Assembly: GCA_963733095.1 (NCBI GenBank)
Contig: CAVTBV010000009.1
Coordinates: 64,001 to 128,000, forward strand
From: Candidatus Bathyarchaeota archaeon
Lineage (GTDB): Archaea; Thermoproteota; Bathyarchaeia; Bathyarchaeales; Bathycorpusculaceae
Length of the DNA: 64,000 bases
Direction of reading: 5' to 3'
The translations under genes were made by a program, and so were the position numbers. Shown here in pieces: positions 1 to 64,000 of the stretch; within the stretch, counting starts at the first letter, position 1; the number at the start of each line of letters is the position of its first letter. The notes under the pieces were generated by a model. The model was not told the DNA's origin, searched no databases, and worked only from the letters and a program-made list of their open reading frames with translations.

Positions 1-1
1 T

Positions 2-1132
2 GGCGAAAGCTTCATCTTTGCACTCACAGTGTTCATCGCCGTCATAGTGGTCGCTTGCCCCTGCGCTCTTGGACTCGCCACCCCAACCGCCATAATGGTT
101 GGCGTTGGGAAAGGTGCTGAAAACGGCATCCTCATCAAAAGCGGCGAAACATTAGAAGCAGCACATAAACTTCAGGCTGTAGTTTTCGACAAAACCGGAA
201 CGCTAACCGAAGGCGAACCCGAAGTCACCGACATCCGCCCGACCAAAGCTTTCACCGAAGAGCAGCTACTGCTACTTGCGGCTATGGCAGAGAAAAACTC
301 GGAGCACCCACTTGGAGCAGCCATCGTGAAGAGGGCGGCTGAAAGGGGACTCGAGGTTGAGGAGCCTGAATTGTTCAATGCTCTGCCTGGTTATGGTGTA
401 GAAGTCAACAGTAAAGGCATCAAAATCTTGTTGGGTAATCGTAAGTTGATGGAGGCAAACAACTTGGATATCGGCGGATTGGAAGCGGAAATGAAGGGGT
501 TGGAGGAAGAAGGAAAAACCGCCATGCTTATAGCAGTCGATAATCAAGTTGCCGGTTTAATTGCCGTCGCTGACACTCTAAAAGAATATTCTGCCGAAGC
601 TGTGGGCAAGCTCAAAGAGATGGGTTTAGAAGTTGTGATGATTACAGGAGACAACCAACGAACAGCCCATGCCATTGCAAAGCAAGTTGGCGTTACCCAG
701 GTTTTGGCAGAGGTTCTTCCGAGCGAAAAAGCCACTGAAATTAAACGACTTCAAACAGAAGGTAAAGTGGTCGCTATGGTCGGAGACGGCATAAACGATG
801 CTCCAGCTTTGGCGCAGGCAAACATCGGCATAGCGGTGGGCGGCGGAACCGATGTTGCAATAGAGACCGGGGATATTGTACTAATCAAGAATGATTTGCG
901 GGATGTGGTCGTTGCAATTCAATTGAGCCGAGCTACGATGCGTAAAATTCGCCAAAACCTATTCTGGGCGTTTTTCTACAACGTAGCGCTCATTCCGTTG
1001 GCGGCGGGCGCCTTTTACCCGATTATACATGTACTCTTTAATCCCGTGTATGCGGCGGCAGCGATGGCCAGTAGTTCAGTGACCGTGGTAACCAATGCCT
1101 CGCTTCTCAAAAGGTTTAAACCAAAAATCTAG
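2..1132 (+). CDS. copA: Heavy-metal (Cu+) translocating P1B-type ATPase, 5' part outside window
   Basis: [30 protein letters not shown] and FFYN motifs; frame open from the window start. Confidence 0.93.
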
Positions 1133-1176
1133 CTCACAAATAGAAAAACAAAACTATGTTTGGAGGTGAAAAAGAT

Positions 1177-1368
1177 ATGGCGAAAGATTTAGTTTGCAAC
1201 ATGGATGTTGACGAGAAAACCGCGAAGTACAAGGCTCTCTATCAAGGCAAATACTACTATTTCTGTGCGGCAGGATGCAAAAAAGAATTCGAGGCAAATC
1301 CCCAAAAATACCTAGGCGGCAATTCTGGACATTCAGGTCACAGTTGTAACTGTGGAGGACACTGCTAA
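1177..1368 (+). CDS. YHS/TRASH-domain metal-binding protein with His/Cys-rich tail
   Basis: DLVCNMDV...YYFCAAGC motif; GGAGGTGA RBS before ATG 1177; follows copA. Confidence 0.85.
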   Translation: MAKDLVCNMDVDEKTAKYKALYQGKYYYFCAAGCKKEFEANPQKYLGGNSGHSGHSCNCGGHC

Positions 1369-1433
1369 GTGCGTCAACTTTTTCTCTTTTTGAATTCTTT
1401 TCTTTTTTTGTCTCTTTCACATCGTTTTTCTTA

Positions 1434-2117
1434 CTATGGCATGTTGATTTTTTCGTCCACTGGCAACTTTTCTGCGAATGCTCCCAGAAGGACGTGTTCA
1501 GCGAAAAGGTCCTCGTTGAATGCGCCTATGAACTCTACGGTCTCGTTGATTATTATCTTAGGGACCCCAATCACATTGTACTTCAGGGCTAAGTCTGGAA
1601 ATTCGCCGCTTTCTATGACGTCGGCTTTGACCATGTCGCTTTCGATGGCTAATTTATGTGCCACGGCAGCTGCGGCGGGACAGTGTGGGCAGGTTAGGGT
1701 GACGAAAACTTGGATGTGAACGGGTAATTTAACATCCGACAGTATTTGTTTAGTTTTGTCGGAAAGGTCGGTTTTGCCCTTTGAAACGTTAATGACCGCT
1801 TCAATTAGCGTTTGAAGTTCATAGCCGTATGGGATTCCGTAAATTCTCACGCCATAATCCTTTTTGCCAATTATGGCTAATGCTGGAATCTTGTCAATTC
1901 CATATTCCTTAGCTTTAGCATTGTTAGCGACGAAATCGTAAACTTCAGTGGTTATTTTATTGCTAAGAATAGGTAGTTCTTGAGCGAGTTTTCTTGTATC
2001 CGAGCAATACTTGCACTCAAACTCTTGGGTAAACATGACTATTTTTACTGGGTCAACTAGTTTTTCCTCAAAATCTTTCTTAAGCAACTCTTTTTTATCG
2101 TCAGGTAATAAACTCAC
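1434..2117 (-). CDS. Protein disulfide oxidoreductase (PDO / AhpF-N-like, two thioredoxin folds)
   Basis: Two CxxC motifs (CKYC, CPHC), GIPYGYE, GVPK. Confidence 0.88.
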   Translation of the reverse strand: MSLLPDDKKELLKKDFEEKLVDPVKIVMFTQEFECKYCSDTRKLAQELPILSNKITTEVYDFVANNAKAKEYGIDKIPALAIIGKKDYGVRIYGIPYGYELQTLIEAVINVSKGKTDLSDKTKQILSDVKLPVHIQVFVTLTCPHCPAAAAVAHKLAIESDMVKADVIESGEFPDLALKYNVIGVPKIIINETVEFIGAFNEDLFAEHVLLGAFAEKLPVDEKINMP

Positions 2118-2280
2118 GTTTCTGCCTCCACAAAAATGTTCGCCATCCGGGTATGTACAGTAGACTTTGTTGTTTCCAACATATAACTGTAGAGTCGCGA
2201 TGGTTTGGCAACGAAAGTAATATAAGAGTTTTAACGATTTCCTGTTGTTAACTAAGGTTTGATTTTTGGAGACATAAAAT

Positions 2281-3468
2281 ATGGTTAAAGTTCCCCTAAA
2301 AGATGGAGTATACTGGGTTGGCGTTGTTGACTGGAATCTACGGGACTTTCATGATTTTGTAACAAGACGAGGAACCACCTACAACGCGTACATAGTGCAA
2401 GATGAGAAAATTGCCTTAATCGACACAGTTAAGCACACGTTCTCAAATGAGCTTGTTCGGCACGTAACTGAGCTGACTAGTTTTGAAAAAATTGATTACA
2501 TTATCGTTAACCATGTTGAAATGGATCATTCCAGCAGTTTACCAGTGATTGCCAAACTCGCAAAGAACGCCAAAATAATCGCTTCACAAAGAGGCAAAGA
2601 AGCCTTAATTGACCACTACGGACTTGACTTTGAACGTGTAGAAACCGTAAAAACCGGTGATGAAGTCAAGCTTGGAAACAAGACTTTGCGGTTTGTTGAG
2701 GCGCCGATGCTTCATTGGCCCGACAGCATGTTCACCTACCTTGTCGAAGACAAAATCCTTATGCCTAACGATGCTTTTGGGCAGCACCTTGCGACTTCTG
2801 AGCGTTTTGATGACGAAGTTGACGAGCACGTGTTGATGGAGGAAGCAACGATTTACTACGCTAACATACTCATGCCCCTAGCGCCCCTGATTACCCGAAA
2901 AATCCAAGAAGTCGTCGCTATGAAAATCCCAATCGATATAATTGCCCCAAGCCACGGCATAATCTGGCGCAAGGACCCTATGAAAATAATCAACGCTTAC
3001 CTAAATTGGAGTTCAGGAGCAACCAAAAATAAGGTAACCATCGTGTTTGACACCATGTGGAACAGCACTGACAAAATGGCGAGAGCAATAGCTGAGGGTG
3101 CGGCAAGCCAAGGCGTTAATGTCAAAATGGTAAAACTGCGTTCATCTCCCAACTCAGAAGCTGTAACCGAAATCTTGGACGCCAAAGCCGTTTTGGTGGG
3201 TTCACCAACCCTAAACAACCAGTTGTTTCCAACACTCGGGGGGTTCTTAACTTACATCACCGGACTAAGACCTAAAGGTAAACTCTGGGGCTTCTTTGGA
3301 TCTTACGGCTGGGGAGGCGGAGCAGTTAAAGGCATGATTAAAACTGCGAAAGAAGCAGGTTTCGTCGTGTACGAACCAAGTGTTGAAGTAAAATTTGTTC
3401 CAGACGAGGAAGATTTGAAAAAATGCTTTGAGTTTGGGCAGCAAATAGCCCAAAAAATCAAAGTATAA
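2281..3468 (+). CDS. fprA: Flavodiiron protein (FprA family)
   Basis: GTTYNAY, HVEMDH, HWPDSM, DAFGQH, APSHG, C-terminal flavodoxin FGSYGW. Confidence 0.95.
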   Translation: MVKVPLKDGVYWVGVVDWNLRDFHDFVTRRGTTYNAYIVQDEKIALIDTVKHTFSNELVRHVTELTSFEKIDYIIVNHVEMDHSSSLPVIAKLAKNAKIIASQRGKEALIDHYGLDFERVETVKTGDEVKLGNKTLRFVEAPMLHWPDSMFTYLVEDKILMPNDAFGQHLATSERFDDEVDEHVLMEEATIYYANILMPLAPLITRKIQEVVAMKIPIDIIAPSHGIIWRKDPMKIINAYLNWSSGATKNKVTIVFDTMWNSTDKMARAIAEGAASQGVNVKMVKLRSSPNSEAVTEILDAKAVLVGSPTLNNQLFPTLGGFLTYITGLRPKGKLWGFFGSYGWGGGAVKGMIKTAKEAGFVVYEPSVEVKFVPDEEDLKKCFEFGQQIAQKIKV

Positions 3469-3475
3469 CTCTTTT

Positions 3476-3979
3476 TTAATTTATTTTCATGAATTTGTCT
3501 TTCGGGGTCGCGCAGATTGGGCAGTTGTCGGGTGTTGTGCCTTCAAAGGTGTTTCCACAGACTGGGCAAACGTACAGGTCTGCTTGCGGTAGTTCTCTAT
3601 TGCTTTTGAGTGCATCGAGTGCTTTTTGGTAGAGGACGGCGTGGATTTGCTCGACTTTGTTGGCGTAATCGAAGCTTACTTCGGCTTTTTTGTTTGCTTC
3701 TTTTTTGGCTTCAGCTATGAAGTCTGGGTACATTTTCTTGAACTCGTAGGTTTCGCCTGAAATTGCGGTGCCGAGGTTGTCGGCGGTTGATTTTACTTGT
3801 CCCAAAACGTCCAAGTGGTTTAGGGCGTGGACGGTTTCTGCTTGCGCCGCTGCTTTGAAGAGTTTAGCGATTTGTGTTAAGCCTTCTTTATCTGCCTTTT
3901 TGGCAAAAGCCAGGTACATGCGGTTGGCTTGGGATTCGCCTGCGAAGGCAGCTTTTAGGTTTTCATCAGTTTTTGCCAT
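3476..3979 (-). CDS. rbr: Rubrerythrin
   Basis: AFAGESQA, ETVHA, EQIH, C-terminal CPVCG...CPIC rubredoxin domain. Confidence 0.95.
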   Translation of the reverse strand: MAKTDENLKAAFAGESQANRMYLAFAKKADKEGLTQIAKLFKAAAQAETVHALNHLDVLGQVKSTADNLGTAISGETYEFKKMYPDFIAEAKKEANKKAEVSFDYANKVEQIHAVLYQKALDALKSNRELPQADLYVCPVCGNTFEGTTPDNCPICATPKDKFMKIN

Positions 3980-4187
3980 AAAATTCACTGGAAGACAGTA
4001 AAGTAAAATGCGGGTAATAAGCTAACCTATTACCTCACATCGAGTGGAGGCTTTATGCTGTAGAGTATGCTTTCTAGTTTCAAGAAAAAATAGGCGGTAA
4101 GCCCTAGTCAGTTTTGGAGGTTACCTGCCGTTTAGATGAATCTGAGGAAATTTTAATATAGAATGAGGTTGAACCGAAAGGAGATAA

Positions 4188-5191
4188 CTTGAGAAGAGAG
4201 AGAAAACCGCTACAATCCTTCGGAGGTACATTTTCTGGGTCTCTAGGCGTAGCTTGGTCTTAATGTTTTTGTTCATATTGTTGGAAGCGGTTTTCCGGTT
4301 TGGGTTCTTTCACCCTTTAGGGTCGACTGAAATTCAAACTATGGTTTATGGAATTCTTGAAAAGATTCTTTTCACCTTGACAGTAAGGTTTGGTTTAGCA
4401 GCTGTACAGAAAACGGTCATACCGACAGTTATAGGTGCAGTCCAAACAGCTCTATCAAAATTGATTCGCGAACCTACCAGCAGAAAGCGAACCTTCCACT
4501 CCCTTTCACGATACTTAACATATGGCTCCTACGCCATCTTTATCGCTGCCGTTGCTTACATATGGGCTTTTTCATATTATAGTCGTGGGTTAGTGGGTTT
4601 CTTGGTACAGGATTAGTTATAACATTAACGTTTGTTTTAGTTTTGTTCACTTCCAGCGTTCTGGGCAACGTTTTAGCTTTACCTGATTTTGGAAGGGACA
4701 ACTGACTTCAGGAACGGTGACAGGGTCCAAATTGGTGAGAGTTATGGCGACATAGTTGAGACTGGCTTTTTCTTCACCCGTATTAAACCCATTAAAGATG
4801 AAATAATTAGCATACCAAACCTTAATATCATGGGCAAAGAAGTGAGAAACTTAAGCACCATGAAAGCAGTACTCATTTACATCCAAGTAACTTTGGGCTA
4901 TGACACCGATAAGGATGAAGCTAGACGCCTCTAATTGAAAGTGCAGAATCAACAAAGGGAATATTGAACATCGAAGGCAAGAAACCGTTTGTTTTGTTCC
5001 GCGAGTTAGACAACTACACTGTAACCTATAAAATAAACGCTTACACTGACAAACCAAATGAGCTAGTAAACATAAAAAGCGAGCTCTTTGACAACATACT
5101 CGCCAACTTCAAAAAGTCAAACTTTGAGATATTATCGCCTACCCATGTATCAGTAAGGAATAATGCTGCAATGCTAAACGGTAGTACTTAA
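4188..5191 (+). pseudogene. MscS-family mechanosensitive channel, fragmented
   Basis: Three ORF pieces (4254-4616, 4689-4934, 4964-5191): TM region, GDRVQIG...G.I...G.F.TRI...I.IPN, and C-terminal alpha/beta domain, split by stops/frameshifts; start approximate. Confidence 0.8.
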
Positions 5192-5335
5192 CGTCATTAA
5201 CCTGCACCTATACAGTTTTTTTTGACTTCCTTTTTGCTAAGGCTGACAATAAAGCTAAGCGCCAGCCAAAACCACGAAAAGTAAAGTATATTAGTTGTTT
5301 TCTGCTTTGGAAAAGGTTGATTTTGGTGAAATTTT

Positions 5336-5950
5336 ATGGAAAAAATAAAATCTTTTACACTACCCAAACTACCCTATGATTACAATGCGCTTGCACCATA
5401 CATTTCAGAGGAACAACTAAAACTACATCATGACAAACACCACCAAGGCTACGTCAACGGCGCTAACGCCATCTTCGAAATTATGGATAAAGCACAACAA
5501 GAAAACAAGGATCTCGACGTTAAAGCAGTCGCAAAAGAGTTATCCTTCAACATCGGCGGTCACCTATTACATACGACTTTCTGGGAGAACATGGCTCAAG
5601 CAGGAAAAGGTGGAGGAGGACCACCAGGAGGAGCAGTCGCCGACATGATTAGTATGGGCTTTGGAAGTTTTGAGCATTTTAAAAAGCAATTCACTAAGGC
5701 TGCTACAAGCACCGAAGGTTCTGGTTGGGCAGTATTAGCCGCACATCCCTGCATTGGAAGACCCCTTATCATGCAGATTGAAAAACACAACTTGAACGTT
5801 TTTCCTAACTTCCAAATCTTGATGGCACTGGACGTCTGGGAACATGCCTACTACGTTGACTACAAGAACGACCGCGCCAAATTCGTCGAAGCCTTCTGGA
5901 ATCTGGTCAACTGGGACAAAGTCAACAAAAACCTAAGCTTCGTAAAGTAA
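5336..5950 (+). CDS. sod: Fe/Mn superoxide dismutase
   Basis: LHHDKHHQGYV, GGHLLH, DVWEHAYY. Confidence 0.97.
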   Translation: MEKIKSFTLPKLPYDYNALAPYISEEQLKLHHDKHHQGYVNGANAIFEIMDKAQQENKDLDVKAVAKELSFNIGGHLLHTTFWENMAQAGKGGGGPPGGAVADMISMGFGSFEHFKKQFTKAATSTEGSGWAVLAAHPCIGRPLIMQIEKHNLNVFPNFQILMALDVWEHAYYVDYKNDRAKFVEAFWNLVNWDKVNKNLSFVK

Positions 5951-6014
5951 GCTTTTTTATGCTTACTTTCTTTGTTTTTATATAACAAATGAAAAGCGCA
6001 TTACAAAATAGCGC

Positions 6015-6332
6015 TTAGGGTGGGGGAGTAATTTTTATCGCTGCTGCTGGGCACTGCATTTCGCAGGCTAAACATTGTATGCAGTCTTTTTCGCGTGCGG
6101 GGTCAGATTTGCGTTCAGAGAGCGGATGTCCAGGCGAATCAGCCCAATCATAGAGCGAAACTGGGCAGACATCGATGCATACGCCGTCTCCGACACAGGA
6201 ATCCCAGTCTACTGCGCTGGTTGTTCCGTGAATGCCGAGTTTAGTTGGAGGTTCAACTGGTCCCCATACTTTATGGCCGTTGTGTTCACTTACAACTTGT
6301 CGTTTGGTTTGAAAATCAGGGTCTATTGGCAA
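6015..6332 (-). CDS. zfx: Zinc-containing dicluster ferredoxin (Zfx type)
   Basis: EHNGHKVWGPVEPP..LGIHG N-terminal Zn extension, CVGDGVCIDVCP and CIQCLACEMQCP; resembles Sulfolobus Zfx as recalled; TTG start after GGTGA. Confidence 0.88.
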   Translation of the reverse strand: MPIDPDFQTKRQVVSEHNGHKVWGPVEPPTKLGIHGTTSAVDWDSCVGDGVCIDVCPVSLYDWADSPGHPLSERKSDPAREKDCIQCLACEMQCPAAAIKITPPP

Positions 6333-6435
6333 AAAATTCACCATATAATCATCAGAAAACCGCTAATATTAGGGTTTCTGCCCAAAGCAATCCACAAAGC
6401 ATTTTGGGTTAGCCACATAACATTGTTTGGTTTGT

Positions 6436-7215
6436 ATGAGTCAATATTACCTTCCCGCGGGGATGAGATACGCCACTTTAGAGGAAAGAAAGCAATTCTA
6501 CACCAATGAATTCAACCTCAAAAAAATATCCGATTGGTTCACGGGTGGTTTTAGCAACATAAAGTTTGCAGTAATAATAGGCAGGCACACAAAGATTTTT
6601 CCTGAAAAATACCGGGAAGATGCCTCAACAACCATAATAGTTGATGATTTTAAAAGTCTCGACGATGTTCGCCAACAAATTGTCGAGTTTCTTCCTGAAG
6701 GAGTCTATTACGACCGAGACGTATACGAATCAACTGGGAAAAAATTTGGTCAGGAATTGGCTTTTGACCTTGACCCTGAAAACATAATTTGCCCAGTCCA
6801 TGGTAGCTTGGCAGATAAGATGAATCGGGGGCAGGGGCTAAGTTTTTGCGAAGTTGAACTCGACATGATTAAGAAAGAAGCGCTTGGGCTCTTCGATTTC
6901 TTGGAACCTCACTTTTCTGATTTAAGGATTGTTTATTCAGGCAGGGGCTTCCATATACATGTATTAGACCAAGAAGCCTACAAGCTGACCTCTCAAAAAC
7001 GGCTCAACCTTGCCCAACAAGCAAAACAGGCAGGTTTCCACATCGACGAATGGGTAACCTCAGGCGAATTCCGATTAATCCGACTGCCCTACAGCCTCAA
7101 CGGTTTGGTATCAAGAATCACCCTACCAATAAAAAAAGAAGAATTGGAAAGCTTCGACCCCGTCCATGACGAACGGTGCCTACCAAAATTTCTTGGCAAA
7201 GAATCTATTTTTTGA
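6436..7215 (+). CDS. Archaeo-eukaryotic primase small-subunit-like (AEP) protein
   Basis: ELAFDLD (motif I), YSGRGFHIH (motif II), RLIRLPYSLN (motif III region), CPVH...C Zn motif. Confidence 0.8.
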   Translation: MSQYYLPAGMRYATLEERKQFYTNEFNLKKISDWFTGGFSNIKFAVIIGRHTKIFPEKYREDASTTIIVDDFKSLDDVRQQIVEFLPEGVYYDRDVYESTGKKFGQELAFDLDPENIICPVHGSLADKMNRGQGLSFCEVELDMIKKEALGLFDFLEPHFSDLRIVYSGRGFHIHVLDQEAYKLTSQKRLNLAQQAKQAGFHIDEWVTSGEFRLIRLPYSLNGLVSRITLPIKKEELESFDPVHDERCLPKFLGKESIF

Positions 7216-7297
7216 CTTCTTTGGCTTTCTTCTCTTTTTTGCTATAATAAGCAGCTTTTTTCTTTTCCTCTTCTGCGTTCTTTGGTTTTTTGGCCAT
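7205..7297 (-). CDS. 30-aa Lys/Glu-rich microprotein MAKKPKNAEEEKKKAAYYSKKEKKAKEVKK
   Basis: Manual translation ATG..TAG; below the ORF-track cut-off; AT-rich promoter-like tract upstream. Confidence 0.5.
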   Translation of the reverse strand: MAKKPKNAEEEKKKAAYYSKKEKKAKEVKK

Positions 7298-7415
7298 AAA
7301 AATTTCCCTAAAACTAGTATCTTGGAAGCGCTTAAAAGATTTTTGATAGCGGTGGGTTAGTGTTGAAAAGTTTATTTGGGTTCAGCTATTCAGTTTAGTT
7401 TGTCGAGGCTTATTT

Positions 7416-8798
7416 ATGGAGCAGTTTGATGTACTCGTTATCGGTTCAGGTTCAGGAATGCTTGTTGCGTCGGCAGCGGTCGAGCAGGGTTTTAAAGTAG
7501 CGTTGGTTGAAGCTGGAAAAATGGGGGGCACCTGCATAAACGTTGGTTGTGTGCCATCAAAGATGCTGATCTACCCAGCAGACGTCATTGCCGCCCTCGT
7601 CGAGGCTGGAAAACTCGGAGTCAACGCATCCGTGAACTCGGTTGATTTCAACAACATCATGACGCGCATGCATGACCTAGTTAACCACGATTCGGGACAG
7701 CAAGCTGCTGGCGTCGAAGCTACGCCCCAGATGGTTTGGTTTAAGGAAAAAGGGGAGTTCATCTCGGACTACACCATGCAAGTAGGTACCCGCATAATAT
7801 CCGCCAAAATAATTTTCATAGTTTCAGGTGCACATGCAGCAATACCACCCGTTAAAGGTTTGGAAAACATCGGTTACCTAACAAGCGACACCGTGCTAGA
7901 GTTGCAAACCCCGCCTAAGAATATCATAATCATTGGCGGAGGCTACATAGGCATGGAGTATGGACACTTCTTCTCGGCAATAGGCACAAAAACCACCATA
8001 ATCCAGCGCCCCACCCGCTTGCTGCCTGAGGAAGAGCCAGAAATCTCCGACCTGTTAAAAACAGAGATGGGAAAGCGCATGGAAATCTTCACAGGCTACG
8101 AAGCCATCGAAACAAGGCAAGATGGCTCCTTGAAAACGCTTATTGCCAAAAACCGTCAAGACGGCAGCCTCAAAGAATTCTCAGCCGATGCCATAATGGT
8201 TGCAACGGGTAGAGTATCCAACGCCGCTACATTCAAACCCGATAAAACAGGCGTACACTTAGACGAGCGTGGCTTCATAAAAGTTGACGATTACCTTGAA
8301 ACTAACAAGAAGAACATTTACGCATTCGGCGACGCCATAGGCAAACAAATGTTCAAGCATGTAGCCAACTACGAGGCAGGCATAGCTTGGCACAACTCCG
8401 CACACGACCACAAAGTTAAGATGGATTTTTCAAGGGCGCCTCACGCGGCTTTCACGCATCCTCAAGTTGCCTCGGTTGGACTAAAGGAAGAAGAAGCCCG
8501 ACAGAAATTCAAAATTTTGGTTGGCAACGCCCTGTACAAAGACACCGCAATGGGCGCGGCTCTTGGTTTCCCTGAAGGTTTCGTGAAAGTCATCGTTGAG
8601 CAGCAGACTGGAAAAATCCTTGGCGCACACATCATAGGTCCAGAAGCATCCATTCTGATCCAAGAAATCACCAATGCAATGGTTTCTGAAAAAGGCGATT
8701 TCGGACCTATCGCAAGAGGAATGCATATACATCCTGCCCTCAACGAGGTAGTCCAAAACGCCTTCGGCAACCTCCACGAGCACGGACATGGACACTAA
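7416..8798 (+). CDS. Class I pyridine nucleotide-disulfide oxidoreductase (dihydrolipoamide dehydrogenase / mycothione reductase-like)
   Basis: GSGSG, GGTCINVGCVPSK, GGGYIG, HIHPALNE; His-rich C-terminus. Confidence 0.9.
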   Translation: MEQFDVLVIGSGSGMLVASAAVEQGFKVALVEAGKMGGTCINVGCVPSKMLIYPADVIAALVEAGKLGVNASVNSVDFNNIMTRMHDLVNHDSGQQAAGVEATPQMVWFKEKGEFISDYTMQVGTRIISAKIIFIVSGAHAAIPPVKGLENIGYLTSDTVLELQTPPKNIIIIGGGYIGMEYGHFFSAIGTKTTIIQRPTRLLPEEEPEISDLLKTEMGKRMEIFTGYEAIETRQDGSLKTLIAKNRQDGSLKEFSADAIMVATGRVSNAATFKPDKTGVHLDERGFIKVDDYLETNKKNIYAFGDAIGKQMFKHVANYEAGIAWHNSAHDHKVKMDFSRAPHAAFTHPQVASVGLKEEEARQKFKILVGNALYKDTAMGAALGFPEGFVKVIVEQQTGKILGAHIIGPEASILIQEITNAMVSEKGDFGPIARGMHIHPALNEVVQNAFGNLHEHGHGH

Positions 8799-8863
8799 AA
8801 ATTCGCTTAATCTAAACAGTTATATTCGGCTTAACCCAAATTTTATTTGGTGAGATTTTTAGT

Positions 8864-9148
8864 ATGCAATTTTCCAAGGTTTCTGGTAAAAAAAATAACC
8901 ACAAAGTTGCCCTCTACGCTTTAAGCACCTGCGTTTGGTGCAAAATGACCAAGCAGTACCTAAACGACAATGGGGTGGAATACGAATTTGTCGATGTTGA
9001 TTTGCTCGATGACAACGACAAAAATACAGTACACTCAACTATCCTCAGCAAGGGTGGTGCTTTAAGCTACCCAACAACAATCGTAGATGACAAAACCGTA
9101 ATCACTGGCTTCCGCAAAGACTTGCTCAAAGAGGCACTTGGTCTTTGA
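8864..9148 (+). CDS. Glutaredoxin / NrdH-like redoxin
   Basis: LSTCVWC, YPT, ITGF. Confidence 0.9.
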   Translation: MQFSKVSGKKNNHKVALYALSTCVWCKMTKQYLNDNGVEYEFVDVDLLDDNDKNTVHSTILSKGGALSYPTTIVDDKTVITGFRKDLLKEALGL

Positions 9149-9708
9149 CTACAATAGAGCAGACTCGTAAAAGAGCGGAAGCTGACGCAAAATCATTCGG
9201 CTACTACCTTACGCCTCAACCTGACCTTTTGCAGATGTTTCTGGAAGGATTAAAAACCAACGAAGATCGCTACGGCTACCCCTCATGCCCCTGCAGGCTT
9301 GCAACAGGCAACTTCGAATTCGACCGCGACATCATCTGCCCATGCGACTACCGCGACCCAGACGTCGCAGAATTCGGTGCATGCTACTGCCGACTCTATG
9401 TTAACAAAGCCGTTTTTGAAAGCCAAAACCTACCTGAAGTCCCCGAACGTCGACCCATCGAAAAGCAAGGAAGAGCATACGGAGTGCTAGGGCGTTCCCA
9501 ACAGGTACTTACTCAGACCAAACAAGAAAAACCAACCACAACATCGGCACAACCGCTTAAAGCGCCAGAAGTAAAAAAGAAATTATGGTACTGTAAACAA
9601 TGTGGTTACGTGGTTTATCGTGAAGATCCGCCTTACATTTGCCCTATCTGTAAGGCTAAGAGGGAAATGTTTGCCGAAATAGAGGCGAAAATAGAATTTA
9701 AGGGTTAA
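9145..9708 (+). CDS. Ferredoxin:thioredoxin reductase catalytic-like protein fused to a rubredoxin-like domain
   Basis: CPCR, CPC, CYC motifs plus C-terminal CKQCG...CPIC; overlaps the grx stop. Confidence 0.9.
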   Translation: MTTIEQTRKRAEADAKSFGYYLTPQPDLLQMFLEGLKTNEDRYGYPSCPCRLATGNFEFDRDIICPCDYRDPDVAEFGACYCRLYVNKAVFESQNLPEVPERRPIEKQGRAYGVLGRSQQVLTQTKQEKPTTTSAQPLKAPEVKKKLWYCKQCGYVVYREDPPYICPICKAKREMFAEIEAKIEFKG

Positions 9709-9712
9709 GAAA

Positions 9713-9862
9713 TTATTTTTGGATTTCTATTTCGATTTTCTTCCAGTCCTCTTTTATCCCTTTAAGTGAGGAAACGGCGCCTGTTATGGTTCCGTTCATA
9801 ATTTTTTCGACAAACTCGTTTAGCGGGATTTCTTTTCCGTCAACTTTTAGTTTTAGACTCAA
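9713..9862 (-). CDS. 49-aa protein resembling the MobB C-terminal extension (MSLKLKVDGKEIPLNEFVEKIMNGTITGAVSSLKG...)
   Basis: Manual translation; TTG start with AGGTGA RBS; not in the ORF track. Confidence 0.7.
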   Translation of the reverse strand: MSLKLKVDGKEIPLNEFVEKIMNGTITGAVSSLKGIKEDWKKIEIEIQK

Positions 9863-10381
9863 CCTTTTCACCTGTCTAATGCTCTAAATTTAGAAGTGAG
9901 TGACAGGCTAAAAGTCTTGTGCAAGAGTCTGAATAAGGCATATTTTAACATTTAATTATGCTTGCTAGAAACTCCTGACGCCAAAAATTGGCTAAAAGAA
10001 TTTACCCATAAAATGAGGGAATTATTTGTGTTCCTATTCAGGTGATGATTATGGTTATTTTTTCACACTCTCAAATTTCCTCATCAACAACTTATATTTG
10101 GCCAGAGATAGAGTAAGTGAACCTAAGCCAAAGACTTCTATGATTAGGGCTGTGGTTTCTATCATCCATGTTCTCCCCCGGTTTTTTAGACCAGCTCTCC
10201 TTTGCCTGTTTTGGGAATTTTTTCGATTTTTGATGTTTCTTTGCTCATTTTTTACCCACTTTTTGGTTAATATTGTAGTATATTCGATAAAATACGAATG
10301 TAGTTAAGATTTGTTCATAAAAGTTACGGATTAATGGACAAGCCAAAGGTTTATCCTTTATCACCTGCAAACTTGCACAAA

Positions 10382-10939
10382 TTACATCTTAGTCATGCCG
10401 GATTTGACAGTAACCCGCAACTTAGTCAGGTTCTCTTTTATCTCAGCCTTAACACCCATAGCTGTAAAGTATTCCTCGAGGAAAATTCTGATGAACTCCT
10501 TAGAAATCTCTGAAACCAGCACAAGGGTGTAATCGTTTGGAGCGTTTTTGGTGAGGCGATAAAAGTTGCATACTTCAAGCCGAGTCAACATTTCTTCTGG
10601 AGAGTGTACCTTGGTTTTTAGCTGTTCCCAGTGGGCTCGAGCTACTTCTTTGTGTTCGCTCCAGAACTTGTCCTTTTCAGGCGAGGAAGCGATTAAACGC
10701 AGGAACATGAGCCAGTGGTCAACGTCTAAGATTATGTGTTCACCGCTTAGTAGCATCTCGAGGTAGGCGTGGATTTTTTTCTTGGTGGCGGGGTCTTCCA
10801 GGGCTTTGTTTTCGTTGTAGAATTTTAGGGCGCGGCGCATTGTTTCGCTTTGGGATACTTGGGCCTCGGTGCTTATTTTTTCGAGTAAGTCGGCTGTGGA
10901 TTTGTCGAAGGCCACAGTTATTCTTATCGGGTTCGCCAT
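10382..10939 (-). CDS. CopG/RHH-family transcriptional regulator with C-terminal domain
   Basis: RITVAFD...SQSETMRRAL RHH pattern at the N-terminus. Confidence 0.8.
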   Translation of the reverse strand: MANPIRITVAFDKSTADLLEKISTEAQVSQSETMRRALKFYNENKALEDPATKKKIHAYLEMLLSGEHIILDVDHWLMFLRLIASSPEKDKFWSEHKEVARAHWEQLKTKVHSPEEMLTRLEVCNFYRLTKNAPNDYTLVLVSEISKEFIRIFLEEYFTAMGVKAEIKENLTKLRVTVKSGMTKM

Positions 10940-11154
10940 GTTCTAACTAAACTCCTGTTAGACACTTTTTCAAAATAGTGGAAAATATATAAACATTGCG
11001 CAATTATTATCAGATAATACTTTGCAAATTTATGGAATAAAGGCAAAAACATTGAACAAGTGTTAAAGCAACTATGATACAGCTGGCGCAAAACCCTTTT
11101 ATCCCAAACCCAATTTACTTCTATCACACAAACTGCTTCTAAGGAGAACCCGCA

Positions 11155-11814
11155 TTGAAACCCCCCGAAATATACCTCGAACGCAAACCCAGAACAGAAA
11201 AAATAATCGAACTCCTCGAAAAACAATTCCCCGAAGCAAAAACCGCCCTAAACTACACTTCCCCTCTCGAAATCCTTATCGCCACCATGCTCTCCGCGCA
11301 AACAACGGACGTTGCAGTCAACATGGTAACCAAAACCCTCTTCAAGAAATACCACGCCCCCCAAGACTACGCGAATGCAGACTTAAAAGAGATAGAGCAA
11401 GATATCCACTCCACAGGTTTCTACCACAACAAAGCTAAAAACCTCCAAAACTGCTGTCGGCTCCTCGTCGAAAAATTACACTCCCAAGTTCCTAAAACCA
11501 TGGAAGAACTCATAGAGCTACCGGGAGTTGCAAGAAAAACCGCTAACATCGTCCTCTACAACGCTTACGGCATCATAGCAGGCATCGCAGTAGACACCCA
11601 CGTAACGAGGCTCTCACAGCGACTCGGGTTAACAGATCAAAAAGACCAAAACAAGATCGAGAAAGACCTGATGCAGATCACACCAAAGGAGAAGTGGATG
11701 GAACTTGCCGATTTGCTGATTTTTCACGGCAGACAAGTATGTATGGCAAAAAAACCCAAATGCGGCATCTGCGTTTTAAACAAGATCTGTCCCTCTGCCT
11801 TCACTTTTAGCTAG
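11155..11814 (+). CDS. nth: Endonuclease III
   Basis: LSAQTTD, LPGVARKTA HhH, VDTHV, C-x6-C-x2-C-x5-C. Confidence 0.96.
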   Translation: MKPPEIYLERKPRTEKIIELLEKQFPEAKTALNYTSPLEILIATMLSAQTTDVAVNMVTKTLFKKYHAPQDYANADLKEIEQDIHSTGFYHNKAKNLQNCCRLLVEKLHSQVPKTMEELIELPGVARKTANIVLYNAYGIIAGIAVDTHVTRLSQRLGLTDQKDQNKIEKDLMQITPKEKWMELADLLIFHGRQVCMAKKPKCGICVLNKICPSAFTFS

Positions 11815-11868
11815 GCATTAGCCATTTATACGAGCGTTAACTTTTCTTTTGTGGTAAGGATTGATTTT

Positions 11869-12348
11869 ATGGTAAACGAAATTAAAGTTGGCGAAAAAGC
11901 ACCTGATTTCACACTTCCCGACGTAGATATGAAACCCCGAAGTCTCCATGAGTTTTTAGGAAAAAAAATTGTGTTAGCTTTCTTTGTTGGCGCTTTCACT
12001 TCAACGTGTACTAAAGAAGTCTGTACTTTCCGCGATTCCATGTCGCGGCTAGTCGATTTGAACGCCCAAGTCGTTGGCATTGGCGTTACAGACCCTTTCT
12101 CGAATAAGGCTTTTTCAGAAAAAAACAGACTACCCTTCCCCGTTTTAAGCGATTATAACCGCGGAGTAATCAAGCAATGGGGTTTGGAGCTGTTTGATTT
12201 TGCTGGGTTAAAAGGTTACACGGTTGCTAAACGTTCAATATTCATCCTTGACCAGACAGGCGTTGTACGGTATGTTTGGATTTCGGAAGATCCAACGGTT
12301 GAACCGAACTATCAGGAAATACAAAAAGCCTTAGAGCAAATTCCTTAG
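11869..12348 (+). CDS. Peroxiredoxin (BCP/AhpE-like)
   Basis: [24 protein letters not shown]. Confidence 0.9.
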
Positions 12349-12942
12349 GGCCTTTTCTATATCATTACCGTGTAGAAGAAGCGGTTACTCCGTCGCCTTC
12401 CAGCGAAGGGTAATGCCTAATTTCCCCAAATTCAAAATATCCACTGAAAAGCTCAATTATCTGCCGTTTCTTAAAGTGGTTCCACCCCGGTCCGTTCCTG
12501 TAGCCGAAGCATGTCAGCATTTATCTGCCGCCTTCTTTGAGAACCCGATGAACACCCACAATGAATTTGGTGCCCTCTTCAACCTCAACATGGTGAACGC
12601 AGCCCATGTTAAACACAAAACCAAAAGCCTCATCGATGAAACGCAAGTCGATGAAGCTCTCAGCCAAAAAATTAACATTGACTTTTGCTTGGTGTGCTTT
12701 TTTCTTTCCAATCTCGATGGCTGTTTGAGAAATATCAATGCCTGTCATGTCAAAGCTGCTTTTGGTAAGATAAATTGTGTTTGTTCCGGTGACACAGCAA
12801 ATGTCCAGTGCCCTGCCATTTGGAATAAACCCTTTTTCGAGGTATTCAACGAGTATCGGGTGCGGTTTGCCCAGTTCCCAGCCTAATTCATTAAGCGGAA
12901 ACCCGCGTAAGTCTCATCCCACCTTGAGTAATTGGCACACAT
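12345..12942 (-). pseudogene. Class I SAM-dependent methyltransferase (TPMT/TehB-like), frameshifted
   Basis: WELGKPHP, RALDICC..GTN, TGIDIS, GCVHH, RVLKEGG in broken frames. Confidence 0.75.
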
Positions 12943-12993
12943 AGAAAACCATTTAATTAGTTCTTGCTGAGAAATTTTAACTTAGTTGTTATT

Positions 12994-13072
12994 TGGTAGC
13001 GGGGAGTAGATTTGAACTACTGATCTCTGGGTTATGAGCCCAGCGGGTTAATCCTGGCTACCCCACCCCGCT
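12994..13072 (-). tRNA. tRNA-iMet(CAT), initiator, CCA encoded, no intron
   Basis: AGCGGGG/CCCCGCT acceptor with A1-U72, GGG/CCC anticodon stem, CTCATAA loop, GTTCAAATC T-arm. Confidence 0.96.
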
Positions 13073-13201
13073 ACGCTTTTTCCGCGCTGTTTGCTCGGTG
13101 CATCCTATTAGTTCCATTGTCAAATATTAATAGTTTCTTTTTCGGTAATCGCAAAAGGATTTTAGTATCGAATATTCTTTGTATGAACGGAATGGTTTGC
13201 T

Positions 13202-13870
13202 TTGGATAAACCATATTTGCGTAGACTTTCGAATCCGCCTCTTGAAAACCCAATCTTTGTTCAGGGGCTCCCAGGGTTCGGAAATGTTGGCAGGATTGCG
13301 GCGCATCTGCTCATAAAGTTCTTTGATGCGAAACCGTTTGCCGAGTTGTATTCGCCTTCTTTTCCAGATTACGTTGCCATAACCTCAAAGGGCCTTGCTA
13401 ATTTGCCCAAGTACGAATTCTATTATGCGCCCATGGAGAAAAACAACCTTGTTATTATGACTGGAGAAATTCAACCTTCATTTGACGATGTAGTTGCACA
13501 TTACACTGTTTGTGATTCAGTGCTTGATTTTGTTGAAACATTGGGATGCAAATTCATTATAACAATGGGCGGAGTTCCCATAACTGAAGATAAGACTCAG
13601 GTTTACATCGCGGCGACGTCGCCGCGTTTGGCAACTGAGTTTATGGAGAAAGGTGCGGTCATCTACAGCAAGGGACGAATTGTTGGCGGAACAGGACTCA
13701 CGCTCGCATTAGCCAAGGAAAGAAAGATTGACGGAATCAGTTTGCTGGGGACAACGATGGGTTTTAAGGCTGATAGGGGCGCTGGATTCTTAGTTTTCAA
13801 ATTTTTGATGAAGGCATTAGGAAAAGAGATAAAAGAAGGTTCGGTAGAAAACAATGCACCTGAAGAGTAG
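13202..13870 (+). CDS. PAC2-family proteasome assembly chaperone
   Basis: GLPGFGNVGRIAA, LYSPSFP, IITMGG, IVGGTG. Confidence 0.9.
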   Translation: MDKPYLRRLSNPPLENPIFVQGLPGFGNVGRIAAHLLIKFFDAKPFAELYSPSFPDYVAITSKGLANLPKYEFYYAPMEKNNLVIMTGEIQPSFDDVVAHYTVCDSVLDFVETLGCKFIITMGGVPITEDKTQVYIAATSPRLATEFMEKGAVIYSKGRIVGGTGLTLALAKERKIDGISLLGTTMGFKADRGAGFLVFKFLMKALGKEIKEGSVENNAPEE

Positions 13871-13875
13871 GAAGA

Positions 13876-14118
13876 GTGGCGTCGATGACTCAAGATAATG
13901 AAAATGTATACGTAAGTAGTTTAGACTCAAAATTCACGAAAGTAACAATGACCATAGTCGCTGTGTTCTTGATCTTTGTGGGTCCAACATACATTCCATA
14001 CATGCTTTCGGATGTACTCCACGTCGATTACATTGCTTCCATTGGACTTGGCGCTGTTCTATTCATTGTTGGCTTATTAGTCTTGGTTTATCTTATCCGA
14101 AAGAAGGTAATCGAGTAA
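13876..14118 (+). CDS. Small two-TM membrane protein
   Basis: Two hydrophobic helices and a basic tail; directly follows PAC2. Confidence 0.7.
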   Translation: MASMTQDNENVYVSSLDSKFTKVTMTIVAVFLIFVGPTYIPYMLSDVLHVDYIASIGLGAVLFIVGLLVLVYLIRKKVIE

Positions 14119-14487
14119 ATTTTGCCTCAGATACCCTAGGGTGCATCATCAAATCAGCGGTTTAGGTTCTTCATCGGCGGCACCTTAGAGTCAGAACCTG
14201 TTTTATTAAGATTCTTTGCTTTTTATGAAAATCTGCGCTAATTTTAATATCCCTGTTTCTCAAAATAATGGCTATGAAAAATTCTGAGTGTACAATTTAT
14301 ATAATGTTCAAAGATAAGTGGCTGCAAAAGTTCAGAAAAGAAATGGACGGCTGGAAGGAATACAATCGTAATGGAACAATCCGTCCATCACGGCAGAACA
14401 ATTCATTTCCCATATTCTCCACCCCTTAGCAGGAATAAAAGGACCAGACGTCAGCGTCAAAGTTGAACCAGACGTCAAAAATTAAAT

Positions 14488-14976
14488 TTAGCGGCGACTC
14501 AGGTCTTTTAGCAAAGCTTTAGCTTCAGCTGGAAGTTTGGGTTTGTTCCTTCTGCCTACAATCAAGAACAAGGACCCAATAAGAATTAATGCGGCACCAA
14601 AAAACGCCACACTTTCCTTTGGCAAAAACCCCAAGTTAAGTCCAACTGTGAAAAAAATCATTGTAATGCCCATTATGACAATTATCCAGTTGTTCATAGC
14701 CGCTGTTGACTGCAAAGCAAATTCTTTCTTACCCGTGTCAGTAACAAAAAATTGCCCCTTCTTTTCCTCAATCATTCCTGCATTCATCAAGTAATTCCAA
14801 TCGTAATGGAAATGACCATCAGACTTGTAACCTAACGCAGAACTGATGCTGGATTTTACACCGGGTTCAGCTTTAATTTTGCTGCTTGGGGCAGAATAGA
14901 TGAAATAAAGCAGTTTAGTCCTCGGTGACTGAAGATCTGCACTTATTCCACGTGACTTAGCCAAATTCAACCCCAC
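14488..14976 (-). CDS. Putative membrane-tethered winged-helix protein
   Basis: YLMNAGMIEE...FFVTDTGK wing-like motif followed by two TM helices. Confidence 0.6.
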   Translation of the reverse strand: MGLNLAKSRGISADLQSPRTKLLYFIYSAPSSKIKAEPGVKSSISSALGYKSDGHFHYDWNYLMNAGMIEEKKGQFFVTDTGKKEFALQSTAAMNNWIIVIMGITMIFFTVGLNLGFLPKESVAFFGAALILIGSLFLIVGRRNKPKLPAEAKALLKDLSRR

Positions 14977-15182
14977 CTTTGATATTTGTAGAGGTTAAGA
15001 TAAAAGCTTCTCCCTGCAATTCTATCGTGTTTTGGCTGCAACGAGTTTTTGCTTATGACTCTAACCCTTAGAGTTGGCGCTCTAAACATTGGTGCTGTTT
15101 TTGAGTTGTTATTCTAAATGTTAGGGCTATATCCAGAATTCAACATTTAAGGAAACAGAAAACAAAACATTGGAGGAAAAAA

Positions 15183-15839
15183 ATGAACGTAAATTTCGAG
15201 TATAGTAAAACTTTAGCAATTGAAGGCTCAATACTGCTCTTGCTCAGCTTGATTCCTTATGTGGGCTGGGTATTAGGCATAGTTGGTGTAGTTTTGCTCT
15301 TGAGAGGTATGAAAGAATTCTCAAATTACTATCAAGACGATAAAATCTACCAAGACTCACTGACAGGCGTCAAATACTATATAATCGCTATCGTTGCCGC
15401 AGCCGTCGCTATCGCTACGTTCACAGTCGGCATTTGGTCTGCAACAGGCTTTACATCAGCCTTTGTGCTCACAGCAGGCTTCGGAATAGGCTTAGTTGCT
15501 TTCCTAGTGGGGCTCGTCGTTGCATTCGTCTTCTACGTACTCGCATCATCGCACCTAAAAAGAACCTTCAACACTCTTGCGCAAAAATCAGGAGAAGCCT
15601 CATTCACCACCGCCGGAACACTGCTCTGGATAGGTTCAATCCTAACAATCATCGGCGTCGGCTTGATCCTAATATTCATTGCTTGGATATTTGCAACCAT
15701 AGGATTCTTCACAATGAAATCTTACCAATACCAACAATACGCCCCACAACCAACAGGTTACGGTACCACTCCGCCCCCAACCCAGCCAGAGCAAGCAAAG
15801 AGCATGGCATCCAACCAAAACAACATCGGTCAACCATAA
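15183..15839 (+). CDS. DUF996-family membrane protein
   Basis: G.IL.LL..IP..G.VL.IVG, F.TAG.LLWIG.IL.IIGVG.IL..IAWI...IGFF pattern; Q/P-rich tail. Confidence 0.8.
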   Translation: MNVNFEYSKTLAIEGSILLLLSLIPYVGWVLGIVGVVLLLRGMKEFSNYYQDDKIYQDSLTGVKYYIIAIVAAAVAIATFTVGIWSATGFTSAFVLTAGFGIGLVAFLVGLVVAFVFYVLASSHLKRTFNTLAQKSGEASFTTAGTLLWIGSILTIIGVGLILIFIAWIFATIGFFTMKSYQYQQYAPQPTGYGTTPPPTQPEQAKSMASNQNNIGQP

Positions 15840-15853
15840 GGAGCGAAAATTTG

Positions 15854-16420
15854 ATGACCCAGCGAACTGAAGCTGAAACGGGTTACGCCTGGTGGAAATT
15901 CCTTCGAAAACACTGGCGCGCATTTGCCGTGTTTTTAGCGGGCGCTATCTTGGCATTTGCAGGCGTGGTCTACGTCTTCTTATGGTTCACAGGAAACGCA
16001 CAGTCAACAGGTCTGGTTCCAGCATCTCTTGGCATGTGGACCATGGGCAACGTGGTGGCGTTTATTCTGCATGCCATCTTTTGGGAGCTTGTCTTAATCG
16101 GTATTCCTGTAGCTGTTGGTGGGGTGGTAGGTTGGCAATGGTGGAGGAGGCTTCCTGAAGAAGAAAAGAGCTATCGTCTCTTTGGGAAACGCTCTCGGTC
16201 ACGAGGAGCTGGCGGAGCAATCTCGCCGTTGCTGTTCATAGCTTTTGCCCTCAAGGTATATGTTGATGGAAACTGGAACGTTGTCATCTCGACTTACACC
16301 TTGGACTATGTAGTGAGTTCAATGGTCACGATACTGCTCTGGATAGTTGCCATATTTGCGATTCCTGCAATAATAGGGTTCATCTGGTGGATACGCCACA
16401 AGGTGAACAAAAAATCCTAA
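15854..16420 (+). CDS. Trp-rich membrane protein
   Basis: Four TM helices; ATG after AGGAG; the upstream part of the listed ORF overlaps DUF996. Confidence 0.75.
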   Translation: MTQRTEAETGYAWWKFLRKHWRAFAVFLAGAILAFAGVVYVFLWFTGNAQSTGLVPASLGMWTMGNVVAFILHAIFWELVLIGIPVAVGGVVGWQWWRRLPEEEKSYRLFGKRSRSRGAGGAISPLLFIAFALKVYVDGNWNVVISTYTLDYVVSSMVTILLWIVAIFAIPAIIGFIWWIRHKVNKKS

Positions 16421-16640
16421 CCCCTCCTTTTTTAGCCATTTGCTTTTTAGAAGAATTATATTGGTGGCCTGTAATCTGAACGAGGTCGCTGACAAGAAGA
16501 TTAAGGGATGCACCCGTTGGTTGTTGTTGTGATAAGGGAGCTTTCACAAACAACTACTTAATAGACTATGGAAACCTTGAGCTTGAATATGCTTGCTGAA
16601 TACATAAGGCATATTAAATATTACTATAAGAATAGCCTCT

Positions 16641-17225
16641 ATGCTCGACAGCAAACGAAACAGCCGTGATGCCCCGCTAAAACCAAAAAGTGACGAAGCA
16701 AAAAGAACAACCATAATCCTAGAAAAAAGTGAACGCGAATTCATCGAGCAACTCATAAAAGACGGCAAAGAACCTGGAATAAAACCCCTCATCTCCAAAA
16801 TGCTCGACATCTACAAAAGCATGATGATCTACGACTGGCATTTCCCCGGAGAATACTACTGCGGAATAAGCCGAACCGCCTTTGTCAATGTCGAATTACT
16901 AAACATTCTAACCCAGCAGGTTCCGGCTGAAAAGTGGCATAAAGTCGGTGAAAAGATGGGTGATGCCCTGAAGGTTTCAATTCAGTCGACATTAGGAATT
17001 GATGCGAGCAAGCTGGAGAATTGGGGAGCCGTTTTCAGTAGGTTGAAGGTGCAGGGGTTTGGTGATTTTTATTTAAAAGACAAGTTTTTGCTTTTGAAGA
17101 CGCCTTTCATTCATGATTGTGAGATTTGGAAGGGCCTCATAGAGGGATTATTGAGTGTTGAGTTGGAGACGCGGAATTCAGTGCCTCCGATGGTTTTCGA
17201 GATTAAAAGCCCCAAAACGTCTTAA
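16641..17225 (+). CDS. Putative regulator (RHH-like N-terminus, V4R-like C-terminus)
   Basis: KRTTIIL beta strand then helices; GEKMG...QGFG...KGLIEGLL pattern. Confidence 0.55.
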   Translation: MLDSKRNSRDAPLKPKSDEAKRTTIILEKSEREFIEQLIKDGKEPGIKPLISKMLDIYKSMMIYDWHFPGEYYCGISRTAFVNVELLNILTQQVPAEKWHKVGEKMGDALKVSIQSTLGIDASKLENWGAVFSRLKVQGFGDFYLKDKFLLLKTPFIHDCEIWKGLIEGLLSVELETRNSVPPMVFEIKSPKTS

Positions 17226-17454
17226 TTTTAGAATCCGACAGTTAAATATTAGGAAACAGATTTATTAGGAAGGCAGATGTTCAGGTGTCTTTCAGTGGTA
17301 TATGATGAGGGATTGCGTTCATACAAGGCGATTGCCTTCATTGAAAATGTAAGAACGATTCGTTATTTGAAATTAGGCGCAACCCTTCAAAGACCCGTTT
17401 TGTGTAACCAAAAACCCTCCAGATACCTCTCTAAACGTTTAGGAGAAAAAATTT

Positions 17455-18456
17455 ATGGATAAAATAAAATTTGCAATCCCAAAAGGCTCCCTAGAAAAAG
17501 CAACTGCAGAATTCTTCTCGAAATCAGGATTCAAAATCGGCGGAACAGAACGCACATACCGCCCAAGCATAAACGATCCCCAAATAGAAATGAAAGTGCT
17601 AAGACCCCAAGAAATCCCTGTCTTCGTTAATGAAGGTCTCCAAGACCTTGGTATAACGGGGGAAGACTGGGTTAAAGAGAACAAAGCAGATGTTGAAATC
17701 CTCCAAAACCTCGAATACGGAAAAATTAAGCTTGTCATAGCTGTTCCCAAAAGTGTCCCTGAAAACAGCACTGTGGGCGATTTCATGGAGTCAATTTGGA
17801 GTCAGGGCAAAAACTTCCGCATAAGCACTGAATACCTCAACATTGCATCCGAATACCTCAAGAATACTCCTCAGTACAAGAAACGTTTTGGCAACGCCGA
17901 CCCAATGATTATGACGCCTTGGTGGAGAAAAGGCGACAACTCAAGAGCCAAGATTTTCCTGTCGTTTGGCGCGACTGAGGCTAAGCCGCCAGAGGACTCC
18001 GACTGTATCATGGATGTGACCGAAACAGGAACCACCATAGAAGCAAACAACTTGCGAATCATCGAAACTGTCTTGAGGTCTTCTGCAGTTCTTATTGCAA
18101 ACAAGAAAAGCCTTGAAGACCCAGAGAAACGCGAGAAAATCTACGACATAGTTGCCCTGCTCAAAGGCGTCGTGGACGGTTCCAAGAGAATCCACATATT
18201 CGTCAACGTCAAAAAAGAGAATCTTCAAACGCTGCTAACGGAGTTGCCTGCACTGAAAAATCCAACCATATCGCCGTTGGCAGATGACGCTTGGGTTGGA
18301 GTAAATACTGTCATCGAAAAAGACTGCTTGATTGGACTATTGCCAAAGATTCGGAAATTAGCGCAGGGTTTGGTTGTTTATGAGCCGCGTCAGGTGTTGG
18401 CTTTAGATGAGATTGCACGGAGAACAGAAGGTCAATGCAAAAAGGATGCACCGTAA
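17455..18456 (+). CDS. hisG: ATP phosphoribosyltransferase (long form)
   Basis: FAIPKGSL, RPQEIP, DLGITG, GATEAKPP, DVTETGTT, PTISPL. Confidence 0.96.
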   Translation: MDKIKFAIPKGSLEKATAEFFSKSGFKIGGTERTYRPSINDPQIEMKVLRPQEIPVFVNEGLQDLGITGEDWVKENKADVEILQNLEYGKIKLVIAVPKSVPENSTVGDFMESIWSQGKNFRISTEYLNIASEYLKNTPQYKKRFGNADPMIMTPWWRKGDNSRAKIFLSFGATEAKPPEDSDCIMDVTETGTTIEANNLRIIETVLRSSAVLIANKKSLEDPEKREKIYDIVALLKGVVDGSKRIHIFVNVKKENLQTLLTELPALKNPTISPLADDAWVGVNTVIEKDCLIGLLPKIRKLAQGLVVYEPRQVLALDEIARRTEGQCKKDAP

Positions 18457-19736
18457 AAGTCTGGCGCTCGAAAGAACTGCCAGCCGACTGGTTTAGAAGA
18501 CAGCAAGCAGACCAAAAAGCAACCCAAGATTTGGGAGCCAGTGTCAAAGCCATAATAAACCAGGTTAAAGTAGACGGTGACAAAGCACTGGTTGAGTTTG
18601 CCCAAAAATTTGACAAAGCCGAACTTGACCTGCGAGGCCTCAAAGTTAAGCCCGCCGAAATCAAGGAAGCCTACACCAAAACAACTCCCCAACAAGTCTC
18701 AGCACTGAAGTTCATGAAAGAAAGGGTCAACGCATTACAAAAACAGCTGCTCACCCAAACCGACATCAAAACAGCAAATGACGGAATCTCTGTCAAAACT
18801 GTCCTGCGCCCTATAGAAAGTGTAGGTTGCTACATTCCAGGAGGGCAAGCAGCTTACCCCAGCACACTCATCATGACTGCTGTTCCAGCAAAAGTAGCAG
18901 GCGTCCCACGAGTTGTCGTATGTTCGCCCTCGGATGCTAAGGGCAAAGTTAACCCACTGGTTCTAGTCGCCGCAGACATCTGCGGTGTCGATGAGGTTTA
19001 CCGAGTAGGCGGAGCCCAAGCCATAGCTGCTTTAGCTTACGGAACAAAAACAATAGCGGCCGTACGAAAAATAGTGGGTCCAGGCAGCAAATATGTGACT
19101 GCCGCTAAGGTTTTAGTTTCGACTGATGTTGCGATTGATATGCCTGCTGGTCCAAGCGAAGTTCTAATTTTAGCGGATGCGTCAGCAGACGCGCGGTTGA
19201 TAGCGTTTGATATGGTTTCTCAGGCTGAACATGGAGAAGACAGCGTTGCCGCACTAATAACGACGTCAGAGAAATTGGCTCTGCAAGTACAGGAAAATCT
19301 CGCAAAATTTGCCGTTTCAGCAGAAAGAAGCGAAAAAATCTCAGAGTCACTGGCTAAATACGGATTTATAATCATCTGCAGTGTCATTGAAGAGGCAATC
19401 AGTTTGGTGAACCAGTTTGCGGCAGAACACTTAGAAGTCATGACTGCTAAACCCGGAGAGGTTGCAGAGAAACTCACCGCTGGACTTATACTGTTAGGTC
19501 CCTACAGCCCCGTTGCCCTCAGCGATTACGGTAGCGGAACCAACCATGTCTTGCCCACAGGCGGGTTTGCACAATCGTTCTCGGGCTTATCAGCCTTGGA
19601 CTTTATGAGGAGGGTGAGCATCGTTGAAAGTACCCGAATGGGTCTAGAAAGAGTAAAGGACAGCATCAAGGTATTGACGGAAGCAGAGAACCTTCCCAAC
19701 CACTATAAAGCAATAGCGGCAAGGTTAGAAAAATGA
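18435..19736 (+). CDS. hisD: Histidinol dehydrogenase
   Basis: [39 protein letters not shown]. Confidence 0.97.
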
Positions 19737-20857
19737 GTGAATCCTACAAAAAATGGCTAAAACAAAAACTCCAAAAACTCCAAGCAATAGACTGCTACAC
19801 CCCTGGAGCAACCCCCGAAACGGTAGCGAAGCAGCTGGGCGTCACTACAAAACAGATAATTAAGCTGGACTTTAACGAGAACCTGTTTGTGCCAAGAGTC
19901 AAGCAAGCCAAACTGGTTAAGGAGTTGGCTGACGAAATCGATCTGCGCCTGTACCCCGAAGACGAAGAAATTAAGCTGCGCGAAAAACTCGCAGGCTACC
20001 TGAAAGTACCCAAAGAATTCCTCGTGGTCGGCAATGCAAGCGACGAATTAATCGACCGCATCATTAGACTATTCGTTGAGAAGGGTGATCTCACAGTTTC
20101 TTTCACCCCAACATTCAGTGTCCCACGACTCTGTGTTAAACGACAAGAAGGCGAATACATCCAAGTACCGCTTCAAAAAGACCTCCAACTTGACCTTAAA
20201 GGGATGCTCTCCAAATTCTCTGACAAAACAAGATTGCTCTATCTCTGCTCACCCAACAGCCCAACCGCCATACAGTACAAACCCGAAGACATCGAAGCCT
20301 TAGTCAACGCATTTCCAGGCATAGTCATTTTAGATGAGGCGTATGGCGAATTCGCAGATTACTCGTTTGTGCCAAGGATAAAAGAATTCGAGAACATGAT
20401 TATTCTACGAACCTTCTCCAAAGCCTTCGGTTTGGCAGCGCTTCGACTAGGTTACGCCGTTGCAAACCCCGAGTTAGCCAAGATTCTAACAGAAAAAACC
20501 CCGTTGCCTTACCCAGTTAGTGGATTTACGCTGAGGATGGGCGCTAAAATGCTGGACAACGTTGATTTGATGATGGAATCGGTTAGGCAAGTTAAGAGTG
20601 AGCGGGCAAAACTGATAATGGCACTCAACGATATAGAAGGCGTGCAAGCTTTTAATTCGCAAGCCAACTTCGTGCTGATAAATACCCAAAAACCCTGTGA
20701 CTTAGTTAACCAGAAGCTGCTTTGGAAAGGAATAATGGTTAAGAAATGGGGCAAAATCCTACAGTATGAAAATTGCTTCCGCGTCACTATTGGTTTGCCA
20801 GAAATGAATGCGAAACTAATCGAAGCATTAAAAGAAATCCATGAGGAAGCTGAATGA
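19733..20857 (+). CDS. hisC: Histidinol-phosphate aminotransferase
   Basis: KLDFNEN, DEAYGEF, RTFSKAFGLAALRLGY. Confidence 0.93.
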   Translation: MSESYKKWLKQKLQKLQAIDCYTPGATPETVAKQLGVTTKQIIKLDFNENLFVPRVKQAKLVKELADEIDLRLYPEDEEIKLREKLAGYLKVPKEFLVVGNASDELIDRIIRLFVEKGDLTVSFTPTFSVPRLCVKRQEGEYIQVPLQKDLQLDLKGMLSKFSDKTRLLYLCSPNSPTAIQYKPEDIEALVNAFPGIVILDEAYGEFADYSFVPRIKEFENMIILRTFSKAFGLAALRLGYAVANPELAKILTEKTPLPYPVSGFTLRMGAKMLDNVDLMMESVRQVKSERAKLIMALNDIEGVQAFNSQANFVLINTQKPCDLVNQKLLWKGIMVKKWGKILQYENCFRVTIGLPEMNAKLIEALKEIHEEAE

Positions 20858-21429
20858 GAAGAGAGGAAGTTTACCGTAAAACCAAAGAAACCGAAGTTAA
20901 AATATCCGTGAATTTGGACGGGGAAGGAAAAGTGGCAGTTTGCTCTGCTGTGCCCTTCTTAAACCACATGGTTACTTCCCTTGCCACGCACAGTTTAATC
21001 GATATTAACGCATCGGTGACTGGCGACTTGATACACCACTGCGTAGAAGACTTAGCCATTGGCTTGGGCGAAGCATTAAACAAGGCTTTAGGAACCCGTG
21101 AAGGAATCGTACGCTTTGGCAACGCCGCCGCACCCATGGACTGCTCCTTAGCGTTCGCAGCCGTCGACCTCGTTAAGCGTCCATACTTCAAAATCGACCT
21201 CAAACTCCGAGGCAAAAAAGTAGAAGACTTGCCAACAGAAGACATAAACCACTTCTTCGAATCCCTTGCCCAATCGCTCCAGGCAAACGTGCACATTCTC
21301 GTCGAGTACGGCAGCAACGACCACCACAAAGCCGAAGCCGCAACCAAAGCCCTCGCACTATCCCTCCGCCAAGCAGTAGCCATGGACCCAAGACGTAAAG
21401 GCGTCCCCAGCTCCAAGGGAGTCATCTAA
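20854..21429 (+). CDS. hisB: Imidazoleglycerol-phosphate dehydratase
   Basis: RKTKETE, HHCVED, NDHHKAEA, PSSKG. Confidence 0.96.
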   Translation: MRREEVYRKTKETEVKISVNLDGEGKVAVCSAVPFLNHMVTSLATHSLIDINASVTGDLIHHCVEDLAIGLGEALNKALGTREGIVRFGNAAAPMDCSLAFAAVDLVKRPYFKIDLKLRGKKVEDLPTEDINHFFESLAQSLQANVHILVEYGSNDHHKAEAATKALALSLRQAVAMDPRRKGVPSSKGVI

Positions 21430-22034
21430 TGCCCCAAGCAATCATATTCGACTACGGAGTCGGCAACCTCCTCAGCCTGAAAACGGCTTTGGAAAAAGCA
21501 GGTTTAAACGCATCAATCGGCACCACAGCGCAGGAATTATCAAAAGCAGATGCGATTGCTCTGCCCGGTGTTGGAAGCTTCACCTCAGCCTCAGATAAAC
21601 TCGATGCAGTCAAAGAAACCCTTCAAACCAAAATCAAAGAAGGCACGCCTCTGCTCGGAATCTGTTTGGGCTTGCAGCTTTTCTTTGAGACAAGCGAGGA
21701 AGGATCCGGAAATGGCTTAGCCCTCTTCAAGGGCAAAAACATGCAGTTACCTAACACTGTCAAAGTGCCCCACATGGGCTGGAACACACTACACATCGTC
21801 AAACCAAACGATCTCTTCGAAGGGATCGCCGAAGGAACCTACGTTTACTTTGTACACTCACTCTACCCATCCCTCGAAGACAAATCAATTGTCTGCACCA
21901 CAACCGAGTACGGAACTACCTTCACATCCGCTATCGCCAGCAAAAACATCTACGGCACCCAGTTCCACCCAGAAAAATCAGGCGAGACAGGCTTGAAAAT
22001 CCTCAAAAATTTTGTAAAAACAGTAGTTAAGTGA
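21429..22034 (+). CDS. hisH: IGP synthase glutaminase subunit
   Basis: DYGVGN, LPGVG, GICLGLQ, PHMGWN, QFHPEKS. Confidence 0.97.
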   Translation: MPQAIIFDYGVGNLLSLKTALEKAGLNASIGTTAQELSKADAIALPGVGSFTSASDKLDAVKETLQTKIKEGTPLLGICLGLQLFFETSEEGSGNGLALFKGKNMQLPNTVKVPHMGWNTLHIVKPNDLFEGIAEGTYVYFVHSLYPSLEDKSIVCTTTEYGTTFTSAIASKNIYGTQFHPEKSGETGLKILKNFVKTVVK

Positions 22035-22765
22035 CTAATATGCAGTTGATTCCAGCAATCGATTTAATGAACGGCAAAATCGTCCGCTTAACCCGCGGCG
22101 AAGCTAAAACCGCCAAAATCTACGAAAGCAAATTCGGCAGCCCAGTCGAAGCAGCAAAGCGTTGGCGCGATGAAGGAGCAGGAAAACTCCACATCATCGA
22201 TTTGGATGCCGCTTTTTCACTCGGCAACAATCACGAAGTCATCGCTGAAATTGCAAAAAACGTGGATTTACCCATACAAGTCGGTGGCGGCATACGCAGC
22301 TATGAAACGGCAGAAAAACTCTTTCGAACAGGCATAACCCAAGTAATCCTTGGCGCCTTAGCGTTTAGCGACCCCACGTCAATCGGTAAAATTCGAAAGA
22401 AATTCGGCTTAGACTCTGTCATAGTGGCCTTGGACAACAAGGAGGGGCTCGTTATGGTTGAAGGATGGAAAACTGCAACTGCAATGACCGTGGACGGTGC
22501 CCTCGAAAAATACACACATCTCGGTGTGCGCCGTTTCCTGATAACTTCCATCGCCCAAGACGGCATGCTTAACGGTCCAGACCTGCAAACGCTTAGCCAA
22601 GCGGCCCTATATCCCAACGCCAAAATCATAGCGGCAGGCGGAATCGGCAGCATCGGCGATTTGGCTGCTCTCAAAGAAATCGAGGTAGAAGGCGCCGTTA
22701 TCGGGAAAGCCCTTTATGAAGGCCGATTCACGTTAAAAGAAGCCATACAAAAAATAGGGGTTTAA
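22031..22765 (+). CDS. hisA: ProFAR isomerase
   Basis: IPAIDL, HIIDLD, QVGGGIR, GKALYEG. Confidence 0.96.
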   Translation: MTNMQLIPAIDLMNGKIVRLTRGEAKTAKIYESKFGSPVEAAKRWRDEGAGKLHIIDLDAAFSLGNNHEVIAEIAKNVDLPIQVGGGIRSYETAEKLFRTGITQVILGALAFSDPTSIGKIRKKFGLDSVIVALDNKEGLVMVEGWKTATAMTVDGALEKYTHLGVRRFLITSIAQDGMLNGPDLQTLSQAALYPNAKIIAAGGIGSIGDLAALKEIEVEGAVIGKALYEGRFTLKEAIQKIGV

Positions 22766-22767
22766 AG

Positions 22768-23571
22768 ATGCCGCTAGCAAAACGTATTATTCCATGCTTA
22801 GATGTTGACCATGGGAAAGTAGTTAAGTGCATAAACTTTCTCAATCCAAAGCAAGCGGGCAACCCAGTGGAGATGGCTAAACGCTACTCTGATGATGGCG
22901 CTGATGAACTTGTTTTCTTGGATATAACTGCGTCTTCCGAGAAACGGGATATACTTCGGGGTGTCGTTGAAGGTGTTGCTAAAGCAATCAGCATTCCCTT
23001 CACTGTCGGAGGTGGAGTGCGCAATGTGTCGGATGCACGGCTGGTTTTGTGTAGTGGTGCTGATAAAGTGTCGGTTAACACCGCGGCAGTGGAGAACCCC
23101 CAAGTCATAACTGAATTAGCTGACGTTTTCGGGAGACAATGTGTCGTGTGTGCCATCGATGCCAAACGTAACCGAACGCCCAGCGACGGCAAAATTATCG
23201 TAGACACTGGTGAGGGTAAGGTTTGGTTTGAAGTGGTCACTTACGGAGGTCGAAAACCCACAGGTATTGATGCTTTAGCATGGGCGAAGCTTGCAGAGAA
23301 GCTTGGTGCGGGCGAGTTCCTTGTAACCTCGATGGATAAGGATGGCACTAAAGATGGTTACGACATTGAATTGACCCGATCCATCTCCGAACGCGTTAAC
23401 GTGCCCATAATTGCAAGTGGCGGCGCAGGCATCCCCAAACACCTTCTCGATGTCTTAACAGAAGGCAAAGCAGACGCCGCTTTGGCAGCTTCAATCTTCC
23501 ACTACAACAACTACCCAGTACCAGTTGTGAAAGATTACCTTCGTAAAGCGGGGGTGACAATACGAACATGA
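22768..23571 (+). CDS. hisF: IGP synthase cyclase subunit
   Basis: [32 protein letters not shown]. Confidence 0.97.
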
Positions 23572-23903
23572 CAACGCACCAAGAATTACTCGAAAAGTTG
23601 GACTTTAAAAAAGGCAACGGACTCATCCCAGTTATAGTCCAAGATATAAAAACAAAAGAAATCCTAATGCAAGCATACGCCAACAAAGAAGCCGTTGTGC
23701 TTACCCTCAAAACCCGTAAAGCAACCTACTGGAGCCGATCCCGTAGCGAACTCTGGATTAAAGGCGAAACCTCAGGACACACCCAAAAAATCATCTCTGT
23801 CGCAACAGACTGCGACCACGATTCGCTTCTATATTTGGTTGAACAGACTGGTCCCGCTTGCCACACGGGCGAATACAGCTGCTTTTTCAACAAGCTCTTG
23901 TGA
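23568..23903 (+). CDS. hisI: Phosphoribosyl-AMP cyclohydrolase (monofunctional)
   Basis: WSRSR.ELW.KGETSG, DCD.D, ACHTG..SCF. Confidence 0.96.
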
Positions 23904-23948
23904 TGAATGCTTTTAAACCGAAACTCACTATTCTCTTTGTGGATTTTT

Positions 23949-25004
23949 ATGTCTTTACATGAAGCGATGCTTTATGAGCGGCAAAATGAGGGCAAAGTAA
24001 AATGTTGCTTATGCGCCAGAAGATGCCTAATAAGCGACGACTCAACTGGTTTCTGTTTAGTCCGCAAAAATCAGGGTGGAATGCTCTACACCCTCAACTA
24101 TGGCAAAGCTGTTTCTGCTGGTGTAGACCCAATCAGCAAAAAACCACTCTCTCACTTTAACCCCGGCGCGTTGGTTTTGTCGATTGCGGCGGCTGGCTGC
24201 AATTTTCGGTGCCAATTCTGCGACAATTGGATGATAAGTCAAGACCGCGAAGTCGCCGGCAACCCTTTTTCACCCGAGGAAGTGGTGAAGTCAGCTAAGA
24301 ACGCAGGGTGTCAAGGCATAAGCTACACCTACACGGAACCCACCATATTCATGGAGTACGCCTACGACAGCGCCAAACTTGCGCATGAAGCAGGCTTATT
24401 TAACACTTTTGTCACCAACGGTTACATGACGCCTGAGGCCGTAAAGACCATAGCGCCCTACTTGGATGCGGCAACGGTTGATTTTAAAGGCGGAGGAGAC
24501 CCCGACTTCTACAAATCTGTCATGGCAGTGCCAAGTGTTGAACCAATCTATGACTCACTGCAGGAACTCAAACTGCAGGATGTGCACATCGAAATTACCA
24601 ATCTGGTTGTTCCGAAGATGGGTGATTCCATGGATAGACTCAGGGAAATGGCCAAGTGGATTAAGGATTTTTTGGGACCAGACACACCCTTCCACCTGTT
24701 GCGTTTCCATCCTGAATACAAACTGACGACTACACCTGCAACAAGTGTTCAAGACATGGAACGCGCTTATCTAACGGCCAAAAACCAAGGTTTAAACTAT
24801 GTTTACATGGGCAATGTTCCTGGTCACCCAGGCGAGAACACTTACTGCCCGAACTGCGACACAGCGGTAATCAAACGCAATAGCTTCGACATCACCAAAT
24901 GGAACCTGACAAGTGACATGAAATGCCCCGTATGCGGGCACCAAATCCCAATAAAAGGCAAACTTCACCAAAACAACCAAGGCTTTCCCTACGCGCTTTT
25001 TTAG
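23949..25004 (+). CDS. amrS: AmmeMemoRadiSam system radical SAM enzyme
   Basis: C.LCARRC, DPI.KKPL.HF.PG, GCNFRCQFC.NW.IS, YTYTEP, RFHP.YK, NTYCP.C. Confidence 0.9.
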   Translation: MSLHEAMLYERQNEGKVKCCLCARRCLISDDSTGFCLVRKNQGGMLYTLNYGKAVSAGVDPISKKPLSHFNPGALVLSIAAAGCNFRCQFCDNWMISQDREVAGNPFSPEEVVKSAKNAGCQGISYTYTEPTIFMEYAYDSAKLAHEAGLFNTFVTNGYMTPEAVKTIAPYLDAATVDFKGGGDPDFYKSVMAVPSVEPIYDSLQELKLQDVHIEITNLVVPKMGDSMDRLREMAKWIKDFLGPDTPFHLLRFHPEYKLTTTPATSVQDMERAYLTAKNQGLNYVYMGNVPGHPGENTYCPNCDTAVIKRNSFDITKWNLTSDMKCPVCGHQIPIKGKLHQNNQGFPYALF

Positions 25005-25101
25005 CCATCCATAGCCTGTTTCCAACTTGGGCATGTAGCCGAGGGCTTAAGCCTTTATTTAGGGCAAACCTAAACTTTGCAGTTGTAGCGTGCCCCAATC
25101 A

Positions 25102-25971
25102 ATGACCAAGTACACAGCGTTGGCAATAAAGACCAATTACTGGAACCCACACAGCAACTACACAGATAAAATCTTGGGCGCCATAGAAAAGAAAGTTGAA
25201 GATGGCGACTTTGTGGTGGTCTCTGAGAAGGCAATATCCACCGCGCTATCCAACATGGTTGACGAAAGCACGGTTAAGCCGAGCGGGAGTGCGAGGGTTC
25301 TGGCAGGTTTCTGGATGCGGCTTGTTTGGGGTTATCCGCTTGGGATTCTGTGCGGTTTTGGTCCTCGGCTGCTCAAGCGGCTGCGAAATTATCCTTTCAA
25401 GTCGGGTAGTCGCCACAAACAGGTTGCATTGCAGTATGCAGGGTTTTGGCAGGCGCTTATGTTTGGTTCGGAAGGTGGAATCGATGGCTCTAATTTGCCC
25501 TTTTCCTATGTGAGTTTACCTTTGAATAACTCGGAGAAGTTGGCGCAAAAAATCCAAACCCAAATCTGGCAGGACCTGCAAAAGAATGTCTGCGTAATCA
25601 TCGCTGACACCGACAAAACCTACAAGTTCTACAACTTTTTCTTTACGCCGCGACCCACTCCGCTCAAAGGCATCCATTCCTTGGGCGCAAGTAGTACTTA
25701 CCTATTAGGCAGAATTCTTAGGCTTAAAAAAAGCTCTACTCCCCTTGCCTCTGCAGGCTGCAAACTTACAGCTGGCGAAGCGCTTAAAATTACCAACATC
25801 GCCGACAAAGCCCGCGGTCCAGGTTCAGGCGCCACAGTTTGGGATATGGCGGCAAGGTTCCATGTGGAAATCAACGAGGTAACATGGGAAATGCTCTCGA
25901 CAATCAAGCACAAACCCATTGTAATCGTCAGAAGAACCTCGAAGAAAGTTAATACATCAGAAAACAAATAA
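25102..25971 (+). CDS. CofE-like (F420-0:gamma-glutamyl ligase family) protein
   Basis: GDFVVVSEKAIS, GGIDGSN, VIIADTD. Confidence 0.75.
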   Translation: MTKYTALAIKTNYWNPHSNYTDKILGAIEKKVEDGDFVVVSEKAISTALSNMVDESTVKPSGSARVLAGFWMRLVWGYPLGILCGFGPRLLKRLRNYPFKSGSRHKQVALQYAGFWQALMFGSEGGIDGSNLPFSYVSLPLNNSEKLAQKIQTQIWQDLQKNVCVIIADTDKTYKFYNFFFTPRPTPLKGIHSLGASSTYLLGRILRLKKSSTPLASAGCKLTAGEALKITNIADKARGPGSGATVWDMAARFHVEINEVTWEMLSTIKHKPIVIVRRTSKKVNTSENK

Positions 25972-26052
25972 TCAAATAACAAAAAACATGTTCTTTGAGG
26001 TAACACATAAAACAGGGTTTGCAAGCACCCTTAACGGACAAAGGGATAAGGT

Positions 26053-27546
26053 ATGGAAGAAACACTACGGAAGATGGATGCATTCTTCAATCCACACTCA
26101 GTCGCAGTAATCGGTGCCACAAAAAAAGTGGACAAAGCAGGTCACGTAATCTTCAAAAACTTCGCCTCCAACAAAGAACACGGTGTCTTCAAAGGCGAAC
26201 TCTACCCCGTTAATCCAGGTGAAGACTCTATTTTAGGATTCAAATGTTACAAGTCACTAAGTAAGGTTCCTGGCGAGGTTGAATTAATCGTTGTTATTGT
26301 TCCGGCAAAGGTTGTTCCCTCCGTTATGGAAGAAGCCGCCGCTAAAAAAGTCAAGACCGCCATTATAATCAGCTCAGGGTTCAAAGAAGTTGGAAACCAA
26401 GAACTTGAAGACCAAGTTGTAGCCATCGCCACGAAAGCCGGCATCCGAGTTTTAGGCCCCAACTGTCTTGGAGTGTACTACTCAAAAACTGGCATCGACA
26501 CCCTGTTTCTGCCGGAAACCAAAGTCCTCACTACCGGCGAAGAAGTTGTTGCAACGCCGCGTCCGTTGCCCGGCAACATCGCCATGATTACCCAAAGCGG
26601 GGCTTTCGGTGTCGCAGCCCTTGACTACTTGACGGGGCGCCAGATGGGCGTTAGCAAATTCGTGAGTTTCGGCAACAAATGTGACGTCACCGAATCCGAC
26701 ATCCTCCATTACCTGCTCCATGACAAAGAAACCCACGTTATCCTCGTTTACCTTGAAGACATAAAGGCAGGACGAGAATTCCTCAAGATAGCAAAGAAGG
26801 TCACCTGCAAAAAACCCGTCGTCATAATCAAGTCAGGCAAAAGTGTGGCAGGCGCAAGAGCCGCAGCATCCCACACGGGCGCCATCGCGGGCTCAGACAA
26901 AATCTACGACGCCGCGTTCAAGCAGGGTGGAGTCATCAGGGCACGTGACATGGAAGAGTTCTTCGACATCGGCAAAGCCTTAGCGATGCAGCCGCCAGCC
27001 CATGGCAAAAACATCGGCATATTAACCGACGCAGGCGGACCCGGAGTCATGACCGTGGACGAATGCGAAGCTTTGGGTTTAACAGTGGACCGCTTCAGCG
27101 AGGAAACCCTGAAGAAGTTCCAGGAACTCAAAGACCAAAACATCATTCTAAAAATAGCGGCAACCTCAAACCCCGTGGACCTTACTGGCTCAGTAATCGA
27201 CGACATGTTTGTCATGGCTGCTGACCTCATTTTCCAGGACCCAAACATCAGCGGCATCATTCTTCTGGGGCTCCACCATATGCCTGGTCTGCGGGAAGTT
27301 TACATTGACGGCATAGTGAAAATCGCAGAAAGCTACGACAAACCCATCGTCATGTGTGACATCGGCGAAACCGAAATGGCCCTCTACACCCGTAGCCGCT
27401 TCGACAAACTCGGCGTCCCCTCCTTCGAATCCCCCGAAGACGCAGCGCGCGCCATGAAATCACTAGTAACCTACGGCGCCTACCTCAAAAAACAAGGCTG
27501 CGCAGACGAATATATGGAAGCCTTCAAAAAAAGCAAACACCCCTAA
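26053..27546 (+). CDS. acdA: Acetate/acyl-CoA ligase (ADP-forming) alpha subunit
   Basis: SVAVIGA, GPNCLG, QSGA, AASHTGAIAG, NPVDLTG. Confidence 0.92.
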   Translation: MEETLRKMDAFFNPHSVAVIGATKKVDKAGHVIFKNFASNKEHGVFKGELYPVNPGEDSILGFKCYKSLSKVPGEVELIVVIVPAKVVPSVMEEAAAKKVKTAIIISSGFKEVGNQELEDQVVAIATKAGIRVLGPNCLGVYYSKTGIDTLFLPETKVLTTGEEVVATPRPLPGNIAMITQSGAFGVAALDYLTGRQMGVSKFVSFGNKCDVTESDILHYLLHDKETHVILVYLEDIKAGREFLKIAKKVTCKKPVVIIKSGKSVAGARAAASHTGAIAGSDKIYDAAFKQGGVIRARDMEEFFDIGKALAMQPPAHGKNIGILTDAGGPGVMTVDECEALGLTVDRFSEETLKKFQELKDQNIILKIAATSNPVDLTGSVIDDMFVMAADLIFQDPNISGIILLGLHHMPGLREVYIDGIVKIAESYDKPIVMCDIGETEMALYTRSRFDKLGVPSFESPEDAARAMKSLVTYGAYLKKQGCADEYMEAFKKSKHP

Positions 27547-27929
27547 ACGCTAACCGAAACCGCCACCACACTGCCATCCACCAATTTTAGGCTGCCGCGC
27601 AGATAAACGGGTGCAATAAGTTCCAAAACATCGTTTGGGTAATTGGGCATAATCGGAATAACGACTGCGCACTTCGACGTGTCGATGGTTGCCTTGAAGA
27701 GTAATCCTGAATAGTAGCCTGCTTGCGGCTCAACCGCCAAGCTCCCCGCAGTCTCAAGCAACCTGCGCTTCTCAACTTCTTCTCCAACCAAACGCAAATT
27801 CAACGTTCCTAAATACGGTGAAAAACCAAGCTTTTCCTCTACCTGTCGCTTAAACCAGGGTAACTCTACGAATTCTTTGCCTCTGCCATCGCCCGAAAAA
27901 ACCATGCCTTCAAAAAATAGGTTAGGCAA
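27543..27929 (-). CDS. ribK: CTP-dependent riboflavin kinase (DUF120)
   Basis: G.V.SG.G.G, LGF.PY.GTLN, ELIAP..LR..L.L.DG. Confidence 0.88.
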   Translation of the reverse strand: MPNLFFEGMVFSGDGRGKEFVELPWFKRQVEEKLGFSPYLGTLNLRLVGEEVEKRRLLETAGSLAVEPQAGYYSGLLFKATIDTSKCAVVIPIMPNYPNDVLELIAPVYLRGSLKLVDGSVVAVSVSV

Positions 27930-27949
27930 AAATAGCCCTCAAAGTGGGT

Positions 27950-28312
27950 TTACTCTTTTAGTTCTTTTAACCAGTTGGCGACCGACTTGAGAATTGGATC
28001 CGAAGATATCTCCACAACTGGCACAATCATCTTTTCTTTAGTCTCGATAACCTGCTGGTACTTAGGCATCATCGCATAACCCACAAACGTCCAGTACACC
28101 TTATGCTTCTCAAGCAGCTCCTTCGCAACAACCGCCGTCGAAGCCGTCAACGGAAAATAGAGAAAAACCACTCCGTCAACCCAATACAACCCCGCCAACT
28201 TTCCCCCAGCAATAACTGAAGTAAACCGTGCAATATCCTCCGGGGTGTTAAATCGGGTCTTCTCCATAACAACGATTTCTTGGAATGGCTCATAAGAGAC
28301 AGCAACGCTCAT
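27950..28312 (-). CDS. Conserved-looking archaeal hypothetical protein
   Basis: Clean ORF with GGTGA RBS; LYWVDGVVF motif. Confidence 0.7.
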   Translation of the reverse strand: MSVAVSYEPFQEIVVMEKTRFNTPEDIARFTSVIAGGKLAGLYWVDGVVFLYFPLTASTAVVAKELLEKHKVYWTFVGYAMMPKYQQVIETKEKMIVPVVEISSDPILKSVANWLKELKE

Positions 28313-28465
28313 AACATTTCACCGATGACTACCTAATTGTGTGAGCCGCTCCCTTTATAATTTTGCCAATAACCCTGAGAGGGTGAATCAGTTGGCGGAA
28401 AACAAGGCGTTAGTGTGTTGTTTTTTACTGCTAAAAGATTAGGGAAAGAAAGAGTTGGGAACCAC

Positions 28466-29812
28466 TTAACGCAGTTTCATGAGTACCATTTCTGCTGCGA
28501 GGATCATGGGTTCCCATGTTTCGCAAAGTGGCGGTGCATAGGCTGTGTCGGCTTTGGCGAGTTCGCGGACGGTCATGCCTTTTTGTATGGCGAAGCTTAG
28601 GCAGTTTATGCGTTGGGTGACTTCTTCGCCCCCGATGACTTGTCCGCCTATGATGCGTTGAGATTCTTTTTCGACGACGAGTTTGACTTTGATGGGTTTG
28701 GCGCCTGGGAAATAGTCAGCTTTTGTCTTGCTCGAGATGGCTCCTACTACGACTTCGAGGCGGTTGCGTGCAGCAGCGGTTTCGGTTAAGCCAGTATTTC
28801 CTGCTTGAACATCAAATAGAATTGTAACTGCTGAGGCTAAGACGCCGCTGAACTGTGAGTAGTCGCCTCCTGCATTTGTGCCTGCAACCTTGCCCTGTCT
28901 AACTGCGATGGTGCCGAGTTGTGCGCACATGGGTCGGTGAGTGATGATGTTTGGGGCTTCAGCGCAGTCGCCGACGGCATAGACGTCTTTTATGTCGGTT
29001 TCCATTCTGCTGTTGGTTTTGATTGCGCGGCTCTCCCCCAACGGTATGCCTGCGTCAACCGCAAGCTTGGTGTTGGCGCGGACTCCAAAGGCGCTGATGA
29101 ATAGGTCGGCTTCGATTTTTTCGCCGCCAGCCATTATCGCGGTAACTTTGTTTTCGCCGAGGAATTCTTCGACACCTTTGCTTGTAAGGATGGTCATTCC
29201 TCTTTCTTGCAGGTGATCCTGCACTATCTTTGCCATGTCTGCGTCGAGCAGCTGGGGCAGTATCTGGGGGAGCATTTCAACGATGGTGACTTTTAGGCCT
29301 CGTTCCATTAAGCCAACGCCGACTTCTAAGCCGATTAAGCCTGCACCCATGATCACAGCGGATTTGGCGCCTGCTTTCACGGCGGCATCGATTTTTTCAC
29401 CGTCTTCGATACCTCGTAGGCTTAGGATGCCTGGTTTTTCTTTGCCTTTAATCGGCGGCATGAAGGAGTCGGCGCCCGTGGCAATCACGAGGCTGTCGTA
29501 GGGCAAAACTTCGGTGGTTCCTTCTTTTGTGGCAACGGTTACGGTTTTTTCTTTTGTATTTATTGCGGTTGCTTTGGTTTCGCTCCGTAAGGTAAGCTTG
29601 AGCATCTGGAAGTAGGCTGGTGGATAAACGATTAAATCATGAAAATTTGCTATGTGTCCGCCAATCACGAATGGTAAGCCGCATCGGGAGTAACCTGCGT
29701 TTTTCTCGTTAGTTATGAGGGTGATTTCGGCTGTGCGGTCTTTTTTGCGTGCAGCAGAGGCAGCTTCTACTCCTGCGGCGTTGGCGCCGATGATGATTAC
29801 GCGTCTAGCCAT
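28466..29812 (-). CDS. CoA-disulfide reductase / NADH oxidase-family FAD oxidoreductase
   Basis: Single redox Cys (YSRCGLP), GAGLIG, AVGDC, YAPP. Confidence 0.88.
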   Translation of the reverse strand: MARRVIIIGANAAGVEAASAARKKDRTAEITLITNEKNAGYSRCGLPFVIGGHIANFHDLIVYPPAYFQMLKLTLRSETKATAINTKEKTVTVATKEGTTEVLPYDSLVIATGADSFMPPIKGKEKPGILSLRGIEDGEKIDAAVKAGAKSAVIMGAGLIGLEVGVGLMERGLKVTIVEMLPQILPQLLDADMAKIVQDHLQERGMTILTSKGVEEFLGENKVTAIMAGGEKIEADLFISAFGVRANTKLAVDAGIPLGESRAIKTNSRMETDIKDVYAVGDCAEAPNIITHRPMCAQLGTIAVRQGKVAGTNAGGDYSQFSGVLASAVTILFDVQAGNTGLTETAAARNRLEVVVGAISSKTKADYFPGAKPIKVKLVVEKESQRIIGGQVIGGEEVTQRINCLSFAIQKGMTVRELAKADTAYAPPLCETWEPMILAAEMVLMKLR

Positions 29813-29823
29813 CTAACTCGCCT

Positions 29824-30240
29824 CTACTTGGATTGTGCTTGGGCTTTGTGCCACTCTACCGCTTTGTCGAAGTCCATAAGGTTAGCGAGTTCTGCTTGGA
29901 GGTTTAAGGGTTTAACCACGATTAGCCAGCCTTTGATGTAGGGGTCTTCGTTTAGGGTTTCAGGTTTAGATTGGACTTCTTCGTTGACCTCCTGGATGGT
30001 TCCGCTTACTGCAGCGACAAGGTCGGAGACGGCTTTAACGGATTCGAGTGTTCCGTATGGGTCGTTCTGTTTGACTTCTGTTCCGACGCTGGGTAATTCT
30101 GCATAGACGATTTCCCGCAGCGACTTCTGCGCATAGTCGGTAATGCCCATGCGGACTTTGTCACCTTCAACTTTTATCCATTCAAAATCTTTGGAAAAAT
30201 AGAGTCCTTCTGGAACTTCGTATGATTCAACTTTTACCAT
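29824..30240 (-). CDS. gcvH: Glycine cleavage H / lipoyl-carrier protein
   Basis: GITDYAQ, ESVKAVSD lipoyl-Lys motif, NEDPY..GW. Confidence 0.93.
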   Translation of the reverse strand: MVKVESYEVPEGLYFSKDFEWIKVEGDKVRMGITDYAQKSLREIVYAELPSVGTEVKQNDPYGTLESVKAVSDLVAAVSGTIQEVNEEVQSKPETLNEDPYIKGWLIVVKPLNLQAELANLMDFDKAVEWHKAQAQSK

Positions 30241-30318
30241 TCACTTGAACCTTCTAAATTTAAACATGTACCCAAATTAGATTCAAGGATAAAAGGGTTT
30301 CAGAGGTGGAAAAAAGGT

Positions 30319-31404
30319 TTAGCGTTCGCGTTTGCCGGCTATCCACTCTTCCGTCCATTGTCTGGCTTGGGAGTCGGGGATTTGGATTGGCGGATGCTTA
30401 AACGCATACGAGGGCATACTCAAAAGGGCGCCCGCTATTTTGCGGTCTAAAGCGATTTTGGCTGCACGAATGAGGTCGATGACGACGCCTGCGCTGTTGG
30501 GTGAGTCTTCGACTTCGAGTTTGACACTGATGTTTAAGGGGCGGTCGCCAAATTTGCGGCCTTTAAGAGAGATGTAGCAGATTTTTTTGTTCTTCAGAAA
30601 AGGCACATAGTCGCTGGGACCAATCCTTGTAGGCAACGCATAGGGCACGAGGCTTGTGACTGCTTCAGTTTTGCTTATGCGTTTAGATTTGAGGCGGTTT
30701 TCCACCGTCATGTTCTGGAAGTCAGTGTCTCCCCCAAGGTTAAGCTGGTAAGTCTCATCCACAATGACTCCGCGATCAAGACACAGCCTGACTAGGTTGC
30801 GGTGCAGAATCGTTGCGCCCACTTGGCTTTTTATGTCATCGCCTAAAACGGGCAAACCTGCCTTCTCAAATTTAGCGGGCCACTCTTTTGTTGAGTCGGA
30901 GCCGATGAATTCTGGCATGCAGTTCACGAAGGCGCATCCTGCATCGATGGCGCATTGGGCATAATACCGCACTGCGTCGTGACTGCCGACGGGCAAGTAG
31001 TTGACGAGAACTTGGGTTTTGGTTTCTTTTAGAATTTTAACGATGCTGTCTTTGCTGGTTTGGCTATCGTCGTAGACGTTGAAGGTTTCGCGCATGTGGG
31101 GTGCAGCGCCGTCGAGGATGGGTGCAGGGGAAACTTTTACCCCGAGGTTGGGGACATCTGAGAATTTTTCGCAGCAATTCGGTTTAACCCATATAGCTTC
31201 GGAAAGGTCTTTGCCGATTTTGTCTTTGTTAACTTCAAAGGCGGCGACGAAGCGAATGTCGCGGATGTGGTAGCCGCCATAGTTCACGTGCATCAAGCCG
31301 GGAACAGTTGCATCTTCATTTGCGTCTTTGTAGTACTGGGTTCCTTGAACTAGGGCTGATGCGCTGTTGCCAACGCCGACTAATGATACACGAATTTCAG
31401 GCAC
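30319..31404 (-). CDS. ino1: Myo-inositol-1-phosphate synthase
   Basis: VGVGN, NYLPVGS, GDDIKSQVGAT, DSPNSAG. Confidence 0.95.
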   Translation of the reverse strand: MPEIRVSLVGVGNSASALVQGTQYYKDANEDATVPGLMHVNYGGYHIRDIRFVAAFEVNKDKIGKDLSEAIWVKPNCCEKFSDVPNLGVKVSPAPILDGAAPHMRETFNVYDDSQTSKDSIVKILKETKTQVLVNYLPVGSHDAVRYYAQCAIDAGCAFVNCMPEFIGSDSTKEWPAKFEKAGLPVLGDDIKSQVGATILHRNLVRLCLDRGVIVDETYQLNLGGDTDFQNMTVENRLKSKRISKTEAVTSLVPYALPTRIGPSDYVPFLKNKKICYISLKGRKFGDRPLNISVKLEVEDSPNSAGVVIDLIRAAKIALDRKIAGALLSMPSYAFKHPPIQIPDSQARQWTEEWIAGKRER

Positions 31405-31696
31405 GATAGATAACCATCCAATGCAATGATTGTTTAGGCTTAATGTGTGTCTACGCTATAACTTTTTCTAAAGAAATGACCCTGTGGCAACTGGGAAGAA
31501 TATTTTGCTCCAGTTTTCAACAAACTGTTGACTGGAGAAGACGCCAATACAACCTATCCATTTCGGACCTTTTTAGCTACCCTCTTAGGTTTCAACATAA
31601 AACTTCCATTAGGCTCCAAATAAGCAAGCATTGCCTTCCGCCCTCTTTAGTTTCTGCAATGATTAACTGAAAGGATTCAGATAGGTTGGTTAACGC

Positions 31697-32155
31697 CTAT
31701 TCTACTTGTGAGGTTTCTGGTTGCGTAAAAGGCTCCGTCATGCCAACGAGAAGTTTGCCAAATAGGTTTATGTGGTCTTCTTCTTCAGCCAATATCTCCT
31801 CCAGCAGCCGCCTTGTGGTGTAGTCGCCCTCTTCCGCTGCCACCTGAATCGCCTGTTTGTAAAGGGTGATTGCTTTTTCTTCGTCCTGCTCGTTTTGCGT
31901 GAGCATCTCTATGAGGCTGCCTCGCACAAAAATTGGTTCAGGTTCGGTTGTAGCTATGCCGTTGAGGTAGTCTAAGCGTTCAGCTATGCGTTCAGCGTGT
32001 TTCATTTCGGCGATGGCGGTCTTGCGGAAAGCACTCTCTACGATGGCGCCGTCTGTTCCTGTCACTTGGATGTGCTGCCACATGTATTGAATGCTGACTT
32101 GGAGTTCGTGGGCTATGCCCTTGTTTAAAAAATCTAAAAGTTTTTGAGAAGCCAA
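31697..32155 (-). CDS. Ferritin-like (bacterioferritin-like) protein
   Basis: EL..SIQY, EMKHAE, EE.AI..Y, EEEDH. Confidence 0.88.
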   Translation of the reverse strand: MASQKLLDFLNKGIAHELQVSIQYMWQHIQVTGTDGAIVESAFRKTAIAEMKHAERIAERLDYLNGIATTEPEPIFVRGSLIEMLTQNEQDEEKAITLYKQAIQVAAEEGDYTTRRLLEEILAEEEDHINLFGKLLVGMTEPFTQPETSQVE

Positions 32156-32261
32156 AATTTATCCCTACAAAAACTAAGTCAACTCAGTATAAATTGATTT
32201 CTAAAGATCAAGGACTATATACAAAAGCCATAATAACTTAACCCTGCCAAAAGACCATAGG

Positions 32262-32738
32262 GTGACAATCATGAAAACGTTGTTCGTTTGTTTTTCAAAT
32301 CACCATAAGAACACGGAGAAAATCGCTTCAGCCTTGGCAATGACGCTCGACGCCGAAGTTAAAACACCCGCAGAAGTTGACCCAAATACGCTTGGTGGTT
32401 ATGACTTTTTAGGGTTAGGTTCAGGTATTTGTTTTGGAAAAAACTACAAAGACCTACTTGATTTTGCCGACAAGTTACCTCAGGTAACTGACAAGAAAGT
32501 TTTCATTTTCTCTACGAGTGGTCAAACGGGAAAGACTTCTAAATTCCACCAGAAACTGCGAGAAGAACTCCAATCTAAAGGCTATAGCATAGTTGGAGCG
32601 TTTAATTGCGCAGGTTTTGACACTTATGGGGCAATCAAAATTTTTGGCGACGTGCAAAAAGGTCATCCCGACGAAGAGGACTTGAAGCGAGCTGAAGCTT
32701 TTGCGTTAAGCCTCAAGCAACCGGTAGACGCATATTGA
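32262..32738 (+). CDS. Flavodoxin-family protein
   Basis: S.HHKNTEKIA, GLGSGI, FIFSTSG, KGHPD. Confidence 0.85.
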   Translation: MTIMKTLFVCFSNHHKNTEKIASALAMTLDAEVKTPAEVDPNTLGGYDFLGLGSGICFGKNYKDLLDFADKLPQVTDKKVFIFSTSGQTGKTSKFHQKLREELQSKGYSIVGAFNCAGFDTYGAIKIFGDVQKGHPDEEDLKRAEAFALSLKQPVDAY

Positions 32739-32753
32739 TCAAGAGGGATTATA

Positions 32754-33311
32754 ATGAAAACTCTGCTTGTTTATGGCACCAGATATGGCGCAACTGAAGG
32801 CACCTCAGAAGAAATTGCCCAAGTTCTCCACGCGGAAGGCTTTGATGTCAGAGTCGTCAACTTGAAAGAAGAGAAAATTAAAGACATCGCCCAATACGAC
32901 CTAATCATCGTGGGCAGCGGTTTACAGATGGGCAAATGGACAGGCGAAGCCGAAGATTTCCTCAAAAGATTCCAAAAAGAGTTACCTCAAAAGAAGCTTG
33001 CCATCTTTGCTTCAACCATGAAATCTGTTGCTCAACGCGAGGGAAAACAAGATGATTTGGCAAAAGAATACAAGATGAGCCTTGAGGATATTGTTGCAAA
33101 ATACGACTTACATCCTGTCGCAGAAGGCTTTTTCGGCGGAATCCTGGACTACAACAAGATGAATTTCATTTTTCGCAGAACCTTGGGTTTTTTAAAGCCA
33201 CAGCTTGAAAAAGATGGCTTCAAACAGACGCTACCTGGCGTTTACGAGTTGCGTGATTGGGAAGAAATCCGCGGATGGGCTAAAGAACTCGCCAATAAAG
33301 TGCGGTTGTAG
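32754..33311 (+). CDS. Flavodoxin-domain protein (HemG-like)
   Basis: YGTRYGATE, YDLIIVGS, FGG.LDY, RDWEEI..WA. Confidence 0.85.
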   Translation: MKTLLVYGTRYGATEGTSEEIAQVLHAEGFDVRVVNLKEEKIKDIAQYDLIIVGSGLQMGKWTGEAEDFLKRFQKELPQKKLAIFASTMKSVAQREGKQDDLAKEYKMSLEDIVAKYDLHPVAEGFFGGILDYNKMNFIFRRTLGFLKPQLEKDGFKQTLPGVYELRDWEEIRGWAKELANKVRL

Positions 33312-33400
33312 TTGAGCGCTTTTCCCTTTTCTTGAACGCAGGCCTTTTATGTACAAGCGGTAAATAGGCATTCAAGTGAGGGGAAAATGGTAAAAAAATC

Positions 33401-33946
33401 TTGAAGATAATACTTGCATTGTTTGCAGTGTTGATTATAGTAGGCTTAGGCAGTATTAGCCTAATAATTTTGGATGCTGCCGGCAACCTCGCTACCGGCT
33501 CACAGACGCTTCCAAACGGCGCAGCTATTGGTAAAGCCTTGGTCGTTTATGACCCTGGTTTAAGTGGCAGCGCAAAAGATGTTGCCACAAAAATTGGCTA
33601 CAATTTGCAGTCATCAGGATACCATGTAGTTTTAGCGGGCATAAAAAGTTCAGCGGCAGCTGATACGTCGGGATACAGCGTAATTGTCGTTGGAGGCCCT
33701 ATCTACGTAGGCAAACCCGCGAGCACCGTGCAATCGTACTTAAACAGCTTTCACCCACTAGAGAATGCTATAGTAGGCGTCTTCGGTTACGGCAGCGTAG
33801 AAGTTTACGATGCTAACGCAGTCATGAATGATGTGGCTCCGCTTCCAAGCAACAGCTCATTAACACTCAACGCAGTAATAAAAGTGGTTTCAAGCGATAA
33901 CATGGATGTTAAATGCCAAACATTTGTAACTAACCTGCTGAGTTAA
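33401..33946 (+). CDS. Membrane-anchored/secreted flavodoxin-like protein
   Basis: N-terminal hydrophobic helix; ALVVYDPGLSG, VIVVGGPIY. Confidence 0.75.
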   Translation: MKIILALFAVLIIVGLGSISLIILDAAGNLATGSQTLPNGAAIGKALVVYDPGLSGSAKDVATKIGYNLQSSGYHVVLAGIKSSAAADTSGYSVIVVGGPIYVGKPASTVQSYLNSFHPLENAIVGVFGYGSVEVYDANAVMNDVAPLPSNSSLTLNAVIKVVSSDNMDVKCQTFVTNLLS

Positions 33947-34629
33947 ATTTTTATTTCAGCATTCTCATTTTTTATCGCTTCTTCAGTTTTCCTCTTGTTG
34001 CCTCTAATTATTGGGATGATGAATTCCAAAACTACGAGCAATAGGATAAGCCCAACAATCACTGGTAAGCCCCATGCATTATTCCTCAGAAAAAGAGTAA
34101 TCCATCCAAAATATGGGATGCGCATAACAACTTTGCCTATTACCATGTCTTGGGGAACGCCCTGTCCAGTAGTCCAGAGGGTATGAGAATCGTATTCTTG
34201 AGGTGTGACTGGCGTTGGCCATTTGTCGCCGCTGTTACCGTCACCTTTTGTCTGGAAGTATAGTGTGCCGTTGACTTCGTAGGTTGCAACTATACGGTGA
34301 ACGATTGGGGTGGCTGTAGGGTTCGTTGGGTTTTCGTAGACGATGATGTCGCTGTTGGGGTAGTTGGTGTTTAGGTCGGCTGGGTTTATTTTCTGGATGA
34401 TTATGATGTCGCCGATATGCAGGGTGTGGTCAAAGGGGTGGCTCCAGCCGTCACAAGCGCCGTCATAGGGAACGCACATGCTTCCACTTTCTACTACCCT
34501 CACCGGAACTCCGGTGCCTAGAACCAGTTGCAACCCAAAGAAGAAACCTAAAACTATTCCTATGATTATTGCGATAACTATTGCCGACTTGACGTACTCG
34601 TTTTTATGAATTCTTGTAACTATGCTCAA
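33943..34629 (-). CDS. Signal peptidase I (S26, Sec11-like), copy 1
   Basis: VESGSM, GDIIII, PIVHR, TKGDGN, GKV..RIP..GW. Confidence 0.9.
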   Translation of the reverse strand: MSIVTRIHKNEYVKSAIVIAIIIGIVLGFFFGLQLVLGTGVPVRVVESGSMCVPYDGACDGWSHPFDHTLHIGDIIIIQKINPADLNTNYPNSDIIVYENPTNPTATPIVHRIVATYEVNGTLYFQTKGDGNSGDKWPTPVTPQEYDSHTLWTTGQGVPQDMVIGKVVMRIPYFGWITLFLRNNAWGLPVIVGLILLLVVLEFIIPIIRGNKRKTEEAIKNENAEIKI

Positions 34630-34750
34630 TGTCTTGCCTTCGCCTGATAGTTCTTATAGAGAAAAGAAAACACCATTAATAAACCACTTCTATCCTATAT
34701 TGCGAAAAAACTAGTCCTAACAAGCGTTAACCGAACCATTGCATAATTTC

Positions 34751-35455
34751 TTATGCATTCATATTTTCTGTTTCTGTCTCGGTAGTGGCATCTTTTTTTT
34801 CTCTAAGCAGGGGAATAACGAACTCAACAACCACCAACAAGAGTATGAGTACGATAACTAGTGGTAGACCCCACGAGTTTTCTCTCAAAAACAAGGTGAT
34901 CCAGCCAAACCAAGGAATACGCAGAATTACTTTTCCTTCGACAAGGTTCTGAGGAACCCCTTGTCCACCACTGTAGATGGTGTTTGAATCGTACATTGAA
35001 GGCGGTGGTATGGCGGGCCATTTTTGTTCGTTTCCGTCTCCTTTGGTTTGAAAGTACAGAGTGCCGTTGATGTTGTTGACGGCAACTATGCGGTGGACTA
35101 TGGGTGTATTGGCGGGGCTATTGGGGTTCTGGTAGACTATGATGTCGCTGTTAGGATAGTTTGTGTTCAGGTCTTTTGGGTCAACTTTTTGGATAATTAT
35201 TATGTCGCCTGTGTCGAGGGTTCGGTCAAAGGGGTGCTCTAAGGTTAGTAAGAATTCGTTCAAAGAGTAGGGGGGTCCAGTTATGAAATTAAGGGGAAGA
35301 CTCATGCTGCCGCTTTCTACAACCCTGACTGGAACTGCTGTGCCAAGAGCCAACTCTAAACCGAAGAAAAGCCCTAAAACCACTGCAATAACTATCCCGA
35401 TAACTACTGCCTGTTTGAAGTATTGGTTTCGCCGAATTCTTGTAACTATGCTCAA
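34751..35455 (-). CDS. Signal peptidase I (S26, Sec11-like), copy 2
   Basis: Same motifs; clearly paralogous to 33943-34629. Confidence 0.9.
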   Translation of the reverse strand: MSIVTRIRRNQYFKQAVVIGIVIAVVLGLFFGLELALGTAVPVRVVESGSMSLPLNFITGPPYSLNEFLLTLEHPFDRTLDTGDIIIIQKVDPKDLNTNYPNSDIIVYQNPNSPANTPIVHRIVAVNNINGTLYFQTKGDGNEQKWPAIPPPSMYDSNTIYSGGQGVPQNLVEGKVILRIPWFGWITLFLRENSWGLPLVIVLILLLVVVEFVIPLLREKKDATTETETENMNA

Positions 35456-35575
35456 TGTATTGCCTTCAGCAGTTTACCTCTTAAAGAGAATAAAAATACC
35501 ATTAATAAACTGCATTTCTTTTTTCTATACAGTAATAATGAAATAGGTCGCATCTGAATTTTCTTTTGGTGGGTT

Positions 35576-36772
35576 ATGCTTAGATCTAAATGGACCTCAA
35601 GGGCCTTCTTTCTTGTCCTATGCATAATGGGTTTGTTTGCGATTCTAAGCTCAACCATGTCAAAAACCCCGGTTCTAAAACCCTTCGCTACAAGCCTTGG
35701 AACCCCCGATGACCTGCTGGGAATAGTGGCTTCCGCATCAACCATCCCCGGCATACTAATCAGTTTACCCGCGGCCTCCCTTTCCGACATCTTTGGCAGA
35801 CGCAAGCTTCTTTTGTTTGCAGCTTTCGTTTTTGCCTCCGCTCCCTTCCTCTATTTAGGGGTTAATTCATGGTGGACGTTGGCGCTGGTTCGTTTCTACC
35901 ATGGCTTCGCAACAGCAATCTTTGTGCCTGTGGCTGAAGCCTCGATTGCAACGTTGTTTCCGACTAAACGTGGGGAACGTATTTCACTTTTTAATTCTGC
36001 CACCGCCCTTGGCAGAGCGTTGGCGCCGTTCTTAGGCGGTTACATACTTTTTGCAACAAACCAGAGTTTTTTCACCCTCTACGTTTCAGTCGGCATCGCC
36101 GGTGTAACAGCCTTTGTCATTGCATTGCTTTTCTTGGTTGAGAAGAGCGCTTTCACGACAGAGTCCGTGAATCTGGAAAAGTCGCCAAGAAAAATGTTTA
36201 GCGGATGGCTAACTATTATCAAAAACTCTAGCGTTTTAGGGGTTAGCTTCGTTCAAGCAGTGCAATACTATGTTTTTGGGTCAGTTGAGTTCTTCCTAGT
36301 TGGGTACCTTACCGATGTAGTGAAGTTGGATATTTTTTCTGTGGGAGTTATCACAGGCAGCGAGATAGTTGCGCTTGTTATTGCGCGTCCGTTGATTGGG
36401 CGAATCTCAGATAGGATGGGGCGAACAAAACCCATCGTTGCAGGTGTGGTTGCCAGTTGCGTTTTGGTTGCAGTAATCCCGTTCACAACACAGTTTCCCT
36501 TGCTGCTCTTGTTGGCGGTTGGTTATGGGGTTTCCTTTGCCACCGTGCTTTCGTCAACTTCGCCCATGGTTTGCGACCTAGTTCCTGCCACTTTGGTGGG
36601 TGCTTCTATGGGTTTCCTCTCAACCGTAATGGATATTGGTCAAACGCTTGGACCTATAGTCAGCGGAGTAATCTTCGCAACTAACCTTCGTTATACAGGC
36701 ATGTTTCTTTCCCTTAGCATCCTGCTGATAATTTCAAGCGGTATCTTTCTGTTGTCTAAGAAGAATAGCTAA
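35576..36772 (+). CDS. MFS transporter
   Basis: About 12 TMs; SLSDIFGRRK and GRISDRMGR motif A. Confidence 0.92.
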   Translation: MLRSKWTSRAFFLVLCIMGLFAILSSTMSKTPVLKPFATSLGTPDDLLGIVASASTIPGILISLPAASLSDIFGRRKLLLFAAFVFASAPFLYLGVNSWWTLALVRFYHGFATAIFVPVAEASIATLFPTKRGERISLFNSATALGRALAPFLGGYILFATNQSFFTLYVSVGIAGVTAFVIALLFLVEKSAFTTESVNLEKSPRKMFSGWLTIIKNSSVLGVSFVQAVQYYVFGSVEFFLVGYLTDVVKLDIFSVGVITGSEIVALVIARPLIGRISDRMGRTKPIVAGVVASCVLVAVIPFTTQFPLLLLLAVGYGVSFATVLSSTSPMVCDLVPATLVGASMGFLSTVMDIGQTLGPIVSGVIFATNLRYTGMFLSLSILLIISSGIFLLSKKNS

Positions 36773-36786
36773 AAAACTAAATTTTC

Positions 36787-37452
36787 TCAGAATTGTTTGC
36801 TTTCGAACAAAATGAGTGCCCCTGCAAGAAGACTGACGGTAACTGCCGCTGCTAAACCGACGGTGAACAGGTTTGCGTCAGGTAGGTTAAGCAGAGTGGG
36901 AAAGAGGGGGATGACGGAGATTTGGTTTCCTCCGTAAATGACAAGTATTGCTCCGACGAGGACTGATGGTGAGGCGACGCCGATTAGTACTCCTGCTGAG
37001 CATGCGACAGCAACCATTGACAGGCTTATGGCTAAGGATTGGGCGGTGTCGTTGAAGACTGTTGCTGGAAGGGCACCTGAAGTAAAGAAATCTGCGGCTA
37101 CACCGACAAGGACAGCTATTAAACTTGCAACCGCAACACAAGAGTAAACTGAGAGAAATTTTGCGAGCATTAAGTCTCTGCGTTTTAGGGGTCTTATCAA
37201 GAACAACTCGTAAACATGCCTGTTCTTCTCGTTAATTATCGAGACTGTAAGCATGACTGCGGCTAGGGTTCCGGCGAGACTGGAAACCAAAAGCGCCGAG
37301 ATAACTGTGAAAGATATTGCCTGTCCAGTTGTGCTGACTTGGATGAAGCGGAACAAGAGGGCAATGACTGGTAAGCCTATCCAAAGGAAAAGCATCACCT
37401 TGGACTTGTAGAAGCCCCGCAACTCGTCAACGTAGAGCAGACTCAGTTTCAT
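36787..37452 (-). CDS. ABC-2 type permease
   Basis: Six TMs; EK...YELFLIRPLKR..L..AKF. Confidence 0.85.
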   Translation of the reverse strand: MKLSLLYVDELRGFYKSKVMLFLWIGLPVIALLFRFIQVSTTGQAISFTVISALLVSSLAGTLAAVMLTVSIINEKNRHVYELFLIRPLKRRDLMLAKFLSVYSCVAVASLIAVLVGVAADFFTSGALPATVFNDTAQSLAISLSMVAVACSAGVLIGVASPSVLVGAILVIYGGNQISVIPLFPTLLNLPDANLFTVGLAAAVTVSLLAGALILFESKQF

Positions 37453-38411
37453 GCTTTCTCCTCCTTCTGAACGTAGTTAAGGTAAATTTCATCCAGCGAT
37501 GGCGACAGCATTGCTATTCTTCGGATGCGAATGCCCAATTTTACTATATTTGCCACTATGTCGTTGATTACTTGTTCCTCGTCTGTATCTTCAGAAAGAT
37601 AAACTAAAACTCTGCCCGGCGATGGCTGCTCAACCTTGCTGACATTCGCGATGGAGCTGAATTTTTGCCACTTGTCACTGACGTAGGAGAGGAGGACTTC
37701 GACGGTTTTTTGTTTGGATAGCTGAGATTTCAGCTCATTCATGGAGCCGACCATCTTGATTTTTCCTCGGCTGAGGATTCCGATTCGGTTGGCTACATCT
37801 TGGACATCGCTTAGGATGTGTGAGGAAAACAGGATGGTGGTGCCGTTCTTTGCGAGTTTTAGGACGATTTCTTTGAGTTGGTAACGGCTAAGTGGGTCGA
37901 GTCCGCCTAAGGGTTCATCCATAACCAACAGTTTTGGGTCATGAAGTAGCGCCTGTGCTAAACCCACTTTTTGGGTCATGCCGCCGGATAGCTGGGAAAT
38001 CTTTTTGTGACGAACCTCGCTCAACGACATCAATTCGAGGATTTTTGGTATGCGTTCCTCTACTTGTGCGTCGGTGATTCCTGAAAGTTTCCCGAACGTT
38101 TTTAGTGCATGATTAACCGTGCGCCACTCTTGGAACGCAACGTTTTGGGGAAGGTAACCAAGTAACTGGTGAGCTTCAAATTTCTGTTTAGGCACTTTGT
38201 ACCCGCCAATTTGGACTTCTCCCTGAAAATCGTTAATTAACCCAACCAAAATTTTCAGCGTAGTGGTTTTTCCTGCCCCGTTGGGACCGATGTACCCGAA
38301 GATTTCCCCTTCTTTAATGTCGAAAGATACGTTGTCTAGTGCTCGGAAGGTACCGTATTTTTTGGTTACCTCGCGAAGCACGACGCATGAGTTGAGGGAA
38401 TCCTGAGCCAT
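37449..38411 (-). CDS. ABC transporter ATP-binding protein
   Basis: GPNGAGKTT, LSGGM, MDEP, SSH. Confidence 0.95.
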   Translation of the reverse strand: MAQDSLNSCVVLREVTKKYGTFRALDNVSFDIKEGEIFGYIGPNGAGKTTTLKILVGLINDFQGEVQIGGYKVPKQKFEAHQLLGYLPQNVAFQEWRTVNHALKTFGKLSGITDAQVEERIPKILELMSLSEVRHKKISQLSGGMTQKVGLAQALLHDPKLLVMDEPLGGLDPLSRYQLKEIVLKLAKNGTTILFSSHILSDVQDVANRIGILSRGKIKMVGSMNELKSQLSKQKTVEVLLSYVSDKWQKFSSIANVSKVEQPSPGRVLVYLSEDTDEEQVINDIVANIVKLGIRIRRIAMLSPSLDEIYLNYVQKEEKA

Positions 38412-38526
38412 TTCTTTACCAACCGCTATATTCAGATTATTTGGCGTTTTCCCTTTTATGTTCTTCGAATTGGTTTTGTGTAAAAATCCTTCGACCAAGC
38501 GGCTCCAACATCAAACTGATGTTCTT

Positions 38527-39855
38527 CTAAGTCCAGCCGATACTTTTCTTAAGTCCTCTAACTACGAAAGGAAACCCTAAGCTGAGCACCACTAAAACCA
38601 ACGCGGCATAATGGAACGCTTGAAAATAGGCTTCTATCGGTGCAGAAAACACGTTAAACGGGTAGTAAGTTACCGAATCCACGCCAAATGAAACAAACTT
38701 TAGCCATTTAATCAGGAATAGTGTACTTTCAAGCAGGGACGCAAACACCAAAACTGCTCCAAGCCCAACGAGAAATGGCTTAACGAAATGGTTCTTCCCT
38801 TTTCGATCTATCGACGCAATTAGCAAGCCGCCTTTATCCGCCAATGACGCTGCGAGTAAACAGAAAAACGGCAATGAAACATAGCTGTACTTGATAACGC
38901 TAACGTATGGCACAATTAGGTGGAATCCTAAAACCAAGAGTGTATTCAACCCTGCTACAACGGCGATGGTGGCTATGCAGAGGGCATCCCAGCGTAGAGT
39001 TTTTGCAAGGAGCCTTCTAAATGCAAGTGATAGCGCTAAAGAGAAGATTGCTGCCAAAAACAAAAACCACCCGGCGCTTTTAACCAGGACTGTGGGCCAA
39101 AACAGTGGGAAAGGGTTAGCTACTAGAACTGGATGTGTAAAGTCGGTACTAAAGTAAACTCCCAGAAAATTCTGGTTAGCAAAGCCTCCAAACCAAACCG
39201 CCTGCAAAATTAAGGTTGGGGCGAGAAAAATCAGTAAATCGCTCAGTTTGGGTTTTAGCAGTGTGTGCTTTTTCTCGAAAAAGATCATCACAAAAAGAGG
39301 AACCAGCATGAACACGGCGAACAACTTTGTCATCAGCGCTACAGCAAAAAAGACTCCTGCAACAGCCAGCAACTTTTGAGAATTTCTGCGAACAGCCAAA
39401 ATACCCGCAACCAAGAATAGCAAGCCGAAAAATAAGCTTTGGTTGTCTATGAGGAAGATTCTTGAGATGTAAACGTGCCAGGGAACGATGCCAAAGAGCG
39501 CTGCTGCCACAAGTCCTGTCCGTTTTCCATACAGTGCGCAGCCCAAAGCGTAGACGAGCATGACGCAGCCGAGTCCAAAAGCAGTTGCGATTCCTACCCC
39601 GTTTAGGTAGGATAAGCCGAATGCGTGGAATATGGGTGCATCCATGTAGAAGCCCATGGGCGGCTGGTTAATCATGAGTCCCGTTGTCACGAATGGAAAC
39701 CCACGTGTTACCACGTTTGAGGCAGCTTCAAACTCGAGTTGGGCGTCCCAGTTGGTGTAGGTGCCTGTGGAGGCTGCAACGAGGAAAGCGCCCAGTAAGA
39801 CTCCGACTAGTTGGTAGTGCGCGCCTACGAGCGCTCTAAAACTTTTCCAATCCAA
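38527..39855 (-). CDS. GT-C fold glycosyltransferase (family 39 / ArnT-PMT-like)
   Basis: Polytopic; WD..E, QPP, LYGKRTGL.AA.L....P, D...LF, A.MTK. Confidence 0.82.
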   Translation of the reverse strand: MDWKSFRALVGAHYQLVGVLLGAFLVAASTGTYTNWDAQLEFEAASNVVTRGFPFVTTGLMINQPPMGFYMDAPIFHAFGLSYLNGVGIATAFGLGCVMLVYALGCALYGKRTGLVAAALFGIVPWHVYISRIFLIDNQSLFFGLLFLVAGILAVRRNSQKLLAVAGVFFAVALMTKLFAVFMLVPLFVMIFFEKKHTLLKPKLSDLLIFLAPTLILQAVWFGGFANQNFLGVYFSTDFTHPVLVANPFPLFWPTVLVKSAGWFLFLAAIFSLALSLAFRRLLAKTLRWDALCIATIAVVAGLNTLLVLGFHLIVPYVSVIKYSYVSLPFFCLLAASLADKGGLLIASIDRKGKNHFVKPFLVGLGAVLVFASLLESTLFLIKWLKFVSFGVDSVTYYPFNVFSAPIEAYFQAFHYAALVLVVLSLGFPFVVRGLKKSIGWT

Positions 39856-40184
39856 TCAAAGGTTCCCAGCATAGCATACTCTGACGCTGGCATTATAAAA
39901 TTTCCCAATCGCCCCCTCAAACATGTTTTCCGCGTGGCTATTTGCGTTCATAGAAGCCGTAAATCATAAATCTAAAAATCCCTGATTTGGCATCGGGAAA
40001 GATCGATGGCTCAAACAAGAACGGGCAGACCTGCAGTGATTTATGCGATCGTAGTTTGGATGGCGCTTAGCATAGTGAAAACTTGGTAAGAAACGAGAAT
40101 TGGTCAATGGTCAGGGTTCTTCCGATTAGCTTGTTCGCAAGGCTCCTTTTTTGAAGGCAATGTCTTCAACTGACTTAGTATAAG

Positions 40185-40293
40185 GTAAGTCTGACAGTAT
40201 TTTATTTTTTGTATTTTTATGTTCTAACCATTACCATTAGCTCAAACATGAAAAGGCTTTTTCCCTCTATGGCCCCAGGTTTTGGAGAGCCTT
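40185..40293. repeat. Dispersed ~110-bp element, copy A (homologous to 55178-55279)
   Basis: Shared blocks TAAGTC.GA, TTGTATTTT..GTTCT and AAGG..TTCC.CTCTATGG..CCCAG.TTTTGGAG.GCCTT. Confidence 0.65.
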
Positions 40294-40302
40294 GATAAGC
40301 GA

Positions 40303-40593
40303 CTAATTTGCATTTGGCAGTTTCATTTTGCTTGCTGCAATTAGAACCTGCTCTGTTAAAGACTTCTCAAAAAAGTCAAGCCTATCTGAATCTTTGCATG
40401 TTTGCTTGTGTTTAGCTACATGATTTTTAATGGCCTTGTTCATAGCTTTCAAATCAGGGACTACCAAAATTCTTGTGCCGCATACGCATCTGACTGTGGG
40501 CATCCCTTTTTGATTTTTGGTGGGTTTGCTCTTGCGGTCTTGCCCTGAGGAGAAGTTAATTTCTTGGTAGTCTTTCTTTGTCATTCCCACCAA
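40303..40593 (-). CDS. Small protein with a putative Zn site (CxC...HxxxH)
   Basis: RCVCGTRILVVPDL.AM..AI.NHVAKH. Confidence 0.65.
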   Translation of the reverse strand: MVGMTKKDYQEINFSSGQDRKSKPTKNQKGMPTVRCVCGTRILVVPDLKAMNKAIKNHVAKHKQTCKDSDRLDFFEKSLTEQVLIAASKMKLPNAN

Positions 40594-40994
40594 CTCTTTT
40601 CAAGAGATTCTATATTGGTTTTAAATTTATATTAAAAGTTGTGATAGGCATAATACAATCACAAGTTAACAATTCTTTTTTTAGTTGTAGTTTTGGATTC
40701 ATTTTTGATTGTTGACAAGAGTTTTTAGCAACAAAAGGCTTGATTTCTTGAATCAAACAACCGATGAGTAGCTTCATTTTGCAAATTGGTCCTGCTCAGA
40801 GATACAAACACAACGGACTCATAGAGACGGCGCAGACAGACAATTTGTTTAAATGATACAGCTTAGAATTTTGTGATTTAATTGCCGATTGACTGGAAAC
40901 CAACAACGAGAAATACCAAAAGCTTATAACAAAAACGGCATATTTTTGCAGTTGAAAGACCACTCGCGAAATTGGAACAAACTGAGGTACGCCG

Positions 40995-41255
40995 GTGCGA
41001 CGATCAAAACTAGAAATATATGTTGATATCCTTAAGGCGTTAGCGCATACGGGACCGTTAAAGCTGACACACATAATAAACAAAGCCAATGTCAATGGTG
41101 TCGTTCTAACGGATTATTTGAACTTTCTAATTGAAAAAGGATTGGTAGTGGAACGAACTACTAAAAATCGGGGCACCGTTTTCGCAGTCACGCAACGTGG
41201 TGTAAATTTGCTAAAGATTTTCCGAGAAGTCACTCAAGTGCTAACTGCCCCATAA
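40995..41255 (+). CDS. Winged-helix DNA-binding protein (archaeal HTH_45/ArnR1-like)
   Basis: RRSKLEIYVDIL, THII.KAN, YL.FL..KGLV, VTQRG. Confidence 0.88.
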   Translation: MRRSKLEIYVDILKALAHTGPLKLTHIINKANVNGVVLTDYLNFLIEKGLVVERTTKNRGTVFAVTQRGVNLLKIFREVTQVLTAP

Positions 41256-41780
41256 GAAGCCCGAATCTACATAATGAGCGCTTTGTAGCTAAAAATTTCC
41301 CTAATGTCGGGAAGGCATTTTCCTATGGAGCTTTTTTGGAATTTGCCCAGGCATCTACCAACAATTCTTGCGGAGGCGCCACAAACTCGATAAGTTTAGC
41401 ATGCCTTTTCTTTTTTCGCGAGAACTCTTTGAGATCATGAGCTTGAAAATTTGGAAGGTTACACATGGTTCATCAATAAACTATCCGCAATTTCGGTTCT
41501 TATAATTATGTGCGTGTAGCCAAACAACAACAAACTATCTACTCAAGGTAAGTGAACAGTCATACTCCGATTATTTATTCTCCAAGTCCAGTTTCGAAGA
41601 TGCGGCGGATTTGGTGTTATGATTGCCGTGTGGTTCAGATGCAGTTTAAACAAACAAATGGCAGTGGGCATAAGCGCGCTTCTCGCATCAATATAGATTA
41701 ACTATCGCTTTCCTAAAAAATAATGACGGAATTAAATTGCCCAAAACTAATTGAAATTGTTAAGGCTTGATTTTTTTGGT

Positions 41781-41823
41781 TCAACACAATGCGAGGCTGA
41801 TATGCGCCCCTCTTTCGTCGGCA
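41781..41823 (+). repeat. Copy of the 5' module of the 52698 structured region
   Basis: TCAACACAATGCG(A/G)GGCTGATATGCGCCCCTCTTT...CGTCGGCA at both 41781 and 52698. Confidence 0.85.
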
Positions 41824-41916
41824 TCGATTATAAAATACGCGCGCATGAATATTTACCCGCATCTATTTATTTTTACACTGGAAAAAAAGTGTAGACCTCA
41901 AGTTTTCAGCAGGTCA

Positions 41917-42252
41917 TTATTTGTAATGGGTTAAAGCTACAATTAGCCCAATTATTGCGCCAAGTAAAACCAGCAAGCCGCCCAGTCCACCGCCGATGAA
42001 TCCCACAATTAACAGCACTATAGCCCAGACAAGAGTAGTGACGCTTTTTGCACCAATTACCGCTATGACGCCGCAGATTAACATTACAATTCCACTGTAC
42101 CCAAAAGAGTAGACACTCCAATAGAAGAATGATGGTCCTCCGAATCCTATTGAAAGTAAACTCAGCAGCCCAAAGATTACCAAAAGAATGCCACCGACAA
42201 GCGCTAAGATATAAGCCACTTGCCCTAAAGAAGTTCGAGCCATTTTATCCAT
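41917..42252 (-). CDS. Small Gly-rich 4-TM membrane protein
   Basis: GGAGGTGA RBS; hydrophobic ORF. Confidence 0.75.
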   Translation of the reverse strand: MDKMARTSLGQVAYILALVGGILLVIFGLLSLLSIGFGGPSFFYWSVYSFGYSGIVMLICGVIAVIGAKSVTTLVWAIVLLIVGFIGGGLGGLLVLLGAIIGLIVALTHYK

Positions 42253-42475
42253 TCACCTCCTACCTGGATTACTTGTTGAGTGCAGTCAAAAGAGTCGGTT
42301 GTTTTGCCTTTCTTCTTTTTTTGCAGTGCCACTTTTTTGTAGGCTTCCGATATAAAATTAACACATGAAATAATCTCAAACCTCCGTCATTTTCTTATTA
42401 CCGCGAATTCTAGTGTTTATCTCACCTGCACTCAATGATTTCCAGTAGTTTCCTAAAGAAAAGAAAGTTTTTTGC

Positions 42476-42802
42476 TTATGATAATACGAAGCCGATAACA
42501 AAACCAACAACGAGCCCTAATCCTAGCGGCAGCATACCCATGAGAAGTACTCCATATTGTATTGCTATGGGACCGTATGTGTCTGCAATGCCTTTTAAGG
42601 CGCCAAGACTTAAACCGAAAAATCCAAAGTAAGCAACTACGACCAGTATAATGGCCGCTATAATCGCGATCTTCAGCATCTTGTGTACTAGATAGCCCAC
42701 GATAAGTCCGATAACAAATGGAATAATCATCAAAATTAATGGTGGAATACCGCCGATGCTTCCAGAGGTAATAAAATTAATAACTTGATCTATTGCACCC
42801 AA
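42476..42802 (-). CDS. FUN14-like small membrane protein
   Basis: F.IGLIVGY.V.K.LK and GL.VGFVIG patterns. Confidence 0.65.
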   Translation of the reverse strand: MGAIDQVINFITSGSIGGIPPLILMIIPFVIGLIVGYLVHKMLKIAIIAAIILVVVAYFGFFGLSLGALKGIADTYGPIAIQYGVLLMGMLPLGLGLVVGFVIGFVLS

Positions 42803-42945
42803 AATTCACAACTCCAGACAAGTTACTTAGCGGTTCAAATTACTTATAAGCTAGTGTTGCTGTGCTCCTACAGTCACACAGCTATTTTTCCAAATGGTCC
42901 AATACTCATGCAAGTAAGAATAGTTGTTTAAGTTGGTTTTTGATA

Positions 42946-43380
42946 ATGGCTGCTCCAGATGATATAAAAAATATTCTTGGTTCAAACGAAAAGGTTGAGC
43001 TGTACATTGAAGAAAAAATTTATCATCCTCGAATTAACATTGAATCTGTGATAATTACTAATGAACGGATAATTTTTCGGCATCCTCATGCGCTTGGTTT
43101 GAAGAAGGATTACACCGATTACAGTTACAGAGACATCACAAACGTAACGTTGGACAAAGGAATATTGCGTTCAACCATCAAACTTGCACTTAAACACATG
43201 GAAGGATCGAAGGGAAGCCAGCAAGAAGGAGAAATTCTAGATTTAGGTAACTTGCCAAACGACCTTGCAGAAGAAAGATATGGTATCATCAGAGAAAATA
43301 TTGGCAAATTCCAATCGCCTTTTTCAACTGGTTATGCTAACATTCCAAACGCGGAAGCCGCGGGTTCAAATCCCTCCTAA
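42946..43380 (+). CDS. Bacterial-PH-domain protein
   Basis: ITNERIIF, DY.Y.DI.NV.L.KGIL.S.I; the 3' end runs through a tRNA-like fragment. Confidence 0.8.
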   Translation: MAAPDDIKNILGSNEKVELYIEEKIYHPRINIESVIITNERIIFRHPHALGLKKDYTDYSYRDITNVTLDKGILRSTIKLALKHMEGSKGSQQEGEILDLGNLPNDLAEERYGIIRENIGKFQSPFSTGYANIPNAEAAGSNPS

Positions 43381-43394
43381 TGCGGGTTCAAACC
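43351..43394 (+). repeat. tRNA variable-loop/T-arm fragment with partial tandem duplication
   Basis: GCGGAAGCCGCGGGTTCAAATCCC followed by GCGGGTTCAAA. Confidence 0.6.
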
Positions 43395-43524
43395 AAATAA
43401 CGAAAGTTTGTGGTTGGTGCATGACAGTCACAATATCTTATCTATCAAGCAGCCTATACTGTGTATTAAGAAATTGTATTGAGGCTTGAATAACTTAATG
43501 CAGTAAAATCAATGAAAGAAACAC

Positions 43525-45219
43525 GTGTGTTTAATGCAAAAGGAAGCAAAATTAAACTTGAACAAGAAAATATCAACAACTCTGCTCATATCAATTCTCT
43601 TAGCAAGCATTATAATTTTTGTGCTCCTTGGACCGGTAGAAATGGTCAAAGCAGACAACCAAAACAATAATTCAAACGGAGCCTCCACCTCTTGGCCAAT
43701 GTTCCATTCGGACCCAACTCATAGTGGTACAGGAACTGGCGGTCCATTACTTAATCCAACAGTACTATGGAAGTACAATACTTTTGCTGATGATTCAGGT
43801 CATGTTTATTCTTCTCCCGCTGTTGAAAATGGAGTCGTTTTCGTAAGCTCTTGGGATTTCAAAATCGTTTCCAAGAGTGTAGTCACAAATTACGGCAACC
43901 TCTATGCATTAAACGCTTCTAACGGCGACAAAATCTGGAACTGCTCAGTCGGACCAGTTACCTATTCTTCTCCTGCAGTTAAAAACGGGATTGTTGTAGT
44001 AGGTTCTTCGAGCGGTAACATTTCGGCAGTGAATGCTACTGATGGTAATCTTCTTTGGGCATACCAAACTGGCAGCAGCATTGAATCTTCTGCTGCAATC
44101 GTCAAAGACATAGTTTACATAGGGTCATTAGACGGCAATGTTTACGCTTTGAATCTTTTAACTGGTGTGAAAGTTTGGAACTCCACTATTGGCGCTGTCT
44201 ATTCCTCTCCTGCAGTTGTTAACAATGTAGTGTACGCTTGTTCTAACAATGGAGATTTCTGCGCTCTGAATGCCACTAATGGTGACCAAATCTGGAATTA
44301 CACCAGTCAAATATATTCCAACCATGGAAATTATCTCTACTCTTCTCCAGCAATCGCCAACGGCATGGTATACATGGGCTCGTATAATAATGACGCCTTT
44401 GCTTTGAACGCCACAAATGGAAAGTTAATTTGGAAGTACGCTACGGGCAGTGAAATTGCTTCATCTCCAGCAGTAATAAAGGGTATAGTTTACATAGGTT
44501 CATATGACGGCAATGTTTACGCTTTAAATGCCACCAACGGAGCAAAAATCTGGAGCATCTATCTCAACCAGATTGGTTGGTCGTCTCCCGCGGTTGCTAA
44601 CAATGTATTGTACATTGGATCAGAAGATGGTAATGTTTACGCAGTAAACGCTTTCAACGGTGCAGAACTTTGGAGTTACGATACTGGCAGTCTTCAACTT
44701 GATTCGTCTCCAGCGGTGGTTAATGGTATCGTCTACATTGGTTCATCGAATGGGTACGTTTACGCTTTTGGCACTCCTACACCTATTGTAACACCACCTC
44801 CAAGCCCAACTCCAATAATGACAGACCCCACTGCGACACCAACACCACCAAATCCAACACCAACGCCTATACCAACGGCTACATCCACTCCTCTCCCAAC
44901 CCCAACCGTAACTCCAATCCCTAACTTTACCGATCAAACATCGGCATCTACTCCTACGCCTTCACCGACCCCGACAACTACCTCAACACCTATTCCTATA
45001 TCCGACCCCACTCCTACTTCGACAGCTGCTACTACTCAGACATCTTCATCAACAGCTACAAACACTTCTACAGTTTCACCTATTCAATCCCACTCGCTCG
45101 CAGGAGTTGAAACGGATATTCTTCCTCATGAAGTCTTCTATTCCATTGCAGCCACAATCATAGCAGCCATTGCAGTCACAACGATAATAATACTCAGAAA
45201 AAAGAAAATAGAGCTTTAA
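43525..45219 (+). CDS. Surface PQQ-like (BamB-type) beta-propeller protein with P/T linker and C-terminal TM anchor
   Basis: WPMFH.D..H.G, repeated SSPAV...VYIGS.DG.VYALNA..G..IW units, PT repeats, TM + RKKK. Confidence 0.92.
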   Translation: MCLMQKEAKLNLNKKISTTLLISILLASIIIFVLLGPVEMVKADNQNNNSNGASTSWPMFHSDPTHSGTGTGGPLLNPTVLWKYNTFADDSGHVYSSPAVENGVVFVSSWDFKIVSKSVVTNYGNLYALNASNGDKIWNCSVGPVTYSSPAVKNGIVVVGSSSGNISAVNATDGNLLWAYQTGSSIESSAAIVKDIVYIGSLDGNVYALNLLTGVKVWNSTIGAVYSSPAVVNNVVYACSNNGDFCALNATNGDQIWNYTSQIYSNHGNYLYSSPAIANGMVYMGSYNNDAFALNATNGKLIWKYATGSEIASSPAVIKGIVYIGSYDGNVYALNATNGAKIWSIYLNQIGWSSPAVANNVLYIGSEDGNVYAVNAFNGAELWSYDTGSLQLDSSPAVVNGIVYIGSSNGYVYAFGTPTPIVTPPPSPTPIMTDPTATPTPPNPTPTPIPTATSTPLPTPTVTPIPNFTDQTSASTPTPSPTPTTTSTPIPISDPTPTSTAATTQTSSSTATNTSTVSPIQSHSLAGVETDILPHEVFYSIAATIIAAIAVTTIIILRKKKIEL

Positions 45220-45220
45220 G

Positions 45221-45274
45221 AAAAAAGAGAAAATGCGGGTGATATATCCACTTTCGACGGGATTCAATTCCAAC
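45221..45274 (+). mobile_element. att-like composite site 1 (motif + degenerate T-arm)
   Basis: AAAAAAGAGAAAATGCGGGTGATATATCCACTTTCGACGGGATTCAATTCC. Confidence 0.7.
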
Positions 45275-45583
45275 TTTGATTGGAAAAAGCTGAGGATTCG
45301 CCCTCGATCCCAAGTTAAGTAAGTTACTCCGACTCCAATTCCGAACTTTCTGCATGCCAAGTTTACTCAATTGTAAGGCCTCAGTCAAAAAATCGAAAAA
45401 TTAAGGTCTTTCTGAAAATCCGTCCAGAAAAAATCCACTTGGGAACAAGCTGCCGGGAATAAAGTAACGCAGGAATTGGTATTCGTCGAATGCCGTAAAT
45501 ACACCTCTGAATAGCCTATCTTTGTTATTCCTTTAAAAAAACTACCCAAATCAAGAATTATGAAAATGCGAATCGGAAAACAT

Positions 45584-45646
45584 AAAAAAAGGGTTTTGGT
45601 TGAAATCTCTTTCAGGGCGCAGGATCAAATCCCTCCCCGCCCGCCA
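45584..45646 (+). mobile_element. att-like composite site 2 (degenerate motif + tRNA 3' end CCCGCCC-G-CCA)
   Basis: AAAAAAAGGGTTTTGGTTGAAATCTCT...GCAGG ATCAAAT CCCTC CCCGCCC G CCA; same spacing and tRNA end as the 54621 site. Confidence 0.65.
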
Positions 45647-45880
45647 CAAGAAAATCTGTATCCGCAGTCACGACAGGAGTACAGCTGAACATTCCCTTTT
45701 TGTGTCTGTCTTTTTCCGTCTTTGTAGTTTCTCTGACTGCCACACTCGGGGCATGTTACCTTTGGTTTGATATAATTACCGTTGAGAACATCCTTTGAGA
45801 TGATTTTTCCACAATGTGGACAATTGAAGACTTTTTGTTACATGCTTGTTCATCCCGTATTTTTTGCCAAGTATGCCCAA

Positions 45881-45944
45881 AGAAAAATGGGGTTTTGCGA
45901 GTGAAACCTCTTCTCTTCCTGGGTTCAAATCCCCCCCCAGTCCA
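45881..45944 (+). mobile_element. att-like composite site 3 (degenerate motif + tRNA-Ala-like 3' end)
   Basis: AAAAATGGGGTTTTGCGAGTG...GGGTTCAAATCCCCCCCCAGTCCA. Confidence 0.65.
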
Positions 45945-46228
45945 CTTCAACATCAATTTTCTGATTCACAGTGTTCTAATAAAATCAAATCCAACATCAC
46001 CCGCAAAAACGTGTTAGTGCGCAGGTGTAAAAGTCTCTAACGCAGCGAATTAAGAGAAAAGAGGGTTTTCTGAGGCTCTGGACTTCATGGAGAAAAGAGC
46101 GAAATGCAGAAACGCTCTTCAACTATGACAAGGTGAATATCATCCAAAGCCTACTCAGCCCCATTTATTTCTCCGCTGTTTCTTTAAACAAAAAAAGGGA
46201 AAGGTGTTTGTTGTTTGGTTACTTTTGT

Positions 46229-48877
46229 TTATGCTCGTTTCTTTATGACTATCAATGCAAGTATTGCCCCGACTATTGCGATTGCAACAATAATTCCTGT
46301 TATTCCGGGCAGTATGTATGTGTCAGCCATTGAATGTGTTGGTTCTTGAGTTGACGCTGGGGTTGCTGCTGCGTCTACTGCAAACGATGTTTCTGCAGAT
46401 GATCCATAATATGAGTTTGAGCCTGCAAAGGTTGCTATGACAGTGTATTTGCCGGTGATATCAGGTGTCCATTGTAGGCTGTAGGCTCCGCTTGCGTCGC
46501 TGACTGTGTTTCCAATACTGCGGTAGTTACCGTTTGAATCGATAACCGCGATGCTGATTGGGACGCCTGTTGTGTTTGTCGGTTTATCTTGCTGCATGTA
46601 CACGTATTCCATCCATAGCTTCATGCTTGCGTCAGATACACATGGCACTCCATTGGGGAATTTTGCTGCTTGCTCTTCTTGTGTTGTTCCTGCAGCGATA
46701 TCGCTGACTGTGCCTCGTATTACTAGGCTTTGGCCTTGAGTAACTGCAGCTAATGGTGCATCAACTGTTAGTTTGCTGGCGCCTTTGCCAACTGAGTAGA
46801 CTTGCATGTCATAGATGTTTAGGTATGTGAAGTATCCGTCTGCAACAATGTCGTACTGGCCAACGTACATGCCTGTGCCCATTCCAGTGAGAGTCCAGAT
46901 TTCTTCGCCTGTGGTGGCATTTAAGCATCTGTATTGTGCGTCTTTGTAGAGTGGTTGGTTTGGTGAATGCTCTGTTGTTCCGACGTAGACTTTTCCGTCA
47001 GCGATGACGTCTATGAATAAGGGGTAGTGGCTATAGACTGTGTTTTCGCCTGAGTATGTACTGTTGCCTTCTCCGCCTCTGCCATAACTCCACAGCAAGT
47101 CACCTGTTGCGTCATTATAGCAGTAGACTATACCGTCGTAACCTGCAGCGTACAGATTACCATACGCACTAAGTGTGTCTCTTCTCAGGGTATCCCATTC
47201 TACTACGGGTGTTTTTGCAGTCCAGAGGTGGTTTCCGTTGTCAAGGCTGAAGCCGTTGAATTCTAGGGTTTCTTTATCTTCTGTGACAAAGGTATTTGCA
47301 ATTGAATCAACTGCTACAAGTACTCTGGTTACGTTGCTGTCGGCTGGTGCATAATACTTTGTCCATAGAACGCTGCCTGCGCTGTTGGGGTCTATTTTTA
47401 CCAAGGTTATATTTGCGCCGGAGCTTTCTGCTCTTGGACCAGCTCCCAAGTTACCTTGGAGGAGGAGTAATTTGTCACCGACAATTACGTCTCTATAGAT
47501 AGTCCAGCCTTGTCCTGTAAGCGATGATACGGATACGTTCCAATCGTACATGCGGGAGTCGGTTGCATTGAAAGATGATGTCGGGTACCAGTTGCCTGCT
47601 CCAATCTGGCCTGCTGATAGTTGAGTATATTTTGATGAGTTCCATTCGCTCAGGTAATACGTGGGGTTTGATGTAGTGCCGAGGTTTGTCAATGAGTAAA
47701 TAAGGTATTCGCCACTCGGACCTGCTGCTGATGCGCCGTTTGCAGAGTTAGCTGCTAAAGTGGCAGATGCGGCTGATCCTGAAGGAACGTTAGTTAGGCT
47801 CATTCCGGTGAGTACGCCTGTTCTAGCATCATATGCTCTCCAGACTGTTCCGAGACCAGTCACTGTGGTTGTTGCTATTAGTAGACCGTTGGGTAATACA
47901 CCATGTTGGTTTCCATCTTCGTAGGCGTACAGGTAGCCGAAGCTTGGTACTATAGATACGCCTGTTGCGGTTGTGTTGATGCGCCAATTTTCTTTGCCTG
48001 TTTGCAGGTCTACTGAAACGTAGTCTCCGCCGCTGCCTGAGTTGCCATATGGTTCTTGATAGAAGAGGTTTCCCTGCATAACGATAGCGTTACTGAAGCG
48101 GGGATTGTATGAGCTGCCTGTGTAATATCCTTCACCTAGGTTTGTGGTTGAAGTCCCGCCGACAACCCCGCCAAATTGCAATGGTTTGGTCCACATAACA
48201 TGTGAAGTCTCAGGTCCTGATCCATCTTTCTGGTATCTACCGTAACCTGAACCACCTGTAGCGGTAGCACCTGTGCGGATGTAGGGTCCATTTAGCCAGT
48301 TGGAGGATATTAAGAACCAGTCCGAGTTTTCACCGTTTATTGGTCTACTCCAGTATTCGCTTGGAAGAGCAGCGCTTGGCGATATACCTTCAGTTTGTTC
48401 TTCCTGCACAGTTAGTTTCGTTACCGCTTGCGCAGGCTGATAGACGTCGTTTTGATAGGGACCGCTCCAGGTGTGTGTTTGTCCAGCATAGTTGAAAGTC
48501 ATGGTATAGGTTCCTACTGTATCAGGGGTAAACGAGTATGATTGTATGCCTGTTGTATCTTGAACTACAGCCCAAGTTTCAGTCTTGCTTGTCCCGTCCG
48601 GTTGAGTAATAGTCAATGTGTAGTCATGTCGACGAACGTCGTTGGTCACCAACGCACCATTTAAGGGTATATCAACCCACATGTAAATGTACACTGTCTG
48701 ACCAATCCCCACAGGATTTGGAGCAGCAGATACATAAGCGTATGATTTAATGTCCCAAGCAGGTGTATGTCCACTAGCAGTAGATAGAGTCGTCAATGGA
48801 ACAGCAATGGATACTACTAGAAACAACGTAATAATTGACAGTGCCTTTTTCGATAATGTATTTTTTTGTAGATTCAT
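46229..48877 (-). CDS. Large secreted PQQ-like beta-propeller protein with Ig-like domains and C-terminal anchor
   Basis: Signal peptide, PNPVGIGQ, YW.RPI, W-containing propeller repeats, IADGKVY...EHS, G.YTV.ATFAGS.SYYGS, TM + KKR. Confidence 0.88.
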   Translation of the reverse strand: MNLQKNTLSKKALSIITLFLVVSIAVPLTTLSTASGHTPAWDIKSYAYVSAAPNPVGIGQTVYIYMWVDIPLNGALVTNDVRRHDYTLTITQPDGTSKTETWAVVQDTTGIQSYSFTPDTVGTYTMTFNYAGQTHTWSGPYQNDVYQPAQAVTKLTVQEEQTEGISPSAALPSEYWSRPINGENSDWFLISSNWLNGPYIRTGATATGGSGYGRYQKDGSGPETSHVMWTKPLQFGGVVGGTSTTNLGEGYYTGSSYNPRFSNAIVMQGNLFYQEPYGNSGSGGDYVSVDLQTGKENWRINTTATGVSIVPSFGYLYAYEDGNQHGVLPNGLLIATTTVTGLGTVWRAYDARTGVLTGMSLTNVPSGSAASATLAANSANGASAAGPSGEYLIYSLTNLGTTSNPTYYLSEWNSSKYTQLSAGQIGAGNWYPTSSFNATDSRMYDWNVSVSSLTGQGWTIYRDVIVGDKLLLLQGNLGAGPRAESSGANITLVKIDPNSAGSVLWTKYYAPADSNVTRVLVAVDSIANTFVTEDKETLEFNGFSLDNGNHLWTAKTPVVEWDTLRRDTLSAYGNLYAAGYDGIVYCYNDATGDLLWSYGRGGEGNSTYSGENTVYSHYPLFIDVIADGKVYVGTTEHSPNQPLYKDAQYRCLNATTGEEIWTLTGMGTGMYVGQYDIVADGYFTYLNIYDMQVYSVGKGASKLTVDAPLAAVTQGQSLVIRGTVSDIAAGTTQEEQAAKFPNGVPCVSDASMKLWMEYVYMQQDKPTNTTGVPISIAVIDSNGNYRSIGNTVSDASGAYSLQWTPDITGKYTVIATFAGSNSYYGSSAETSFAVDAAATPASTQEPTHSMADTYILPGITGIIVAIAIVGAILALIVIKKRA

Positions 48878-48933
48878 TTGTTTTTTTCTCCTTTTGTGGC
48901 TTAATGTTTGTAAATATAACAGTAATAAGGCTG

Positions 48934-48950
48934 GCTCACCTATCGTGAGT
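48934..48950. promoter_or_regulatory. Palindromic operator copy 1 (GCTCAC-N5-GTGAGT)
   Basis: Inverted repeat repeated at 49138; lies in a divergent intergenic region. Confidence 0.65.
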
Positions 48951-49137
48951 ACAAAATTCAGCCATAGTTCCACAAAAAGAGGCAAAGAAGAAAAATATAA
49001 ATCAAAGACAACAACGAATAACGATGCATTAGTGTACGATTGTAGAAATTGTCTTTTTATTTTTGATTTTCTAGCAGACTCATTTTTTTCCTTCTTTTTA
49101 TGAACCTTTAAACATGTAAGAAGCGCTAATAAGCTTC

Positions 49138-49154
49138 GCTCACTTATCGTGAGC
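49138..49154. promoter_or_regulatory. Palindromic operator copy 2 (GCTCAC-N5-GTGAGC)
   Basis: Near-identical to the 48934 copy; both preceded by TAATAAG. Confidence 0.65.
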
Positions 49155-49322
49155 TCGAAAAACCGTTTATTGGCTAATCTTCACCGAGTATTTTGCCAGC
49201 TACCTTTTTGTAACTGGCGTCAAAGAGAGGATGCCAATAAGTCACACAAATCTGTCGTAAGTATAAAATATTAAGTAAACTATACGAGATTGTTAAAGAT
49301 ACACTAATGGTGAATTTACACG

Positions 49323-50015
49323 ATGGACCCTTATGCTTATCAAACATTCCGAGTTATCTATGAAGTTACTTCGGCTATTTTTTGTTTTGTTCTTGTAAGA
49401 TTCATGATTAAACCCTACCAGATCACTAAGGAGAGTCGATACCTTGGACTGCCTCTCGGATTTGGGTTTCTTGGAGCAACCTACGCTTTATCTTCCTTTG
49501 TTTACTTCAAACCATATTTTTTTGGCAGTGGAACAATATATTTTCAACTCGTAGTAAGAACTTTCGCATTTATTTTTCTGTGCGTTACTTATTATTTTTC
49601 AAGGAAAAGTGGCGATAGTAGAAGGCTCTGGAATACTACTTTGGCTTTATTAATTATCGCTTTTGTAGCTTTATTTCTGCTCGTTACTATTCCTAATGTT
49701 GCTCTACCTAGTTATCAGCTTACAAGTACCTTTACCAGATTCTTCAATCTAATTTGCATCGCTTATCTTTGTGCCCACACTCTTAGAAGCCATATAGAAA
49801 AGCCCGATCCAGAAACGCTTTGGATCCCATTTGGTTATTTTCTTCTGGGAATAAGCCAGTATTCACTAATCATTTATTCTATAGACAATAGTATGTCTGC
49901 GTGGTGGGGGGCACTGGCAATTCGTTGGGTAGGTCTAGCCGTGTTTCTTTTTGTCACAATCAAATCTTTTTACGGCAACAAAAAGAGGAGAATAAATGAA
50001 ACAAATCGCACGTAG
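49323..50015 (+). CDS. 7-TM membrane protein (possible sensor)
   Basis: Seven hydrophobic segments; overlaps the downstream wHTH gene. Confidence 0.75.
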   Translation: MDPYAYQTFRVIYEVTSAIFCFVLVRFMIKPYQITKESRYLGLPLGFGFLGATYALSSFVYFKPYFFGSGTIYFQLVVRTFAFIFLCVTYYFSRKSGDSRRLWNTTLALLIIAFVALFLLVTIPNVALPSYQLTSTFTRFFNLICIAYLCAHTLRSHIEKPDPETLWIPFGYFLLGISQYSLIIYSIDNSMSAWWGALAIRWVGLAVFLFVTIKSFYGNKKRRINETNRT

Positions 50016-50274
50016 AGACAGAATGAAAATTTATGGCGACCTTTTGTCAATATTGTACGCCGAAAGTAGAGAAGAAAAAATAGTGTTAACGCATGTTCAA
50101 GTACAGATTAGAGTTCCTTTTGATAGGTTAAAAACTTACATATCAGAACTTAATGATTTAGGCTTAATTGAGGATCAGACTTCGCTTAAGCTTACAGAAA
50201 AAGGTAAACAGTATATCATTGAATACAAGAAAGTTCTTGATTTTATGAAACGCATGGGCGTAGCCTACCGGTAG
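49996..50274 (+). CDS. Winged-helix DNA-binding protein
   Basis: RRDRMKIYGDLL, YI.EL..LGLI, LTEKG; AGGAG RBS. Confidence 0.85.
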   Translation: MKQIARRDRMKIYGDLLSILYAESREEKIVLTHVQVQIRVPFDRLKTYISELNDLGLIEDQTSLKLTEKGKQYIIEYKKVLDFMKRMGVAYR

Positions 50275-50629
50275 ACAATACCAAAATAGTTGAATCAATG
50301 AATGATACTACTACTCTATAACCGATACTTTGAATTTTATGGATTTAGAGGAAGGTACATTGGTTAAGCTCTGCGTATTTATTGGGGAGGTCAGAGTAGA
50401 AAGACCTCACTTACTGATAGGTTTGTTTTTGTGATGGGTTGTTTTAGGATGACAGTATTTGTTCTGCTTTTTGTTCGTCAAAATTGTGTTTAGACAGTAG
50501 CTTGTGCCATTCGAGGTGAGCGCAAAGTAAGTATCGGGTGATTCTTGTAAAACCCCAATTCGTTGGCAAACATAACTCGCTCTTGACTCTTGCCCATGGA
50601 ACATATAAAATGAAGTAAGAGTTAGCATT

Positions 50630-50662
50630 AAAAATGGGAATTGCGGGTGTACACTTCACTAT
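50630..50662 (+). mobile_element. tRNA-less copy of the att-like motif upstream of the integrase
   Basis: AAAAATGGGAATTGCGGGTGTACACTTCACT versus AAAAAAGGGAATATGCGGGTGATATATCTACT at 56718. Confidence 0.55.
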
Positions 50663-50718
50663 TAGTTAGCTTTTGAGATAGTTTGATATACCACACAAAA
50701 CATGTGGAGTGTGGTTGA

Positions 50719-52095
50719 ATGAATTTGAGTGAACAAACGTTCCTTGACTCAGTATCAAACCCAAAAACAAAAAAATGCTACAGATACGGACTAAAAATAT
50801 TCTGCCAATGGTACGGACAAACAGCAGAACAAATCCTTGAACTAAGAAAAGACGACCTAACACAGCGCGTCGGGGAAAACCTGATTGAATACCGAAACCG
50901 AGCATCAAGATTTGAAAAAGAAATAGAAAAATTCCACACATACCTTTCAACAACAAAAAGCATCAACACCGCAAGAGTCCAAACATTAGGAATAAGACAA
51001 CTCTTCAGATACTATGAAATGCCTATGCGCTTTAGAAATGGAAGCAAGATAGCTAAAACCGTCAAAACAACCAAAAACTTTCCCCTAACAATCGAACACG
51101 TACGGAAAATGTTTGACGTAGCAAACCTAAGAGAAAGAGTAATTCTGAGCACCGCTACTGATTTAGGCTTAAGAATAGGCGATTTCATGAACCTCAAAAA
51201 ATCAGACTTACCTTCATTAAATCAAGAATCGCCCATTTCCTTTGAAATAATGACTGAAAAAGAAAACGTTTTAGCTTGTGGATTCTTAAGCGAAGAAACA
51301 GTTGACCTTCTTAAAATCTATCTTCCAACATTAGACCACAAAAAAGATAATCCCTACCTTTTCCCTTCAAACGGAAACAGAAGCATATCAGACGAATGGT
51401 TAAACCGTCTGCTACAGAACTTAGCAAACAAAGCAAAAATAAACTTAAACGGCAAAAGAGTAACCTTTCACTGCTTTAGAAAAATGTTCCTCTCAGCATC
51501 CATTGACAGCGGAATAGGCTTAACAGCTGGTAAAAAATTGTGCGGAAAAACAATAGCCCAATCAGACGACACATACCTAACCGTCGTTAACCTCAAATCA
51601 AAATTCCTACAAATCAAGAAATTCTTAACCATTAAAGAACAGCCAAACCTTGAAATAGAGCAAATTGAACCCTTAAAAAATGCGATAACTAAGCTTCAAA
51701 GCGATTTAACAGAGCAAAAGCTAATTACTTCTGTAATTTCTGAGGCGCAAAACAATAGAATTAAAGACATTGAAAAGAAACTTTTTTCCGTACAGCCTGA
51801 TGTGGAATGGGAGAAATATCTTTCAGAACATCCAGACGAATTTGAACGATTTGAAAAACAACATGAAGAACGTCTGAAATGGGGAAAAGAGCATCCAGAA
51901 GTCGTTAAAAAGCAAACAGAGCAAATTGACAAGAAATTTAGAGAATATGAAAAATGGCGAGAACAACATCCAGAATTAAAAGAACAAGAAGAAAAAACAT
52001 ATGTTGAACATCTTGAAGACCGAATAGTTGAATTAGAAAAAACTCTGCAAGAGCTTGCAGACTTTGTTAGAAAAAGACCAGAAGGAAATACTTGA
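50719..52095 (+). CDS. Tyrosine recombinase/integrase with a long charged C-terminal extension
   Basis: N-terminal T.K.YR..L..F SAM-like domain, GLRIGD (R), YLFPS, FHCFRK (HxxR), DDTY (catalytic Y). Confidence 0.92.
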   Translation: MNLSEQTFLDSVSNPKTKKCYRYGLKIFCQWYGQTAEQILELRKDDLTQRVGENLIEYRNRASRFEKEIEKFHTYLSTTKSINTARVQTLGIRQLFRYYEMPMRFRNGSKIAKTVKTTKNFPLTIEHVRKMFDVANLRERVILSTATDLGLRIGDFMNLKKSDLPSLNQESPISFEIMTEKENVLACGFLSEETVDLLKIYLPTLDHKKDNPYLFPSNGNRSISDEWLNRLLQNLANKAKINLNGKRVTFHCFRKMFLSASIDSGIGLTAGKKLCGKTIAQSDDTYLTVVNLKSKFLQIKKFLTIKEQPNLEIEQIEPLKNAITKLQSDLTEQKLITSVISEAQNNRIKDIEKKLFSVQPDVEWEKYLSEHPDEFERFEKQHEERLKWGKEHPEVVKKQTEQIDKKFREYEKWREQHPELKEQEEKTYVEHLEDRIVELEKTLQELADFVRKRPEGNT

Positions 52096-52133
52096 GTGGA
52101 TTTTAAAAGCAGAAGGAGGAGAATTAATTATTC

Positions 52134-52682
52134 ATGTCAAACCAGTCAAAGCCAAGTAACTCTTGCAAACCAACTAAGAAGCCGCCTCGCCCAATTCCTA
52201 AAAATAGGTTTCCCGAAGGCATTCAATTATGTAAAGACAATATTGCCGACTTCTTAAGTGATGCCCGCAATGTTTTAGCCAACGGTAAACCCTACCATGC
52301 CTATATCTTGTTTGAATTTGCCTTAGAAGAATTTGGTAAAATAATTATGCTAAAAGAAGCAAGAGACGACCCAAACAATAAAACTAATGCAGCGCAAGTT
52401 CCTGAGCATGTTTTTACTAACCATCGGGGTAAATGCGATAAGGCGATTGATGTTTTAGGTACGGATTTAAAAACCCTCTACAATGGTATCTGGGCTAAAG
52501 GTATATGGGCACCAGGCATTTGGGGAGAAAGCGAGGTAGAAGTGGGTCATAACACGCGACTAAAGTGTGCCTTCGTTGATTATCTCAATAACAACTGGAC
52601 TATTGGCGACAACGCAATCACAAAAAGCAACTTGACCAGTTTAATAGAAAAATTGGATGCCCGCACCAAATTGGAGAAATAG
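52134..52682 (+). CDS. AbiV-family (HEPN-like) abortive-infection protein
   Basis: DN..DFL.DA..L..G..YHA..L..FALEEFGK...F.NH..K pattern recalled from the AbiV family; GGAGGAG RBS. Confidence 0.7.
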   Translation: MSNQSKPSNSCKPTKKPPRPIPKNRFPEGIQLCKDNIADFLSDARNVLANGKPYHAYILFEFALEEFGKIIMLKEARDDPNNKTNAAQVPEHVFTNHRGKCDKAIDVLGTDLKTLYNGIWAKGIWAPGIWGESEVEVGHNTRLKCAFVDYLNNNWTIGDNAITKSNLTSLIEKLDARTKLEK

Positions 52683-52697
52683 CCATTAAAGGACTTG

Positions 52698-53070
52698 TCA
52701 ACACAATGCGGGGCTGATATGCGCCCCTCTTTTCTTTTCGTCGTCGGCAAAAAAGCCCCGAACATCAGCCCAACGGGTGACACGCTTAAATGTTGGAAAT
52801 TTGCAGCAAATTTACAACTTTTAAGCGTTTCATTCGGGGCTTTTTTGCAGTAGTAACCAAAAACAACCGTCTGGTGTAGCATCAACAACAAACGGTCGAT
52901 TATCACAATGCGGTTCTTGACTGCGTTGCCCTCACAATGTAGGGCAACATAGGCAAACAAAGGTGCTCTGCGACATTTCCGCACATACGGCAATGTCCAG
53001 AGCACAGCAACCAACCGTTAACCATTGGATAGCGGAACCGTCGGGGCGAACCAACGGTCGCCACGATAAA
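52698..53070 (+). ncRNA. Candidate ~370-400 nt structured non-coding RNA or structured DNA element
   Basis: At least seven stem-loops separated by A/C-rich linkers, G-U pairs on the + strand, no credible ORF. Confidence 0.55.
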
Positions 53071-53274
53071 AGCAAAAATAGTGTTAAGGCTTAATTCTGC
53101 AAACCAAAAGAAGCACGGCAAGAGAATTTAAAAGAATAGACAAGTTCTCATAGCTTAGGTCGTTCGTCGTCGTCTTCACTTGATATAATAACACAAATCT
53201 CGACATGAAACAATGGATAATATGTGTGTAAAATAAGACATAAATTGAGGAAATGGGATAGGGTATTGTGATGG

Positions 53275-53430
53275 TTGAAGCATACTTTGAAAGTCTTATT
53301 GAAAGTAACTACCACTGAGAACGGTTCTCGAATTTGCAGTGTTCCTATGAAGAGATTAAAACAGTTGACTTCTGGTCGTAAGTTGGTTTGGTCTTTGGAA
53401 GGGGAATGGCTTGTTTTGGAGTCGTGTTGA
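53275..53430 (+). CDS. AbrB/MazE/SpoVT-like microprotein 1 (51 aa)
   Basis: Manual translation MKHTLKVLLKVTTTENGSRICSVPMKRLKQLTSGRKLVWSLEGEWLVLESC. Confidence 0.6.
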   Translation: MKHTLKVLLKVTTTENGSRICSVPMKRLKQLTSGRKLVWSLEGEWLVLESC

Positions 53431-53580
53431 TTGAAGGTAGTTTTGAGGATTTCTAAGAAGGGGAGTCAAGGTGGTTTTCATGTTGGCAGTGTTCCTATGA
53501 AAAGGCTGAAGCGGTTGGCTTCTGGTCGTCAACGCTTTTGGAAGCTTGAAGGAGATAGTTTGGTTCTTCAATCTTCTTGA
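53431..53580 (+). CDS. AbrB/MazE/SpoVT-like microprotein 2 (49 aa)
   Basis: Manual translation MKVVLRISKKGSQGGFHVGSVPMKRLKRLASGRQRFWKLEGDSLVLQSS; paralog of the preceding ORF. Confidence 0.6.
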   Translation: MKVVLRISKKGSQGGFHVGSVPMKRLKRLASGRQRFWKLEGDSLVLQSS

Positions 53581-53804
53581 TTCTACCAAAAATATGAAAA
53601 GAAATAAAAAAAAATAGATTTTATACCTTATCTCTCTCCATTTAAACCTATCTCATGGACTCAGAAAAACAAATACTGAAGGATTTCCATTTGAGAAAGT
53701 GGATATGTTTGACATTTTCTCACAACAACCTAAACTGAATTTAGTCAAGAGACTTTGACAAGCATATTTTTTAGGTAGGTTAAACCAGTGGTTAAGTGAT
53801 TGCT

Positions 53805-54551
53805 ATGGGCAAGAAAGCAGTTGCTGTAGGAATAATTCTCGTTATTCTGTCATTATCTTTACCTTTAGCATTTGGGTATTTTGAAACCAATATTATAGAT
53901 ACCTCATGGACTGGCAGTGCTACACAATTTTTGAATAATGCACAACCTTATCCACAATGGAAAGACGAATACACTCTGAATGCTTACACCATAACTCTGT
54001 TTGAAAATGGGACAAGCACTTTTGTTAATGCTACTAATGGAGATAGCTTTTCTTCTTATCTTCTAAATGTAATGACAAGAGCTGACAGTCAGATGAGCTC
54101 CGTGAGTGATGCTTTTGTTAATAATGTAACTCAGAATGATAAGGTAGTTTATTTACGAAGCAGATTGGGCACTAACTTTGCTCAGGCAGGAATTTTTGTT
54201 TGGGATACATATTTTGTATTGGAAGATAACCTGTATCAAGGGAGTTTAAAGGGAACAATATTCATAGAGCATGATTCTGACAATGTACGCACATGGCAGC
54301 ATTGGGCTATACTACTAGGGCAAAGCCCTACACCTAGTCCTACACCTGTTCCAACTCAAAACCCTACACCAACACCAACTTCTCAACCCACAGCTAACCA
54401 AAATAATTCACCTACACAAAACCCAACAGCCAATCCCACTCCAACTCCTACCATTCCAGAGTTTTCTTGGTTTATTATTTTGCCTTTGTTCCTTGCAATA
54501 CTCTCTATTGTTGTCCTAATTAGAAAGAGAAAAGTACCTTTGATAAAGTGA
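53805..54551 (+). CDS. Secreted protein with P/T/Q linker and PEF-CTERM-like sorting signal
   Basis: Signal peptide; C-terminal IPEF + TM + RKRK. Confidence 0.85.
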   Translation: MGKKAVAVGIILVILSLSLPLAFGYFETNIIDTSWTGSATQFLNNAQPYPQWKDEYTLNAYTITLFENGTSTFVNATNGDSFSSYLLNVMTRADSQMSSVSDAFVNNVTQNDKVVYLRSRLGTNFAQAGIFVWDTYFVLEDNLYQGSLKGTIFIEHDSDNVRTWQHWAILLGQSPTPSPTPVPTQNPTPTPTSQPTANQNNSPTQNPTANPTPTPTIPEFSWFIILPLFLAILSIVVLIRKRKVPLIK

Positions 54552-54620
54552 AAGCCTTTTATTTAATAATCACATTAGCAATGTTGGTATATCAATAGCT
54601 TTAGAAATCAAACTAATAAT

Positions 54621-54675
54621 AAAGTGTTCGGGTGATATCTCCACTTGAACGTAGGTTCAAGTCCCACCCCGCCCG
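54621..54675 (+). mobile_element. att-like composite site 4 (motif + tRNA 3' end CCCGCCC-G)
   Basis: TCGGGTGATATCTCCACTTGAAC GTAGG TTCAAGT CCCAC CCCGCCC G. Confidence 0.75.
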
Positions 54676-54823
54676 TTTTGAGTCGAGGGATTATTTTCGT
54701 TTTCTGAATGATAAGACCTTCTCTTCCTACTATACCCCAAGATTTTGAAAGGTCTTGCGTACATAGCAGCATCAAAAAGGATATAAAGAGAGACTGACGA
54801 CCTCAACTCAGGAGATAAACCCG

Positions 54824-55138
54824 ATGCCATTTTGCAATAAATGTGGAAAAGAGATATCTGATGATATGAAATTCTGCCCAAATTGCGGAACGCCCATTGG
54901 AATGGAGGAAGAGAGCTTTTCTGTTTCCTCTGAAGACTTGGTCCAGAAAGTCAAAGAATTGTTTCATGAAGGAAATGTCAGGCGAATAACTATAAAGAGC
55001 TAAGAAGGCAAAACTCTGCTCGACATTCCCGTTACAGTCGGAGTTATAGGAATTGTCCTAGTTCCCTGGCTTGCCGCGATTGGAGCCATAGCGGCTTTAG
55101 CTACGAATTGCACTATAGTGGTTCAAAGGCAGAAATGA
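54824..55138 (+). pseudogene. Zinc-ribbon + DUF4342 protein with an in-frame TAA at 55001
   Basis: FCNKCG...KFCPNCG, LVQKVKELFHEGNVRRI.IK*EGKTLLDIPVTVG...PWLAAIGAIAAL. Confidence 0.85.
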
Positions 55139-55177
55139 GTTAAAAGCAAAAGGTCTTCCACGAATCGGGCGCCATAG

Positions 55178-55279
55178 GATAAGTCAGATTCAAAAATAAT
55201 TATTGTATTTTATACGTTCTGATGATAAGATATTTTCCGGAAGGACCTTCCTCTATGGGGCCCAGATTTTGGAGGCCTT
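55178..55279. repeat. Dispersed ~110-bp element, copy B
   Basis: Homologous to 40185-40293. Confidence 0.65.
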
Positions 55280-55487
55280 GGTGCCGCCTTTTGCTTTATA
55301 ACAGCGTACGTTGCAGGATCCATGGGCATTTTATGCACTTAAACACATACACTTATAAGCTGTGTATGCACTTATGTACTAATGTGAATAAGCGGGGACA
55401 AAACATGACAAACAGAAAAATCGAATACACAAATTGGTTACTCGCTTATTTCAACAATATCTAACCAGCAAAAAGAAGTGACTAAAA

Positions 55488-55631
55488 TTGGGCCGCATCA
55501 ACGTTGACATCTCAGACGACTTAGAAAAACAGCTCAGATTAAAAACCGTAGAGCAATTCGGAGGCAAAAAAGGCGACTTATCCAAAGCGGTCCAAGAAGC
55601 AGTAAAAACATGGGTCGAAATAAACCAATAA
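55488..55631 (+). CDS. 47-aa ribbon-helix-helix protein
   Basis: Manual translation MGRINVDISDDLEKQLRLKTVEQFGGKKGDLSKAVQEAVKTWVEINQ. Confidence 0.8.
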   Translation: MGRINVDISDDLEKQLRLKTVEQFGGKKGDLSKAVQEAVKTWVEINQ

Positions 55632-55792
55632 AGTCGTCCCTCCTCAAACCATCAATAACTATATTATAAGAAGCCTAGGTAAAAGGCCCGGGTAAGCCAG
55701 CTAGCCTGGAACACCTCACATGAGGATTATGGGCAATCTAGCTGCAAAAACCCTTTTTAGAATGTTTTCCAAGCAAACAACGATAATCTCTT

Positions 55793-56017
55793 TTAGCTGT
55801 TACCTTTCGGTACATTATTAGCAAGTTCGCTTTCGCTTCTTAATTGTCGTTTTAGATAAGCAACTACTTCAAAACTTTGATTAATTTGAAGCGCAACAAT
55901 AGAAACCAATTCCCACCCATCTAAACCATATTTATTCAACAACTCTTCTTGTGTTTTGACACCGGCATCCAGGATTCCTTTCACCAAAGCTATTGAGACA
56001 TACTCCCATTTTGTCAT
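55793..56017 (-). CDS. DUF4177-family protein
   Basis: KWEY...LN.YG.DGWELVS...YLKR. Confidence 0.8.
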   Translation of the reverse strand: MTKWEYVSIALVKGILDAGVKTQEELLNKYGLDGWELVSIVALQINQSFEVVAYLKRQLRSESELANNVPKGNS

Positions 56018-56717
56018 GTTTGAACCTCTAACAACATTATTTTTCTCTAGAACTGAATTAACCAAGTAGTATTTTTCTTTTGAGGTTTATTTAGTTGAGA
56101 TACAGAAGACGTCAAAAACCCCTAAAAAGCGGGTCGGATGGAATTAAGAGACTTTGGCGCAACCAATTTTTGGAAAGAAAATAAAAACCCCTGCAGCAAC
56201 TACTTATCGAGAACGAAGAAACCAAGAACCCTGAAGACACACGGACCAAAATACATATTCCTTTTGAAAAATATTCTATCATGGTAAACAATAAAAGAAG
56301 TGTATAACAAGATGGAAATCATGAAAAAATCGATAAACGTCACAAATGGAGAAGAACCCCCTAACCCTAAACCAAACCCTAACCCTCAGCCAAATCCAAT
56401 CCCAAATCCAATTTAGTAAGAGCTTTTGCTTCATCTATGAATCCTATGAATCTTAAAACCTGAAGGATGTAAGCGTCATTGCCCTCACCAAATCCGGGCT
56501 ACCTTCCTTTAACTGTAATTTACTGCTGAACGAGTTTAGCAGCATAGACTTATAGCAGAGGAATTGTGCTGACTTAGTAGACGCAGGCATAGCATTTTTG
56601 GTTGTCGCGCGTAACTCGGCAGTGATAGGGAATCCCGCGGGGTATGGACGTAGACGCACTATAGTAGTCCACGAAGAACACCACGATTAATATCATTAAC
56701 GTGAAAAGATTACAATT

Positions 56718-56780
56718 AAAAAAAGGGAATATGCGGGTGATATATCTACTTTGCGAGGGGTTCAAATCCCGCCCGGTCCA
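56718..56780 (+). mobile_element. att-like composite site 5 (motif + tRNA-Ala 3' end)
   Basis: ATGCGGGTGATATATCTACTTTGCG AGGGG TTCAAAT CCCGC CCGGTCC A; CCGGTCC-A carries the U70 typical of tRNA-Ala. Confidence 0.78.
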
Positions 56781-56972
56781 TAAAGCGATCCAAACCCTGC
56801 AGAGTTCAAAACCTATTGCGGATTTATACCGTTTGAGATGTGGGACTGAGGCTTAGGACCACGCGGCAATTTCAATATTACTCTTCGTATTATGCGATGA
56901 TTAAAAAAAGAAATAGGGTGTAGGCGTAGTACCTTTGCAGGTTGCCCTCCCTTGTGCTTCAGATAAGCCAAT

Positions 56973-57542
56973 CTATTTGGGAGGAGGGGCTACTTGGGTT
57001 GCAGTTATTTTTCGGTGATAGAATCTGGCGGCAATGCTTAATCCTGTGGCGACGAAAGCCAAGTAGAAGGGCCAATTGAGAGCGGCTGAGACGTTAACGC
57101 TGGTGTTTGAATTTTGACGAGTAATTGTAGTTGCACCGATCAGAGGCAAACTGAAGCCTCCCAAGGATTGTGCTATTAGAGGTAAAGCAACTATTACTGC
57201 AATAAACGCTACGAGTATGTACAGTGGTTTTTTGTATCCAAATCCCAGTAGATGCTTTGAGTAAGGCGCAGTTGGTTTTACGGAGTAGATCGTTAGTGCT
57301 ATTCCGCCTGCCAGCAGGGTAAGTAAGCATGCTATGTTCAAGGCCAAAATCAAGGGTATTGCAACTGAAGTCCCAGAAATTGAAAGGTTAACGTTAACTG
57401 GAGAGAAATCAACCTGAGCATTCACTGGGGTTCCGGCCATGAACTGCCACCATGGAACAAATAGCGAAATAACAACCAGCAACAAAGTTGAAATTCCTGC
57501 AGCCAACGCAATAAAATTAATTTTGGTTTGCATCATAATCAC
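56973..57542 (-). CDS. Four-TM membrane protein
   Basis: SLFVPWW motif and hydrophobic helices; coupled to the upstream ORF. Confidence 0.75.
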   Translation of the reverse strand: MIMMQTKINFIALAAGISTLLLVVISLFVPWWQFMAGTPVNAQVDFSPVNVNLSISGTSVAIPLILALNIACLLTLLAGGIALTIYSVKPTAPYSKHLLGFGYKKPLYILVAFIAVIVALPLIAQSLGGFSLPLIGATTITRQNSNTSVNVSAALNWPFYLAFVATGLSIAARFYHRKITATQVAPPPK

Positions 57543-57543
57543 C

Positions 57544-58203
57544 TTAACTTATTATTTCGATGTTACCGATATCCTGTGGTGACGAGCCCAAGTTTGTTAC
57601 GCCATTAACAGTAATTGCACCGTTAATTACTGAAACGTCCACTGATGAGAAACCGCTGTAGTTCTGGGCTAAGTCAGCTTGACCTTCTTGTGTCAAAGCA
57701 CCCGAAACAGTTACAGAAACAGTTTGACCAGAACGAACCGTGACAGGGGCATTGTTGAGGCTTAAAGTTCCCAATTGATATTGATCCGCTGTGATTTCAA
57801 CTGCTCCACCCAATGAATTTATCGTCGCATCTTGGTTATCATTGTTGGTTATACTGAAGGTTAACGTTATCGTATTTTTAGACGTGTCAATTTGTCCGCT
57901 AATGAAAGATGGGTTTAATCTGTTTGAAGAAATATCATTGTTGTTATTGTTATCCCCGTTATTTCCATTGCCGTTATTGTTGTCGCCATTTGGGGCGGTG
58001 ACGATGTTTTGATTATTATTGCTGTTCACGCTGTTGCCATTATTATTGGAGTTATCGTTGTTGTCCGAATGCATGAGTTGTTGCAGTTGAGGAGTGACTA
58101 CCATTTGGGGCAAATTATCAAGGTGCATTACCACCACTGCTCCAATTGGTCCTAAAACGCATCCAATGCTAATTAACGCCAGAACAATACGTAACACTTG
58201 CAT
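57544..58203 (-). CDS. Membrane-anchored protein with Asn-rich linker and beta-sandwich (LEA-2-like) domain
   Basis: N-terminal TM, poly-N/D/G tract, LTFSITN...V.SGQTV.VTVSG. Confidence 0.7.
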   Translation of the reverse strand: MQVLRIVLALISIGCVLGPIGAVVVMHLDNLPQMVVTPQLQQLMHSDNNDNSNNNGNSVNSNNNQNIVTAPNGDNNNGNGNNGDNNNNNDISSNRLNPSFISGQIDTSKNTITLTFSITNNDNQDATINSLGGAVEITADQYQLGTLSLNNAPVTVRSGQTVSVTVSGALTQEGQADLAQNYSGFSSVDVSVINGAITVNGVTNLGSSPQDIGNIEIIS

Positions 58204-58743
58204 CTTAGCTCATCTTCTCGTAAGCCACGATATTTTCATTATCCAACATTTTAAATCATCAAAAAATATCAACCTTCTCCAATTAATTATGACTTATGAA
58301 TTGGCAATTCATGTTCATACCTTGGATAAATTCATCCTAGGTTAAATGAGCCAGAAAGGACTCATCCGGAGAAACTTGAACCGCTTCAGGGCAAATCCTC
58401 TTTTTAGATCTTTAGGCAAAAACATGATCGAGACAAAAAATTGGCTGTTATTTCCAGGGACTCGTTTTCTTTATGGCAAGGTGCAGATTATTTTTTTTGA
58501 CCTCTCCAAGCTGAACACATGGCTGCTACAACGCCGAATTTGGCTGCTATTATGAAAACTTCTCTTAGCGCTAAAATGAAAGGATTAGCTATGCTCTTGA
58601 GGGAAATAGTTGTCACTAATGTCAGAGCTATATGGTAAGAATATTGAATGCCGACTGAGATTTAGATAATAATTTAAATAAGTAACCACTTGAGAAACAA
58701 AATTCTAATATTAAGCATTGCAGTGTGTTTATCAAACACCCGT

Positions 58744-58821
58744 GGGCCGGTCGTCTAGCCTGGTTAGGACGTTGGCTTTACGAGCCAAAGGTCGCCGGTC
58801 CGAGTCCGGCTCGGCCCACCA
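58744..58821 (+). tRNA. tRNA-Val(TAC), CCA encoded, no intron
   Basis: GGGCCGG/TCGGCCC acceptor, TTGGC-TTTACGA-GCCAA anticodon arm, GCCGG-TCCGAGT-CCGGC T-arm, ACCA. Confidence 0.93.
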
Positions 58822-59069
58822 TTCTTTTCATAAAAGGCTTATTCCTTGGTACTGAAGACAAATCCGATGTTGTTCTGAAGAAAAGGTTCCCTTGAATTCA
58901 ATTGCTATGACCTAACCATGAGAACAAATATTTGAGTAACCATAAATGGCTATTCAGGGTCTCTAAGGTAAGCGGTTTAGACGTCTGTATTGCGAATGAA
59001 GATCATTTCCTTGAGAGTAAGAAATGGGCGAGGAAGGAAAAAGAAGATGGAAGTTATCAATGAAATGCT

Positions 59070-59867
59070 TTAATTCGCAGTTATTAAGTTGTCTTTCAGT
59101 TTCGTTCTCCGTCTATAGGCCAAAATAGTTGCTGTAAGTATGAATGTGATGACGGCGGCTACTGCAGGTATTGTTACTTGGTCCAAGTTTATTGATTGTG
59201 GGTTTGCAGTTTGTTGATTGGGTGTTGGTTCAATTTCGGTATTGTTTAATAAAGGAGCAGTCAAGTTCGGAGTGGGGCTACTTGTCGCAGGTTCAGGACT
59301 GGGGGTTGAGACGGAAGTTGGCATAGGCGGATTTACCTTGCCATTGAAGTCGCTAAGTACACTTCTTGGTACGCCGCCGTCAACTGATATTGACACTGGG
59401 TCGAAAACGACATCATTGCTCATCGATATTGAGACAATCTGGGAAATCCACGATGCTCCATTGTATCCAGGTAACACTAATCGGAGCCCCTCAAGTAGTT
59501 GTTCACCGTTTTTTTGGTAAGCTATTATCGTTTGGGGCGAATTCGCTACCTGGATTGGTATAGCAATTGCATATGAGTCTGCGGCCACGAATTGTATTGA
59601 GATAACATCAGAACTGACTTCTGTTTGGTTTAGTAGGTATTTGAGTTGTATTCCTCCCCATTCGCCGTTTGTTACCAGATTGCCGTAGCAGTAGAGGTCA
59701 GCGTATACAGTTGTTTTTGGCATTCCAGCAAGTTGTTGATCTGTGAAGTTGTAGGTTGTGCCTGATAGGTTTGTTATTTTGAGAGTTTCAACTGCAGCTG
59801 AGACTGGAGTGAGTGTCGTAATCAATATTGCAGCTATTGCGAAGGTTAATGGGAATTTATATTTCAT
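59070..59867 (-). CDS. Surface molybdopterin-binding (sulfite-oxidase-like) domain protein
   Basis: LYC...W.GI.L..LL, F.AAD.Y, IIAY..NG, LRLVLPG..G..WI; signal peptide and C-terminal TM. Confidence 0.8.
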   Translation of the reverse strand: MKYKFPLTFAIAAILITTLTPVSAAVETLKITNLSGTTYNFTDQQLAGMPKTTVYADLYCYGNLVTNGEWGGIQLKYLLNQTEVSSDVISIQFVAADSYAIAIPIQVANSPQTIIAYQKNGEQLLEGLRLVLPGYNGASWISQIVSISMSNDVVFDPVSISVDGGVPRSVLSDFNGKVNPPMPTSVSTPSPEPATSSPTPNLTAPLLNNTEIEPTPNQQTANPQSINLDQVTIPAVAAVITFILTATILAYRRRTKLKDNLITAN

Positions 59868-60148
59868 CTAAACCGCTCTAATTATTATGTGACACACGTC
59901 ATATTCTTAAACTCTTCTCAAAACCAACAAGCCTAATACTCAAAAAGTTTTGCAGCAACTTCGGTAAATTATTGATTCTAGTCGGCGAAGTTCAATGTTG
60001 TATATTTGGTTATTGATCAAAAAGTCAATGGATTTTCTAAATTTCTAATTACTAAACCCATTTCAACATTATTTAATGACAAAGCAGGTGAACAGATTGG
60101 AAAAAGCTATGAACTTCCATTGTGAATTAGATGTAGAGGGACAACGTA

Positions 60149-60634
60149 TTGATAACAAAAATTCTTGTGGGTGTAGATGGTTCTAAAAACTCGGAAAAGG
60201 CTTTAGATTCAGCTCTTGAAATCGCTGACAAGTTTTCTGCCTCAGTTCTAATTCTCAACGTTTTCCAGCCACCTCCAGAATCTGGGTACCAGGCAAACGT
60301 GTTTTCGCAGTTTCCGACGTCTGGGTATCCTCAAGATACAATCGGTGACCAGTCGAATTTGTCCTCCTTTATCAACGACCTTCGAAAAATGCATGAAGTA
60401 GTTTTGTCCAAAGCCGCTGAAAGGGCAATTAAACTAAAACCAATGATTAAAATTACCACTGAACTCAAAGAAGGAAACACTTCGTCCCAGATAGTTGCAA
60501 CAGCTGCAAATGGCGGTTTTGACTTAATAGTTTTAGGCCATTTGGGGGAAAGTGAAATCAAGGAATTCCTTCTTGGTAGCACAAGCGAAAGAGTTGTCCA
60601 CCAAGCAAAATGCGCCGTGCTAATTGTCAAATGA
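60149..60634 (+). CDS. Universal stress protein
   Basis: ILVGVDGS, DLIVLG, LLGSTSERV...A.C.VLIVK. Confidence 0.93.
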   Translation: MITKILVGVDGSKNSEKALDSALEIADKFSASVLILNVFQPPPESGYQANVFSQFPTSGYPQDTIGDQSNLSSFINDLRKMHEVVLSKAAERAIKLKPMIKITTELKEGNTSSQIVATAANGGFDLIVLGHLGESEIKEFLLGSTSERVVHQAKCAVLIVK

Positions 60635-60686
60635 TTTGAACTGAAAATTTCAATAAAAAATAAAGTAGGAAGTTGAGGCAAATTAT

Positions 60687-61328
60687 CTGTTAAAGAAATT
60701 TAGTTTAACGGATAATCCGACGATTTTGTTTCAGGGCGACAGTATAACAATGCAGGGAGAAAAAAAACAATCATAACGAATCTCTTGGAGATGGATATGT
60801 TATGATGACAGCAGCATGGCTTTCTGCACTATTCCCAGAATATCATATAAAATTCTTGAATCGTGGGATTGGTGGAAATCGAGTTAGAGACCTTAAAGAA
60901 TCGCTGGAAAAAAGACTGTTTAGATCTAAGACCCAATTTAGTTTCAATATTGGTAGGTGTCAACGATATTAATTGGAAACCATCCACAAATGAGAGTTTC
61001 CGGTCATATTACACAAGTATTCTTGAGTAGACCCAGCAATCACACTGCCAAATAGTCCTTAGAACCATTCCTTGTTGAATCTAACAGCAGACTTGCCGAA
61101 CTTAAAGAAAAGTTAAACAAAAAAATAGATGTAGTCAGAGAATTATCCAGCGAATTTGAGAGGCTAAACTGATTCCGTTAAACGATATTTTCAAGAAAGC
61201 CTGCCTTAAAAGCGAACCTTCGTTTTGGTCGCTTGATGGAGCACCCAACTCTCGCAGGACGCGCTTTAATTGCACAATCATGGATCAAATACGTGGCGGA
61301 AGATCCGCAATGGATATCTGAATCTAGC
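60687..61328 (+). pseudogene. SGNH/GDSL hydrolase, multiply frameshifted
   Basis: ILFQGDSIT, LGDGYV, NRGIGGNRV.DL, SILVGVND and DG..P..AG..LIA..W blocks in shifting frames; ends approximate. Confidence 0.8.
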
Positions 61329-61518
61329 TAAATATTGTACTAATGCTGTCAGAAAGTTGTCTTAAGCCCGCGCGCGGAAAGTCGATTAAAGAAGAAATTT
61401 TTGGTTTTGGGCTCAATTTGGGCAGAATTTAGAAAATCACTAATAAGCTAATCAAACTGTTCTACACTAATTCCTCATAAATTAAGGCAAAAATCGTACA
61501 GTTGCACAGAAAAAGGAT

Positions 61519-62964
61519 TTGAAGTCAAAAATGTTACATCTGACAAGACGCAAAAAATTAATCCTGGCAGTAGTAATCGCTGCCGCAGCGATTCTGGGTC
61601 TTTCCAGTTTTTCGTCTATGGTTCATTCTGAAACTGCTGATACCACCCTTACTTTGCCATACACAATAAATACGTATGGTGCCGCATGGGCTGGCACTAT
61701 CGCTTTTGATGTGTCGGGGCCGGGAGATGCTGATTATTTGGTTGTTATGGACACCAACGGAACCGTGCTTAACATGCGTGAGTCCACGACTGCTTATGGT
61801 GGGTCTTCCTACAACATTGCCCCCGACACTTTGCTGTTTCAGGGCGAACCTCAAGTGAATAATGTTAGCTCTGCACCTGTCTTTGCAACCCATATCTGGA
61901 ACTTCGTAGATAACATCACACAGGATTTTCCCAACGTTGAAGGCCACCATGACATCCAATATGACCCAGACAACGACACTTTCCTTGTCTTGCAGGACTA
62001 TACCAGAGACATCAACGGCACATCCGTGCTCTTCGATAAGATTCTTCAACTCGACGCTGCAGGCAACACCCTGTGGAGCTGGGACACCTATGACCATATA
62101 CCTCTAAGTGAAGCTTCACCATTTAACGAAACCTCGACACTCAGTGACGGGCAAGTTGTGTCAGATTTTACTCATGCTAATACCCTTGACTGGGACTACA
62201 ACCAAGGCATTATTTACTTAAACATCCGCAACACCAACACATTCTACAAGATCGATCAAACCACAGGGGATATAATCTGGGCATGCGGTGAATTTGGCAA
62301 TTTTACTCTCCTCGATGACAGCGGCAACGCGGTTTCCAGTTTGTGGTACCACAGCCATGACGTCAAAGAAGTAGCTCCAGACGTTTTCACCATGTTTAAC
62401 AATGACTATAACAACAACACTAATCCTGATGACTGCCGAAGTAGCTTACTAGAGTTAACGCTTAACGAAACAAGCATGACGGCGTACGTGAACTGGAGCT
62501 GGGAAGCACCCAAACAATACTGGAACAGCTATGGAGGAGCAACCGTCATTTTACCCAACGGTGATTACCTTGGAGACTTCGGCGATCCCAACCACCAATT
62601 TACGCAAAACCAGTCTTGGGACTTCAACAACACGGGCGCTGTACTGGTTGAAGTGAACCCTGGAGGGCAAATTGTTAGAACCTGGACATTTCCAGTAGGC
62701 TGGTACAGCTACCGCGTCACGGCAGTAACCGACTTTACCCTTTCCCCTTATGCGAGTCCATCCCCAACTACCAACCCAACCACATCCCAGAACACACCAA
62801 CTCCAACAGCCTCGCCGACTCCAACCCAAGGGTCCAAGAATCCCTCCACAAACATCACTGACTATTCTGTTGCCGCAATCATCGCAATAGCAATAATGAT
62901 CGCATTAGCCGCTACCATCTATCTGCGAAAAATCAAACACAAAACCGCGTTAAGCAACAAATGA
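61519..62964 (+). CDS. Aryl-sulfate sulfotransferase-like surface protein
   Basis: HHDI, W.W...DH, DFTHAN, RN....KID..TG.I.W..G, HD, F.N; PT linker and TM anchor. Confidence 0.8.
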   Translation: MKSKMLHLTRRKKLILAVVIAAAAILGLSSFSSMVHSETADTTLTLPYTINTYGAAWAGTIAFDVSGPGDADYLVVMDTNGTVLNMRESTTAYGGSSYNIAPDTLLFQGEPQVNNVSSAPVFATHIWNFVDNITQDFPNVEGHHDIQYDPDNDTFLVLQDYTRDINGTSVLFDKILQLDAAGNTLWSWDTYDHIPLSEASPFNETSTLSDGQVVSDFTHANTLDWDYNQGIIYLNIRNTNTFYKIDQTTGDIIWACGEFGNFTLLDDSGNAVSSLWYHSHDVKEVAPDVFTMFNNDYNNNTNPDDCRSSLLELTLNETSMTAYVNWSWEAPKQYWNSYGGATVILPNGDYLGDFGDPNHQFTQNQSWDFNNTGAVLVEVNPGGQIVRTWTFPVGWYSYRVTAVTDFTLSPYASPSPTTNPTTSQNTPTPTASPTPTQGSKNPSTNITDYSVAAIIAIAIMIALAATIYLRKIKHKTALSNK

Positions 62965-63090
62965 TACCCTAAAACAATTCACTGGCACGGATCGTTGTTA
63001 AAACTCCAATTTTTATGAACATAAATCAAAAACAACGATAACAGCAGTCTCTACTTAATGCTTGAAAAATAAAAAAAGAGTTAAAAAAGG

Positions 63091-64000
63091 TCACTTATGG
63101 CGTTTTCTTAGCGCAACTGCGATGGCAGCAACGATTACCACAACTATGACTACTGCTGCGATTATGTAGTAGGTTGTGTAAGATACTCCCGTGCCTGTAC
63201 CGCTTCCGTTTTGTCCTAATGCATAGAATATGCCGTCGTAGGCGCCGAAGTAAGCAACTCCGTTAACGACTGCTGGTGAAGAGTAGATATTGTCATTGGT
63301 TTGGTAGCTCCAGATTTGGTCGCCATTTTGCGCATTGACTGCGTAGGCTGTGTTGCCCAACGTAGATGTTACGTATACCGTGTTGCCGATGACTGCTGGA
63401 CCCGTGGTTATTCCTTCGTTAGCTGTGAATGTCCATTTCTGTGCGCCCGTTGCTGCTTCTAATGCATAGAGTTTATGGTCAAAAGCGCCACCGGTGTAGA
63501 TTACGCCGTTGGCAAAAGCAGGCGAAGCCTGAACGCATTGGTCATAACCAGTTGAGACCTTCCAGACTAAAGCGCCGTTGTCAGCGTTTAACGCGTATGT
63601 GTTGTTATCAAAGCTGCCGATGAAAACTTTGCCGTCCGCTACAACAGGCGAGGACGCAACAACGCTTTCTGTTGCGAAACTCCATTTTTGGACACCCGTT
63701 GAAGCATCGACCGCATAAGTGTTGTTATCATATGAACCAAAATACACAACACCGTTCACAACCGCGGGAGCAGAGGTAACGAATCCACCTGTGGTAAAAT
63801 TCCAAATGGGCATTCCAGAAGTCTCGTCTATTGCCCAAAGTTTGTTGTCGTTTGAACCTGCATAGACTACGCCATTTGCAATCGTTGGGGGACCTTCAGC
63901 ATCGCTGCCGGTAATGCATTTCCAAACTTGGTCGCCCGTGGTGGCATTCAATGCATAGATGGCGTGGTCGTCTGAACCGACAAAAACCAGACCGTCAGCA
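63091..64000 (-). CDS. PQQ-like beta-propeller surface protein, 5' part outside window
   Basis: Repeated SSP.V..G.VY.GS.D...YA.NA..G...W; C-terminal TM + RKRHK. Confidence 0.9.
   Translation of the reverse strand, partial: ADGLVFVGSDDHAIYALNATTGDQVWKCITGSDAEGPPTIANGVVYAGSNDNKLWAIDETSGMPIWNFTTGGFVTSAPAVVNGVVYFGSYDNNTYAVDASTGVQKWSFATESVVASSPVVADGKVFIGSFDNNTYALNADNGALVWKVSTGYDQCVQASPAFANGVIYTGGAFDHKLYALEAATGAQKWTFTANEGITTGPAVIGNTVYVTSTLGNTAYAVNAQNGDQIWSYQTNDNIYSSPAVVNGVAYFGAYDGIFYALGQNGSGTGTGVSYTTYYIIAAVVIVVVIVAAIAVALRKRHK

Follow-up and report, generated by a model that had tools for sequence, protein, structure and literature searches.

The window, that is, the whole stretch of 64,000 nucleotides analysed here, contains at about 40–58.7 kb a variable region whose right edge is an intact tRNA-Val(TAC) gene (58744–58821, + strand). 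Five sites of common layout lie in this region, all on the + strand: an A-run/G-run head, an imperfect palindrome (TG-CGGGTG-AYATCTCC), a spacer of 6–8 nt, and then the part of a tRNA gene from the T-arm to the 3′ end. All five were found where a sequence-only reading of the window had placed them, and, as it had read, four sites have 21 nt between the GTG of the palindrome and the T-loop and one, that at 45879, has 20. The first site (45216–45285, +; profile E = 6e-9) starts 2 nt past the stop of a PQQ-propeller gene (43525–45219), and comprises an A-run head, the palindrome GCGGGTGATATATCC, a spacer and a T-loop-like TTCAATTCC; it was earlier grouped with the tRNA-bearing sites, but it has no tRNA acceptor strand and is itself tRNA-less. 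The second (45584–45648, +) consists of a degenerate arm and the last 22 nt, CCA included, of tRNA-Arg(CCT); its T-loop carries T54→A, a variant also seen at position 30570 of contig C15. The third (45879–45953, +; E = 1e-10) joins a GCGAGTG-variant arm to the T-arm-to-3′-end of tRNA-Ala(TGC) and 9 nt of its 3′ flank. The fourth is the right junction (attR, 54629–54675, +) of a 4-kb integrase element, called here the IntB element, with the core CGGGTG at 54629–54634 followed by the resident tail, the spacer and a chimeric T-arm/acceptor; the 21 nt before it (54608–54628) are the element's own arm and not the usual A-run head. The body of the element occupies 50650–54628 (+; core to core, 50644–54634), and its left junction (attL, 50623–50649, +) is made of the resident head and the core CGGGTG at 50644–50649. 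The fifth site (56718–56782, +; E = 4e-11) has the full head, palindrome and spacer before the T-arm-to-3′-end of tRNA-Ala(CGC).

Only two intact tRNA genes, tRNA-Met and tRNA-Val, were found in the window by Rfam, and tRNA-Val(TAC) is cognate to none of the fragments; the cognate tRNAs are absent from the window, as had been noted. The array has neither a proximal cognate tRNA nor an IntT gene (the second integrase described below) and lies upstream of the non-cognate tRNA-Val. Just after 54675, 11 nt resemble the IntT stop region, but the resemblance was dismissed, as it found no backing by tblastn. In the relative G002 about 4 kb of different genes, with no motif site, take the place of the variable region. 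G012 is similar in patches only, and the strain comparison gave no readable gain or loss of cassettes at the sites of the window itself.

The motif is far above chance. The pattern GCGGGTGATATMTCYACTT with up to three mismatches matches at 45235, 54628 and 56733 where 0.01 matches are expected, and none of 100 shuffles gave three matches. The sites at 45584 and 45879 are weaker relatives; the latter was recovered by the profile (E = 1.2e-10) and the former only via its tRNA part. About 35–50 copies in same-strand arrays are present in the 2.8-Mb genome, where the profile scan proposed with the first reading returned 52 matches at E ≤ 1, clustered and co-oriented. With at most two mismatches, the pattern gave 23 matches in G000 against none in the reversed control, and it occurs in 80 of 201 sampled Bathyarchaeia genomes. 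Among 77 sites tried, 45 could be parsed by a regular expression; of these, 28 have a GTG-to-T-loop spacing of 21 nt, 14 one of 20 nt and three another value. The two halves of the palindrome co-vary among subfamilies (GGCGAT/ATCGCC, GGAGAT/ATCTCC and GGTGAT/ATCACC). Tail, spacer and T-arm are inherited together as a block and the heads vary, and a class of five "tRNA-less" copies shares a breakpoint inside the T-loop, after TTCGA. The GTG is preceded, at a distance of about 22 nt, by a TTAAGAAAAA-like box. A generic regular expression for palindrome plus T-arm was too strict and found nothing useful.

Some simpler identities of the motif were considered and rejected. The head gave 59 loose matches, and the true ones are all members of the arm family, a confinement that speaks against a general promoter or terminator. 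Translations from the GTG of 17 sites differ in frame and stop early, so that the GTG is not an integrase N-terminus and the motif is not coding. A viral origin was likewise set aside, IMG/VR containing no exact motif match and only one IntB relative.

Comparison with the tRNA genes of the genome identified the fragments. The site at 45584 agrees in 22 of 22 positions with the 3′ end of tRNA-Arg(CCT) on contig C14, its CCA among them, and the site at 45879 in 24 of 25 positions (one extra C) with tRNA-Ala(TGC) on C16. The site at 56718 fits the predicted T-stem and acceptor of a tRNA-Ala(CGC) gene that is truncated by the end of contig C7. The remaining one (54621, within the site counted from 54608) is chimeric, with 17 of 17 positions of the tRNA-Leu(TAA) T-arm followed by an Arg(CCT)-type acceptor strand. 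By these per-site matches the window fragments come from at least three to four different tRNAs rather than from one source, which bears out the claim that the tRNA parts differ; the site at 45881 had been taken for a degenerate form of that at 56718, and the two belong to different Ala isoacceptors (TGC and CGC). Identity begins at G51–53/T54 in the window, close to the T-loop as first read, and generally extends from the T-stem/T-loop through 2–10 nt past the tRNA end. The joining of one arm to the 3′ parts of many tRNAs holds for the whole genome, in which at least seven types are involved, including Arg-CCT, Ala-TGC, Ala-CGC, Leu, Cys, Ser-CGA and Pro-GGG. Many tRNAs of this genome have odd introns.

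Elsewhere in the genome, arrays start at intact tRNAs of the same orientation: Leu(TAG) at C9 224497, Leu(CAG) at C13 29088, Cys at C10 9925, and Leu(TAA) at C14 10364, the last beside an intact IntT gene. Pairs of a tRNA and its displaced 3′ fragment were found for Cys on C10 (fragment at 14520), Leu-TAG on C9 (229786 and 231089), Ser-CGA on C1 (89089) and Ser on C6 (55391). The sites bound small cargo units of one orientation, in agreement with the arrays first described. In an all-against-all comparison the unit flanks are mostly unrelated, being shared only by the IntB element, a duplicate on C7 and the "tRNA-less" class. Two sites on C14, at 23507 and 28040, are chimeras of Cys and Leu-TAA that are reciprocal to each other, and the switch falls between tRNA positions 59 and 65; the Leu-type assignment of the left one (23507) depends on one base. 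Mapped switch points fall at positions 59–69, i.e. the 3′ half of the loop and the 3′ strand of the T-stem and not the loop centre, and the switch is located in a 5–6-nt stretch common to two different tRNA T-arms. Judged from these chimeras and from the window site at 54608, recombination between non-cognate tRNA-derived sites inside the T-arm has happened, as the sequence-only reading had proposed.

IntB (50719–52095) is a XerA-like tyrosine recombinase with a 170-aa C-terminal extension. Its element also carries an AbiV-type HEPN protein (52134–52682), a 251-aa protein (53796–54551) with a membrane anchor at its C-terminus, and some small ORFs. A tRNA-less copy of the motif had been noticed upstream of the integrase; it is present at 50623–50649, its GTG ending 70 nt before the IntB ATG at 50719, but since the element was inserted at CGGGTG it is an insertion junction and not an attI-like site. 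The insertion point belongs to the palindrome and precedes the T-loop by about 21 nt, so the suggestion that the window integrase uses the T-loop did not hold. A second copy of the element is present in the genome (C13 14213–17707) and 29 related loci were found in other genomes. Conservation among 19 IntB upstream regions starts at the head/core, as at 50623–50649, and an A-run directly precedes the core in 13 of the 18 evaluable ones. The 6-nt core, CGGGTG or CGGGAG, is the same at both ends in six of the seven elements with both ends found. When attP was rebuilt for the window copy, an inverted repeat (AAGTGT / ACACTT) appeared around an 8-nt centre; such a repeat is clear in three to four of six rebuilt IntB attP sites.

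Logan contigs of four metagenome runs, the best of which holds 0.32 of the sampled words, provided further junctions; these contigs come from relatives at ≥90% likeness and not from this strain. In the search for circular junctions that had been suggested, a contig of run X4 was found to join the right end of the IntB element (54639) to its left end (50641), a joint that may be a tandem copy rather than a circle. In a contig of run X3, the match to 54629–54665 sets in exactly at 54629 and is preceded by an A-rich head of the normal kind; this contig represents the uninterrupted site. In a contig of run X2 with an intact tRNA-Ala, the match to the window is limited to 45921–45953. Taken together, the junctions indicate that the 4-kb IntB element uses the palindrome of the islands as its own target and split one resident site.

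The other recombinase, IntT, is a tyrosine integrase in which a zinc ribbon at the N-terminus precedes a XerA-like core; its C-terminus is conserved and ends in ..KLFRKRK. IntT genes are convergent with tRNA-Ala(TGC), Phe, Pro(GGG, a broken gene) and Leu(TAA), and the IntT C-terminus or its remnant is found, convergent, 34–102 nt after intact tRNA-Pro, Phe, Ala-TGC, Leu-TAG and Cys, as well as 41–57 nt after the motif sites at C14 23511 (E = 2e-20) and C9 260142 (E = 5e-10). A complete island of 40 kb (C16 18640–58695) is bounded on one side by an intact IntT gene and on the opposite side by the motif arm; its cargo comprises four PQQ/Ig surface proteins and a type I restriction system. The 9-nt repeat CCTCCGAAC occurs only at the two island ends within the 179-kb contig; alone it is marginally significant (about 0.04 expected), and the weight of the case is carried by the empty sites. 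The flanks of the island abut in at least 12 relatives with 8–16 nt between the matches, and seven of these empty sites were aligned. The core here is a non-tRNA sequence; the island is the sole complete IntT island with this arm that was found and the only one, tRNA-borne islands included, for which a precise empty site in relatives was shown. The IntT genes of the genome are diverse, their best matches in relatives being 34–50% identical. The complete genome G014 has IntT beside tRNA-Ala and tRNA-Leu, yet no motif copy and no distal repeat within 20 kb of either tRNA; the arm therefore belongs to an IntT subfamily and not to all IntT elements.

From the observed site anatomy, junctions, empty sites and chimeras we propose that the motif is probably the distal attachment arm (P arm) of integrative islands made by IntT, that repeated integration built the array in the window, and that the IntB element targets the palindrome of this arm. 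The free element would have the order head, palindrome, 6–8-nt spacer, core, about 40–100 nt and the IntT gene, the last on the opposite strand and pointing towards the core. The core would be the T-arm-to-3′-end of a tRNA gene or, occasionally, another short sequence. Integration would then leave an intact tRNA beside IntT, and the far end of the island would carry the arm next to the displaced 3′ piece of the tRNA. If elements integrated repeatedly, also into old scars and into non-cognate tRNA-derived sites by crossover inside the T-arm, and their integrase genes then decayed, same-strand arrays of 0.3–5-kb cargo units would result, separated by arm-plus-tRNA-piece sites of mixed identity, and the five window sites would be such an array. 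The palindrome, with its GTG at a fixed 20–21 nt from the T-loop, would be a protein-binding part of the arm; we infer the identity of the protein that binds it, and likewise the assignment of the T-arm crossover to IntT itself and not to a helper. Insertion of the IntB element at the 6-bp core CGGGTG produced both the "tRNA-less copy" (left junction) and the site at 54608 (right junction). Overall, we regard this as tRNA-island accretion in which one element family targets the attachment arm of another.

An extension of this scheme, which we hold only tentatively and would sooner doubt than accept, is gene capture by two recombinases: IntT islands would seed tRNA genes with a docking arm, conserved and phased, and IntB and its kin would have in its palindrome a universal site for inserting, excising and shuffling small integrase-less units, making the whole a functional analogue of an integron. 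The cargo may then comprise surface PQQ/Ig proteins, defence and metabolic genes, and relaxed T-arm recombination may spread the system from tRNA to tRNA.

A fully integron-like platform appears rather unlikely. Here the 60-bp site would be a universal attC-like dock, IntB would be the dedicated recombinase moving all integrase-less units in and out in trans at CGGGTG, and the tRNA pieces would be passengers of an ancestral capture. IntB does cut exactly in the most conserved 16–18 nt of the site, the majority of units carry no integrase, and tail, spacer and T-arm are co-inherited while the heads vary. Of the 201 genomes nine have IntB (E ≤ 1e-30), and among the 10 with at least nine motif copies six do (Fisher p = 2e-7, for genomes that are kin and therefore not independent). 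However, the other four high-copy genomes have no IntB at this threshold. Arrays of the genome G162 have a degenerate T-arm and no tRNA end, which favours the platform; its 26 motif copies in the absence of IntB, and the lack of any integrase in the arrays inspected there, count against the IntT-island reading. Moreover, only the IntB element itself has been seen moving at CGGGTG, its own arms are unlike the resident arms, and the C16 island and the C14 chimeras cross over at the core/T-arm instead. Integrons, reported in Archaea too (bioRxiv 10.1101/2022.02.06.479319), resemble the present arrays in their short units of one orientation, recurring recombination site and many units without a recombinase. 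They differ in that attC sites are variable imperfect hairpins, while the site here is conserved in sequence and gave an RNAalifold consensus of 35 aligned copies without pairing or an attC-like fold; there is no attI/Pc arrangement; and the integron-integrase model TIGR02249 gives IntB 18 bits and IntT 43–48 bits against a cut-off of 265. The integron analogy drawn in the first reading thus falls on both integrase type and site structure.

Very unlikely, in our estimation, is the strict form of that reading, in which a single integrase, with the 7-nt T-loop as its overlap, could enter any tRNA and would have its attI-like home in the neighbouring copy. The T-arm chimeras, the start of tRNA identity at the T-loop and the common breakpoint of the five "tRNA-less" copies would suit it. 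Against it, the integrase beside that copy inserts at CGGGTG, the switch points at 59–69 lie away from the loop centre, the IntT genes are diverse, and an element with a non-cognate right arm would destroy the tRNA it entered. What survives of the interpretation is the common arm, the mixed tRNAs and the T-arm recombination, but not the T-loop integrase, the attI site or the integron. A role as RNA gene or signal can hardly be right, whether the sites are taken for a promoter/terminator module, for a small RNA or for 3′ pieces of split tRNAs that share a leader: the box ahead of the GTG, the odd tRNA introns and the co-varying palindrome halves would favour it, but the Arg-CCT, Ala-TGC, Leu, Cys and Ser fragments all have intact cognate tRNA genes, many copies are degenerate, no Rfam match falls at the sites, the tRNA model run on the whole genome finds neither the sites nor orphan 5′ pieces that would pair with them, the aligned copies show no consensus pairing, and no frame after the GTG is conserved in 17 sites.

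The proposed accretion of IntT islands has several relatives among known systems. Islander (PMC4383910) catalogues genomic islands that tyrosine integrases have placed in tRNA genes. Such islands share with the present ones an integrase beside a regenerated tRNA, a displaced 3′ fragment at the far end, empty sites in relatives and identity that starts inside the tRNA and extends past its 3′ end. Here, by contrast, an arm of 45–60 bp with a phased palindrome is conserved throughout an archaeal class, in elements whose cores come from at least seven tRNAs and in one case from a non-tRNA sequence, and the arrays mix fragments of different tRNAs. The tycheposons of Prochlorococcus, as far as the available text describes them (bioRxiv 10.1101/2020.12.28.424599), are cargo elements at tRNA genes that leave partial tRNAs between successive integrations; scattered degenerate integrases and adaptive and defence cargo are further likenesses, whereas here pieces of several tRNAs occur on a common arm in one array. 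Relaxed partner choice has a precedent in the tRNA-targeting tyrosine integrase of pTN3 from Thermococcus nautili, since in the portions accessible (PMC5495485; PMC8371274) it also recombines non-att sequences; its activity there mimics homologous recombination on identical stretches of ≥104 bp, whereas the switch here lies in a common stretch of 5–6 nt.

IntB aligns over nearly the whole XerA model (NF040815 of NCBIfam, positions 15–255 of 263) and matches XerA structures (PDB 5hxy) at E = 1e-8, and its rebuilt attP, where clear, shows a short inverted repeat around a 6–8-bp centre like dif/lox. It differs from XerA in scoring far below the cut-off (70 bits against 220), in the 170-aa C-terminal region, in its carriage on a 4-kb mobile element and in its target, which is another element's arm and not a chromosomal dif site. 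In SSV-type ("suicidal") elements attP lies within the integrase reading frame and the gene is split on integration; the IntT and IntB genes, in contrast, are whole beside their junctions, and no long frame starts from the motif in 17 sites. In streptococcal accretion and cis-mobilizable elements, the incoming element recombines with an att site flanking a resident, often integrase-less element and tandem arrays result. The present system is archaeal, and a second, unrelated-looking recombinase element uses the palindrome, a different point in the arm of the first family. No paper describing the arm or an integrase element inside it was found in a literature search that covered papers apart from their supplements.

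Bathyarchaeia are abundant and mostly uncultured archaea whose routes of gene gain are little known. Very many PQQ-domain genes, probably lateral gains, have been reported in them, with no mechanism given in the accessible text (PMC11697101); the supplementary text of that paper describes further Bathyarchaeia islands. PQQ genes (PF13360) are a recurrent cargo of the arm-bounded islands found here, and the arm is a simple sequence marker for island ends in the 80 of 201 sampled genomes that have it. The system offers two recombination reactions that can be tested on short substrates of defined sequence, and an instance in which a family of mobile elements homes into a second family's attachment arm; its T-arm chimeras bear on the change of target by tRNA-targeting elements.

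All five sites that the sequence-only reading had claimed in the window, each an arm (an A-run/G-run head and an imperfect palindrome) followed by a spacer and a tRNA end, are present on the + strand where it had placed them, and the observation was confirmed and extended. Strong motifs lie at 45235, 54628 and 56733 (0.01 expected in the window; three were reached in 0 of 100 shuffles), the copy at 45879 is diverged yet clear (E = 1e-10 in the profile search), and the site at 45584 has a weak arm and a perfect tRNA end. Four sites have a GTG-to-T-loop distance of 21 nt and the fifth has 20 nt, and tRNA-Met and tRNA-Val are the sole tRNAs in the window, which lacks a cognate intact tRNA; the distances and the lack of a cognate tRNA are as previously claimed. 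In the whole genome (G000, 2.84 Mb in 16 contigs, C1 to C16, the window being C9:64001-128000), a profile made from clear copies gave 52 matches at E ≤ 1, clustered and with one orientation per cluster. An 18-nt pattern with ≤2 mismatches found 23 matches versus 0 for the reversed control, and it matched 80 of 201 sampled Bathyarchaeia genomes, up to 36 times per genome. The motif is patchy even inside the genus (5/11 genomes), as expected of a mobile element. In G162, from another genus, sites occur every 0.5-3 kb in three fetched stretches (L057-L059, contigs C43, C1 and C3), e.g. six within 7.5 kb, all on a single strand; their T-arm is degenerate (..ATACAAATCC..) and a common 30-nt right part replaces the tRNA end. 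No integrase was found in these stretches as fetched.

The head consists of an A-run, a G-run and 3-4 nt, and is followed by TG-CGGGTG-AYATCTCC-AYT and a spacer of 6-8 nt. Then come the T-stem end with the T-loop, the 3' T-stem strand, the acceptor strand with its discriminator, often CCA, and finally 2-10 nt of 3' flank from the tRNA gene itself. Related subfamilies carry other palindromes, e.g. GGCGATATCGCC, with layout and T-loop distance unchanged; of 45 parsed sites (77 examined), 42 have a distance of 20-21 nt. Real tRNA genes elsewhere in G000 match the tRNA parts, which in the window are of Arg-CCT (22/22), Ala-TGC (24/25) and Ala-CGC type, the last assigned because it fits the 5' portion of a gene at the end of C7; outside the window Leu-TAG, Cys, Ser-CGA and Pro-GGG types were found. 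In G000, ARAGORN called 33 intron-free and 42 intron-bearing tRNAs, of which one or more are false (a 2.8-kb "intron" in one case), and it overlooked a tRNA-Leu(TAA) with a D-region intron (C14 10364-10488); several G000 tRNAs have non-canonical introns. An imperfect palindrome, GGATTCGCTTAA..TTAAACGCATCC, lies ~45 nt beyond some tRNA ends or fragments (C13 14120-14165; C9 39930-39975; C1 downstream of tRNA-Arg(CCG)). Within a window ORF (42862-43380), 27 nt at 43347-43374 are identical to tRNA-Ala(CGC) from anticodon loop to T-loop. With them ends a multi-copy gene, whose segment 42930-43345 is repeated in many genomes within the genus; a further element family may use this stretch as its attachment site.

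Mixed tRNA identities locate the exchange. On C14, downstream of tRNA-Leu(TAA) and a zinc-ribbon tyrosine integrase (IntT), two same-strand sites lie 4.5 kb apart. Site 23507 has a loop base of Leu-TAA type, the Leu assignment depending on this one base, and then a Cys 3' end with the flank of the Cys gene. Site 28040 has a spacer and loop of Cys type and then the 3' end of Leu-TAA with CCA (~8 bases on one side, 3 bases and CCA on the other). The pair are the two products to be expected from a Cys-type element entering a Leu-TAA-type site with a switch between tRNA positions 59 and 65. In the window, site 54608 fuses the T-arm of Leu-TAA (17/17) to the acceptor strand of Arg-CCT. In five "tRNA-less" copies the breakpoint follows TTCGA and the sequence past it is common to all, and in metagenome contigs from related organisms the same tails are attached to other parts of tRNAs. 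The mapped switch falls within the 3' half of the T-loop and the 3' stem strand. Therefore, entry into non-cognate tRNAs or old scars via the T-arm, as had been proposed, is directly supported by the chimeras and breakpoints. Sites of the TTCGA class (C13 28781, C13 19693, C7 85278, C9 265535, C3 3606) have a non-tRNA right part (..GCAAC.., ~25 nt, ..GGTGTAGCTTCTATATCC), with a sixth copy without arm at C7 78075; the class could stem from a single junction that was later copied, or represent the attP of another type of element.

The tyrosine recombinase family has 20 matches in G000, 17 above cut-off. The IntT group shares an N-terminal zinc ribbon and a C-terminus ending ..KLFRKRK, and its genes are convergent with intact tRNA genes, 34-102 nt past them. 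IntT C-terminal remnants lie 41 and 57 nt beyond two motif sites, and intact same-orientation tRNAs head arrays on C9, C10, C13 and C14. C16 is the decisive case for the association of arm and IntT. Here an intact IntT of 426 aa ends 31 nt from CCTCCGAAC, and 40 kb from that end a motif arm is followed by a second CCTCCGAAC, with no further copies on the contig. In at least 12 relatives the flanks (left of the first CCTCCGAAC, right of the second) lie next to each other, their matches 8-16 nt apart, and the target is uninterrupted in seven aligned empty sites. Therefore, the arm is the distal end of an IntT island, and the crossover core is the place held by the tRNA T-arm in other copies. Unlike the convergent IntT, integrases at C13 458036-459166 and C6 121471-122847 lie upstream of tRNA-Val(GAC) and tRNA-Arg(TCG), respectively, in the same direction. 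The right end of C16 carries tRNA-Ala(TGC) (178287-178361) and a cut IntT, and that of C9 an Ala fragment at 267305, 66 nt before the contig end. These two ends probably belong together; if so, the eight-site array at C9 256911-267303 would be the island of tRNA-Ala(TGC).

The integrase in the window itself, the XerA-like IntB (50719-52095), aligns nearly full-length to the archaeal XerA model with a score far under cut-off, and has an additional 170 aa at its C-terminus. C13 has a 78%-identical copy, and other genomes have 29 related loci; of 201 genomes 9 carry IntB, among them 6 of the 10 having ≥9 motif copies. In 19 aligned upstream regions likeness begins at the head/core, and none is shared farther left. 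The far end has a different A/T-rich arm ending ..CTT, beyond which follow CGGGTG and the usual tail, plus a T-arm in 6 loci, and in 6 of 7 elements the two ends have an identical 6-nt core. When the ends of the window element are joined, the result is AAGTGT-T-CGGGTG-T-ACACTT, a recombinase-type inverted repeat. One contig from metagenome run X4 leads from 54639 back into 50641, from either a circle or a tandem copy, and one from run X3 matches 54629-54665 preceded by a normal A-rich head, the uninterrupted target; the two contigs are independent hints. Therefore, the copy at 50623 and site 54608 are the two junctions of the IntB element. The sequence-only interpretation, which took the former for a tRNA-less copy upstream of the integrase, was right in part: T-arm entry has support, and this copy is a junction.

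The variable region of the window spans ~40 to 58.7 kb. In the related genome G002, 4.1 kb separate the conserved gene found at 38.5-39.9 kb in the window from tRNA-Val, and this interval has different genes and lacks a motif site. Neither a proximal cognate tRNA nor IntT was found in the window. Several small cargo units begin with a member of a second repeat family (..TTTTATATGTTCTGATGATAAG.., followed by the short GGAAGG..CCTTCC palindrome and ..GGCCCAGATTTTGGAGGCCTTGG), possibly a promoter/leader or else a miniature element; it occurs at 54690-54760 and 55215-55300 in the window, at C10 10170-10260 and 14660-14700, and several times in C15 30800-32250.

The system is neither an integron nor an RNA gene; it is tRNA-island accretion in which the arm is conserved and phased and a second element homes into it. 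The C16 island encodes a type I restriction system as well as four PQQ/Ig surface proteins; among the cargo of other units are oxidoreductase subunits, a PLP decarboxylase, a methyltransferase, an alcohol dehydrogenase, a TrmB regulator and additional PQQ/Ig proteins. The recurrent PQQ beta-propeller and Ig-like domain proteins are 730-940 aa long (window 46229-48985; 5329-8040 of fetched stretch L067; four genes in L083), mostly encoded on the strand opposite to the sites. Section 13 of PMC11697101 describes very many PF13360 genes in Bathy-6 genomes, and these islands may explain the abundance described there.

Follow-up and report, generated by a model that had tools for sequence, protein, structure and literature searches.

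Gene content and structure of the locus

The analysed stretch of DNA, hereafter the window, comprises 64,000 nucleotides of contig C9 from a Bathyarchaeia genome (G000; 2.84 Mb, 43% G+C). In the related genome G091 the part corresponding to window positions ~39911-58702 is missing, and the membrane-protein gene that ends at 39855 in the window is followed there by ~335 nt and then by tRNA-Val. Judging from this comparison, the segment is an 18.8-kb composite island beside the 5' side of a tRNA gene, which places the hairpin tract described here inside that island.

Within it, a Xer-like tyrosine integrase gene, an AbiV-family abortive-infection gene and a tract of hairpins follow one another on the + strand (Table 1). 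The integrase matched the NCBIfam model XerA_Arch with 70 bits, which is under the cut-off of that model. At its C-terminus it is extended by ~110-160 aa of coiled-coil-like sequence in which E, K and Q are abundant, and the homologues found elsewhere mostly align over residues 1-349 only. The next open reading frame (ORF) scored 44.2 bits against Pfam HEPN_AbiV (PF18728, cut-off 27.1) and 47.8 bits against NCBIfam AbiV_defense (TIGR04498, cut-off 27), and thus belongs to the AbiV family. These two were its sole profile matches; no ToxN, AbiQ or CptN match was obtained for this ORF, and PADLOC returned none.

The first-pass annotation had described this ORF as ending just before a structured tract, and indeed only 15-20 nt separate its stop codon from the tract on the same strand. 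All the stems listed at that stage are present in the sequence as well as in the predicted fold, including the one formed by GTTGCCCT and AGGGCAAC (Pb2), and the three occurrences of CACAATG were likewise recovered. For the 408 nt between 52683 and 53090, the predicted + strand fold reached -148 kcal/mol versus -105.6 +/- 5.4 kcal/mol for 100 dinucleotide shuffles, none of which was as good (z = -7.8). Since the reverse strand gave a z of -8.25, fold energy alone cannot pick the strand. An alternative pairing or pseudoknot between CATCAGCCC and GGGCTGAT had also been proposed. The pairing does exist in the window copy, but it has no counterpart in the printed sequences of the other family copies inspected, and it was therefore taken as chance.

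Several known types of element were considered for the tract. No tRNA or tmRNA was found at this position, and no tandem repeat array was detected between 52683 and 53100, either by TRF or by a separate repeat search. Rfam 15 yielded just weak miRNA-like matches to the long palindrome of the window tract, far under threshold. With no Rfam match for this tract or for seven other members of the family described below, a known RNA family was ruled out. A 52-aa ORF at 52695-52853 was rejected as coding because it crosses H2, whose sequence varies among copies with its pairing kept. The tract is also not a mimic of a CRISPR repeat: a simple k-mer scan of the genome found one CRISPR-like array only, outside the window on another contig (C1:190709-192897, ~30 repeats), and neither block A nor block B is related to its repeat.

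Table 1. Positions of the genes, hairpins and repeats discussed in the text (window coordinates).
Feature	Coordinates	Strand	Basis or remarks
Truncated A-only copy, left att-like repeat	41781-41830	+	34/35 nt match to 52698-52732
Xer-like tyrosine integrase, 458 aa	50719-52095	+	Pfam Phage_integrase 5e-11; reads toward block A
AbiV-family (HEPN-related) abortive-infection gene	52134-52682	+	Pfam and NCBIfam profiles; read as cargo between integrase and att site
Block A: tag ACAATGCGG (52703-52711) and hairpin P1 (52710-52727, GGGGC/GCCCC)	52698-52732	+	Read as right att-like repeat, 5' end of the element
H2, 102-nt hairpin/three-way domain, variant of the window copy	52747-52848	+	Fold
Extra small hairpin ACCGT...ACGGT	52868-52900	+	Fold; not conserved in the family
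Block B: tag ACAATGCGG (52905-52913), Pb1 (52910-52924), Pb2 (52925-52948)	52901-52975	+	Covariance model R1, 56.4 bits, E 1e-12
Hairpin at the H5 position	52963-53005	+	Fold; variant common to metagenome copies L136 and L140
Two short 3' hairpins	53016-53063	+	Fold; position of the G+C-rich terminal hairpin in other copies
tRNA-Val	58744-58821		

Other small features were observed in the island and the genome. A repeat of ~50 nt, composed of an A-run, GCGGGTGAYATCTCCAYTT, a few bases and a T-arm-like GGGTTCAAATCC, occurs at 45221-45271, 54614-54664 and 56719-56769 of the window and in ~22 other places, adding up to ~25 copies in the genome at no more than four mismatches, mostly directly 3' of genes. 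The copies in the window gave no tRNA call and no Rfam match; the repeat may derive from a tRNA or represent a small RNA. Downstream of the hairpin tract, two tandem paralogous mini-ORFs (53275-53430, 51 aa; 53431-53580, 49 aa) are preceded by a conserved, A+T-rich, promoter-like stretch and are 89% identical to a pair in the same position at the copy of the tract on contig C13 (see below). Neither has a Pfam or NCBIfam match, and by eye we take them to resemble halves of AbrB/SpoVT-type DNA-binding proteins. The downstream portion of the island also contains a 47-aa ribbon-helix-helix ORF (55488-55631; RHH_6, 3.5e-7) and a 59-aa zinc-ribbon/DUF4342 ORF (54824-55003), which could be left over from small genes of a regulatory or toxin-antitoxin kind. 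ARAGORN predicted just 33 tRNA genes genome-wide, at an estimated completeness of 95%, and several tRNAs of this genome may have unusual introns or forms.

A family of structured elements in one Bathyarchaeia genus

On the basis of its sequence relatives, the tract is a copy of a previously undescribed family of structured, RNA-like elements in Bathyarchaeia. Full elements are ~350-430 nt long and share a layout in which a 5' block A is followed by a variable three-way hairpin domain (H2), block B and the hairpin H5. In more typical members, further hairpins stand 3' of H5, with a G+C-rich terminal hairpin and then a conserved A+T-rich stretch; the window copy is a divergent member. Genome G000 holds three copies (the window, C13 and C2), all with blocks A and B and each with a different H2 sequence, and in other copies too the H2 domain has a different sequence, with a similar architecture, in the same place.

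Motif A, searched as a pattern with up to two mismatches, was found in 19 of 120 genomes of the genus (reversed control, 0), and R1, a covariance model that covers block B and H5, matched in 12 of the 120. When 151 genomes sampled from the whole class were searched, R1 matched in G000 only. An exact 22-mer of block B retrieved 26 metagenome contigs, 25 of them with members of the family and one (L153) rejected as a coincidence in coding sequence. The family is accordingly accessory (12/120 genomes) and found only in this genus and in metagenome contigs. Among the loci examined from both sources, 22 distinct full copies and 27 copies with block A only (A-only copies) were counted. In a collection of viral contigs, a 24-mer of block B had no match, and a 16-mer of block A matched 17 contigs, all in unrelated coding sequence for a CGADMR zinc-ribbon peptide, so that a viral origin was rejected.

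Conservation of the helices and choice of strand

The 14 copies with the commonest H2 type were aligned over P1 and H2 with MAFFT, and RNAalifold predicted 25 pairs. In this alignment 95.7% of cells are paired versus 35-49% when the 3' partners are slid by one to three columns, double-sided changes occur in 20 cells versus two to three when slid, and none of 500 column shuffles matched the observed pairing or covariation score. The P1 pair of columns 14 and 25, for instance, is G.U in eight sequences, G-C in five and A-U in one. The alignment of block B and H5 comprises 32 distinct rows; 96.4% of its cells pair, and double changes are present in 44 cells. Since these rows were fitted to the model, and since the structure of P1 and H2 was derived from the same sequences, the controls for both are somewhat generous. 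One H5 pair occurs in all four Watson-Crick types (AU 11, CG 8, GC 5, UA 4), and an inserted stem extension is tolerated in H5. Thus the tract is a genuine multi-hairpin element with compensatory changes in both regions, which is the kind of covariation that the first-pass annotation had proposed to look for.

A preference for the + strand, suggested earlier from G-U pairs in the window copy alone, is borne out in the family. Counted by hand in the P1 and H2 tables, G.U cells number 21 versus three A.C cells, and Pb1 contains two invariant G.U pairs, so a folded + strand is favoured. The G.T wobble is tolerated in single-stranded DNA too. The covariation backs a folded strand, for which an RNA is the simplest reading and the one we favour. 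Many stem columns of Pb1 and Pb2 are invariant, which fits protein-binding DNA just as well as RNA.

Block A as a putative attachment site

The first-pass annotation had also pointed to a partial copy of the tract near 41781, and this copy is real: positions 41781-41815 are identical to the start of block A in 34 of 35 nt and, allowing one indel, the similarity extends to CGTCGGCA. In this copy P1 retains four of its five pairs, the remaining one being broken by a G>A change. Hairpin P1, with its 5-bp stem and 8-nt loop, is located inside the direct repeat. The two A repeats, at 41781 and 52698, are 10.9 kb apart, and the interval between them ends with the integrase gene and then AbiV. The data support the earlier caveat that the tract may go with the mobile element instead of AbiV. 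A direct repeat of the end of the element thus brackets an integrase-encoding segment, as at RNA genes that serve as attachment (att) sites. Relative to the att repeat, AbiV is inside the mobile element, and the body of the putative RNA is outside. For the segment 41781-52732, neither an exact empty A site among the relatives compared nor a circular junction was found, G091 being without the entire 39.9-58.7 kb.

Tandem direct A sites recur elsewhere. They bracket 886 nt with NERD only in G086, ~810 nt with a membrane protein in L136, 531 nt with a 109-aa ORF in L018, 1.3 kb in G012 and 11.4 kb in G092, and none of the single-gene inserts among these (886, ~810 and 531 nt and 1.3 kb) contains an integrase. 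The loci inspected had no more than two A sites each. The A-only copies have a sharp left edge at the tag, and their similarity ends variably 21-66 nt on, which is the pattern expected if incoming elements carry target ends of variable length. All P1 pairs are intact in 21 of the 22 full copies versus 17 of the 27 A-only copies, so these remnants decay. From these arrangements, we infer that block A is the crossover site.

There is a published precedent for insertion into the 5' end of an RNA gene by an integrase that reads toward it. According to a review (PMC8371274), pTN3-like archaeal integrases target a tRNA gene in its 5' half, and the integrase promoter then drives expression of the rebuilt gene; the review also gives a reason why stem-loops with a 7-nt loop are similar to canonical core sites. 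In the family described here, the sequence 5' of block A is unrelated between copies and no common promoter is visible. If A is the 5' end of an RNA, the promoter would therefore come from the upstream neighbour, or the RNA would be cut from a longer transcript.

The window integrase is 80% identical over 349 aa to its paralogue at the C13 copy and to the integrases at the G089 and G086 copies; these three are 91-94% identical to one another. Despite this similarity their arrangements differ: the integrases of the window and C13 lie upstream of the element and are co-directional with it, and those of G089 and G086 lie downstream and are convergent, as is that of L140. Where the integrase is downstream, no second att repeat was found. 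Five loci (window, C13, G089, G086 and L140) have an integrase within ~0.6-2 kb of the element, the C2 copy has its own, different integrase nearby, and several full copies, G121a and G121b among them, have none within 4.5 kb. Starting from the integrase, the element was present at one of 29 loci with integrase homologues in other genomes, so that the integrase family overall is not bound to it. The element may still be an RNA or ssDNA cofactor of the integrase, the fallback idea of the first-pass annotation: the low count at integrase loci speaks against this, but block A is clearly a recombination site.

Shared tags in blocks A and B

Block B carries the same 7-nt tag as block A: the two are identical within the copy in 22 of 24 copies and fall into four classes (AATGCGG in 14 copies, ATAGCGG in six, CTTGCGG and ATCTCGG in one each). 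No complementary partner for the tags was found in cis. In two loci block B itself looks like a junction. In L027 (G104), B stops at a position equivalent to that in the shortest A-only copies, and a segment with a terminase comes next; in L159 the palindromic motif Z, which elsewhere precedes A, directly precedes B. Given these apparent junctions, recombination may also take place at B; alternatively, a single factor may read both tags. The search for the other half of block B at the provirus-side junction of G104 returned chance-level matches only.

Simple repeats rich in G and T often flank the palindromic motif GGATTAAAATTTAATCC, which occurs at several places of G000 (C2:53496, C4:2400, C12:240143, C12:245912, C14:142791 and C14:144123). 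The motif abuts the 5' side of block A in L020, L033, L039, L046 and L144, and lies 5' of B in L159. This palindrome may mark one end of another mobile element or serve as a binding site for a protein.

Genes upstream of the element

The gene 5' of block A is not the same in all copies. Where the window has AbiV, the C13 copy has a 172-aa protein of unknown family, G086 has NERD, G104 the Shedu protein SduA (PADLOC, 1.3e-31), G089 a DUF4145/PD-T7-4-like protein, and L149 and L144 each a TIR protein. Plain host genes precede the element at C2 (an ABC transporter), L145 and L151, and other copies have uncharacterised proteins there. Defence-type genes are therefore frequent in this position, and AbiV occupies it once only. 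Starting from AbiV, 11 loci with homologues were found in nine of the 120 genus genomes, and a match to A, B or R1 was present at the window locus only; none of the other ten has the element within flanks of 1.5 kb on either side. Homologues of the tract thus occur independently of AbiV, a pattern that the first-pass annotation had itself named as contrary to its proposal of an RNA antitoxin or guide for the AbiV protein, and that proposal was abandoned. AbiV and the RNA element appear to be neighbours through integration, with AbiV as a passenger.

Interpretation and alternative explanations

We consider it probable that the tract is an accessory structured-RNA gene whose 5' hairpin serves as the att core of integrase-borne islands that often carry defence genes. 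According to this explanation, the + strand from 52698 to ~53065 would be one copy of such a gene, and block A, with its 7-nt tag, 5-bp hairpin and 8-nt loop, would double as the core att site for Xer-like tyrosine integrases in the fashion of a tRNA stem-loop. A 10.9-kb element (41816-52697), with the integrase and with AbiV as its last gene, would have recombined at A, leaving the truncated A at 41781 and putting AbiV 15-20 nt from the RNA element. Integration at A would thus make the adjacency of AbiV and the RNA something other than a partnership. The element would presumably be transcribed, and we would guess that the RNA helps to maintain or regulate the mobile elements or islands in which it is found. 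Among the public sequencing runs listed as containing this sequence there was no RNA run, and the seven DNA runs had at most 6% of the sampled words. Counted against this explanation are the near-identical integrases in two arrangements, the lack of a second att repeat at the convergent loci and the non-conserved upstream sequence.

The same observations could be read at the level of DNA only, with A and B as integrase-binding or crossover sites, the hairpins as terminators or an arm-type att architecture, and no functional RNA. This is unlikely, though it accounts for part of the data: one 7-nt tag in both blocks, in four classes and with no cis partner, would be expected if a single protein recognised both, the Pb1 and Pb2 stems are invariant, the junctions in L027 and L159 fall at matching positions in A and B, and the H2 stem of the window and of subfamily 1 has T-runs on both strands. 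However, H2 and H5 have stayed paired despite many double changes, down to all four Watson-Crick types at a single pair, H5 accepts an inserted stem extension, the excess of G.U over A.C points to a single folded strand, and in A-only copies P1 decays. The position of the tract, just 3' of the AbiV stop codon on the same strand, speaks for an RNA antitoxin or regulator dedicated to the AbiV/HEPN protein; we regard this reading as very improbable, given that the ten other AbiV loci are devoid of the element, that no other full copy examined has AbiV upstream, that tandem repeats are absent and that the att repeat separates AbiV, inside, from the RNA body, outside.

Between these stands a role of the folded + strand or RNA in recombination itself, in which the tags would help the integrase to choose or unite sites, or the A hairpin would be an attC-like substrate for cassette capture. 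The concerted evolution of the A and B tags, the single-gene inserts without an integrase of their own between tandem A sites and the nearby integrase in five loci are consistent with it. On the other hand, tyrosine recombinases, to our knowledge, need no RNA, the element accompanies one in 29 integrase homologues of other genomes, several full copies have no integrase close by, and arrays of A never exceeded two sites per locus among those inspected, so that we hold this role to be quite unlikely. A bolder extension, to which we give a similarly low probability, is that block A is a reusable capture site, where a Xer-like integrase strings short and frequently single-gene defence cassettes before a structured RNA; this RNA, which has the tag a second time, would act in recombination as a folded att arm, a guide or a scaffold. 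If true, this would be an archaeal, RNA-linked analogue of the integron platform.

Several consequences follow from the preferred reading, that of an accessory RNA gene used as an att site. A false lead is removed, as AbiV is here without an RNA partner. Instead, a new and well-supported candidate structured RNA of ~350-430 nt is added to the Bathyarchaeia, for which we know of almost no described non-coding RNAs. A non-tRNA gene, the candidate RNA, would act as a hot spot for defence genes deposited by integrases (AbiV, NERD, Shedu, TIR and PD-T7-4-like), and its motif could be used as a flag to find archaeal defence islands. In addition, the concerted tags of A and B turn site recognition by this integrase family into a testable question.

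Comparison with known systems

The closest parallel is with tRNA and tmRNA genes used as attB, especially the pTN3-like targets, in which a structured RNA gene likewise has a dyad-symmetric stem-loop as core site, a truncated direct repeat of the gene end is likewise left, and the integrase adjoins the intact gene and reads toward it (PMC8371274). Unlike those genes, the element is not a tRNA, has ~350-430 nt, is accessory (12/120 genomes), occurs in three copies in G000, is itself in variable islands and, in block B, contains a further site related to the first.

Type III toxin-antitoxin systems (ToxIN, AbiQ/antiQ, CptIN) also have an abortive-infection gene beside a non-coding structured sequence. 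Their antitoxin consists of tandem direct repeats adjoining the toxin gene, whereas the tract has no tandem repeat array and lies downstream of the gene instead of upstream, the protein is AbiV/HEPN and not ToxN/AbiQ, and the RNA and the protein do not co-occur across genomes.

With integron attC sites and cassettes, the family shares a tyrosine recombinase, a hairpin site and short single-gene inserts, several of them with defence genes, between repeated sites. Integron attC sites are conserved mainly in structure, and the cassette arrays lie beside intI/attI; block A, in contrast, is conserved in sequence, no more than two sites per locus were seen and the cassette orientation varies. An integron array was rejected on the site number and the sequence conservation of A.

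In P4-like satellites and prophages, defence hot spots adjoin int/att, and the variable defence cargo between integrase and att site (AbiV, NERD, Shedu, TIR, PD-T7-4-like) is alike; here, the host is archaeal and a putative structured RNA gene is the fixed border. Finally, IS110 and IS1111 elements have DEDD recombinases with bridge or seek RNAs, and they similarly encode, at the edge of a recombinase element, an RNA containing sequence identical to the recombination core. The recombinase of the family described here differs in being of the tyrosine type, not DEDD, and no loop-encoded guides are evident in its candidate RNA.
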